DNA of 62,167 nucleotides, the filler included, from Hausera hauseri (taxonomy: Eukaryota): assembly GCA_046269625.1 (NCBI GenBank). It is 12 parts of 12 records of this genome, joined end to end, with 100 filler letters (N's around TTAATTAATTAA, not from the genome) between each part and the next. Parts side by side here need not be neighbours in the genome. Positions count along the whole stretch, not along the records: positions 15,993 to 20,365 come from JBJURY010611888.1; 11 more parts are not named here. One strand, given 5' to 3'. The notes under the pieces are model-generated. The model worked only from the letters and a program-made list of their open reading frames with translations, was not told the origin of the DNA and did not search any database. Positions 1 to 62,167 of this stretch are shown here, piece after piece (the first letter of the stretch is position 1; each line of letters opens with the position of its first letter). The position numbers and the translations under genes are program-made.

Positions 1-165
1 TACCAAAAAAACCCTACATTTTCTATTTTATTTTAACCTTACATTGACTTCATGGCAAAGTGAGGATTAAAATTACCAGACTCTCCAGTTACTGCGTTTA
101 AAGTGCTTTCCTAAATCACATTTTCTTTTTCAAATTAGAAACTAAAAGGCACTATGCTGTCCCAC

Positions 166-375
166 CTTGTGTGGGTCTTCATTGGGGTGTGGGTGGAGAC
201 CTGCAGCACCACGCAGTAATTTCAGCAGCAGCTGAGAATCAGAATCAGAGCTGAGGAGCAGAGATGGAAGGTAGTGGGTGCTGACGTATCCCAGAATGCT
301 CTGGTACGAGGAGAGGTCAAGTCGGTGCCAGGGCAGAGCGGTGGACTGAACCAGCAGACTGAGCAGAGGAGCGTC
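166..375 (-). CDS. epg5: Ectopic P-granules autophagy protein 5, internal exon (vertebrate, probably teleost)
   Basis: 210-nt exon between a ttcag| acceptor and a |gtggg donor. Translates [41 protein letters not shown]...[10 protein letters not shown], which matches the vertebrate EPG5 segment as I recall it (DSPLLSLLGQTSSLSWHLVDIVSYQSVLSY). Confidence 0.85.
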
Positions 376-455
376 CTGAAGGATGAAGATAAATAACGTG
401 TTAAAACGAATGAATTTAGAGATAAGACACTCGATTCTGGTTTATCTGAACTCAC

Positions 456-680
456 CTGTTTACTCAGGAGTTGCTCCTCTTTTGCCAGAAAAACAAGCAT
501 GTACAGCAGATAGACCAACATGGTGTGGGACTCCTTCTGCGTCGCCGCGTCCGTCAGAGCGGGATATGTTGTGGAGCCGGGAGGTGTTTGTAAGTGCTCG
601 CTCAGGACGCTGACCCAGTTCACTTCACACATCAGCTCTCCCATGAACAGGAAGCAGCTCTTGGGGCTGCCTCGCTCCAC
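456..680 (-). CDS. epg5: EPG5 internal exon (vertebrate, probably teleost)
   Basis: 225-nt exon with a polypyrimidine tract + tacag| acceptor and a |gtgag donor. Translates [27 protein letters not shown]...LAKEEQLL; the recalled vertebrate EPG5 motif is [27 protein letters not shown]. Confidence 0.9.
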
Positions 681-744
681 CTGTAGGCAAAGAAAAACAC
701 AAAATTAATTTTATACCGAAGATAAGATAATAGATAAGCACTGT

Positions 745-2057
745 TTGTCAGACACTGAACTAACCTCCGTTAAAGAATTTAAAGTTCCTCCTAGAATTAA
801 AGTAGATAAACCGAATAAAATAAAGATGGCAGCAGAGAACCCGGCCGTAGCTCAAAAATTCGACATATTTATGTTCGATTCCTTGAATTTACCAGCATAC
901 TACGGTGACCCTGACGGGTTAAATGACTTTTTACAAACCTATAAATTACACGCAGAAGGTGCCAGTCTTGCGCCAGAAGTTATGATTAAACGACTGCCTT
1001 TATAATTGAAAAATCTGGCTGCAGACACCTATAGTGAACTCACTAATTATGAGAAGAAATCATGGTCCTCTGTAGTAGGAGCCCTAAATCGTAAACTGTT
1101 GCCGACGGTGACACCACAACAGAAGCTTATGGCCTTTCAGAATAGAACGCAACAAAAGGGTGAGTCGGTTACTCAATTCGCATTCGCACTAAAGAAGCTT
1201 GCTAATAGTTACGTAAGTACGTTAAGGATAGCCAATGCGGTAAAGGCGAAGACAGACGCAAACGCGAAGTGGCAGAAAAGGCAAGTCCGCTAGATTTATA
1301 TGTCATGATGACAACTCAGTTAATAAACGGTATATGGTCTAGAGATCTAGTTAAGCATCTAATTTTAGCTCGACCAGATAATTTCGAGACTGCATTACAG
1401 TTAGCCCAAAACTTAGAAATGGCATTAGATAGATACGCTAGACAGAGCGATAGATATAATGATCGCGATGATCGGGATAGGAACCGAAACAATAAGAGAT
1501 TTAATGGTAATAATAAGGACCGAGGCTATGAGAATAGAGCTCAAAATGCCCTTAATCGCAACACGAGATATGATAATCGGAATAATAGTTGAAATACATA
1601 TAACCTTTATAACAAAACAGGTTATAATCCGGATCGAAACCAGCATAATGATCGAAGTAATAAAAACCGATATATAGAAAATCGGAATAACGGAATCGAC
1701 GGGCAAGCACAAAATAAAACACTAGGTAGACCAGAATCGCCAGTGAATGAAGACGGACGACAAAGGGTCGGCCGAGACGTAAACCTGATTTGTTATTCAT
1801 GTGGCAAGGAAGGTCACATAGCTAGATTATGCCCTAATCCACGGAGTGTATCATTTGCAGAGACTAGTAAAGCTAGCATGATAAAAGATAATTTGGAAGG
1901 AATCTACGGAAAACGAGGTGACATAAGTATGATTATCGAGATGCAAGACTTACGAAGGTATGTAAGGAATATGGGTGAATCTAATAATCTACAAGTAATC
2001 AAGGCTAGGAAGGAGTACGAAGAAAAACTGCACCAAATGAAGTTTATCTTGGGTTAA
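745..2057 (+). pseudogene. gag: Ty3/Gypsy-like Gag (capsid + CCHC nucleocapsid), disrupted
   Basis: PAYYGDP, RLPL*LKNLAADTYSEL, MHR-like NRTQQKGESVTQFAFALKKLA, QLINGI...PDNFETALQLAQNLE, and zinc knuckle CYSCGKEGHIARLC (~1790-1831). Contains in-frame stops and frameshifts. Confidence 0.85.
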
Positions 2058-2059
2058 GG

Positions 2060-5000
2060 GAACCAAAAACGGAGTACGAGAAAGCTATAGCACCTAAGAA
2101 TACTAACATGGCAAGGAAGAAAAATTTAAATCAAGCAACGGAAGAGGAGAAAGAAGAAAAGTCGACTACGTCTTCAAGTGTAGACTTGGACGCAGATACC
2201 GAGATCGTGTCTCAAAATAAGGATAAAACAACAGACGAGGTTGAGAGTGAATTCATTGGGCCATTAATACTCAAGATAACTAAGAACAGAGGTAGAAGTC
2301 ATTCTCTTAGGAGAAGGTCGGGAACTTGTTCACGATCCCCAATTAAAAAGGATTTAGAAAAGAAGGAAGACTTTATCATCACTTTAAGAGATAAAATAAA
2401 GTTAAATACTACTATAATCCAACATGTTCCGGAAACAACAAATATTCCGAATATCGATGAAATTAATGAAATATGTCCATTACCACCTAGTGAAGAGGAA
2501 TCAGAAGAGGAGAAATATATCAAATTTGGGAAGATTACAAAATTTTGGAAAAATGCAAGGGAACTAACCAAAATAAGAGACACACTGAACGATCCCGAAA
2601 GACTACACGAGAGCCTGCAGAAACTCCAGCAGATGAGTAAGCAGTTAGATACCTCCGGAAAAGAACAACAATTCACAGAGAAGCTATATAAAAAGCTTAA
2701 ACCCGGTTCGCAGAGGAAGGAAGAAAACACACCTTACAAACTGCAAGAAACGTCACAAGACTTGATAGGAAGTTGGCGAAATAATTTAGAATTGTGGACA
2801 AGGAGTGAGATTGATTTTTCGAAAATATGGTGGAATAGAAACGAGCCATTTCTCAAACAAATAAATCAAGCACGCGGACTATTAAGCATACTAAAGGATA
2901 ACCCAAAACTAAAACTCATAAGACGTAATTTAGAAGGATTGATGTATGAGATTGAAGAAGCGATAATTTCTTATCTTCATAACAAGCCAGTATACAAACT
3001 GACTAATGCCGACTTAGAGATATTGAGTATAGACCAAATCGATATTTCATTTCTAATAGAAATGTGCAGCTTAATAAAGGATAAACCTCGGAAATACCCA
3101 GGTTTAAAAATACGTATTAAAAGAGAAAATGAAATACGAGCCAAAATTAACGACTTAAAGATCGGTATAGTTCACTTTGAAAAGGCAAAAGCACAAAGAA
3201 TAATACGTGCTTGTCTTCTCGAATTAGATGAGTATAGAGAAGTATTCAACTACATGAAACATATTATAGAATTTATACGAAAACCAGATCACGAACTAAA
3301 AGAAGCCCTTGAGACATTGGACGAAATAATCTACACCAAACCGGCAATATCCAAACAACTAAAAAAGTGGATGGACTTGTTACCTTTAATAGTAGGGATA
3401 ATAAACGAAAGACTAAGAGAATTCGCAGTGGCTAAGCCCATAATGATGCACCAATTGGAGGAGATGTTACTAGATATCGGTACGATGGAAGAGGAAGCCA
3501 AATTGTGAATTAAATTAGAATCGTTCCGAGAACTTAAATTTAGGAGCAGGGATCAAGATCAAACCACACTAATGGAGATATATAATATGATAGAAGAAAA
3601 GGAGTTCTACGGAAAAAGAAATAAACTAAGTGATCTTCATCGAAGTTTAGCGACCACCTGCTGGGAAGGGATACAAAACCTAATGCAGAAACAATGAAGG
3701 AAATCTCAGCACAGGAAATAGAAACACTGTAAGTATGTAACGATCAGCGGATTATTCTAGCACAAACACTACAATATTTACAGAATCCAGCAGAATGGAC
3801 ACCAGGTTTCGATCTACATTGCCACACAGAACTAACAGAAATCAGGAAGGATCTCCAGTTGACGGCCGACGAAGCCAAGTTCATGGGCAGGCTAATGGAT
3901 GCAATAGATCCAGACGCTAAAGTATTAAACCAGATGCACACATTAATCCTATTATCAACAGAAATGGCAGAAATTGACGAAGTAGTAGCCAAGCAACTAA
4001 CAAATCGAATGCGTCTGGTAAAAGAAACCCGGTTATGCTCCTAGAAAAGACAACGCGAGCTTAACGAATTACTGAGAGAAACAGAAGTTTACAAGAACAA
4101 GTATTCCCTTACGGAATCTGAAATAAATAACAAAACGGAATTTGTACAGAGATGGCAAAGAGACAGGATCGCAGAAATGACTAGTTATCGGGAGAGAGCT
4201 CTGATACAACCAGAAGAAATGTGCCGATTTATAACATTGATACAACACGCGTGTGGAAACGGAGATGGATATATTGTGTAACCGTAATGAAAATATTGCA
4301 ACCGCAACTGAGAGAACTACGCGAAAGAGTCCAAGTAGGACACGCGGCATTAACGAATTGCAAATTACCTGACGCGGATAACGACAACGAGTGGGATGAA
4401 TACCTGGAAGGTTTAAACAAACAGAGTCACAGAACCCCGATACAAATTTATGAGTCACCAGTCGGTATCCAGAAAACGAAATTTGATGTGCAAATGTTAC
4501 TTGACCCCATACTAACAGAAAAAGAACTCGGCGACGTACTGAAAATATACATAAGGGACGACAGATTGAAGAAATTGATTCCAACCTTAACTAAATTATC
4601 TAGTGAGAACAGTGCATACAGTGCCGTTCCCAAGCTCCTAATAAGAGAATACGCTAAACGTTTGAGAAACAAACCAGAAGCGGAGATTAAGGTGAAAGTA
4701 TCCTCTGAAGAGATGGATGATGAGGAATTCGAGTGCACTACTTATATTACCGTTGCAGATATAAAACAACGAATAATAGACAAGGGTAGTAAAGAAGCAG
4801 TTAATTATCGGCTCTATTTCAGGGGCAGAATATTAAATGAGTTAGAATCCGTAACAGACGTAGGGATCATACCCCACAAAAAGAATCGAATAATAGCAAT
4901 AATTGTTAGTGAGCAAACCAAAGATGAAGGTATAAGGAAAGCACACACAGAACACTGGGTTGGAAAAATCATGTGGATTCAGCACGCCGAAAAGTACTTT

Positions 5001-5600
5001 AAATACTTACAAATGGATGACGACAAACCCCAATACGATAAAAATCTAGTACCTCTAAGTGAAATTTCATAACCAACGAAACCGAAACGACCGGTCTGAA
5101 GACCAAGGAAAATAAAGGAAGTGGACTACAATACAGATCTGATTAGAGAGTTAAGACAACTATCAGTACCCACGTAGAGTTCAAATAACGAAGAATTAGT
5201 TGAGTTAATAAGAGATTTAATATGAATAGTTAATTATACCGTTTTACAAGGTGATATACTATCCGAGAAAGAAAAGCTAATATATAATGTAGCACGGACA
5301 ATGAAAACTTCGCGATTCAAGTTATATAAAAGTACCCTTTCTGATGAAGTGGTAATTGATCGGATTATGATAGATAATACAACGGAAGAATTGAGGAAAA
5401 TCTTGATATATTTAACGATTATAACTGACCCCTTCCGAGAAAATGAAATTGAAAGATCATATGGGTTAGCTAGAAAGGCTGCAAACAGGGTACCTAAAGA
5501 AATAAAATGGACTACACTATTCGAAAAGGATGTCAACGGGAAAAGAGCAATAACTTAGAAGATATGGTACGAAACATCTCTTCGAGTAAAGGGAACGAAT
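2060..5600 (+). pseudogene. ORF-X: large, probably helical protein of unknown function with ubiquitin-like domain, copy A
   Basis: ORF pieces 2108-3508, 3859-4044, 4221-5072 and 5301-5558 join into one frame when compared with copies B and C (e.g. TGA at 3506 is CGA in copy B). Ubl-like segment at ~4686-4905. Confidence 0.75.
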
Positions 5601-6217
5601 CCAATGTGTTAATAAATCTACTCACAATAATGATGTTAGTGAAGCAGATGGGAACAGTCACCATATACGACTGTGATACATTTAAAGTGGGTCAGACGTA
5701 CCACTGATAAACTTAGAATCCTGTAAAGACTCAAGACGCCACAAACTGGAAACGACAGAAAAGAAATATATACTGTATAAACAACGAGAACTAATCGCAA
5801 TGGATGCTATGGAAAACATGATTCGGAGGTCTGGTAGCATATTCTATTGTGGTAATACGCACGGACACTTTTCAATAATCAAATCTACCACACCATTGAT
5901 ACCAATGAATGTGGACAGACAACGTTGCTTAGGAGCTCAATCAACCGGTAAAATGATCTGAGACGGCATGGAGTTGGAAGCTCAAGAAGGAAAAATCATT
6001 AGAGCTTATAAAGTGGCAGTAGGAAAGTTAAATATGCACACCCGTTATTGCGCTGGAGCCGAATATGATACGGGAAAAGGAAAACAAGGAGGAGTAGTAG
6101 TTGTAGATTTTTACGAAACCGAGTTAAGATCCTTAAAGTCAATGTTTCACAGTGTCACTAAATTATTCACTGAAAACCAAAAATGTCACATCCAAGATGG
6201 TGCTTGCACGTTCCGAA
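5601..6217 (+). pseudogene. env: Chuvirus-like envelope glycoprotein, N-terminal part, copy A
   Basis: Hydrophobic leader LINLLTIMMLV, then VTIYDC, FYCGNTHGH and CHIQDGAC; cut by the contig end. Confidence 0.75.
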
Positions 6218-6317
6218 NNNNNNNNNNNNNNNNNNNNNNNNNNNNNNNNNNNNNNNNNNNNTTAATTAATTAANNNNNNNNNNNNNNNNNNNNNNNNNNN
6301 NNNNNNNNNNNNNNNNN
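6218..6317. other. Artificial contig spacer (first of 11)
   Basis: N-run/TTAATTAATTAA/N-run giving stops in all six frames. Also at 10420-10519, 15893-15992, 20366-20465, 25730-25829, 30545-30644, 34944-35043, 39078-39177, 43554-43653, 48312-48411 and 58005-58104. Confidence 0.98.
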
Positions 6318-6615
6318 GGATGTTTTTGGGAGTGCGTCGGGGTAAGGTCCGGCGATATTTTCTGTTACAGGTGTGTTTCTCCAGGATGCGGGATAGTGTT
6401 TAGGGCATCTTTCTCATGTTTAGTGACAAATAAGGGGCGATATTTTCTGTTAAACTCACGTTTCTTAGAGTGCTACCGGTGATTTTTGTCGGCTTCATCA
6501 CGCTTGGGCGTGTCTTTGCAAGCGAATCGGGGTAGGGCAGGGCGAGATTTTCTGGTAAAGTCGCGTTTATTAAGGGTACTGCCGCGGGTTTAGGTCGACT
6601 TCATCGCGTTGTGGA
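6318..6615 (-). repeat. Inverted block of the 105/84-bp tandem repeat
   Basis: Its reverse complement matches ~7810-8010 (tcgacctaaacccgcggcagtacccttaa...aaacgcgactttaccagaaaatctcgccctgccctaccccgatt). Confidence 0.9.
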
Positions 6616-6819
6616 AGCCATTGTATGCGGCCAAACATTGGAGTGTTGGACTCGTCGGATAAGTTTGGTAATATTTCTGTGTTCGTCTAAGCGGGCGATA
6701 AAATGTGAAAAATGTTGGTAGATTTTTTTACGATACGCATTCGCTGTTAGAATAAACATGTGTATAAAAAATGTGCTATTTTCCTTATGAAATGTTATAA
6801 TAATATTAAATATTACAAG

Positions 6820-7130
6820 ATTCATCCGCCATTTTGCTTCAACCCTCTGACTTTGCCTACTGAATTCATATGAGCACGCTTCCTGTTCCGGCTTCTTCCG
6901 CTTGACTTTGCCCACGTGGACCATTCAGTCGCCATCTTGCATCCACCCTCTGACGTCAGCTTCTGACACCACTTGACCCCACTTCCCTTTCTGCCCTCTT
7001 CCGCTTGACGCTGCCCCTGTGGACCATTCAGTCGCCATCTTGACTTCACCATCTGACGTCACATAACTCCGTTCCCCGCTCTTCCGCCTGCCTTTGACCA
7101 CAAAAATATGGCCTGTCACTAAACACGAAG
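6820..7130. promoter_or_regulatory. Triplicated ~104-bp unit rich in YY1, CRE and ETS-like motifs
   Basis: CGCCATnTTG at ~6827, 6930 and 7033; TGACGTCA at 6951 and 7054; CTTCCG at ~6895, ~6998 and ~7081; CACGTG at 6913. Function is inferred from motifs only. Confidence 0.45.
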
Positions 7131-10100
7131 AAGACCCCTTAAACCGCTCCTGCATCCTAGAGAAACATGCTCTTAATAGAAAATATCCCCCTTGCCTGTC
7201 CCGACTCACTCCCAAAGACGTCCACAAGCGCGAGGAAAGCTAGCTAAACCAGCAACTGTACCCTTAAGAAACCCGATATTTACAAACAAAATATCCCGCT
7301 TCCGTGTCCCGATTCACTCGCAAAGACACGCCTAAGCGCGATGAAGCGGACCAAAACCATCGACAGCACTCTAAGAAACGCGAGTTTAAGGGAAAATATC
7401 ACCGCTTACGTGTCCCTAAACATGCAAAAGTTGCCCTAAACCACGCCCGCTAACATAAGAAACGCGACTTTAACATAAAAAATGTGTCCCCTTAATGATC
7501 GACATCGCCCTAAACACGATCTAAACCACGCCCGCGTCCTTGAAGACACACCCGTAACAGAAAAAATCGCCGTTCCTTACCCCGACTGGCTCCCAAAAAC
7601 ATGCCTAATCGCGAGGAAGTCGACCTAAAGCACCGGCAGCACGTTTGGGAAACACGCCAGTAACAAAATCTCGCCATTGCTTACCCCGGTTCGCTCCAAA
7701 AAACACCGACAAACGGTATGAAGTCGACCTAAATCCCCAATAGAACTTTAAGAAACCCAACTTTAACAGAAAATACCCCCACCCATGCCCCGACTCACTC
7801 GCAAAAACATCCGCAAGTGCGAGGAAATCGACCTAAACCCGCGGCAGTACCCTTAAGAAACGCGACTTTACCAGAAAATCTCGCCCTGCCCTACCCCGAT
7901 TCTCTCGCAAAGACACGCACGAGCGCGATGAAGCCGACCAAAACCACCGGCCGCACTCTAAGAAACGCGACCTAAATATCTCTCCTTACTTGTCACTGAA
8001 CATAAAAAAGATACCCTAACCACGCCCGCAACCATAAGGAAGGCGACTTTAACACAAAATATGTGTTCCTTTAATGATCGACATCACCCTAAACATGACC
8101 TAAGCCACCGGTAGCTCTCTAAGAAATGCGACAGTAAAATATCACTGTTCCTTACCCCGACTCGGTCCCAAAGACAGGCCCAAGCGTGATGAAGCCGACC
8201 AAAACCATGGGCAGCACTCTAAGAAACACGCTTGTAACAGAAAAATATCGCCCCTTACGTGTCCCTAACCATACAAATGTTGCCCTAAACCACGTAATAA
8301 ACGGGATTGTAACATAAAATATCGCCGTTCCTTACCCCGACTCGGACCCAAAAACATGCCCAAGCGCGACGAAGTCGACCTAAACCAGCGACCTTAAGAA
8401 ACCTGACCTTTACAAAAAAATATCACCGTCCTTGTCCCGACTCGGTCCCAAAGACATGACCAAGCGCGATGAAGCAGACCAAAACCATCGGCAGCACTCT
8501 AAGAAACACGCCCGTAACAGAAAAATATCCCGTTCCTTACCCCGACTCGCTCCCAAAGACCTACTCAAACACGAGGAAATCGAGCTAAATCACCGGCAGC
8601 ACACTTGAGAAACGCGCCCGTAACAGAAAATATCGCCGTTCCTTGCCACGAATCACTCCCAAAAACACCGAAAAGTGCGACAAATGTCAACCAAAACTAC
8701 CGCGACACTCCAAGAAACACGATTTTAACAAAAAAAATACCCCCGTTCATGCCCCGACTCGGTCCCAAAGACATGCCCAAGTGCGCGGAAGCTAACCAAA
8801 ACCAGCGGCAGTACCCTTAAGAAACGCGCCTGAAAAAAAATTCGCGCCCTGACCTACCCCGACTCGCTCCCAAAGACCTGCTCAAACGCGACGAAGTCGA
8901 CCTAACCAGCGGCAGTACCCTTAAGAAACGCGACTTTGCCAGAATATCTCGCCGTTCCTTTCCCCGATTCACTCCAAAAAACACGTCCAAGCACGAGGAA
9001 ATCGAGCTAAACGACCGGCCGCCCGCTAGAGAAACGCGAGTTTAACATAAAATTTTGGCCCTTACTTGTCCCTAAACATGCAAACGTTGCCCTAACCATG
9101 CCCGCAACCGTAAGAACCGCAACTATAACAGAAAATATCGCCGTTCCTTGCCAAACTCGCTCCCAAAAACACATACAAGCGCGAGGAAATCGAGCTAAAC
9201 CAGCAGTATTGCCCTTAAGAAACGCGACTTTACCAGAAAATCTCGACCTGCTCTACCCCGATTCACTCGCAAAGACACGCATGAGCGCGATGAAGCCGAC
9301 CAAAACCACCGGCCGCACTCCAAGAAACACGCCCGAAACAGAAAAAATATCACCCTTTACTTGTCACTAAACATGAGAAAGATACCCTAACCACGCCCGC
9401 AGCCATAAGAAACGCGATTTTAACACAAAATATGTGTTCCTTTAATGATCGACATCGCCTTAAACATGACCTAAACCACCGGTAGCCCTCTAAGAAACGT
9501 AACTGTAACAGAAATTCTCATCGTGTCTTACCCCGATTTGCTCGCAAAAACTCCCACAAGCGCGATGAAGTCGAGCTAAATTGGCGGCAGTACCCTTAAG
9601 AAACACGAGTTTAACAGAAAATATCCCGCTTCCGTGTCCCGACTCGCTCTAGAAAACACCCACAAACGCGACGAAGTCGACCCAAACCCCCGGTAGCCCT
9701 CTAAGAAACGTGACTGTAACAGAAAATCTCGCCGTTCCTTACCCGGATTCGCTCGCAAAGTCACGGAAAAGTGCGAGGAAGTCGACCAAAACCACCGGCT
9801 GCGCACTAAGAAACGCGAGTTTAAAAGAAAATATCTCCCCTTACGTGTCCCTAAACATGCAAACGTTGCCCTAAACCACGCCCGCAACCGTAAGAAACGC
9901 GAATTTAACAGAAAATATCACCGTTCCTTGCCACGACTCGCTCACATAAACACCCACAAACGTGATGAAGCCTAAACCACCACGAGCACTCTAAGACTCA
10001 CCCGTAACAGAAAAATATCCACTTACATGCCCACTAAATACGACCTAACCACCGAACGTAGCCATAAGAAACACGCCCTTAACAGAAAATATCACCCCCA

Positions 10101-10180
10101 AACACAAAGAAGATCACCTACACCACCCCCAACCACTTTGAGAACCTCGACATTAACAGCAAAATACTCCTTTTCATGAC
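7131..10180 (+). repeat. Complex satellite-like tandem array of ~105-bp and ~84-bp monomers (about 30 units)
   Basis: Recurring AAGAAACGCG...TAACAGAAAATATCGCCGTTCCTTACCCCGACTCGC...GAAGTCGACCTAAACC. Anchors fall at e.g. ~7266, 7373, 7457, 7543, 7750, 7855, 7960, 9217, 9322, 9407, 9492, 9598, 9703, 9808 and 9892. The + strand is strongly A/C-rich. Confidence 0.95.
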
Positions 10181-10770
10181 CCACTCCTCACGTCACCTGC
10201 CGATACCAAATACAGTACCGATACAAAGACACGTCACCACCACAGCCCCTTACTGCATGTAATTAAAGAAATTACGTCATCATAAAAGAATGATGATGAA
10301 GAAAAAACCCGCTGATTCGGCCTTAGTCACGACCCTTACCCGGACAGGATGGCTGCCTCGCTCTTACAAAACATAATTATACCATAATTACCTAATTAAA
10401 AACAATTAATTAATTACCGNNNNNNNNNNNNNNNNNNNNNNNNNNNNNNNNNNNNNNNNNNNNTTAATTAATTAANNNNNNNNNNNNNNNNNNNNNNNNN
10501 NNNNNNNNNNNNNNNNNNNAAGGTTCCCGTGCCCTCCAATTCTCCTCAGCACGCCGCAGTATCTCTTCAGGCGAACAGTACCGTGCATCATGTAAAGGTC
10601 GATCAAGATTGTAAAGGTGACTCCGGAGATCGTCTGAGGAGTGATACAAACGAATGAGTTCTGTTGAATGAGACATGTTGTAATGTCACGACGTAACGAA
10701 GCCCAAGTATTTATACTGAAATAAATTATATTGATTCACGAAAACAAACATAGCAAAATAATATATGTGA

Positions 10771-11013
10771 TTAAATACGGTCAATCAACTTTTCCATTAT
10801 AATACAAAGCGAAGCAGAAAATACAAGTCCAATTAGGAAATTAATCCGTCTTTGTTGTTGCCGTTTTCGTCTCATTTCATATTTGATACGTTGTATGAAT
10901 AGAGATCTGGCAATTAATTCAATACATTCCCGTCGGCTAATTATTCTGGTTTCTGCAAGCTCACACAAAAACTGAACATCAAACACATATCCAGTCAAAA
11001 TGTCATCGGTCAA
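10771..11013 (-). CDS. Small hypothetical protein with C-terminal hydrophobic helix (possible Polinton accessory ORF)
   Basis: 80 aa; basic stretch followed by INFLIGLVFSASLCIIM; lies upstream of PolB. Confidence 0.3.
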   Translation of the reverse strand: MTDDILTGYVFDVQFLCELAETRIISRRECIELIARSLFIQRIKYEMRRKRQQQRRINFLIGLVFSASLCIIMEKLIDRI

Positions 11014-11257
11014 ATTCTTAATATCGCTTTCAATGTACTATTCCATGTGATTTTAGTTGCTATTGTTGTTGTTGTTGTTTTAGCGTTTAGAATAATTGTT
11101 TATAAGGGAGTAAAGAGACCTTTTAATAAGTTCTAGTATTTGTAACTTAATATCAAACATTTATTTTATTTTGTTTTTTATTCAGCAGAAGTGCAATCAA
11201 TATATAATGTATTGCGTCACGCGCATACATGTGAATGAGGAGCAGTGACATCAGCAG

Positions 11258-11539
11258 ATGGCTAAATATTACTCCGTTGGAAGGGATACATATTTTTGCC
11301 CAAAGTGCTGTAGTATTTCGGGCTCTTGTCCTTACCCAGACTTTTATGCGATGCAAAAGCATCATCTTGGTTCGTTTACGCGGTCGAAGAAGATGATGAT
11401 TGTGCATTGCCCCACACATCCACGTTACTGTACTACTAAGGTGCATGACGTTGAGGGTTGCCACAGTATAATGGAGCAGTACTATGACACCACAACGGAG
11501 CACGGTAAACGGTCTACGTTTGTTCCGTTTGTTCTATAG
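11258..11539 (+). CDS. Small Cys/His-rich hypothetical protein (possible Polinton accessory ORF)
   Basis: 93 aa with ATG start, CPKC, HH, CPTH and CH; directly upstream of PolB on the same strand. Confidence 0.35.
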   Translation: MAKYYSVGRDTYFCPKCCSISGSCPYPDFYAMQKHHLGSFTRSKKMMIVHCPTHPRYCTTKVHDVEGCHSIMEQYYDTTTEHGKRSTFVPFVL

Positions 11540-11554
11540 TTAATGATATCAACT

Positions 11555-14500
11555 ATGAACAATTTAATATTCAGCACAAGGACTACTTTAACCAGTTTCA
11601 GCGGTCCAAAAAGGAAATAGGGATAGTTACAAAAAATACCAGTATCCCCTCAACAAGCAGGAAACGTTAAGCATCCACAAATCTTGACGAATACATCCGA
11701 AACGGTACCGAACAGCAGCAGCAGCAGCAGGAGCAGATGCAACAGCAGGAACCTTTTAGTACTGTCAAGTACAATCTAAGCAAATCGTATGTGGACGTGA
11801 AAGTAAACATGTCGGAGACAACAACGCTACAGCTGAGACATGTTTCGTCCAGTGTGCGCAGCCGGTTGGAAACAAAACTGGAGAAATTCAAACACCACAA
11901 CTGCAAAGTGCAATATTACGGACTTGCAGAGTTTGAAAATGTACAGGGCAACAGGAAACAATGGTACCTGTCACATCGAGCTGTATCATGTTCGGAGGAT
12001 TTTATCGCAGCGGTAAGTGAGAAGCTCGATGAGAAAATCGCCTACCACACCGAAAAGGGTAGTGACTGGCGAATTATAAAAATTGTCACTCTCGGTTTTA
12101 TCCTAACAAAGTCGAGTGACATAATTTACCTGTCCTGGTGATCATTCATACCGTCTCCTACACCTCTGCAGCATTCACATGTAGTAGTGAATGTTAAAAA
12201 TACTGACGACGAATACGGTTTTCTTTACAGTATTCTAGCTGTAATAAAATATGACCAAGTGGTCAGCCATAGTGCAAATCGTCCAAATCAGTATCGGCAG
12301 TATTTTTTCGAATTGGATTTCGATGAGTGGTGGATGCCGATGAAAATAAAAACCATTTCGGCTTTTGAACGACGTAATCCAACACTGGCAATAAATGTGT
12401 TGCGGTACAATACAATAATACAAATACCGGCAAACGAAGAGCTACATAAGAACCCTCACGCGGACATAATTTATCGAAGTCGGAACGCAAGTGGACGCCC
12501 AATATACTTGTTACTGCTGGAGCAAAAAGAAAAGTTCCATTACATGGCAGTGACCAATTTGGACCGATTGTTGAATATGGATCACTGTCAGTTTGTCCAA
12601 AAGCGTATACAATGTAAATGGTGTCCTGTATGTCTTCACGGTTTCAGGTCAAAAACAACATTGGAGAAACATGTGACGCTGTGCAAGCACAATTCAATGG
12701 GATCAACCATGTACGTCACGCCACTCAAAAAGGAGCTCCGATTCAATGATTAGTCGAAAACGGACAGTCCGGCATATGAGGTATATGCCGATATTGAGGC
12801 AATTCTACCACAAAGCATGTATGATCAAAAAAACGGTTCAATCACTGTTGGTATGTTGGTTGTCCCAATAAAAGCGATCGGTCAACCGCAGTATTACATC
12901 TTTCACTGTTGGAACTGTGTACGTGATTTCCTGTAGCGTTTGGATGAGATAGTAGAAACGGAAATCAAGCCGTGATATCGCAATAACAGCACAAAACCCC
13001 TGATTTTGACAGATGAAGATGAACGCCTGAAGTTTGCAGTCACAGATGAATGTTATCTGTGCAACCACAAAATATTACCGTTTGATGCACAGAAACGACT
13101 CGTACCGGATCACGATCATTTCGCGAGGCGTGTTCGGCCATTTCTATCAATGATCTTTCATAATTTCCGAGGTTATGGCTGTCAACATATACTCAAATGG
13201 GACATCAAGGGATTTCCGCACTGGGAACTCTCCATAATCCCAACAACAATGGAGAAGTACTTGTCCCTCTCAGCACGCATAAACCGGTTCCATGTACGCT
13301 TCCTTGATTCATTGCAATTTCTCAATGAATCACTGGAAAAGCTGGTAAACGCCTTGCCGGATGTGACAATAACCTCAATGCAGTTCCCCACACATATTTG
13401 ACGCAGCAAAAGCATATTTCCATATGACTTTGCAACATTGTATGAGCGACTTCAGGCAGCATAGAAATTACCGCCGCGATGGACAGGCATCAGGGAAGAT
13501 GAATATCGGAAAGCACAAGAATCTTGGACAGAACTCGGCTGTAGAAACATGTTGGAGTACATGCTCCAGTATCTCATACTGGACGTGTACCTGTTAGCCG
13601 ATGTGTTTCAGGTGTTTCGGACGAAAGCATTGGCTGAAGATAGGCTGGAGTCACTCAACTTTTATTCCATACCGGGAATGAGTTAGGCGTCAGCTGTAAT
13701 GTCATTGGATCGAGACATTGAGTTTCTGAAAGATCCGGAAATGTACCGGCTTTTGATGTTCGTATTCGCGGTGGCATGACTTTTGTCAACACGCATCAGG
13801 TCAGCGCCGCCGCCGCCGATACCACATCACTGCTGCATATTGATATTAATAACCTGTACTGCTGGTATCTTGAAATCGACCTTTATTCGCAACCCTTTCT
13901 GTACAATTCATTTGAATGGGTAGTCGACAGACAAGATCTGGACGATATAATGGTCACCCTGCCATGAGCATACATGGCAGGCTCAGTCGGATCTCGAGAT
14001 ACCAGATGAGCTGCATGACGTTTTGGACAATGTGCCGGTCGCACCATTTAACTAATGTCCTCCAGGCTCAAAAGTGGTGAAACTACTCAAGTCGCATGAA
14101 TCCAAGCTAAATTATATGGTCCGTTGGCGTCTGCTACAGTTCTACATGCAGCTAGGCGTCCGCGTCACACAGCTGCATCGTGCAATAAGCTTCAATCAGG
14201 CGCCAATATTCAAGGCGTACATTGATGGAAATTCAGAAAAACGAGCCGCAGCTTGTACAAAGTTCGAAAAGGACTGTTACAAGCTCAAAAATAATTCACT
14301 GTACAAGAAAGAGTGGAAAATTTGAAGAAGCGGCTCAATGTGCGCCTGTGCAAAAACGAAAAGCGGCTGGTTACATACACCAGCAAGGATCAATTCAGGC
14401 GGTCAATGCACATTGCCGATGGATTGGGTGAAGTGCTGTTAAACCGGGAAGAAGTCGTTCTGGACTGGCCAAGCTACATCGGACAAGTGGTATTGGACCT

Positions 14501-15050
14501 AATCAAGTTGCGAATGTACGAGCTTCAGTATTGAGACTTGGCACGTTACCGGTAAATGTTCGACGGCTGTGAGATTAGTATCGTTTCCGGTGACACAGAC
14601 AGCTTTTTCCTTGAGCTGAAAAACATCAATCAAGACCAGCTGCTGCGACAAATGATAACAGATGGACTACTGTACACGTCAAACTACCCATTGGACCATC
14701 TACTGTACAGCAGCTCAATAACAAACAAAATTGGCTGTTTCAAGGACGAAAGTGAAGGCCGGGTTCAATACAGGAAATGTATATTTTTGCGCCCAAAGTG
14801 CTATAGTCTTCTGACGGACTGTGGGTCGAAAATGCGGGCAAAAGGCATCTAGCTGAAACAGAAGGAAATAAATCACGGTAATTATCGTCGGGTCTATGAT
14901 GAACAAGAAGAATAAAAAGGACGAGGAGGAAAGGCTCTTGTGTCTCAAACGACCACACGATCGATTGAGCACCAGCTGTATACGGTAGCGAATAAGAAAG
15001 TCGTTTTATTATGCAATAATAATAATCGAAAGTGGGTGGGGCGAATAAGA
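11555..15050 (+). pseudogene. polB: Protein-primed family B DNA polymerase of Polinton/Maverick (adintovirus-like) type, fragmented
   Basis: Ordered motifs: KGSDW, VNVKNTDD, FERRNP.LAINV, HYMAVTNLDRLL, YADIEAIL (ExoI), DHDH, IFHNFRGY (ExoII), RFLDSLQF, IFPYD, DVYLLADVF, IRGG, DINNLY, KLKNNSLY, GDTDSF, FKDE, LRPKCYS, AKGI. Confidence 0.93.
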
Positions 15051-15992
15051 GTTGGGCGTACGGACGTTGGCGTTTTGAATAAAACACGCTCACACACAGA
15101 TGAAATCGGTGCAAACAGATCAACTGACTATGACATTTTGTTGTGATCTGTGTTTTATAAATAATGTATAATGTTCATTGTTTTTCCTTTTGTTTTATTA
15201 TTTTATTATCATTTAATGTACCTTTATATTTATCTTAATGTGACGAGAAACAATATGATAAAAAAAGCAAACAAAACCAACGAGGAGGAAAGGCTCTTAT
15301 GTCTCAAACGAAACTTTCCCAACTTCCATATTGGTGATTTAACGCCATGCAGATCCTTGTATCCTTTCAATTTCAATGTTAGATTACCTTTAGATCCTTC
15401 CGGTGGCAAAACGACATTTGCTGTTGCTGCTGTGGTTTTTCTATAGCAATGTAAACTGACAATTTTCGCCATATTTCCTTTGAGAAAAATCGACTATGTA
15501 TCTCGGATATTGTTATTCAACGCAAATCACTGTCAACTTTTCTAATTATGTCTTTTATCGTATCCAAATCATCGTCGCTAAACTTTTTCACAACTAGACC
15601 ATATTTCACAGATTTGATTTTGACCGTTTGCATCAATGGAAATTGAATAGCGTTGCGCAGATAATGTAAATTGTATCCATTATACAACTAGGAATTTCTG
15701 AGCGAATATTCGCTGCACCGTGGCTTTTTTGAGAGACTGTCATCACCTGCTAAATTTTTTTCAACCAAAGTCATGGTTAGAAAAAGACAAACGTGAACTG
15801 AAATTGCAACTCTATTTATCATTGCAAACAATAAATATTTAGTTTGTAAGTATTGCCTTATATTACAATGATACAAAATACCTCCATGTTACNNNNNNNN
15901 NNNNNNNNNNNNNNNNNNNNNNNNNNNNNNNNNNNNTTAATTAATTAANNNNNNNNNNNNNNNNNNNNNNNNNNNNNNNNNNNNNNNNNNNN

Positions 15993-18264
15993 ACATGAAA
16001 CATATTATAGAATTTGTACGATGGCCAGATCACGAACCAAAACCAAAAGAAGCTCTTGAGACATTGGACAAAATAATCTACACTAAACCGGTAATATCCA
16101 AACAACTAAAGAAGTGGATAGACTTGTTACCTTCCATAGCAGGAATAATAAACAAAAGACTGAGAGAATTCGCCGTGGTTGAGCCTATAATGAGACATCA
16201 ATTGGAAGAAATGTTACTAGATATTGGTACAATGGAAGATGAAGCGAAATTGCGAATTAAATTCGAATCATTCCGAGAACGTAAAATTATAAGCAAGGAG
16301 CAAGACCAAACGACACTAACAGAGATATATAGTATGATAGAGGAAAAGGACTTCTACAGAAAAAGAAACAAGCTAAGTGATCTTCAGCGAAGTTTAGCGA
16401 ACATCCGTTGGGAAGGGATACAGAGCCTAATGCAGAAATCGCTGAAGGAAATCTCAGCACAAGAAATAGAAACATTAGAAATATGTAACGATCACCGAAT
16501 TGCTCTGGCACAAACACTACAATATCTACAGAATCCAGCAGAATGGACACCAAGTTTTGACCTACATTGCCACACCAAACTAACGGAAATTAGGAAGGAC
16601 CTTCAGTTAACGGGTGATGAAGCCACGTTTATAGGCAAGTTAATGGACGCAATAGATCCGGACGCTGAAGTATTACATCAAATGCATAAATTAATCCTAC
16701 TATTAACAGAAATGGCAGAAATTGACGAAGTAGTAGCCAAACGGCTAACAAATCGTATACGTCTGGCAAAAAAAACCCGGTTACGCTCCAAGAAAAGACA
16801 ACGTAAGCCAAACGAATTACTGAGAGAAACAGAAGTTTACAAGAACAAGTATTCCCTTACGGAATCTGAAACGAATGACAAAGCAGAATTTATACAGAGA
16901 TGGCAAAGAGACAGAATCGCAGAAATGACTAGTTATCGGGAGAGCTCTGATACAACCAGAAGTGTGACGATTAATAACATTGATACAACAAGCGTGCGGA
17001 AATGGAGACGGATTTAAGATATCCGTAATGAAAACATTGCAACCACAAATAAGAGAATTATGCAAGAGTCCAGGTCGGACATGCGGGACTAATGAACTAC
17101 GAGTTACCTGACGCAAAAAACGATGTCGAGTGGGATGAATATCCCCAAGGTTTAAACGAGCAAAGTCAAAGAAATCCAATACAAATTTATGAGTCACCCA
17201 TTGGTACCCAGAAGACGAAATTCAACGTGAGCAATGTGTTGGAAATAAGTATAAGTGAAGATAGGTTAAGGAAATTGATTCTAAACTTGACCAAACTATC
17301 TAGTAAAAACACCGCACACAGCGCTGTACCCAAGCTCCTAATAAAAGAGTATGCTAAGTTGCTAAGAAATAAACCAGAAACGGAACTTAACATAAAGGTA
17401 TCGTCCGAATGGATGGACGACGATAAAATTTGAGTGCACTACCTATACCACTGTTGCGGATATAAAACAATGGATAATGGATAAGGATGACAGGAAAGGA
17501 AATAGTTATTGGTTATATTTCAGCGGTAGAATATTAGACGACCTAGAATCCTTAATAGACGTAGGGATTATACCCTTCGAGGAAAATCGAATAATAACAA
17601 TAATCACCAGTGAGCAAACCCAAGACGTAGCCATGAGGAAGGCACATACAGAGCGTTGTGTTGGAAAAATCATGGGGATTCAGGACGTCGCAATGTATTT
17701 CGAATACTTACAGACTAATGACGTCAAACCGCAATACGATAAAAATTTAGTTCATCTAAGTGAAACTTCACTACCGAAGAAACCGAAACGACCAGTCGGA
17801 AGACCGAAAAAAGTAAAAGAGATTGATTATAACGCAGACCTAATTAGAAAATTGAGACAACTATCGGTACCAACCCCGAGTTCAGATAATAAAGACCTAA
17901 TTGAGCTCCAAGGCGACATATTATCCGAGAAGGAAAGACTAATATATAGTATAGCCCGGACAATGAAGACTTCGCGATTTAAATTATCTAAGAGCACCCT
18001 CCCTGACGAAACAGTAATTGACAGAATTATGATAGACAATACGATGGAAGAATTAAAAAAAGTCTTGATATATATGGCAGTAAGAACTAACCCTCTCCGA
18101 GAAAATAAATTCGACAAGACAATTGGGTTAGCTAGAAAGCTGCAAGAAGGGTACCTAAGGAAATAAAGTGGACTAAATTGTTTGAAAGAGAGGATAAAAA
18201 AGAGACTAATAAGTTAGAGGACATGATCCGAAATATCTCTCCGAACAAAGGAAACGAATCCAAT
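15993..18264 (+). pseudogene. ORF-X C-terminal part with Ubl domain and AT-hook-like motif, copy B
   Basis: Closely homologous to 3252-5600. Ubl at ~17387-17605; KPKRPVGRPKK at 17780-17812. Confidence 0.8.
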
Positions 18265-20200
18265 TGGCTAATCAACTTGCTAACAATAATGATACTGGTA
18301 AAGCAAATAGGAGCCGTCACTATATACGACTGCGACAAATTCAAGGTGGGTCAGAAATATTCCTTAATGGACTTAGAAACATGCGAAGATGCGAGACCTC
18401 ATAAGCTCAAGACAACAGAAAAAAGATATTTATTATATCAACAACGTGAATTAATCGCAATTGGTGCGACGGAATGCATGATACGGAGATCTCGTAGCGT
18501 TTTTCATTGTGGTAATATGCACGGCCATTCTTCTATAATCAAACCAACCACCCCATTAGTCCCAATGAATGTGGATAGACAGCCCTGTTTAGGAGCCCGG
18601 TTAACCGGTAAAATGGTTTGGGACAGCATGGAATTGGAAGCCCAAGAAGGGAAAATAATTAGAGCCTACAAAGTGGCAGTAGGAAAATTGAACATGCACA
18701 CCGGTTATTGTGTCGGAGGAGAATATGACACAGGGAAGGGAATAGAAGGAGGAATAGTAGTTATAGATTTTTAAGAAACCGAATTAAGATCCCTAAATCG
18801 ATGTTTCATAGTGTTACGAAAATATTCACCGAGAATCAAAAATGTCACATCCAAGATGGTGCTTGCACGTTCAGAAGTTCAGTAGTTGTATGGAGCCCAC
18901 CTTACGAGAGATTGTAATTTCATTAAAATCAGAGTTAAAGTTTAATGAGACAACCGGAAAACGTTATACAAATAAACTACACACAAATACTAAATCAAGG
19001 GAAGATGTAGTGGAACATCACACACCAACGATATTGATATCGGTGCACACGGATTAAAGTTCATCAGAAAGGAGATGTTAACACGCTGAGATGTAATTAT
19101 GCATGCCACAAACTACGAAGCATTTTTCGTAGCAGAAACCGAAATTAACATGAAAACGTATGATTTGAAAACGCAAGACATACGAATCTAGGATTACCTC
19201 AAAAATCGAAACGACTATTTCTATTACAAAGGACAGACCGGAATAGCAGAAATATACCACAAAATAATAACGAATGACTGCAGATTAGATACCGAAGTCA
19301 TGAGAACCAAACTGGCCTTAATTTATACCAACCCAGAACTGGCATCACCAATTATACCAATGAAAGAAGGTGTCTTTGGACAAGTTACTGAAGAAGTCCT
19401 ATTAACTTACGAATCTGAAAAAAGGGACGTGCTGATTAACGTGGAAAAAAAGAAGATGCATGCAAGAATTACCAGTCATCTACGAGAATATGCCAAGACT
19501 AGCAAACCTATATTTCAAAGTAGCGGAACCGACTGGATAAGTTTACCTAATGGAGGCGCTGCTACAGCCCCCAGTAAGCTAACTGGAACAAATTTAATAA
19601 AAGGATTATCAGAAGAGAAGTTCGAGGACACGGCTAATAAAGGAATCTATAGGCCAAAAGACAGACGCTTTTAGGCAATTTTTATCATTTGCACGACAAA
19701 GAACTTATGAACTGAATCAAGCCATGTCAATGGTCATGGATGACACCCGCTTTCAAGCAACATGGTAATCGTTACTTGGTGCTAATATCTATCAAAGAGT
19801 AACTTCAGAAATATTATATAAGATTTGGGGAAGATTCCTAATTTTTGGACCAGCCGCATCGGGATTCCTAGCCATTTATTTTCTAGTCCAGCTAATTAAA
19901 GCAGTAATCCAAGATGTTATAAACGGATATGAAATATTCACATTAACAGGATTTTCCTGCAAACTTTTGACTACAATTATCACACCCTTCGGGAAAATGC
20001 TCAAGGCCTACAAAGAAAACCGATGGAAAAATGACGTGGAACGCCACGTCGAGTATTATAATCGCAAACGACGAGGGAGGCCCTCAATTCTCAATAAACC
20101 TTGAAATAAGAAGGCAATAATACGAAAGGACGATTCAGATGATGACGAGCCTAAGGGAGGAAAAGTAAGTTCCAGAATGAAGATGCACAATATATACTAA
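18265..20200 (+). pseudogene. env: Nearly full-length chuvirus-like (class III) envelope glycoprotein, copy B
   Basis: Leader + YDC..YSLMDLETC..ECMIRRSRSVFHCGNMHGHSS; CHIQDGAC; NDCRLD..KLALIYTNPE..GVFGQVTEEV; CMQELPV; KGIY; membrane region IWGRFLIFGPAASGFLAIYFLVQLIK...NGY. This motif order follows chuvirus G and the env of Anakin-type Pao elements. Confidence 0.82.
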
Positions 20201-20465
20201 GTGATCAACGCATGATTACCCATCATTTCGCCGACAGCACCGATATATGAAGACTGCGACCTCAAATCAGTCGTATCATGTAGGTCCGAAATCTATCAAA
20301 AGCCCATTAATTATGAAGATCCTTATGAAAAAACAAAACAATATGGAGTACTACGGAAAATGAATNNNNNNNNNNNNNNNNNNNNNNNNNNNNNNNNNNN
20401 NNNNNNNNNTTAATTAATTAANNNNNNNNNNNNNNNNNNNNNNNNNNNNNNNNNNNNNNNNNNNN

Positions 20466-23065
20466 CTATCAGCACATGTGGTAAATGGATTTGTTCATTA
20501 AAAGGTAAAGGAATTCAATTTCACGACAGTAAATCGTATGAAAATACAAGTATTGGCTCGAGTTATCCTCGAGATAAACGAGTTGATTTAAAAGAATCAG
20601 AATTAGCGGGAATAATGAGCAATTTATTGAGATTCATTCGATGGCGAAACTGGAGAAAAATGGCGAATCGCTGATTATTCGTCAATCGTTGAATTCATCG
20701 TGTAATTTAAATGATTTCAAATGGCATACGACTGATCCGACCATGTTTACAATGTTGTTGGGTGGAACCGCATCTTCCGTAATTTCGATGGACAATGAGA
20801 ACCAGAAGCCGATGAATGCATCCATTTCAAGTTTTACGTCGAGTAATCCAGGATCACTGGGGTTTATCACGAATACTGCTGATATAAGCTAGTCTATCCT
20901 ACCCTTCGTTTCCAGTTCTACTGCCCTGTTAAATTTATCCGGAAATTTGAAATCGCAACCATCAGTTTCAAAAGCAATCGCTACGACCCATTCGCATAAT
21001 TCCGCGAAATCATCAATGGCTCAAGAAAACGTTTCGAAACCCACAGATTTCATTTTTCTCAATGCCACTAAACAATCGGTGATTAGTTTGAATAACGTTA
21101 CATCAAAGACGGAGCAAGAAAAGAATCTTGATCAAATCAAGTTACAGAATCCGTCCTTCATTCCTAATTTGTTGAATCCAAACACCTGCAGTGAGAACGA
21201 CAGTACGAAAAGTAATTCATTAAATGTTGGTACGAAACAGAGTCCAAAGACAGAAGAGGTAAAACAAGATTCAAATCAGTCAACATCAGTATTTGAAAAT
21301 AAATTGGATAAATTGAATGACAATAATCCCGAATCGAAGAATATTGGTTAATTGAAAAAGTAACAGATCGAAATCCACTGACAATAAAAACGTTGATCAC
21401 TTATTATGTAATGTCTTTGAGCATTTGTCGACAACGGTCGACCAAGTCATAAAACGAACAACTAATCAAATAGATGAATCTCAACAATTTCTACATAGCA
21501 ATTTAATGACACAAGATTATCCTAATATGTTGCAGGATCTCAATCATTTCTCTAAGACACTCAATGATATTTCTCTTAACAACAAAATACTGGTCGAGTC
21601 TGCCGATTCTTTATCGGAAGATATTGAACTCGCAGTGGAAATTACCACTCGTTGTAAAGTTGTTGTTTCCGATCCTTTGCTATGAAAATTGTCAATTGAT
21701 CTCGAAGACAAATACAGAAAAGTGAATGGTGTTTTGAATGATCTCCATGAATCGCTGAATATTATTGAGGCTCAGCGAACAAATAAGAATTTCTCCAAAC
21801 CGACACCATTTAAAGACATTCGACAAATAATCGAAACAAATACCAAGCGAATTTCGTTTGAAGATTCTAAAGTTAACATGTTGAAACATCATTTGAAATC
21901 AGCTAGAACCATCGATGAAAACTCGGATTTGGATAAGTCGATATTTTCCCGGAAGGTTCCAACGAATTTCGCCAAATCGGTAGCGGAAAGTGATTTATAT
22001 AATATGATGTGTAAATGGACCGTCAAAAAATCGAAACTACCACCGGTCACTAAATCAAAATAAAAAGACGGTGTTGTTAAACCGAAAATTGAATCAACTA
22101 TTAATGAACAGTCGGTGAAAGGCCCATTGAACGTAATTTCTGTGAATAAATCCCAAAATGGTTTTAAAAATACTTTGCGGAAAATCTTACGCCAAAACAT
22201 GAGTATCCTAAAGATACATCTCTGTCAGAGTTAAGTGCAAGTGGATCAGTAGATATTAACTACCTAGTCAGAATTCCAAAAATGATGTGTCTATTATTGA
22301 TAATAAAATGTCAGATATATCGTCTTTTGCCTTCGAAAAAACTAACAAAGACCATCAAATTCTGGATCATGTATCAGAAAGTAGTAAAGCACCGATAAAT
22401 ATTGATCCATATTACGATCGAGATCCTGTTTCACATGATTCCATTGCATCTACGGACTCTAATTCTTCTAGTTATAAACGATCATCCAAAGGTTCCTGTT
22501 CGGAGGCATCATCTGGTGAAAACATAACTGTAAATGACACAAGTACAACCATCAGTATAGCAACAATTACCAAAACTGAGCATTTTTGGAGTTTCAAATA
22601 AACCGAACATAGGTATTCCAGACATTAAACTTTACTGAAACCGTTAAAGGCACTAGTGTTTCGTCCATTTTTAACGCACCGTCAGTTGATAAACAAACAT
22701 TGTTTTCTTCGCCAAATCAAGTTGCTCTAGGTTTGAAGGCTCAAACTCCGACAACTGTTAGCAATTATGGAGTAAATTATGCACTTCTGCAGCTGGATTA
22801 ACCCCATCAACAAATCAAACAACCGTGAGTTGAAATAGCGGCTTTTCTATTCCAACTGGTTTCCAAACTCTTACAAAAGAATGTACAATTTGGATCAATT
22901 AATCAAACATTTGGCAGTGCCAGTGAATCTCTGTTAGTATCGAATGACTCTAGGGTTCAAGATGGTGGTATATTTGGATTGACATCAAAGTCCACAATAA
23001 GTTCGGGTGTCTCTGTGACAACTCAAACCTCACAGTCCATTGGAATTTTTCAAAGTAATTTATGA
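20466..23065 (+). pseudogene. Nup214/Nup159-like nucleoporin fragment, disrupted
   Basis: Propeller-like N-terminal bits, S/T-rich linker, coiled coil (PTPFKDIRQIIETNTKRISFEDSKVNMLKHHL), then a S/T-rich tail with QFGS, TFGS and GGIFG. Several stops and frameshifts. Assignment rests on architecture only. Confidence 0.45.
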
Positions 23066-23129
23066 TTGGATATCTTTCTACATTTACGGCGCATTGGATA
23101 AACTGTATAGCTGAGGGACCGAGCATGCC

Positions 23130-25729
23130 CGCCCCCGCTGTACTGCATCCCTTTTCTCTTATTTCCAATAATAAACGTGTACATATTGAGGGTTGCATAC
23201 AAACATACTAAACATCCTTTATTGTGCATTGTCTTCCTTTTTCAGCTCCTCCGATTTTTATTGCATGCACAATGGGCTAACTCTTACCTTCCGACTCTGT
23301 CATTTTTTGCATCCAGGAAACATTCAATGATTCTTACTATCCATTTTCGTATCCGTAGTGGATCAGACCCTGACCCTTCTGCCGAAAACTTAACTAAAAC
23401 CAGATCTGGTTGTCGTCCTGCCGACCCCACACCGATTACATCTCCAAATCTTTCTTGCAGTTTTTTTCTCGACAAGACTAATTCGAGTCGTACATGGTTA
23501 CAATTCCATTTGCAATGGATTAAAGCCAATTATATCACAGACTCCTTTTTGCGGGCGAACAGTTTGCTGCTACTACTTCCAGCTAATATCAAGCTGCAAA
23601 TCAACAATCTTGCTGACATACTTTTTTAAGTCCATATGATATGCTTTATGAATCAGTTCTGCATATCACCGACCTTTCCATTGACAGCATAATTCAGAAA
23701 TTCTTTAACGAACATGCCATCGGAAATCAAAAACCATCGGATTTCCTGAAAACTGCAATAACTCAACTGAGTTTGTTAAGCGTCACTGCTATAAAAAATG
23801 CCCATCTTTGTCGGTATTTTCTTTTATCCTTGCCGACCTCCTTCAGAGCGCTGCTCACTGTAATAGACGACTCAGCGGCCCATGAAAAGCTCGCCTTATT
23901 AGCAGACAAAAGCTTTGACATTTTGAAATCTAATAGTTCGCAACCAGTAACAAGCAACCGCTCACACACAGATAACATTTCATTTTCACAACAATTGCAA
24001 ATGATGCAGCAACCGTTTGACGATTTTGGCCATTACTACCCAACTATATCTTAATGGGCCTCGACGGAGCGAGGCATTTCCAGACACTGTTCGATCCATT
24101 TCACCTGGTGGACGAATGACATGTTTCTATCGCACGCGACTTTGAAGGGATACTAGGAAATGTTTTTTGGGTTGTCGGTTCTACATCGAACGGTACGTTG
24201 TGGACAACCCCATTTGCGTCTATCACAATAAGTTTCAGTCACGGGCTTGATCATGTGTGCCTGGTTGTAAATATTACAACGATAAATCTTGCTTTTCCTC
24301 CTCCTCTTCCTTTTCTCCAAAATCTTCAAAAAATTAGTACCGCCGCCAGATTTTACGGCACATTTTGGCGCAGGCAATATCGCTCAATCTTCTGGTCGTT
24401 TCAACACCGCCTCTGAAGTTTTTCTGTTGAAAGCTGTACTGTTATTTAGAGATACTTCACATATCGACTTCCTTATAGACTCAGGAGCTGCCTTTTTGCT
24501 CCTTCGGTTGTCCTTCGTTTCTACATCGGCTGATTTCCTGTCCACTGTTTTTCACTTCTAGTGGTCAACCGTTGAGCGTTGCTGGAACTACGGAATTGAC
24601 TTTCACATTCGCCAACTTGCCAGATAAGTTTGACTAGAAGTTCCACGTGGCCAACATTAAATCTCTTATAATGGGCCGCACATGATCTATTGGTCGATTG
24701 CAAATACAGCTGTCTTTTAATCTGGAACTCAATTGCAACTCCAAACATGTCTCGTAGACAACTTAGCGAGTAATTCACTGCACTCATCTATGAACCTGTT
24801 GAACGCTTTGTCATTTATAAAAAAACTTCCGATGAAGTCGCCAATATTTCCATTATGAACGACAATTATAAATCTATCCTAATAAAAAATTCAAATTAGA
24901 CGTCGACTCTAGCGATGCCATCTGCTTTTCGTCAATCACTGGAACTGTTCTCTCTAATGATATGCCTCATTCATTCTTATCTCTAGACTCCGATCTTAAA
25001 TCATACGTCACGTCTTGCTTTCGCATACTTAAAAGGGACGTCAACTTCAAGCTTCCGTCCACAACTTATCATCACAGTAACAGCATCAGAGGCCGATCAA
25101 ACAAAAGATCAGACCTTTGTCGCAACACAGACGTAAAGCTGTGGAACAGGATTTTAATGAACTGGAAAGGTCTGGCATCATTCGGAGATCGATTTCACCG
25201 TGGGCTTTTCTTCCTGTGGTGGTAAAGAAAGATGGTACCTATAGGCCATATGGCGACTATCGACTATTGAACAATCTAACTATTACTGATGCCTATCCAC
25301 TACCACTCATTAAACATTCTTCATGGCCTCAACAACACCAATACTTATTCTACCATTGATCTGCACAAGGCCTACCATCAAATTCCTGTTGCTCCTGATG
25401 ACATTCCAAAAACTGCTGTCATCACACCATTTGGCCTTTCCGAATACATATTCATGCCTTTCGGCCTACGTAGTGCATCTCAGACTTTTCAGCGCCACAT
25501 TGACACTGTTATTTCTGGTCTTGATTTCGCTCACCCATACATAGATGACATATTAGTCGCTTCCAGCTCCATCACACAACATCATAAGCACCTTAGAATT
25601 ATCTTCCACAGATTGTGTCAAAGCAACCTGCAAATTAATTTCGCCAAATGCAATTTCTTCCAGAATCGCGTCAACTACGTAGGCCACAATCACTCCCGAA
25701 AGGCATTCTCCCCAGCCCGATCGCTTACA
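23130..25729 (+). mobile_element. Ty3/Gypsy retrotransposon: 5' leader, gag, protease, RT (truncated, decayed)
   Basis: Gag IGNQKPSDFL, LP...RALL...LALLAD and a decayed CFY...KC...C knuckle; protease FLIDSGA; RT GDYRLLN, IDLHKAYHQIP, MPFGL, YIDD. Homologous to 49564-54062. Confidence 0.92.
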
Positions 25730-25964
25730 NNNNNNNNNNNNNNNNNNNNNNNNNNNNNNNNNNNNNNNNNNNNTTAATTAATTAANNNNNNNNNNNNNNN
25801 NNNNNNNNNNNNNNNNNNNNNNNNNNNNNAGAAGATACACATGCCTTTAGCTCCTAAGGAAGAAAAATTCCATATTATATTGAGCGGGGACAGCTAGGAA
25901 ACCATGTATGGAGATTTCGAATATTACGTCAGATATTCTCATGCGAAAAAAATTTTTCACCAAA

Positions 25965-26680
25965 TATCGAACTGAGCATTATTCGAAACATCTGATGACG
26001 TCATTCGATTCCCCATGTCCTAAACCCCTATAACCATTTAAATTATTCCATGAAAATATACTATATAAATATAAAATCAATAAATCGAATTAAGCCAAAT
26101 GCACATTTTATGCTCAATGAAGCAGAAATCGAAAAACCTTTAAGCGGGATTGGATAGGAAACAATATATGAGGAATCGGAATATGACGTCAAATATTCGA
26201 ATACATTTTTCAAATCGATTATTTAGCTATTNNNNNNNNNNTATTCGAACTCGAAAACTCGGCCAAGCATAAATTATTCAAAGAATCTGATGTGCCCAAT
26301 AGATTCCCCATGTGTGAATACCTACAACAAAATCGAAATCGGCGCGGTACAGTGCACCGGTGTTCATTAAATCAAAGTTTTCCAATAAGTTAAAATTATG
26401 TAACAAATATTATGTAATTCAATGTTGTTTGTTTTATTTTAATTTATTGTGAAATCTTAAAATGTGAATTTGAATTTGAAGCTCGCCGATATATATAAAT
26501 CTTTAAGCACAGTCAGACAGTACATCATATATGGAGAATCCGAATCCGATATCAGATATTCGAAAGCAAGTTTCCGAATCGAATAATTATCGACTCGAAG
26601 TCGAAAAATCGATCAAGCGTAAGCTATTCGAATCATCTGACCAGTTCATTATATTCCTCACTCATGAAAACCTTAATGAA
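25965..26680 (+). repeat. Three degenerate dispersed ~60-bp repeats
   Basis: tattcgaaacatctgatg...gattccccatg (~25980), tattcaaagaatctgatg...gattccccatg (~26275) and tattcgaatcatctgacc...tattcctcac (~26624). Confidence 0.55.
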
Positions 26681-26917
26681 ATTTTAAATTTGGTGCCGTG
26701 CAGTACATGCAATTGATGCATTAAAAGACATTGTTCTAGAATATTCCAAAATCAAATAAAATTCAAATTTACAAGATTAATAAATTCAAGTTGAATTTAT
26801 AAAATCCACAAACGCAGCAGTGTGCGTTGACATAGCTATATTTTTCATTATTTCAGAGATCATTTCCATGAATGGGTCTTTAATTATGCTCAACAAATAA
26901 TTGATATATTTTTAGAC

Positions 26918-28029
26918 TTGCAAATCATGCAAAGATTGTATGGCTCGGTTTCACGACAGAATGGCCACAATGTGATAAAAAAGTATTTCAGTCACCTTTA
27001 CAACAGGACTGAATATTACATATATCCTACATGTGAGGTAATGTGCCGAACTAGTTACGAGAACTTCTACAATGTCCATAAACAACATCTGACTTCTTAT
27101 ACCAAGTCGAAGAAACAGATTCAATACGAATATGCCGATGATATCTTACATTCCTCAGGAAATTCAAAATTGCAGTGCATACATGTATTGCACATCTGCA
27201 ATACAGTCATTATACAATGCAGCGCTACTGTGGATACATTCAACAGGATCCAATATTATATTTGCTCAGGATGCGAGACTGGATGTGATGCAGAATACAT
27301 CCAGTTTTATGAAGATCACAAGGTTCATTTAACAGACTTCCAATCAAAGTCCAAGAAGATCATCTTCAATGAGCGATATAATCATGTTGTTGAATCAGCA
27401 CAACCAGTTCCAGAGGCAGTACAGCCAGTTCCAGCCAGTTCCACACATGATTAAAAAGTACACCAAAAAGTCAAAGGCAGCGAGCAGTTGATACTGCAGC
27501 ATTTAAGAGCAAAATCCGCAGATGTCATATATCCAACTGATCAAAGAACGCTCCGAGTTTCTGGAATATACAAATGATAAAACCATGAGGATTTTCCAAG
27601 ACAACATGATGGAGGTCAAGGCCCTTAAATTCTAGTAAACATAAATAGATTGCTTGTCTTTGTACACAAGTACTCCCCCATGCGAAGCAGCTCCTATATA
27701 CAGCTTCCTGAATGGATCGCTAAGAAAAAAGCATGCATCAATGTCCATAATCATGATGCAATGTGTTTCAAATACTCCATTCTATCAAAACTCGTACTGG
27801 ATCAACATAATAATTCTCGAGTTTGGTTATATAATGATTTACAGCACAATTATGACTTTAAATGTATTACATTCCCATCTATAGATAAACTCAAAAAATT
27901 CAGCCGACTTAATAATATATCCATCAATACCTTTGGATTGAAGGAAGATAAATTCTATCCGCTACAAATGTGATGCCTAATTGGAAGATCATACGGATCA
28001 GCTCCTGCTATATGATGGAGAAAAGAAAC
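26918..28029 (+). pseudogene. N-terminal region of a second Polinton-type PolB, preceded by two zinc-finger-like repeats
   Basis: AAFKSKIR, then YSPMRSSSYIQLPEWIAKKKACINVHNHDAMCFKYSIL, ITFP, NNISINTFG and QLLL. Homologous to ~12130-12520. Confidence 0.8.
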
Positions 28030-28370
28030 TGTTAGAACCCGACTGACTAGTTGGGTAATCCGGAAGACATGAGGCATAGATAAGAAAGAGGATGAATATA
28101 GTGTATATAAAGGTATGTGAGTGTGTGTATATGTACAGAATGGAGTGAGCGAATGGTGACGTTATATAGATATATTGAACATATATTTTTAGGTTTATCA
28201 TGTAAATTTGTGTGGGATTGAGCTTGTTTGTAAAAAACCTGCGTGCTTCAAAATGTAAAATAGGTGTGGAAATAGAAAAGAGAATGTGTTGCGACTGTTA
28301 TAAATAAATAGCCCGGATCGACATTTAGGAGAACCGGAGGACGAGAGCAGCCTTGGTTATTTATTCCATA
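28030..28370 (+). mobile_element. Possible solo LTR interrupting the PolB fragment
   Basis: PolB homology stops at TGTTAG; TATA-like tatataaa and AATAAA follow. No clean CA end or target-site duplication found. Confidence 0.3.
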
Positions 28371-28619
28371 CTGATCTTGACTCCATTCTACTGCTTAACG
28401 AACTTGTATCTGTCGTCAAACAAATTTGAGTCTACTCGATAGTCATTGCGTGCTGTAAGAGAAAAAGAAACAGTTGAATTACTTATCGCTCATTACCTGT
28501 TGAAGGAAAACTAGCCTCTAGTGACAGTATCAAAAGCAAAATTCAAGTAGCCGTTACTGCTGCAGACGGTGCCGTGCCCTAATCATCAATATTGGAATTA
28601 TCGGAAATCCGATATAGAT

Positions 28620-28822
28620 TTTGTCACACTTGTACATGTGCTGCACACCCACACTGTGCACTAATCGATGTGCACTGATGTGCACTATCGATTAGCACTT
28701 TGTCCCGATCGAATAGATCAATTGTGCAATGTGCGGCACCGTCGTCTAGCACAATACCGATCGATAGTGCAGTGTGCACTATCGATTAGCACGTGCACTA
28801 TCGATTTATCGATTCGCACACT
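28620..28822. repeat. Palindromic micro-repeat cluster (GTGCAC/ATCGAT), MITE-like
   Basis: Repeated tgtgcactatcgat-like units in both orientations. Confidence 0.6.
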
Positions 28823-29929
28823 CCCGGAGGTGAGGCAGACTTCTCATTTTTCCCCTACTGACATGATTATATTTTTATTACTTCAAAAATCCTTTCGGAA
28901 AATGGTAAGTTTTTATTCTGCTTTCCTGAAAATTTCTATACCAATTTAGAATTGCGAAATTGGAAATATTGATGTGACACTTGGTCACGCGATTGATGAT
29001 GTGTTGAACTTTCCAAACTGTCAGAGAAAAACGGTATATCTGATTGATTACATTAGAAAGTTGAAGTAGTTGGATATTACATATCCTTATGGAGATGATG
29101 AGATCAAAATGGTAGGTGTGAAGCCCATAACGCAATCAACTGTTCAAATGTAAAGAGTACAAGATTCCTTAAATGAAGGTTTCAAGAAATTATATGGAAT
29201 AAAATATAAGTTTTTTAAAATGTGCAAGAACTGTAGAACGACAGGATCCAGTATACAATAGGCAGAGCAACTATGGATACCATGTAAAGTACATTTCAGA
29301 TAATAACTACATAAATCTGACTGCTGAATTACAAGCCACTGGAACAAGTCCTGATAAGTTAATTGATGATAGAGATGAATGTTTCCGCTCTGATTCGATA
29401 AAATTCGAGGATTTTATGGCCTTTGAGATATCAGCAATGGATCTATTTCAATACACAATGGCATAGGTTAAAGTGGCATCCAAGGAATAAAAGAAAAGGA
29501 TGGGAAAAGCCAACCCATCTGGAAACTTGTTGAACTTCGTTGTTAAAATTTAGTTAATAAATCTTGTTAGTATTATTCTTGATTTTTGATAACAAACGTT
29601 AACTATATAGTTTTAAATAAAAATTGATTTAGATGATAAAATTAAGCGATTCACAAATGAGATATGTATGGGAAAATTGATTGTGTCCAGTTCCTGAATG
29701 AATTACAAGGTTATCAACCTTTAACAAAAGATGACTATATAGAACTTGTAGTTCGAACAATATGTATAAGAAACATTAAAGAAGAATTTAAAAGCCAGAA
29801 ATATTTTACTTGTATGTAGTATTCTTACAGGTGCAATTGTAATATTTTAATCACGTGTTGTGCGTTACTAAATGTTTTACACTTGTATTTGTTATAAACA
29901 AAATTGATACACACAGGTAACAAAACAAT

Positions 29930-30530
29930 AGATCTTAATAGCAATGCAGTATTCCAGATAGTTGGACCTTGTGGTAGTGGGAAATCCACTTTGTATATCA
30001 GATATTTCAGACACAGGACGCGTTTAAAAACAAGTTTAATAGGATCTTTTGGCATCAAGGTAGATGCGGGGAAATTGGACTAACAACATGAATTTTGTAA
30101 ATTAAAAGGCCTAAAGGTCATCAATGGATTTGATGAAAACTGGTCTTCGCGTGTAATAAAAGGTGGTGTTATGGTAATTAGCGATCTTTTCCAGAAGGTA
30201 AATAAGGAATCTAATTTCAATAATTTGTTTACAAAGATCGCAAGGCATAGAGAGGTTACGGTAATATTCATTACTCAAAACCTTTTCATCATAGAGGTAA
30301 TCATCGTACGAAGAATTTGAATGGCCATTACATGGTCATATTGAAAAAACCACGAGAACAAACCGTAATTGATTATTTGGCTAGACAAGCATTTCCTCAG
30401 AATAAAAAATATATTGTAGATGCATTCATGGATGCAACAAGAAAACCACATGGATACCTCTTCAAAGACTTTAATTAACAAAGCAGTGATGATGAACGAT
30501 TTAAAACAAATATATTCCATCCTAAATGCA
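29930..30530 (+). pseudogene. Polinton/Maverick packaging ATPase (A32/FtsK-like)
   Basis: Walker A IVGPCGSGKST; LFTKIARHREVTVIFITQNLF; LNGHYMVILKKPRE; LARQAFP; AFMDATRKPHGYL; frameshifted. Confidence 0.88.
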
Positions 30531-30644
30531 TTACGATCGATAAANNNNNNNNNNNNNNNNNNNNNNNNNNNNNNNNNNNNNNNNNNNNTTAATTAATTAA
30601 NNNNNNNNNNNNNNNNNNNNNNNNNNNNNNNNNNNNNNNNNNNN

Positions 30645-32110
30645 TACAATTTTCTTTCTTTCTTTTTTTTTTTTTTTCCCAAAATGAGAAACAGGGAGGG
30701 GCAGTCAGACAGACCCCCACACGCACTGGACCGTGATTCCCCCGGCGTGTCCACCAGGGGGTGGTGCTCTGCCACATTCAGAGCCATTTTCATACCTTAA
30801 CCCCCCCGCCATCCTCCGTTATGTGTGCTTGTGGTCTGCGTGGCTCTGAACGTGTGAGTGTGTTTGTGCCGTACCCCGAGGAGAAAAGACAGGCACAAGA
30901 GCATGAAATCCAGCAAACCTTCTAATTCCTGCCTGAATTTACGGCTCTCGGATACATGTCATGCTTAGCCTAAACAAACGGTCCTTTGTCACTGACAGCA
31001 GCCTTTGATCACAGCCAGTCGGATTCACCGTCTAGCTGCCGCACCGGATCTGCCCTGATACACACACACGCGTGCGCACACACACGCAGTCCTAAGGTGC
31101 ACCTGAAAGGATACACCCTCTTCCTGAAGTCTAAGCTGTGTTCTCCCTCACATTTCATTTTATTCTGAACTTTTGACCCCTTACCACACACCCGGCCCTT
31201 CGCAGGGCCCCACCGGGTGACTGACAGCCGCGAGGGAGTTATCGAGCCGTGGGAGGAGAAAAGGAGGGAGGTGAGGCTCTAGAGGTCAACCACCAGCAAG
31301 CATCGGAGAGAGTTCAACATCTGAAAAGTTACACAAGCTGACGTGACCCCCCCTCCCTGTACAAACTGCCAAGGCCACTGCCAGGAGAGCTGATGTTCCC
31401 ACCTGTCGGCTGTCTTGTTGGAAGTGATTCCCTGCAGATTCCATTAGGATAAAAAGTTACACTTTTGGCTGGTTTGATCTGAAATGAGGACTGTGGTGGG
31501 ATTCTTTTTAAGCTGTCAGCCTGAGGGACATGTAAATGTGTGTGCGAGCGGAATAGCGAGTGATTTAGCATGTCGCTGGCGGCCTGTTGGACTGACAGTA
31601 ACGCTGGCTGACTTGGGCACACAAGGGGGGTGAATACTAGCAGCGCTCGTGTAACAGAGACACACAGGCAGGTACTGTTCTCCTGCTGAGCTCGAAACAA
31701 ACCGCTGTTGACATCCCTGTCACCGGCGCTCATTTCCAGCGCTCAATGAGATTAGACTCAACTGGCGGCGGTAGAGACAGAGGCATCAAATTAAGTGAAC
31801 GCGGCTGACAGTGAGCATGTTTGCTGCGCTGGCTTTCTGCAGGCTGTTTTCTTCCGCTTTGCTTCGCATGAAATGTTATCTTTCTGCCTGCATTCCAAGA
31901 GGAGGGATCAAAGATTAAACTCGGGGCAGATCTGGAGAGCCGGTTTGAAGAGCGAGTGCTCTGAAAGATGGAACAAGAAATTAAACAGATGCGGCCTGGC
32001 AGATGGAGTAATGGAGTATGGCCTATCTTGGAAGTTGTCATCCTTCGAGTAGAATAATCATAAATTTGATGAGAACTGCTGCACCAACTCATTACAATCC
32101 ATTTCGTTTT
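30645..32110. other. Vertebrate/teleost-like non-coding DNA
   Basis: About 50% GC by eye, with CA microsatellite and CAG/CTG-rich composition like 1-700, unlike the AT-rich remainder of the contig. No credible ORF. Confidence 0.55.
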
Positions 32111-32729
32111 ATTATAACGCATTGCTACTTTTGTTCATATATTATCTGCAAAAGAATGTAACAATAAATTACCTCATGTGACGGGGGATAAATTCTGATT
32201 CACCCAGTCGAGGGAAAATAAATAAATACCAATTCCAATTCACCCAATAGACTTTCACAAATAGACTTTTGTTTTAACGCATCAATTTAATAAAAGGTGT
32301 TTGAATATTTTGTCGGAAATTCAGACAGTAAACAATAATTTACGTTATAGGTTTACAGAAAACAACCTAGTTATTCAACATTGGAGAAAATGTGTACATA
32401 GACGATCATCTGTTTCCAGTAAATATAAGTTTGGCATCAAGTTTATCTTGTTGTTATATGTCAACACAAATTGCACATGAATACAATTTTCATCGAAACT
32501 GTCCATCTAAATCGACGTCGGTTACCAAATTCTAGACGTACTTGCATTTCTGAGTATTACAGCTTATTTACTCAACCAACTGTAACCCATGTGCTGTAAT
32601 TGTATCACTGTAAATACTCTTATTCTATAGTTCTTGATTGATTTGTTTACGTTTAATACTAAATTTTAATTTTTTAAATAAAAATTAACTGTTTAAATTC
32701 ACTGTTTTGAAAGAAAATAAAACCGCATA

Positions 32730-33228
32730 CGACTGTTTCATCAGAAGGTAAGGTTATGGTAACATTTTTTTTGGGGGGGGGTTACAAAGGCGTTTTGTTG
32801 ATGGATTATCTCCAGAAAAATAAACCAATTAATTCTGAATATTATTGCAACCTTTTGGATTGGTTGAATTCAAAATTTCGTGAGAAAAGACCCGTTTTAA
32901 AGAAAATAAAAGTCATTTTTCATCAAGACAATGCATGTGTTCACACAAATGTTTGAAGTACGAATTGTTTGAACATCCAGCATATTCACCAGATGTGACT
33001 CCCTCTGAGTTTTATCTGTTTCCAAACCTGAAAAAAATCCTGGCTGGATAGCGTTTTACGTCAAATGACGAGGCTATTGCAGCTGTAAATGGATATTTTG
33101 CAGACCTTCCAGAATCACACTTTCATGATGGTATTGAATTATTAGAACAACGTTGGAAGAAATGTATTGAGATTTTGCGTTAAAAATTTTTTCTTTCATT
33201 GTTAGGCCGAGAACTTTTCAAACTGCAC
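32730..33228 (+). mobile_element. Mariner transposase C-terminal remnant with right end
   Basis: GKVMVTFF, DYLQKNKPINSEYY, FHQDNA, HPAYSPDVTPSEFYLFPNLK, RWKKCIE; the terminus taggccgagaacttttca resembles mariner TIR regions. Confidence 0.9.
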
Positions 33229-35143
33229 TTTTCGCATTGTATTTATAAGTACTTTTCATGACAGTAATGTTGCTTACGCCTATCCATTCCTAATTCCTGT
33301 ATGAAACCTAAATTATTATAAGTTTGCTGAAAGTTGATTTTAGATCAATGAAATGAACGGAAGTTAATGGGTTCAAAAATTCTGGTTGGTGAAATATGAA
33401 AAATACAAATTCTTACAAATGGTTCCTTACATATTTCCGATTATTTTTTTTAAATCTTATAACTGCTAACCAAGAAAAGCTTTCATGTACTTTGTTTAAG
33501 TCCATTTTTACAGAAAAAATATGACATGAGGAAAATTGTCATTAGTAGATTAATTATCAAAAACTAACAAACAGTGATGAAAACGAAAGCACCGAATGTT
33601 GTAACAAATGAGGACTGGATGCATACAGAACAAGTTGCGATGTTGAGAACTTGTGCATCAAACAATGGTGATCTGTGTTGACATGAAAATGAGTAAGCAT
33701 CTTGTAAACATAAAAGTTCATAAAAAGAGTTTATTACATTTTCCGAATATTATCATCGAATAATTCGATACTATTAAATAATTCAACTGATTTCAATCGT
33801 CTCATAAATACAAAACGTTGCTAATATTACAAAATTAAAAAAATAACGAAAAATATATTTCTCTTCAAATTACAAAAGGAGCTTCTGTAAAGTATACAAT
33901 AATCACGAATTCTATTAAAGAATCCCATTCCAATCTGGTGAGAAATCCGTGGAAACTTTCCTATCAACAACTTGCATCATGATTCCTTCAAGAATATCAG
34001 AAACCTTTGTACTAACTGAATTATTCATTGGGTAATATGTTAGCTAACGGCAAAAATCATACAGAATTCTTTGTCAAAATCGGACGATTTCGAAAGAATC
34101 TTTTCTGTGACTTCCTTGGCGAGTTTCTTAAATGCCATCTATAGAAACGGTGATCAATCGCATTCCGCACATAACAACATATTGAAACGTTTTGAACTTT
34201 GACAAACATTTTCATTACTTTTCTCGAGTTAATATTCGTTTAATATTCGATTTAAAGTGTCTTCTTGACGTTCTGACGAACTAAAAACCATCCATCGAAT
34301 TATAGTCTGTGGTCAGTCATGTGCATAACCAAAATTTATACACGAGGGAATATGCTATTGTGAATTAAACCAATACATTTTAGATACGTAGTGGGGGAGG
34401 GGAGATTTGAACAAGTGTGAAATGTTGTTACATTTAAAAGCTATTACATTATTATAGGCCGAGGAATAATGCATTAGTACCGAATTCAAAATTGTCATTA
34501 GAATATGTTGAAATGTCACATATTTCAACTTTCTCAGCAACATTTTTTCCATATTAATTGACAGAGATTCACGAAATTAATCAAATAAACGAATTGTAAA
34601 AGAGTAAATGTCCATCAAACGTTATCCCGAGTTTCAAATATTTCATAACAGTATTGATCTGTGACGTGGACTTTTAGTTTATACAGCAATGAAAGTGTGA
34701 ATAAGACAAGCGGTGAAAAAGATAGTGGTATTGTTTCCATTCTACTTAAAATGTTGAGAATCACTGGCTTAAAAGGTCATCTTTGAAGAATGTTACTTCA
34801 GCTTAATAAAAAAACCCCGTCATCTTGATCTTATTCATTATATTAGAATTATATATTATTGGAATTCATTATAAATTAACAATATTATTTTTAGGTTTTT
34901 GTTAAAGTTAATCAGAGCATGCATTCTGTGGTGGGAAAGTAAANNNNNNNNNNNNNNNNNNNNNNNNNNNNNNNNNNNNNNNNNNNNTTAATTAATTAAN
35001 NNNNNNNNNNNNNNNNNNNNNNNNNNNNNNNNNNNNNNNNNNNTGATTTAATTGGCATACCATCATGAGCGTTCTCAGCTAAAAACACAAATAATAAAAG
35101 TTAAAAACATTATTTTTTGCCTTGCTCATTTCAATTGTAAATA

Positions 35144-36380
35144 CAGTGTCGCTCATATTAATCCGTTCACCCTAATTTTTATTAGATTTTTTAATACTGC
35201 AACGGTTTGCCGGCACCGACTTACGTGAAATAAATTTTTTATAAGAATGCATATTATTAAGTAATACCTAAGTAATACATGAGCAAGACAAGTAAAAGTA
35301 AATGACTCATTATCCATGCAGTGTATACATTACTATTATTTAGTTATTGGTCCGTTTTGAGAATGGATATGAACGTGAATTCTTGTAGGCGTACTGTCAG
35401 TAAGTCNNNNNNNNNNTTGTGTCGACCCAGATGTCTTGGAGCTGGGTTATCAACTATCGCCCATAGATTTTCGATGGGCGAAATGTCTGCAGAGTACTGG
35501 GACCGCTGAAGCACCTTCACATTAGAATTGGCTAAGTACTATCGGATGTGCTGCTGAATGGCAGAGTGCATTGTCCTATTGATAAATTCCGTTGCCATCA
35601 GGAAACCATGCACCCATCTGAGGGTTACATGGTATTTATCCGTGGTCATCGGTCCTTCAATGATAGATAATCGCCCCGTACTGTGGGCAGAAAGGCAAGC
35701 CCAACACATTACTCTTCAGAATCGGACGATGGGACACAGTATGGAGGCCAGTAATCCTCTGATGAACACCTCTACCAACATACTGGCATCTGGCGGACCC
35801 GACGTCAAAAGCACACGTCAGAAAATACAACTTTCCTCCACTGTGCAAATGACCCATCTTTGTGTTGCTTTGCCCGGTTCAGCAGCACTGTCATCCTCGC
35901 GGGGGTCAATAAAGGAGCCTTTGTGGGTCGATAATCAGTTCGTCCAAAACGCACAAGACATCATTTAATTATGGAAAGATGAACTTCTGACGCGTCGACG
36001 GCGACTCTGTCCTGCAACTAGCGCGCAGTTAGAAGCAGATTAATGGTGCTACATCTACACAGTAAGCGCTGAGTGCGCTTGGATAACTTTTGTGGCCATC
36101 AACATCTGCCATGACGAGATGTCTCTACATTACTGCTATTTTGATACTTGTGGATTATGTCTAGAACAGTTCGCTGTGGCTTATTAACAGTGTGCCCAAT
36201 TTTCCGAATGTTCAAACAACCACGATGATGATGAATAAGGTGACGTATGGCCGGCGGAATGTCCATTCGTTAAAGTACTGAAAATCTAAATACAAACGCA
36301 GTAGCAAATAACAACTATTTAAACAACTATTTAAAAATCGAATAAAAATTATATTGAGCGGATTAATATGAGCTATACTG
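35144..36380 (-). mobile_element. Tc1-like element with both TIRs and TA flanks; decayed transposase
   Basis: Left end TA|cagtgtcgctcatattaatccg, right end cggattaatatgagctatactg|TA. Minus-strand VMCWACLSAHSTGRLSIIEGPM and SADISPIENLW. Confidence 0.9.
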
Positions 36381-36729
36381 TATATATTAAGATGCCATTT
36401 AAAATGAGGTTTATAATTTCTAAGGTCTTATTACCCCATAAAATCAATCCTTGTGACACGATGTTTAACAAAAAGTATTTTTTTAAATTAAGCAACATTT
36501 ACCACTTGCTCAACGTTGATGACGTTTTATAAATTTACCACATAAATTATATATAATTCAATAACATAAATTTCTTAATTCTGTAACATAAAGGCTACTG
36601 TTAATCATTATAAAAAGCATTGAAAGCAGCTCTGTATGCATTTAGCACATAACATAGTTTTTTATAGATATATTAATTGTTTTCAGTTCTTGTAATTAGA
36701 AAGCCGCATTCATTGTGTGCTAATGTCGA

Positions 36730-38150
36730 TTAATTTGGATCTGGGAAGTCGCGTCGATGCTTCTCTACAACATGAATTAAGTACTGTTTCTGATCTACCT
36801 GATTAGAAATGACTGTACTGAATGACTGAAGCTATGACAAACGTCAAACCAACAAGGGTTTCACTAAAATGTTAAAGATGCCGCATGAAGACTTTTTGCT
36901 GCACTGGCAATAAATTGGTTAACTCTTTTATAGTCTATTAGTTTCTTTAACAACTGGAACAGAAACAGAAGATGGACAAGTAAACCAGGCTTTCAGATAT
37001 ACATTGACAACAAACAGGCTAAACTGATGAAGTCCGGACAGTTCTCTGACTGTTAGATAGAATTAAGAACGTAAATTAATTTGTCCATCCATATGGCTCG
37101 GTGATAAGAACCTGGTGTGGGAACGTTTTCTATACAGCTTTTGCTGTAGCAAAACACATGCACCTGATTTGTTCCTATTGGTTTTTGGTGTAGTGTCAAA
37201 TGACATACACCGTACTCAGTCAGCTACGTTCCAGTTCATTAGCACATTATAAACTACTTCTGCCTGCGCTTTACCCGAACCACTTACCAGTTGTGGAACG
37301 GCCAGTAACTTCATTATGCCTGGTCCAGACAAAATCACGGTTAGTCTTTCAACAGTGTCATGCCCACCGAGAAATGGTAATAGTTTACCATCCCAGTGTA
37401 GTTAGTATTGTATCTAGTGCAAAACTACTCTTTATCTCCATGGCAATTTTTGATGGTGCTTTCTGCGAGCGTTTCTAGTTGACTTTTTGTTCAGTATTAT
37501 TTCCTGAAGATCGTGGCCTTGTGGCTTTGCTGCAGCAGCCAAAATATATGTGGCATTTCTATCACCGACTTTTGTTCGATCAAGGGCTGAAGACAGCTCC
37601 TGTGTATTGATGTTTAGATGAGATCGTTTCTTGACAGGTATGTCACAGTTAGAACTTGCTACTCCAATTGTTGATGAGTAAGAAACTTCTGCAATGGTAT
37701 TTTCATCATCACTCCTGTCGCATTCACTAACCTCTTCAACTGCTACTGAAACCTCTTAACCTACATTGCTCGACTAACAAGTTCCGTTGTAGACAATTCT
37801 GTTCTTTCTTAATCAATTTAGCGTCAACTAGTCTCATACAGCCCCTTCCTCCTTTTTATTTGTGCTCCCAGGAATTGTCTGTCTTCGTCAATTTTTATAA
37901 TGGCTCTAACGTCTCTGAAAATGCAGTTTCATTGACCTTTTGTGTTGCAGTTTTTCATGATGATTTTTTTTCAGTGCTTCCATTTTCCATGCAGGCTTTT
38001 ATTTTTAGAATGATGTTGTAGTTCTGACGGCTTAATATTCTTGCTCTGGCCCAAAACTCTAGACGTTCACGGATTGTTGCTATATCATTGTCTTGTATCG
38101 ACACGTTATCATTCAGATGAAAATCAAAGAATGGTGCTATCACTTGGAGG
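36730..38150 (-). mobile_element. DDE transposase remnant, hAT-related (hATm-like, HWDGK / FDTT family)
   Basis: LHWDGKLLP, KLLAVPQLVSGSGKAQAE, MSFDTT..NKSGACVLL, PGSYHRAIWMDKLIY, VVEKHRRDFP. Superfamily label is tentative and the 5' boundary uncertain. Confidence 0.7.
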
Positions 38151-38266
38151 TTAGAGAGTAGCTTGCTGCTGGTGATGGAACTAGTTGTACCACCAATTAA
38201 CCAAATACCACAATCTTTACTATTATGACCTTGTGATTATGTCATTCTATAAATATATACTGAATT

Positions 38267-38990
38267 TCAATAAATTTGCGTATTGTCATGTATCAATGCA
38301 TATTGGACTTCCGAACCTAATTTTCCTGACAGCTCATCAAAGAAAATTTGATAAGCTTCATATTTGAGTCTCCCAAGTTTGATATTAAAATGAATTGGAC
38401 CCTGTTTGGACATTGCCAAAACGACCATAATATGTTTACCACGGTTGTTAGGCACAATGGAGTTGGCTCTAGTTCCCTTTTTTGACCGTGCTTTGCCCAT
38501 TCTTGTCCAAAGGTTAAATCAAACCTCATCGATATAAATGCAATTGCGTTCCTTCCAATTTTCCGTGAGGTATCATTTCAAATATTCACATCTTGCTGTC
38601 CTCCTCCTATCTGAATTTTTCTCTTGAACAGCAAATCTAACCGTTTTAATTGTGATAAATTTTCATTTCAAAAATCTTGACAGTGTTGCTTTAGAACATT
38701 TTACATAACAAGATTGTTTCATGGAATTTACCATTTCATTCAGTGTTGCTTTGGGGAATATTTCTATATAATCCAAAAATTTTTCTCCTGAACTTTCATA
38801 AATTTTTTCTTTCTTGAAACCACCTTGTTTTCCAATAGACAATATACCAGTTTTTTATATTTAAAAATAATGTATCTGGTAGTCCATTCTGGAACATCCA
38901 ATTGTCTGCTCAATAACGCAGTAATCTCTGCATTGTTGTAGGCTCTAATAAGCCTTTCTTTATCCGATTTAAAAAATTCTGTTACTAACT
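38267..38990 (-). mobile_element. IS630/Tc1-type transposase remnant
   Basis: HTH-like N-terminus, PKATLNEM, YIDEV*FNLW, RGKHIMVVLAMS, IHDN; truncated after the second Asp. Confidence 0.8.
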
Positions 38991-39177
38991 TTAATAGACA
39001 AGATTAAATACAGATAAATTACATCTTTCTCGTCTTCTTCTGAACCATTACGTACCGTTTCGGGACTAACAGGCTCANNNNNNNNNNNNNNNNNNNNNNN
39101 NNNNNNNNNNNNNNNNNNNNNTTAATTAATTAANNNNNNNNNNNNNNNNNNNNNNNNNNNNNNNNNNNNNNNNNNNN

Positions 39178-41930
39178 ACTGGCATTGGCCGAACAGTCTT
39201 AGTCGAGTTCAAATTAGCATTCATGATGGATTCTCAAACTGGAAAGGAAATATAGTTACTACGACAACCGATACCAAAATGGTACCCACCTCCAAAATTA
39301 CTCAAAAAGTAAGTTGAAGAGCAAATACAAGCCATGCTGGAAAAGGCAATATTAAACCTAGTCAATCTCCATGGCCGTCGCCTATAGTTATGGCAAAGAA
39401 AGCCAATACCACGAAACACCGTTTATGTGTAAATTACGTTACAATGAACAAACATTTGGCAAATCATGCTTATTTAATACCACGAATAAGAGATATTATT
39501 GATGAGTTGAAAGGATGTAAATATTTCACCACATTGGATCTGCAGAGTGAATTTTGGCAGATTCCAGTAGCCGAAAAGGATAGTTGGAAGACTGCATCCA
39601 AAACACATGCAAGCGTTTATCAATTTACACGCATGCCATTCGGATTAAAAAACGGCACCTACATTTTTCCAGGAATTTATCAGATTAGTTTTGAAAGGTG
39701 TACGTGGACTATCGTACATAGACGATATTTTAATTGCGTCAAAAACATGGTCGGCACATTTAGTAGAATTGCAAAAAGTGTTTGATCGGATCAGAACGGC
39801 GAAACTAAAATTGAATCCAAAAAATGTGAATGGTGTAAAACAGAAGTCAGATACCTTGGATTTGTTGTCTCCAATCAAGGTATATCTACCAGTCCGGATT
39901 TAATATCCAAAATCTTGGAATATTANNNNNNNNNNTCTTACTACCAGTGTGCATGAGATGAGAGCCTGGTTAGGATTAGAAGGATTCTATGCTACGTTTA
40001 TTGACAATTTTGCGAAAATAAATCAACCTCAATATAAATTACTTACAAAAGATCAAAAGTGGTAATGGACGGAAGAAAACCAAAAAGCATTTAACGAAAT
40101 AAAAAGACGGTTAGTATCAGCACCCATATTACGATATCCAGATTTTTCGCTTCTATTTGTCTTGGAAACCGATGCCAGCATGAAAGCTTTTAGTTATATT
40201 TTGGCACAACAGTGTCCAGAAGAGACAACTGAACATGTAATTTCATATGAAGGACGACATTTAAATAATGCTGAAAGGAAATATTCTACCACGGAATTAG
40301 AATTATTAGCAATACGCGACGGATTGAGACATTATGAATATTACGTCTATGGCCATAAAATTATAATATTTACGGATCACAAAGCACTACTCTCTTTGTC
40401 TTCAGACAATAGACGTGTATCAAGTCGACTCCAAAGATGGAAGTTAGAGCTTTTGAATTATGATATTGAGGATCTATATCGACCAGATAAAGAAAATGGA
40501 AACGCAGACGCGATCTCTAGATTGTCATATGAAAATATTGTCGCTGCGGTTTATAAACCACAAGACAGAGAAGAAGATAAACAGTTAAATAAGAAAATTA
40601 TTAATGACATGCTACAAGAACAGCGACAAACTCAGGTTCAAAATATTGCAAATCTACAAAATCAAGATCCATTTATTGTCCAAGTCAAAACCTTGGTAAA
40701 TGGACATACGGACGGTCAAGTATCAAGTTCTATTCAGAAATTGTACGGGCAACATAAGGAACAATTAGACATTGAAAACGGAATACTAAAACTTAAAGTT
40801 GGCAAAAGAAAGTTAATTATTGTACCCAATTCGGCAATCAAAGCAGTTATTCTTCAGGAACATGACTCCCATTTAACGGGTCACCCGTCGTTAAACAAAA
40901 CATTGAAACGCGTCGCCACAAAATATGATTGGCCTCAAATAAATAAACATATTGAAGGATAGATACGTTCTTGTAAAATGTGCGCTACCCGTAAGGATAG
41001 AGGATTCCGAGCAAAGCCTTTTTAGGAAGTCTTCCCGAAGCACGGCAGCCTATGGAAGTGTGTTCGATGGACATATCTGAACCATTTCGAGCATCTGAGT
41101 CAGGATATAAATACATTTTATCACTTGTTGATTACTATTCAAGATATGTTGTTCTAATACCTTTGAAAAATATGACTAGCCATACTGTAGCTGAAGCATT
41201 CTTTTATGATGTTGCGGCCGTATTAGGCACACCAAAACAATTATTGACTGACAGCGTACCTTACTTTATTAGGAATTCTTCGAAAAGTTATCAAAGATAT
41301 TCCAGTGTAAACACTTGCTGACAACATCCTACCACCCTCAATGCAATGGTATTGTGGAACGAAGGAACCGAACCATTCAAGGTATCCTATCAACAAAAGT
41401 TGCACATGACCAGAAAGACTGGCAGTTACGTCTTAAAACTACGGCCTTTGCCATTAATACTACACCAACAAAACGTACTAACCTTTTGCCATTTGGGTTA
41501 ATTTTTGGCGGGTTACCGCTTCTACTATTGGATACAGAATTGTTATCATCCTTGCTGAAAACAAGTGACCACATGGATGAACAATACCAAAGTTTGTTAC
41601 AGACTTAAATATTTTCAACATGAAGCCAAAGAATTCGAGAAAAGTATAAAGCTGGTTACAAGAAACGTTTTAACAAGAAAGCTCGTCCACATAAGTATAA
41701 AATTGGCGATTATGTTATGATACATTACCCCGCCGTTAAGAAAGGATAATCAATAAAATTAACGCATACCAGACAAGGACAGTACAAAGTGGTAGACGTC
41801 CGTCCTCAAACGCTTTTTATAAAAAAAGGACCAGACAAATACGAAGCAGTGTCCGTACAACGCGTAACTAGAGTACCAGCCTCTTATAATGAATTTATAC
41901 GACAAACAGATTTAGACTATTCGACAACTG
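39178..41930 (+). pseudogene. pol: Ty3/Gypsy pol (RT, RNase H, integrase), decayed
   Basis: RLCVNY, LDLQSEFWQI, MPFGL, YIDD; ETDAS, ELELLAI, TDHKAL, NADAISR; HDSHLTGH..C..C, VDYYSRY, YHPQCNGIVER; C-terminal GDYV..GQYKV domain. Confidence 0.95.
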
Positions 41931-43553
41931 TAGAACGAAAAGTAGCTGTTTTGACTTACAAACCAACTAATCTAAAATTATCTGGTTATCAAATTCACCC
42001 TATATCGAATAGATACTTCAGCATGATTCTACTTATCCTATTGACGTTTTTCTCAATTTCCTCAGCTGCTACAAGCAACAACACTGCAATAAATTTAGCC
42101 AATTTAGAATTAGTGCGACGCACTACCATTACTCATGTCGACAAATGTACACCTAGCATTTGTATCCAAACACATTTATCAGTATTTTCACAACACGCAG
42201 TGAACTTTATATTCACCTTATCAAAGCATATATCGACTATCTGTATCATTCCAGAAAATCAAACCCAAACTTGTTGTCAATTGCGATATAATACTTCTTA
42301 CACCTATTCCGTGCTATTAAAAAGCCTTACTCACAATAGATACATCACTAAACGGAACTTCAATATTAATATTCATGTTCCTACTTACAGCGTCATGAAA
42401 ATGCTGGATAAATCAGATACATTTAATTTTGACAAGTTTTCGGCAGAATTCATACAGAGTAATATTGAAATATTAGATGTAGATCCATATCTTCCGTGTA
42501 TCACTTTTCAAACCATACAGCTATTGCCTCTCGGATATGAAATCAATATATGGTACGATAATTATCCTCACAATGTACCTCAACCACATTTCTGTCATAT
42601 TAATGGCGGACATCCTCGGGTATGTTGTTCCCTCTATACCGATACATGGTACACAATCCGTTATGACATGTACTTTGCACTTCAAGGCAAACCTAGCAAC
42701 CTAATTTACACTTATCGACTGCCAATTTTTATCTTTGTCACGCGTGAACAACTTAAGTCACGTATGGTAACGAGTACAACTACTACAACCAGCGCTATTA
42801 CAATTATTACTACATCACCTACTACGGTAGTCATCCCTAAGGGTAGGGGATGTGATGTTGACAAATTAAAAGGAAATGAGGCTGACGCTGATCATCACAC
42901 TGATCATCACAAATTAAAAGTGGAATTACAGCCGAAAACAAACAAATATATATTTCACGGAAAAATTATGAAGGATTTTTCAAAGAAAGTCAGACAAAGA
43001 TCTTACACAAACCGAATTGAGATTATTCTCCCACAGGACATAAAAGAAGAAAACATACTGATAACCTACACTAGTATGTATGGAAAAGTTAGAATCAAAT
43101 ACAACAGAAATAGAATGACTTTTTGCGCAGAATTAATTCCTGATACAAATTACTTAGTGTTAATGAAAACGCAGAATAATACAAAACTTTTGGCAATAAA
43201 AACGTTACCTGTAGCAGACAGATATCAACACATAAGACATAATAAAGAGGACAAGAAATTGAGAACAATAACAACAACTATTATAACTACCGAAACTTAT
43301 TTCGAGAAATATTGGTGGATTTTCTTTGTGATCATTAGTATTAGTGCAATAATATTAATAACAATTGTAATCTGGGAAAGGACAAAATGCAAAAAGAGAA
43401 AGAAATACAAATCACAATACTTGGTAATCCGAAGTAATAGAGCTTACGCTACGATTAAACCGTATTCAGCCCTTAATGAGAGAACAAACGAAATAGATAG
43501 AGAAAATAATGAATTACGAGACATTGCAGGTACAGTACCAATAACATCAGACG
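41789..43553 (+). CDS. Intact type I membrane protein in the env position of a Gypsy element (signal peptide, 3 FN3-like repeats, Thr-rich stalks, TM, Tyr-motif tail); 3' end cut by the contig
   Basis: Open for ~588 codons, in frame with the integrase C-terminal domain. Signal-like MILLILLTFFSISSA at 42023; TM WWIFFVIISISAIILITIVIW at 43313-43375 followed by KCKKRKKYK. Confidence 0.8.
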
Positions 43554-43653
43554 NNNNNNNNNNNNNNNNNNNNNNNNNNNNNNNNNNNNNNNNNNNNTTA
43601 ATTAATTAANNNNNNNNNNNNNNNNNNNNNNNNNNNNNNNNNNNNNNNNNNNN

Positions 43654-43990
43654 ATCTGTGAGAGACATGTGACCAGTTTGAAACTTCCTTTTCCACTTCA
43701 CAACAGTGTGATATGATTGACTATCATCATCATAAACAGCCTTCATTTTATCATGAATTTGATGGGAACTGTTACCTTTCAACTGGAGGAACTTGATGCC
43801 ACTGCATGCTTCAATTTTGTCCATCAGGCGGGTTATTGACAACTACCAGTTTATAAAACAAAAAAGTTGACATAAGCAGTTGTAATTTAAAACATGAACA
43901 TAGAAGTCAATGAGTGTGCACGTAAGTTTGTAACTGATTAGATCAATTGCTTTATAGTGATAATTAAAACTATGATACCCCTACGTACAT
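43654..43990 (-). mobile_element. Mariner left end and transposase N-terminal HTH
   Basis: MDKIEACSGIKFLQLKGNSSHQIHDKMKAVY...TVVKWKRKFQTG.MSLTD; possible TIR start TACGTAGGGG near 43987. Confidence 0.85.
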
Positions 43991-46069
43991 ACATCAACTT
44001 TTTGTCCCGTTTAAGCTTAACCGAATTTACGTCATTTTTACAACAAATTTTGCGAATTTTTAAAATGTCAACCACATGTTGCAAAATATGTCATGTGAGT
44101 AATTGCTTATATTTTTGTGTAATTTCAATTTTGTCATAATTCTCCTTTTACCTATAACCTTTTATTACCATATATGTAATTGCATCATACTTACTTCATT
44201 GCATAATTCAATAAAAATAATTAAAATATTACATATAAATTTTGTTACTAAAAATGACAATGGGTGTACAATGGATGACTCAGAATTATTATGATATGTT
44301 TTGGCATTGCCATCTATTCGTTCCTCATCGACAAGTAGTGTTTTCGTTAAGTTCTTGTAATATATTTTAAATTGATCGGATGATTCTTAGTTTCCAAGTT
44401 TGTATTCGGAAATTAACACTGTATCATTTTTGGCACTTTAGATTTTGAAGTCATCTGGACAAATTAATCATTTCAATAATGAGTTAGAGAAATAGAAGTA
44501 TCATTCCTATTCCATTGTAATTAGAAAACTGCAGTTAAATCTAATCCCAGAATTATGGTTTTGTCGTACAACGAAATCTGCGTAGAATGCCGAATATGTC
44601 AAACATGACACCATTTTTGTAATTGTAACAATCGTCTTTGGATAGAAGTTTCTTCAGATACGTTCTTAATGTCTGTGTCCTTTCTGACCCATTCTGTCCT
44701 CTGACATCAAAACTATAATACGAAAGTTAAATTTAATACGTTCACTCTCAATATGATACATAGGAGTGAAAATATCGTTGTCCAATGAATAACGTGTGAT
44801 TCATGAACAGTGAATTTGGTAAATACAGTTTTCTAATAAAAGGAATTTTTAAATTCATCTTCAAAATAATCAGTTTGTCTACATACTCTCAGGGAAATGA
44901 TGGAACAGGGTTGCAGGGCGTGTCTCAATCATTATTGAAAAGAGAAAAATTATAGGCTACCCGCCATGCTGCCCACATAACCCTGTGTCAAACTGTCATA
45001 CAAAATTATTGTTGTTAATCTGATGGCGTGTAGCATTTGATTACAATTGAAGTTTTGCGTCAATAAAGTTCACGAGGCATTGACCGTTTGAAGATATGGA
45101 TATGACATGTACTAAGAGAGTCCCCCAACATGAATGTTTCATGAATGTTAACAAAATTTCGCTTGTTGCTGACGTAAAGACATGACTTTGTCTCATCATA
45201 CTACATACGGTCCATTCTTTACCAGCAATGTCTGATATTCGAAGTAAAGAATCCGAACAATTCAAGGACATATCGACGGTAATAACAATAATGTTCTGGT
45301 CAATACGTTTTCCATGATAAATTGACGAAGAAAGATTTATAGTCAACTTACAGGTGACATTTCTGTTGGTTTGGAATTTTGATTCGGGGTTTCTTTGTGA
45401 TTTCTGTTTCAGTTAGAATATCCTCATTCTCAATAACTGTAGCATCAGCAATTGTGGGTTTATTTTCGTTTGAATCTTCAAGTACTTCAAGAACTGACGA
45501 TTTAGATATGTCTGAGTAGCTTGAAAGAGGATTAACATTTGTAGTTTTGTGATTGATAAACGGTGTCTGAAATTTCTGTCGAACGGATTAAATTGTTTTG
45601 GTAGTCCTTCGACGGATTTATTCCATGTTTTGAATAGTCTTTTGCCAGAGGAACATCCGGTTTCACCATTGCTCGTATTAACTTCCATGCTGGAACAGGT
45701 TCAGGCGTCTTAGGTCTTTCTACTGGACAATCTCTATAAAAATGTAACAACACTGGATGTGAGAACGTTTGCATGATACCAATTTGTCTAAAAGTCTCAC
45801 TATTGTCAGCCATTTTTGAAGCTGGCGAGAAATTCAGTTTATCGTGATTGGACCCACAGTAAGCAAAAACCAAAACTTCGGGTTTGTTGTATGTTAATGC
45901 TTCAGGAGAAATACCGGATTTTCCTCTTTTCCGGCACCAACTCAAATGACTGGTCGAGATAAAAGATTTTCTTCTTGAATGAATGGCTGATAAAATATCT
46001 CACATTCAGATAGACTTTGAAAGTGATATTTCCTTTGGCATACCAAAGTGTGTGTTGACAAACCTTACA

Positions 46070-48311
46070 ATTGTTTCTCCGAGAGCGAACAATGGGCCTT
46101 ACTAAGGGTCCGACGCGGCGGCAACGGATGTCCGGCCGTGCCAACCAAATAGGCCAAAGGGCACCGGTCGCCGCCGGCAACACAATCACCCAGAACCGAA
46201 ATATTGATATATGCTTAGATACATCAAGATGATGATCAGCCTGTATATTTTGAGCCGAAGGAATCGCTTAATTCGAACATCGTAATCAGTAATGTTTTAA
46301 CGAGAGTATCAACAGGGCGCGTACCAATCAGGATAGCGAATAATGCACCCACTCCGATCAAACTATATGCCAATACCACTTTGGGACACACGCACAGAGT
46401 ATCGGCAGTCACCATCGAAGAGAAACCTTATAAATGTACTGAATTTCCAACCCACGTTGAAACTAAATTTTCACCAAAATCATACTGTCGATTTTACGAA
46501 TTACTTTGTCAATATAGTTCGGTCATTGCTAAAGACGAAGAAGAAACTGGCCGAGCTAAAGCCTTAAAACTCGCGATCCAACTTAAGAAAAAGCCTGGAT
46601 CCAACGGTGAAATAGATTTAGAAGATCAAAAGATGCAGAAATGGTACCGCCTTCATACTCGTTAAGACCAGAGATAACCAAGGAGGTTGAACGAATGCTA
46701 AAGGCCGACATAATCAGACCAAGCTATAGATCTTGGTATTTACCTATCCTCATGGTTAAGAAGAAAGGTACCACTAAGCACTGATTTTGCATCGACTATC
46801 GAGCGTTAAATACGCTTATGATGAAAGACTCCTTCCCATTACCATTGGTAAAGGAAGCTCTGGATAGACTTTCTGGAGCTAAATGGTTCACCACAATTGA
46901 TTTACAATCTGTATATTGGCAAGTAGAGATAGAGTAAGAAGATCGTTACAAAACCGCGTTTAAGACACACGACGAATTTAATGTTATGCCATTTGGAATA
47001 ACTACCGGACCAGTCATCTTTACCCGTATCATGAACAAGATGCTAATGGGACTAGAACACGCGTTCGCTTACCTAGATTACATCATGATTGCGTAAAAAA
47101 GGGAAGAGGGTCACTTAAAGGATATTGAGGGTACACTCATGAGATTGGAGCAAGCTGGATTGAAACTAAATTCTAAGAAATGCAAATGGGCTCAAAATGA
47201 AGTATCTTATTTTGGAAATATAGTCGGAGAAGGAGAATCAAAGCCGGATAAATCATTACTAAATAAAATATCGGAGTGCATGGAACCCCAGAATCAAAGG
47301 GAATTAAGATACTGGTTGGGGTTATGTGGGTATTATGCAACCTGTGTTAGACAATTCAAAGATAAACTTACCTTTGTACCGCTTGCTTAAAAAAGGGATC
47401 AAATGACAATGGACCGACATGGAACAGAAAGCCTTCGATGAAATGAAGAAAATTCTAACTAGTGAACCCGTTTTAAGATATCCTGACTTCAACCTGCCGT
47501 TTATAATCAAAACAGACGCCAGTATGGAAGGCATTGGGTATGACTTAGCTCAGAAACGAGAAGACGAGCAGCTAGAACACCGATCGCATATGGGGGACGT
47601 TCTCTAAAGAAAGCCGAGAACTATTCTGTAATGGAATTGGAAACGTTAGCGGTTGAGGACGCCCTGCGACATTTTATCGTGTACGTCTATGGACAAAAGA
47701 TCGTAATGGTTACTGATCATAAGGCAGTTACGACTTTGAAGGGTAGAGGAAATAATCCGACCTGTAGACTCAACAGATGGATCGAGGAGATCTCACGTTA
47801 TAATACGGAATTCCGATACAAGCCCGGAAATGAACATGTCGACGCCGATGCATTGTCGAGACTTAAAACTAAAACAAGCGCAGTTACGGTAATGAGGAAA
47901 GCCTACCTCGAAGACTTAATAGAGAGGCAACGGATTTTTACACTGGATAGGGCATTGAAGATTTCTGTCGAATAGAGAAAAGACAAAGTTATACAACAAA
48001 TTATCGAGTTCGTTGATACCAGCAAAACACCAAAGGGTCATCAGTTACGGAAACACCTACGATGACATGGTCACAAATACAGCGTCATAGGAGATTTGAA
48101 CCACGAAAATGTGTTGTACTACGAACGAAAGGGACGAAAATTAGTCGTCACACCAAAAGGGTTACGTGCGTAGGTTCTAAAGGTCGAACACGACTCACAC
48201 CTAGCCGGACACATGTCGTGGAATAAGACATTGAAAAGAATATTAAATAAATATTATTGGCCGAGCATTTACATCGATGTGAGAAATTGGGTGAATGCTT
48301 GTGAAGTATGC
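46070..48311 (+). pseudogene. pol: Ty3/Gypsy pol (RT, RNase H, start of integrase), related to 39178-41930
   Basis: [64 protein letters not shown]. Confidence 0.93.
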
Positions 48312-48892
48312 NNNNNNNNNNNNNNNNNNNNNNNNNNNNNNNNNNNNNNNNNNNNTTAATTAATTAANNNNNNNNNNNNNNNNNNNNNNNNNNNNNNNNN
48401 NNNNNNNNNNNAGGCCATCAATTAAAATTGTAAATCCGATATCAATAAAAAAGTCGAAATCCGCATACTGTATTTAATATTAAAACAACCATAATTTATT
48501 TATTTTTTAATTCCACATATAGTTCAATTGGGTGAATGTGGGCACCACAATATCATTGTCATTTCGTACCGCTTTCACGAATGGCAGACATTCGTCAAAT
48601 AAAAGGGTATTATTGTAAACTTTTTTCGACTTTAATTAGATCATCAAGTGACTTGATAAATGGCCGGATACTTTTGTTTTCCGAAACGATGATTTTCCAC
48701 ATTTCAAGAATCACATTTTTGGAATAAACCAAATTTGTTTTTTAATGAGTCATGACTAAAAATGTCTCAGAAAAGATGGAGAACTCTTTCTACGGGTTGC
48801 AATTATTGTTAAAGGAATTATAGCGAATATTAACATTTTGAACTTTCTGACACCAACCTGAATCCGGTTACAACGTTAAAACGGAGCAGCTA

Positions 48893-49291
48893 TGGTAAAT
48901 CCAAAATAAAAAACGACTGATGAACAACGCTTTATTATTTCAACAAAAAAAAATCTATTTCAAAGATCGATTTAATTCTTTCATTTTTTACAGTTTTTTA
49001 TATACACACTTATATACACATCAAATTTATACACGTCAAATCCCAGAAGTAAGAAATGATGTAACAATTTTGGGTTTTTCTAAATTATTCTGCAGGCTAG
49101 AAGGGAAAATCCTAGAAGCGTAGAATGACGTAAAAATTTTAGGTTTGGAATGAACTGCACGGCATGTATCTACCGAATGAATGATCAGTTTTGAGCTCTG
49201 ATTTGTCAAATCATGAACTGTTAATTCCTCGTGAGCTGCTGATCTGAACTACCCCATTTACACAATTCATGCCCGCAACCGTGGCACAACA
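48893..49291 (-). repeat. Putative 3' LTR
   Basis: On the minus strand a short purine tract GGGGGTAA is followed by TGTTGTGCC..., TATATAAAA, AATAAA and a ...TTACCA end. Blocks are homologous to 56030-56371. Confidence 0.7.
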
Positions 49292-49563
49292 TTACCCCCG
49301 TGGCACAAGAGAAACTATGTAAAGGTAAGAAGGGCGGGATAGTGAAGATGAAAACAATGAAATAACAAAGGAAAAATGTTTAGTGCCTATTCGGTTTCGG
49401 TATGTGTCAAGCGTTGTGTACCATCAAAGAACTTTTCATTGCTGTAGGTGCTAAATGTCACTCTACGTGCCTTACATGATTGGTTTGTGCTTGGTTGTTG
49501 TTGTGTAACGTTTTGTGATGGAAATTTAGTGAGATTACTTAACTCAGTTTTCGGTGTTGTTTG

Positions 49564-52500
49564 TTATAAAACCGATAGGGGTAATGAGGAGAATGTCAAA
49601 GGAGACAATACAATTGAAGGAGATGAAACAGTCGATGTAGGCAAAGAAAGCGAAGAAAGTGGTGAAGATGACAAAAGGGAGGGACAGAAAAGTGATTGAT
49701 GCAATGGCGCAAAGTTATTTAGAAAATCAAAAGAAGTAGGAGTTGAGTTTGAATTGGAGGTAGAATTGGCATCCTGATTGTCATCAATGAAGAAAGCGGG
49801 CTTTAAATTCGAAATGTAAACGTTGTAAGGTTTATCTTGGCGTAAGATGGTAGCCGTATAAGATGAGAGATTCAGCAGTTTGTATGGGCCAACATATTGA
49901 GGTCTAAAACCCGAAGGCGATTGATCCTTCAGCCACACAAACTTGGCGCAGTATAAATCCTTCGTGATATAGGATGTGTTGTTGCTAAAGAGACGACAGA
50001 ATGAATCTGAGCTGACCTCGACGAAATGAGATTGTGCTGCACGAATGTTTTTGTCTGTGGGGTGGTCGTCGAGATCACAAAGTTCAAATATGGCCCGGAT
50101 TTGAGTCCCAAAGAGTGCCTTCGTTGCAGCACAACCGGTAGTGGTAGAGGGTGTGTTGCGCCACCCTAGTAAAACAAAAGGTAGAATGGACGTCCAATTA
50201 CGATGATTGCCAGCCAAGAGTTTTAGAGAAATTTTCATTGTTCGATGGAACCTTTCAAGGAGTCCATTTGCTTGAGGATGATATGGTGTAGTATGGAAAT
50301 GGGATATACCCAAGCATTTAGCAAGTGATATGCAGAGTTCCGATTCAAATTATGGACATTGATCCGTTATTATATAACGTGGGGAACCAAAACGACTGAT
50401 CCAGATTTTTATAAATGCGTCGGCTACTGAATCAGTGTTCGTTAATCGAAGAGGAATGGCTTCAGGCCATCGAGAAGCACGATGCATCATAGTAAGAATA
50501 TATTGATATCCTTTGTCAGCAGGTAAAGGGCCAAGGAGATCAGGATGAAGTGTATGAAAGCGTGATGTACAGAAGAAATGGTAATGCGAGGTTATCAGAT
50601 GTTTGTTGATTTTTTATTTTTAACAGTCTACGCATTCCTTAACCCAGCCCTGTAAATCTTGGCGTATTGATGGACAAACTACATGACGTTGAAGCAAGCG
50701 AAAGGTTGCTTTCGAACCCGGATGATGGAGTGAATGCGTATGAAGGAAGTCTGGCTTTTGTAAAGATGGCGCTAGAATGATCTTTTTATTACCGGTATTC
50801 GACGTATCAAAAGCAATGCCATCAATGATCTCAAAGGATTTGAAGTAACTAAGGAAGTCAGCAGACGGTAGATTTGCCTTTAAAACTTCGGATGAAAAAA
50901 TCGGTTCAACTGTAATGGAGCCAACCGACCTCGACACAAAATCTGCTACCAAATTGTCTGTGCCTGAGATGTATTCTAAAACAAAGCTGAATGTAGACAG
51001 GTATGATATATGTCGTTCTTGTCTCGGTGATGGCTGTTTTAACGACATAATATGCAGCACAGGCTTGTGGTCAGTTTGAACAACGAATAAACGAGAGAGG
51101 AGTAGGTGTTTAAAATGTTTTACTGCCAGAACTATGGAGAGTAATTCACGGTTAAATGTTGAGTAACGGCCTTCGGGTTGCGTGAGTTTTCGGGAGTAAA
51201 AGTCTAGTGGTTTGTCGACGCCGTTAGAAATCTGGTGGATTACTGCACCGGTAGCTGTTGCGGAGGCATCGGTGGTAAGAATAAGATCTGCGTTGGGCTT
51301 TGGATAGGCAAGTATTTCGACAGTTTTGAGGCCTTCGCGCAGGTGATCGAATTTTGTGACTAAATCAAGAGTCCTGTGGATTGACTGCCTCTTTTTCCCG
51401 GATGATAGATGTGCGAAAGGTGCTCTGAGCTCAGAACAATACAGTACGTATTTGTGGATGAAGTGGAGTGTGCCTAAGAAACTCCTTATATCCTTAGTAG
51501 TTGTTGGTAGCGTTATGTTTTTCAATTGTTGTAGTCGATCCGATTGTGGAGAGTGGTCGTGAGGAGTGATGACGTGACCCAGGAAATTAACACATTTTTG
51601 AAAGAAATGATACTTGGAAAAATTGACTTGCAAATTGTTGTAATGTAGTCTGTGAAAGATAATACGGAGGTGTTCTTGATGTTGTTTAACAGACGTGGAA
51701 GCAACTAATATGTCATCAATATACGAATGAGCAAAGTCAAGGCCTGAGAGGACGGTATTAATTTGTCGTTGAAAATTTTGGAAAGCACTACGTAAACCAA
51801 ATGGCATAAAGATATATTCAGAGGCCAAATGGAGTAATAACAGCAGTTTTTGGGATATCGTCAGGTGCAACCTGAATTTGATGATAAGCTTTATGCAAAT
51901 TAATTGTGGAGTACGTATTTGTATTGGTTAGGCTGTGCAGGATGTCCTTTATGAGAGGTAAAGGGTAAGCATCCAGGGCTGTTAGGTTATTTAACTGCCG
52001 ATATTCGCCACGTGTTCTGTAAGTGCCATCTTTATTTGTCACTACATGCAAAGGTGAAGCCCATGGCGATTTTGATTTTCGAACGATGCCAGCCTTTTCA
52101 AGGTCATGGAATTCTAATTCAACGGCTTTTCACCTACAAGGTGACAGTGGTCTGACCTTTTGTCTGATTGGTCTTTGGTGTTCGGTGACTATGTGGTGAT
52201 AAGTTGTAGAATGCGGCTTGAAATTGATGTCCTTCTTGAGAGTGCGGAAACAAGACGTTTTGACGTAGGATTTAAGATTGGATTCCGGCGATGAGAATGA
52301 TTAATGATTACCATCAGAAGCGACAGTGGATAGTGTTGGCGAAGAACAACCGTAACTGCCACCATCAACACTTCGTTTACTCGGTTGTTTTAAAACCAAC
52401 TTAGATACGTTTGATGTGATGGAAGAAATGGATGAATTACTAACGTTACTGTTATTAGCCGACGAACAAGTATTCAAATTTACACGCGAGTTGACAGCCA

Positions 52501-52963
52501 AAAACGACGGAGTTTCTACTGGACCGTTTGGTAGGTATTTGTTAGCATCCACGACGGAGTTTCTGCGCAGCAGACAGCGATACTTGCAGTCAACTAGCAA
52601 ATCATGTGCGGCCAGAAAATCTGAGCCGATGATGGGGGATTTAATATTATCCACGTGGAATTTCCAGACAAACTTATCTGGCAAGTCGGCGAATGTAAAA
52701 ATCAGTTCTGTGGTACCAACTATGTGCAACGGTTGACCACTGGCAGTGAAAAGCCGTGGAGAAGAAATTATAGTAGATGTAGGAGTGAAGGACAAGAGAA
52801 GAGGCGAAAATGCAGCTCCTGAATCGATAAGGAAGTCGATGTGTGAATTTTTGTTGGGGAACAATGCATCTTTTAACAAAAAAACTGCAGAGGCGGTGTT
52901 AAGACGACTAGAAGATTCAGCAGTATTGCCTATCCCAAAATGTGCCGTCGCATCTGGCGGCAA
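49564..52963 (-). pseudogene. pol: Ty3/Gypsy pol: protease, RT, RNase H, integrase
   Basis: FLIDSGA; INLHKAYHQI, MPFGL, YIDD; TTDAS, RELLSI, TDHKP; HSLHHPG..CVDC; YHPQANGLLERFHR; GPY. Few disablements. Confidence 0.95.
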
Positions 52964-52965
52964 TG

Positions 52966-53800
52966 TTAGTTTTTTGAGGTTTGTTGGGAAAAAGAAGAGG
53001 AATGATAAAAGCGAGAAGGTGAAACAAATGGAGAAAAACTAGATTTCTTTTTATAACATAAACGGTTTTCACTTCGTCGAGGCACAGATAACTCACTAAG
53101 TTGAGCTGTAATCGCAGAAATTGCTTGTTGAAGCGTGTCGAATTGTTTCTGCATCATTTGCAGCTGTTGTGAAAATAAACTTTTATCTTGGTGTGATGGC
53201 GTGTGAATGATTGCTGCAGCTACTGGTTGTGAACTATTTGATTGTAAGATGTCGAAACTTCTGTCTGCCAGTAAGGCGAGTTTCTGGAGTGCCGTTGAAT
53301 CGTCTACTATAGTAAGCAACGCTCTGATAGAAGTAGGTAAGGAAGAAAGAAAATACCGACGAAGAAGATACACATTGTTTGTAAGAGTGACGCCTAAGGA
53401 ACTCAGCTGAAAAATTGCAGTTTTAAGGAAATCCGACGGCTTTTGAGTTCCGATAGCATGATCATTAAAGTACTTTTGTATTATACTGTCAATGGAAGGG
53501 TCGGTAATATGTAGGACTGATTCGTAGAGCATGTCGCATGGATTTGAAGAGGTGAGTATATCGGTAAGTTTATTGATTTGCTGCTTGATATTTGCTGGAA
53601 GAAGAAGCAGCAAGCTGTTCACCCGCAAGAAATAATTTGTGATGTGATTGGCTTTAAGCCATTGCAAATGGAATTGTAGCCAGGTGCGATTCAAATTAGT
53701 TTTGTCAAGGAAAAATATGTGCAAGAAAGGTTAGGAGAGACAGATGATAGAGGGTCAGCAGGACGACGACCAGATCTGGTCTTGGCGGAGTTTTCAACAT
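52966..53800 (-). pseudogene. gag: Ty3/Gypsy gag
   Basis: IGTQKPSDFL, FLSSLPTSIRALL...LALLAD and a coiled coil; homologous to ~23400-24050. Confidence 0.85.
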
Positions 53801-54062
53801 AAGAAAGATCGGGGTCCGATTCACTCCGAAGGCGAAAATGGAGAGTGAGGTGAATGATTTGGGAGGAAAAGAAAGAAAGTTGGTCATGGACGTTAAGTAT
53901 AGGGCCATGATGCGAGAGATAAAAGTCTGAGGAGTGGAGGAGGAAGGATAGATGCGTGTGAAAACGATGTAAAGTATCTGTGTGTCGCATTGAAAGTATA
54001 GAAGTGTATATTATTGGAAAAGACAAACAGGGATAAGGGACATGGTGCAGCGGGGGTGGTCA

Positions 54063-55985
54063 CGTTCGATTCCCCAACCAAATCATTCATCTGTTGCGCA
54101 TTAAGACCGGGACCACTTCTCGATAATGAAAAGACAGCTGTCTCCTGATTAAGACTATCATAGTTCTGAGATGACATATGACAATCATGTGAATTACTAA
54201 CATCGTTTTGCATTTTAAATGATGGAATACCGATATGTAAATATCTATCATAATTACCTTTTAATAAAGGTGACTCGAGCAATCTTTCTTGAGATATTGT
54301 TTTTGATATTCATGATTTTTGTATTTGGATGGATCATAATAAATAAGTATGTTTGATATGGTAATTGACTTTGCCACAGGCATTTGAGATAGATGTGTAG
54401 CATTGTTACCTAAACGGGAATAAAGTGACCTCGTTGTATCGGTCATTGGTAAAGTACAGTTCAGAATATTTTCATCTAAATCTTTGCTGATTGATAGTAT
54501 GTTTGGATGTTAATTTCCCGAGACTTCTTATTTTAGTCGTGTATGTATTATTTAATGCATTATATGTATCAGGATTAGTCTCCTTGTAAAATTGATATTT
54601 CATCTCAGTTCCCGTGTCAATATCTGTTTCTTTGAGTAGTTGTATGGGAGAAAAATATATTTGTTGGATTTTTAACATGTGATAAAATATCAGTTTCAAA
54701 AAGACTTGCAAATCAAATTATATAACGATAGAAATACTCGCTTATCATTAGATCTATCTGGAATATCATTAGAAGTTGCATAGCAATTATTTTGCGACCG
54801 GCGACCGGCGACTGTCTAAAGTTGTAAAACGGTTATTTTGATGTTTAGTATAGAAAGACGTATTAGAAACTCTAGTGGAAGACGGAAAAAAAAAATTCTA
54901 CGGCGACTTTTTCGTTCGGTAATCGGTGTGAAGGTTATAAAAAATAAATTCTTGCATGAGTCACAAGATGTTGTCGTGATACTTGTACTGTGAACTGAAA
55001 AGTTAGACAATTGGAACGATATAATATCGTTGCACAGTTCGTTTTGATTGATATCCAAATTGAAAAACAGTTTGCTAATTATAATTAACGGCCTGAAATA
55101 GTTTTTTACGATGCATTTCGTCGATAAATAAAATATCAAATCCGACTTATCCCAGCGATAATTAGTGAAATTTATCAAACACGAATTTAATGCCCAAGAA
55201 ATAGATTTCGACAAGGCAAGAGCAGATGCAATTTGTGAGTTTTTAGCACTAGCACGAGGCTGATGAAATCTTTCTTGACCTACGTTTTCATTTGGAATAG
55301 TCGCCAGTTTCTGCAAGAGCAGTAGCAACATTATCACTATCTACATCACTCGATATTCCATTTAAAAACTGAGACAATCGAGAATTCCATGTTGTACTAT
55401 AAGTCAATACTCCATTCATTTCTATAACGAAACCTTTTTTGACCGTCTTTTCATCAGATTTTGAATCATGCAAAATATTTAAATCACAAGTACTGCAGTA
55501 TATTGTAATTGTCTGGGTTTTTTCGTCTGTACCCGATAATTTCTCTGTGCATGTTGACTTATCCATTTTATTAGAATTCCTTTTATTAACCATATCCATC
55601 TTATTGAATGTCCATTTGTTAAATACATAACCCAACGGTTTTGGTATGTTTGGTATTTTATTCTGTGCTGAAAGTGACGAAAAGGATTTGAAACACTGAT
55701 CAAACCGTTGTCTGGTCTCATCGACTTTCAAAAATGTTCATGTTCACCAAATATATGGTTGGTAAAGATATCTTCTGTTGTCATATAGCTGAAATCAGAT
55801 TCGGTTGGTCCACTGAGCAGTGTTTTAGAATTTTTTGCAGTAGGAGAACAACATTCCTCGATTTTTATCGTTTTATTTAGATTGGTAATATTAGAATCAT
55901 GGCTAATTTCCTCTCCAGTGTTATATGAGGTAATGTCTGATTCATTGTCAGAAAGGTCATGAATACAAACGGAGTAAAAGTCCAT
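54063..55985 (-). pseudogene. Unknown fragmented coding region between PBS and gag leader
   Basis: ATG 7 nt after the PBS, then a chain of same-strand ORF pieces (55728-55985, 55288-55731, 54816-55337, 54472-54711, 54261-54446, 53893-54282). No recognised domain. Confidence 0.4.
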
Positions 55986-55992
55986 ATCATTT

Positions 55993-56006
55993 CACTTCTG
56001 ACACCA
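55993..56006 (-). promoter_or_regulatory. Primer-binding site TGGTGTCAGAAGTG (tRNA-Leu type)
   Basis: Matches the common Gypsy PBS TGGTGTCAGAAGTG(GGAT); lies ~23 nt inside the LTR-like block. Confidence 0.75.
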
Positions 56007-56029
56007 ATTTCAAATAGATTATAATATAA

Positions 56030-56371
56030 TGTAAGTCAGAGAATACCAGAGGATATCAGAATATCAGAGAACAGCAAGCTTTTGTTATTTCAAAAAAACA
56101 ATCAATTATCAATTATAAAGATCAATGTCATTATTATTAACAGTTATCTGTACAAATTTATATATAGAATATGATCACAAGATCACATTGTAGGAGAGAT
56201 AAAGCTCTATCGCTAGAAAGGAAAATCGTAGAGATACGAAATGATGTAACAATTGAACTGTCAATTCCTCGTGAGCTGCTGCATCTTCTGATATACGCTC
56301 ACATTTATGGCCTCATTCACACGATCAGCAACCTGGTGGGTACGACTCGCACCCGCGATCGCGGCACTACA
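56030..56371 (-). repeat. Putative 5' LTR, diverged relative of 48893-49291
   Basis: TGT...ACA ends. Shares blocks gaactgt(t/c)aattcctcgtgagctgctg, gctagaa.ggaaaatc.taga, gaaatgatgtaacaatt, ttatttcaa.aaaa and cccgc...cg.ggcac.aca with the 3' LTR. Confidence 0.72.
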
Positions 56372-56529
56372 TCTTAGTCATGAATTACCTTCATTTTCTC
56401 TACCGATCCGTCCATGCTGCAAACTGCCGCCACTACTGCCTTTTCTGTTTTCGATTTATCAGACATTTTTGACAGATAATCAGCATTCGCATTTCGTTTT
56501 CCGGGTTTATACTGGAAGTTTAACGTATA

Positions 56530-58004
56530 AAACTGTAACTTAAGAGCCTATTGTAATAATCGACTGTTCGGATTTTCTTGTTGCTTTAAACATTGTAGCG
56601 GTCCATGATCTGTATATTAGCAACAATTTATTTTAGCTAATATATGATGGAAATACTTCTAAAACGAATATTACTGCTAGTAGCTCCTTTTCAATTATGG
56701 CGTATTTCTTCTGGTGTTCATTAAGCTTCCTTGAGGCATAGGCTACTGGGTGTTCCTTCCCATCTCATCATTTTGTGATAAAACTGCGCCGATTCCGTCG
56801 TCACTTGCGTTCTTTGCTAATATGAATGGCTTAGGCATGTCCGAGTAGATTAGAATCGGTGCAGTTAACAATAATATCCTTTAGATTTTCGAAGGTTTTC
56901 TGACAACAATCTGTCCACAATACTTTTTCAAGTCTTCTTGTAATAATTCATACAGTGGTTTGGCTATGTTACTAAAATCTTTTATAAATCTACGGTAGTA
57001 ATTCGAAAGTCCTATGAATCGACGTAATCCCTAACTACAGTTGATTTTGCAAAGTTTTTGATTTTCCCTAAGAGTTTGTCTTGATGTTTTACTCCATATC
57101 CATCGACTCGATGTCCGAGGAAATCTACTTCCGTTTGGGCAAATGAGCATTTGTTTGGATTTATCTTGAAGCCCATTATTTTGCAACTACGAACATAGAT
57201 CTTGTAAGTCTTTCAAATGCTGTTGACAATTCGATGATTCTATTATTACGTTGTCGATATATATCATAGCATGGGTGCGTATAAAAGTAGTAATTCCGTT
57301 CCTATTTGAAATGCTGGTGGTTCATTTTTTAATCCAAACGGTACTCTATTAAATTCCCATGGTCCTTTCCTTATCGAGAAGGCTGTCTTATGTTTATCTT
57401 CCTACTTTACTTATATTTGCCAATAACCTTTCTGTAAATCGATAGTTGTGAATATTGTTGATCCGTGTAATTTATCTAGTATCTCATTGATCTTTGGCAA
57501 TGGATACCTATCCGTTTCTGTTATCTCGTTTAACGCTCGATAATCTATGCAAAATCTCATAGTTCCATCTTTATTTTTAACCATTACTACTGGTGCTGTC
57601 CATGGGGAGCAGCTTGGTCGAATTATCTTGTTTTTTCTTATTTCTTTTATCTTTCCAGCTTCCTGCTTTTATCATAAGCTGACCGATATGATCTTTTTTA
57701 TCGGTTTGTCTTGTCCTTCTTTTAATTTCATGGTATGTTGTATTACATTCATTGGTCCTAAATCACAATCGTTTTGCGCAAAGAGACTGTTATTTTTCGC
57801 TAATAGATGTATCAACATCCCTTTTTCTTCCATGTTTATTAATTTGCTGTTTCATAATCTTTCTTCCCAGTTGATGCTGGCGATCATCTTTATCCTTTAC
57901 CTTTGCTTGTTCCTTTCTTTCAATGCCGTTATTTGTCCTAATCTAGTATCATTTCGCAACTATTTTTCCTCATTTCCAGCGTTACGAAGTCTCAAATGAA
58001 TTTT
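56530..58004 (-). pseudogene. pol: Ty3/Gypsy RT and RNase H remnant (no integrase visible)
   Basis: [59 protein letters not shown]. Confidence 0.9.
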
Positions 58005-58104
58005 NNNNNNNNNNNNNNNNNNNNNNNNNNNNNNNNNNNNNNNNNNNNTTAATTAATTAANNNNNNNNNNNNNNNNNNNNNNNNNNNNNNNNNNNNNNNN
58101 NNNN

Positions 58105-60090
58105 CGTCTTATGTCTGTCTGTTCTTGAAAGTACTTCTCCTTCCTTAGGCTCGTCATCATCTGAATTATTTCTTCGCATATTAGGTTTTGTGAATTTCCG
58201 CTTATACAAGAACATAGGTTTACCTTTTCCTTTACAATTATGATAACCGACAAGACGTTTCACGTCCTATTTCCATCTATTCTCTTCGTATGCTTTCAAG
58301 AACTTGCCAAAAGCGTTATGATTGCAAATATTTCATACCCATTTATTACTGCTTGGATGACACCTTTAAACATTTGTGTTAGGAAATATATCACTAAAAA
58401 CCCAGATACGGCTTGGCCAAAAATCAAAAATCTTCCCCAAATTTTGTAGAGTATTTCTGTGGTTAATCGCTGTTAATGGTTTACGCCAAGCAATGATTCC
58501 CATTTAGCTTGATATCTCGTATCATCTACTACGGAGGCCATGGCTCGATTTAATTCGTGTGTCCGCTGTAGCGAAAAAGCGAGAAATTGTCTAAAGGCTT
58601 CAATTTCCTTAGGCCTATATATGCCCTTTGTCGAAGTATCCTGAAACTTATCGTCAGTAATTCCTTTTGCGAGATTTGTTCCCGTTAATTTGTTTGGAGC
58701 GGAATTGATACCTCCATTTGGCAAACTAACCCAATCCGTTTCAATACACCTAAACATGGGTTCTCCTAAACTTGCTTTACAATCTTTGAGTATTGTTGTT
58801 TCCGTTGCATTGTCTAATAACACTCTAGTAAACGGCGTGGCTAATCTTGGAGTATTCTAGTAAATAACGGGAAGTTCCCGTATGCAACGTTTTTCTTCAA
58901 CGTTGATTTATACGTCTTTTTTCTCACATTCATAAGTCAACAGTACTTTACCGGTAACTCGACCGAAAATTCCTTCTCTCATAGGAATTATTGGAGAAGC
59001 TAACTTAGGGTTAGCATAGGTAAGAGTTAATTTTGTCCTCATGATTTCCATATCCAATTTATAATCATTCGTTATAATTTTGTGATATAATTCGGTTATT
59101 CCAACTTGTCCTTTGTAATAAAAGTAATCGTCTCGGTTTTTCAGGTAATCTTCGATCCGAATGTCCTGTGTCTCTAGCTTGTAAGTTTTCGCATTTACTG
59201 CCGTTTCTGCGACGAAAAATGCTTTATAAATTAGTGTCGAACATCACCACTTTGCAACGACAGATCATTTCCTTTTTAATAAATTTTAATCCATGTTGGT
59301 CGGAGATCAATATAGTAGGTGTAGCGTGTTCCGCAACATCCTTATGAGTCCTTGAGTTGGTGTCGGATTTGCCTACATATCGTTTTCCGGTAGTTTCATT
59401 GAATTTCAATTCCTTAATTTTGATAAACTTATAGTTTCTTCAGGAGGGAGGTTCCCATATTATAACAGAACTTCTGAAAGCACAGGTTCCGTCTTGTAAA
59501 TGGAATTTTTGATTCTCGGTTTATAGTTTGGTGAAGCTGTGGAACATTACTTTCTGTACTCGCATCTCCGATTAATAGAAATTTACGACCAATATGTTTG
59601 CCTCTAATCCCTTTCCGGTGTATTATTCTGCTCCATTATAGTGTCCATTATGCATGTCTAACCTTCCAACCACTAACTTATATGCTCTAATTATCTTTCC
59701 TGGTTGCACCTCTAGTTCCATACTATCCCATTTTAATCTTCCGGTTTCTGGGGTCTGCTTACAATGCTGATATTCCAAGTTCATTGGGAGTGGAGGAGAT
59801 TTTGGTTTGATTATTGAAGAATGTCCGTGCATTAATCCACAATGGAAGATGCTACGAGATCGTTTCAACATACACTCCTTTCCGTCCAACGATATTAATT
59901 CTTGTTGTTGATAGAGGAGTAATTTTCCTTCCTTGTTTTTAGTTTATGTGGTCTGGCATCCTCACATATCTTTAAATTCATTAGAGAATATTTCTGTCCT
60001 AATTTAAAATTATTGCAGTCATAGACCGTAACTGCATTTATCTGTTTTATCATCATCATCCATGCGAGCAAACTAGTTAACCAGTTCGAT
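58105..60090 (-). pseudogene. env: Chuvirus-like envelope glycoprotein, divergent copy C
   Basis: WLTSLLAWMMMIKQINAVTVYDC, ECMLKRSRSIFHCGLMHGHSS, GRVTGKVLLTYEC, ELPV, PFTRVL, KGIY, membrane region IWGRFLIFGQAVSGFL. Confidence 0.82.
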
Positions 60091-62167
60091 TCGTTCCTCC
60101 GCTTATTGCTATAAGTCGTTGTAAAATTATGTAACATAGCCTCACATCCTTTACTGGCACCGGTCTCCTTGTCTTCTTCCTTTTCGAATAATTTCGATCA
60201 ATTTATTTCGCAGGGCAGCTTCCTTGCCGCTCTTCGTGCCAAGCTTGTGGCTCTACTAATTTTGTTCTCCTGATTAGGGTTTATTTTTATTGCTAACTAC
60301 AGCAATACTTTTCTTAATTCTTCAATGGTGTTTTGTACCATGATCTTTTCGATTACCGTTTTATCGGTTAAGTTGCTTTTTGGTAATTTAAAACGTGAAC
60401 TTCTCATCATCCTAGCTGCATTAAATATCGCTTTCTCTTTGTCGTCTAATGCGTCATCTCCAAGGCTTGAATAATTTACAATACGTATTAAATTCTTTAT
60501 TAATTCGCTTAATTCTGCATTATCTCTGCTAAAGGTAGGAATCGACATCTGTCTCAATTCTCTAATAAATTCTCCATTATACTCAGCCTCTTGTCGTGTT
60601 TTCTTAGATCTACAGACTGAACGTTTTTGTTTTAGGACATTGATTATCGTTTCACTTGGCGGCACTAAATTTTTATCGCATTATTCCTTGTCTTCATCCG
60701 TTTGTAAATTTTCAAAATATTTTGCAGAGTTTCGGACTCCAATGATTTGTCCTACGCATTGTTCTGTCTTAGCCTTGCGCACAGCTTCTGCTTTAATCTG
60801 TTCATTTGCTACTATCACCACTATATGATTTGTTTCGTCGGGGATGATTCCGACGTGTATTAGCTGTTTTAAGTCGTCTAGTATTTTACCTCTGAAATTG
60901 AATCTATAATTTAACTCCTGTTCCACCATTATTTATTAACCATTCTCTTACGTCCCTTACATATGAATAGGTAGTTAACTCACATTCTGTTTTATCCATC
61001 CACTCTGGTGATATCCTTACTTTCATCATTACCTCAGGTTTGGCCCTTAAGATTTTAGCATATTTCATTATCAAAAGTTTAGGCATCGCGCTATAAATTG
61101 TGCTCTTCCTGGGTAATTTCGTCAAAGTCGGAATAAGTTGTCTTAATTTACTTTCGGTGACATTTACGTTAATTAGCTCAATTAAATCTTTTTAATTTAG
61201 CGCCGAATCCAGGAGCATCTTCACACTGAATCTCCTATTCTGTGGACACGTTTCTATTTCATTTAGCTGTACTGGAGCCACATGATTTTCGGCCGTAATT
61301 GCATCTAAGTACGCATCCCATTCCGGTTCTTTTCCAACGTCTGGAAGTCCATAGTCTACCAGTGCTGTATTCGTCCTCTGTACATTCTCTCAAATTTCTT
61401 TCAATCTCGATTGTATTTCTTTTATCTGTGTAGTGCGGAAACCTATTCCGTTTTTAAAGGCTTACTGAATCAATTTCAATAGTTCGCTTAATTCATTAGA
61501 ATGGATGAATCCTTTTTGGTGATAATCAGTTAGTTTGATAGTTAAATCTTTTTGCCATCTTTGTACAAATTCACACTTATTTTTAATTTCTGACTCGGTA
61601 AAAGCATATTTGTTCCGATAGATTTCGAGCTCTTTTATTAGTTCATCTAACCCTGTTGCTCTTTGTTTAGTTCTAGTGAATGTATCTTCAACCTGTCTTA
61701 TTTGAGGAATCAATTGTCTCATCTTCTCGTCGCTAATTTCTGACATTTCTACTAAGAGAGAAGCTAACTTGTACATCTCATTGATGATTTTTGAGTTGGG
61801 ATCTATCGCATCGAGTAAATTCTTTATGAACTTAGTTTCTTTAAAACTAAGATGGTGGTTGTTTTTTATTTTTGTCAACTCGGTATGGCAAGTTTGATCT
61901 GTTCCGGTCATACATTCTTGTGGTTTATGTATGAATTTCATTCCTCATCTGAGGCTTCTCTATGTCCTGGACAAATATCTAAAGTTTAGATATCCTGGAT
62001 TGAAATTTCATCGAGCGGTTTAGCTGTTAAATGTTGGACTCCTGTAAAGTTGGTTTCTGCGATTATTTTATATATCTATTCGAATATCGTCAATTCTTGA
62101 TTCTTCTTCTTCATAAAATTTAACTGCCGTAATGCTTTGAATTGAGTCCGGATATCTATTTCTACTT
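60091..62167 (-). pseudogene. ORF-X C-terminal part with Ubl domain, divergent copy C
   Basis: LDAIDP, EFVQRWQKD, YSAMPKLL, NYRFNFRGKILDDL..VGIIP, RELRQMSIPT and SRFKL, all collinear with copies A and B. Confidence 0.8.

Follow-up and report, generated by a model that had tools for sequence, protein, structure and literature searches.

A decayed Gypsy-type element of Hausera hauseri with a class III glycoprotein gene behind Gag and ORF-X and a predicted internal signal peptide

The gene order Gag-Env-Pol with an in-frame env is already published for flatworm elements. According to the accessible parts of its description (PMC6431247), planarian Burro/GYPSM1 consists of one ORF with Gag, a Ubi/SUMO-like domain, BCL2, Env, PR, RT, RH and IN. 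Its Env is related to mononegavirus fusion proteins and was called the first in-frame env between gag and pol, and decayed copies are known from Dugesia japonica (same passages of PMC6431247). The available passages of PMC13524379 report the GAG-ENV-POL order with a gB-type ENV from flatworms, nematodes and bryozoans. They also list 114 gypsy elements whose glycoprotein is the chuvirus-like one of Pao elements from mosquitoes. The gB-type ectodomains described there have a membrane helix on each side, or a signal peptide on one side and a membrane helix on the other. Non-canonical nematode ERVs (Sacco et al. 2022, cited in those passages of PMC13524379) are described as metaviruses with ENV before POL and an RNA-virus glycoprotein. 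These passages hold no discussion of release by signal peptidase, and a literature search that reached few subscription papers found no account of such release in elements of this kind.

The wider question is by what route an enveloped retroelement with a single ORF can produce a fusogen in the lumen when Gag and Pol, on either side of it, are cytosolic. Here, a glycoprotein locus was analysed in a window (the whole stretch of DNA under analysis, 62,167 nucleotides) from genome assembly GCA_046269625.1 of Hausera hauseri. The locus adds a diverged, very repetitive and decayed family; its gene order and its glycoprotein were already known.

Copies of the element and their coding regions

The contigs of the window are joined by N/TTAATTAATTAA linkers. 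The three copies counted in a preliminary description of this DNA were recovered as homologous sequences, each on a contig of its own (A and B on the plus strand, C on the minus strand; Table 1). Copy B, the stretch under study, is 79% identical in DNA to copy A and 69% to copy C. In one public run (X1), 9881 contigs match copy B, most of them at 80–95% likeness. By these matches the element is a large, diverged repeat family, summed depth not being equal to copy number. The contigs of this run are short; none of those listed spans the stretch, and the join of Env to Pol was not seen in them. A scan for close loci gave none in 600 metagenome stretches and none in 470 genome stretches. None of the three copies is intact and none joins Env to Pol; B and C stop 260–330 bases past the membrane region. 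The window copies are dead and originate from diverged, once active subfamilies.

Table 1. Positions of the features in the window, counted along its whole length.
Feature	Position	Strand	Basis or remark
Copy A contig	1-6217	+	sequence comparison
Copy A Gag, one CCHC knuckle, two frames	826-2057	+	ATG at 826; zf-CCHC above cut-off
Copy A ORF-X, leader (5606-5656) and Env N-terminus	2009-6217	+	ended by contig end
Copy B contig (stretch under study)	15993-20365	+	sequence comparison
Copy B ORF-X, three frames	15995-18139	+	long helical part, ubiquitin-like domain, presumed AT-hook-like motif, helical domain
Ubiquitin-like domain in ORF-X	17420-17569	+	Pfam PF00240, E 3.4e-6, 27.2 bits (cut-off 25.4)
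RPVGRP motif	17789-17806	+	no profile match
Helical domain before leader	17828-18180	+	all-helical, model pLDDT 41; position is that of the Bcl-2-like domain of relatives
Frameshift splitting ORF-X body from leader frame	18135-18139	+	copy B only, not in A or C
Met before leader	18223-18225	+	14 codons upstream in copy B; possible alternative start
Internal hydrophobic leader WLINLLTIMILVKQIGA	18265-18315	+	12-residue hydropathy 2.48 (relatives 1.94–3.45)
Predicted signal-peptidase cut	after 18315	+	-1 Ala, -3 Ile; leader anatomy
Class III fusion glycoprotein ectodomain	18316-19825	+	PF24664, six of six N-terminal Cys, trees; damaged by frameshifts, stops and a deletion
YDC	18325	+	copy B motif
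KYSL	18355	+	copy B motif
CMIRRSRSVFHCG	18475	+	copy B motif
MHGHSS	18517	+	copy B motif
GYCVGG	18703	+	copy B motif
C....G.C	18843	+	copy B motif
DCRL	19276	+	copy B motif
GQVTEEV	19378	+	copy B motif; the site described earlier as GEV-like
ELPV	19466	+	copy B motif
GIY	19642	+	copy B motif
WGRFLIFGPAASG	19826	+	copy B motif
Membrane-proximal region and transmembrane helix	19826-19909	+	hydrophobic stretch 19853-19909, mean hydropathy 1.91
Cytoplasmic tail	19910-20365	+	frame continues to contig end; stops at 20102, 20198 and 20213; PTAP at 20231
Copy C contig	58105-62167	-	ORF-X part, leader 60083-60033, Env, together at 58105-62166

The broken glycoprotein gene of copy B covers 18316-20100 in all. 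The motifs listed for it beforehand were all found, in order, except P.TR.L, which copy B has lost in a deletion near 19504 and copy C retains at 58835. They are spread over three frames. Frameshifts lie near 18794, 18906-18932, 19045, 19450, 19504 and 19664, and stops at 18772, 19087, 19189 and 19766. Two of the six pieces of copy B matched Pfam PF24664 at 54 and 60.6 bits (cut-off 27); a middle piece reached 26.6 bits, below the cut-off, and three short pieces gave no match. Copy C scored 123 bits and copy A 36.8 bits against the same cut-off. A family profile made from 30 relatives was run on six frames of the window and gave 11 matches at E<0.001, all within the three copies; reversed or shuffled DNA gave nothing better than E 6.4. 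Given the PF24664 scores and the silence of the family profile on reversed and shuffled DNA, the glycoprotein signal of copy B is not due to chance. Conserved Cys columns (n = 14) were kept at six of six N-terminal positions in copy B and at four of five C-terminal positions in copy C, the three middle columns lying outside the rows used.

For the identification of relatives, the C-terminal half of the copy C Env was compared with 1.84 billion representatives, which yielded 318 matches at E<=0.001. An earlier word-based search with this half among longer proteins (0 of 2455 candidates) was overturned by this result. Among the best 20 of the 318 matches (numbered P0001 and so on), 13 are Envs within longer ORFs, six are fragments of 203–492 residues, two of them covered by the Pfam scan, and one is a standalone G. 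Pfam assigned a protease domain in frame downstream of Env to 11 of the 13, in one case weakly (E 0.0018), and RT and RNase H as well to five. In 11 of the 13, the ORF has 127–1343 in-frame residues ahead of Env, which agrees with the earlier claim of a leader internal to a polyprotein; Gag or a knuckle was found there in P0007, P0012 and P0020. As read from these domain assignments, the nearest relatives carry Env inside Gag-Env-PR-RT-RH-IN polyproteins.

A single-sequence search of the PDB returned nothing useful. When a profile of 102 relatives was used, 35 of the 37 PDB sequences at E<=10 were herpesvirus gB (best E 0.0011). In place of the broken window gene, relative P0006 (33% identical to copy C) was modelled with AlphaFold (pLDDT 80). 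The model matched Tacheng tick virus 4 G at E 1e-42 and HSV gB at E 2e-13 in Foldseek, with TM-scores of only 0.3–0.4 to gB. The Env is a class III (Monjiviricetes-type) fusion glycoprotein, the evidence for its fold coming by way of this relative. The chuvirus-type class III fusogen of the preliminary description is upheld by these HMM and structure searches, in which similarity to both chuvirus G and herpes gB was found and not an absence of similarity.

Copy A has the order Gag, about 1,170 codons of ORF-X, then Env, and a profile scan found no protease, RT or integrase between Gag and Env. That a Gypsy-type Gag lies upstream, as had been proposed, is confirmed by the zf-CCHC match; the Retrotrans_gag match (E 0.006) stays below its cut-off. 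The Gag of copy A also matches that of polyprotein P0008 (E 1e-10). ORF-X of copy B is 70–80% identical in amino acids to that of copy A, with dN/dS of 0.18–0.27. Its ubiquitin-like domain was matched in copy A as well (PF00240, E 2e-4), with no match in copy C. Motifs similar to RPVGRP, which we take to be AT-hook-like, occur upstream of Env in P0004 and P0007. A word-based protein search with ORF-X gave 0 of 1792 candidates, which is weak evidence. For the helical domain before the leader, no profile or fold match to Bcl-2 (hhalign probability 0.2%) and no usable match in the ESM Atlas were obtained.

In three hand-picked relatives (P0001, P0006 and P0014), a Bcl-2-like domain ends 35–75 residues before the Env leader. 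Its best Pfam match has E 2.5e-5, below the cut-off, and its match to Bcl-xL has E 0.001. The leader of these three proteins could double as the membrane anchor of the Bcl-2-like domain.

Leader, ORF-X/Env junction and release of Env

The leader ends three residues before YDC, the same spacing as in the N-terminal signal peptides of tick chuvirus G. At the homologous cut site, 18 of 19 proteins have a small residue (A, T, G or S) at -1. Position -3 of the predicted cut is Ile or Met in the window copies.

In-frame ORF-X codons before the leader had been described for all three copies. This was found for copy C, which runs from the region of the ubiquitin-like domain into Env in one frame with three point stops (60683, 60299 and 60200), but the bodies of ORF-X in A and B are split off by frameshifts (in the linker near 5545 in A, and at 18135-18139 in B). 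About 58 codons are in frame upstream of the predicted cut in copy B. In run X1, 16 contigs have a sequence other than that of copy B at its break. Upstream of the Met, codons are conserved in the leader frame (pN 0.09–0.22 vs pS 0.77–0.85; 14 and 21 codons), and the junction codons on both sides gave pN 0.09–0.28 and pS 0.77–0.90 in the same frame (small samples of 14–35 codons). The codons upstream of the leader are under purifying selection in the leader frame. The different breaks of the copies, together with the conserved codons before and after the junction, make a single frame likely for the active ancestors. A programmed frameshift at the junction was considered and rejected, as the breaks sit at different places in each copy.

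The reading that we prefer, and hold with fair confidence, is that of a Ty3/Gypsy-type element with the order Gag-ORF-X-Env. Pol probably came next, in what was probably a single polyprotein, and Env would be freed from it by a predicted signal peptidase cut at the internal leader. The anatomy of the leader makes release by the host signal peptidase likely. Gag and ORF-X would be made in the cytosol. The leader would then bring the ribosome to the ER and pass the ectodomain into the lumen. Signal peptidase would cut before V-T-I-Y-D-C on the lumenal side, out of reach of the element's cytosolic protease. Because this cut would be lumenal, no viral protease would be needed at the ORF-X/Env junction, while the element's protease would still be needed elsewhere. 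The helix at 19853-19909 would halt transfer and leave the downstream part (PR-RT-RH-IN in relatives) back in the cytosol, where Pol would stay on the Env tail until the element's own protease frees it. The Gag-ORF-X half would be kept at the membrane by the leader stub, and Env may trimerise and fuse membranes by analogy with gB or chuvirus G.

Processing may further resemble that of alphaviruses or flaviviruses. Gag and a ubiquitin-like/Bcl-2-like cargo would sit on the leader stub and Pol on the Env tail. Capsid, enzymes and fusogen would then share one membrane, Pol would be packaged via Env and not as Gag-Pol, and a PTAP/YPxL motif past the Env tail would recruit ESCRT for budding. This extension is tentative, and we lean somewhat against it. 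For the preferred reading, the leader conserved across relatives, with its small -1 residue, sets out a membrane topology and a cleavage site that is precise and testable. If these are right, the assembly route would be unlike those of retroviruses and Drosophila errantiviruses.

Several points weigh against the polyprotein reading. ORF-X and Env share a frame in only one copy of three, and the Env-Pol join is seen in no copy. No Bcl-2-like domain was detected in the window, the motif typical of the clade (see below) is not kept, and the window rows are long branches in the trees. A single ORF would yield equal amounts of Gag, Env and Pol, which is unusual for retroelements and argues for extra spliced messages. 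Lastly, all three copies have a Met ahead of the leader, with a purine at -3.

This Met, overlooked in the preliminary description, would be the start if most Env came from a separate message, spliced or internally started, the link to ORF-X then being confined to the genomic message; we consider this unlikely. Drosophila errantivirus env is made from its own (spliced or internally started) message. The Met is present at 18223 in B, 5564 in A and 60137 in C, 34–38 residues before YDC and with G at -3, and a separate message would remove the problem of equal amounts. However, no shared pyrimidine-rich acceptor was found upstream: the 15 nt before each YAG have a pyrimidine fraction of 0.2–0.6, which is a weak test in A-rich DNA. 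Selection in the same frame also extends upstream of the Met. At the same place P0003 reads EDMVK and P0004 ENLVR, and the Met may be a structural residue. No Met lies 60 to 19 residues before YDC in five of 12 relatives (P0001, P0004, P0008, P0014 and P0019), so in these five the leader cannot be N-terminal on a long ORF. As far as sequence can tell, the small -1 residue and the lack of a nearby Met in these relatives favour an internal, cleaved leader.

An uncut leader acting as a signal anchor is equally unlikely in our view. Env would then be a two-pass loop on Gag-ORF-X, or would be freed later by another host protease. The Ile or Met at -3 is less typical than Ala, Ser or Thr, and gB-type ectodomains with two membrane helices exist (available passages of PMC13524379). 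Yet tick chuvirus G, whose leader is N-terminal, has the same distance to YDC and likewise a small -1 residue, and the hydrophobic core of about 12 residues is short for a stable anchor. A search of the copy B ectodomain pieces for a furin site (R-x-K/R-R) found none.

Region behind Env and placement among relatives

Local alignments of copy B to P0001 and P0002 reach into the tail stretch 19910-20365. By its sequence, the stretch behind the copy B Env is likely a linker towards a protease lying off the contig. A Pol-less, non-autonomous Gag-X-Env derivative that depends on a helper element would fit the lack of Pol on all three contigs and the three stops behind the Env tail of copy B. We find it more doubtful than the two alternatives above: all three contigs end too early to tell, and what follows Env looks like the linker that joins Env to the protease in relatives. 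In addition, an unlinked Pol contig of the window (39178-43553) shares the tail layout of relatives and is similarly repetitive in run X1 (7781 contigs vs 9881).

On this contig (+ strand), the frame of a Gypsy Pol (RT, RNase H, integrase) continues into a second signal peptide, an ectodomain, a stalk rich in Thr and a membrane helix. The ectodomain has a C-x-x-L-x-P-x-T-x-Y motif at 43133 and no Pfam match; it is presumably FN3-like. The tail layout is that of P0002, P0004 and P0151. The contig is possibly the unlinked 3' half of the Env family studied. As a proven part of the same element it was rejected, its tail similarity to relatives being weak (E about 0.01–0.4).

Other elements were seen elsewhere in the window. 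A decayed region of a protein-primed family B DNA polymerase lies at 10520-15892 (+; PF03175 E 1.8e-5, endonuclease VII-like E 0.012) and is, we assume, Polinton/adintovirus-like. A satellite of about 105 bases occupies 6400-10100 on both strands. Two copies of another Gypsy family, env-less in appearance and 71–83% alike, lie at 23100-25729 (+) and 49564-54300 (-) and have Gag, protease, RT, RNase H and integrase. Gypsy Pol fragments at 46168-48311 (+) and 56440-58004 (-) are 34–43% identical to the Pol of the polyprotein relatives.

Copy B has a PTAP motif behind the Env tail, at 20231. A scan with no chance control found PSAP or YPxL-like motifs ahead of the protease, past the Env tail, in six of 13 proteins (P0001, P0002, P0007, P0008, P0012 and P0019). 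All these motifs resemble ESCRT late domains. At least two aspartic-protease-like repeats stand in a row behind Env in P0004, P0007, P0012 and P0151; the last, a protein of 4844 aa, has a C2H2 finger and ankyrin repeats as well. P0002 (HBK71150.1), a Gag-Env-Pol polyprotein, is annotated as a hypothetical protein from a Flavobacteriaceae MAG and is likely animal DNA in a bacterial bin.

Trees were built with 73, 34 and 32 of 280 proteins. They are unrooted, hold no herpes-, rhabdo- or nyamivirus rows, and sample only two named chuviruses and one Pao-type row. The C-terminal half of copy C groups with all 13 polyprotein Envs and one standalone row (support 100/99), and the N-terminal part of copy B with 11 of 11 polyprotein Envs (support 99/97). 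FastTree with 73 references placed the window Env inside the polyprotein group (support 99). Branch lengths of the window rows are high (1.8 and 1.2), and the nearest relatives of these rows are only 33–34% identical to them. The motif [VIL]YQE[ST] is present in eight of the 13 polyprotein relatives and in none of 60 other G proteins; it is not kept in the window copies. Judged from these trees, the window Env nests among polyprotein Envs and apart from the chuvirus, Pao and insect proteins sampled. We consider it very improbable that this element recently captured a chuvirus glycoprotein in a separate event, or that its gene derives from Pao/Anakin. Chuvirus and chu-like G do give the best structural matches when viral models are compared, and Chuviridae G reaches E 1e-16, but polyprotein Envs score far better (E 4e-51), forcing copy C into the chuvirus/Pao/insect group (named post hoc) costs 61 log-likelihood units (p-AU 3.5e-6), and no Pao-type Pol precedes Env in copy A. 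Because the trees are unrooted, the direction and number of captures are not readable from them. The independent capture suggested earlier stands in part: in the trees, Env does not descend from any Pao or chuvirus protein that was sampled, but the event is not new, Env being inherited within a Gag-Env-Pol polyprotein clade whose layout is published.

Comparison with described elements

Chuviridae G and herpesvirus gB share with the window Env the Cys pattern, the fold as modelled for a relative and the spacing from leader to YDC. Unlike the window Env, viral G has its own ORF and an N-terminal signal peptide, and identity is about 27% to chuvirus G and 10–13% to gB. Anakin Pao elements and Jingchuvirales glycoprotein EVEs belong to the same glycoprotein family, PF24664 (PMC7642597 and PMC10084718, in the parts available). 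As far as those parts describe it, Anakin differs in its BEL/Pao backbone, in the position of G behind integrase (in P0028, DUF5641 then G) and in lying on another branch of the G tree. Neither the grouping of G expected for Anakin or a recent chuvirus EVE nor a Pao-type Pol upstream was found; copy A has Gag and ORF-X upstream of Env and no Pol.

With the non-canonical nematode ERVs, as characterised in the passages at hand, the likeness (ENV before POL) is one of description only. These ERVs reportedly have a continuous gag-env-pro-pol ORF.

The GAG-ENV-POL errantiviruses, including Smed_errantivirus_1-6, have the same gene order and Env class as the window element (PMC13524379, available passages). 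Read by eye, [VIL]YQE[ST] is found in five of six Schmidtea (Smed) ENV rows of supplementary file 2 of PMC13524379, as far as that file was available. As this motif is common to both, the clade that holds the window Env is tied to the Smed elements in the part of the source at hand. The window copies differ from the Smed errantiviruses in being broken and in lacking the motif, and the likeness is by way of the clade motif and not of a direct alignment.

The nearest comparison is with Burro/GYPSM1, as far as the accessible parts of its description go. Both have Retrotrans_gag with a CCHC knuckle, a long intervening region, a ubiquitin-like domain and then an in-frame Env. In contrast to the two or three knuckles of Burro/GYPSM1, one was seen in the window Gag; no MATH, BIR or ankyrin match was found in the ORF-X pieces scanned, and the window contigs end before any Pol or LTR. 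On the kinship of the element alone, its host is likely to be a flatworm. Of the features expected of a Burro-like element, Gag upstream with no Pol in between, an in-frame Env, a place in the polyprotein-Env clade and a ubiquitin-like domain were found. By gene order, domains and trees, the window element is no newly found capture, but a decayed new addition to the Burro-like GAG-ENV-POL Gypsy elements.
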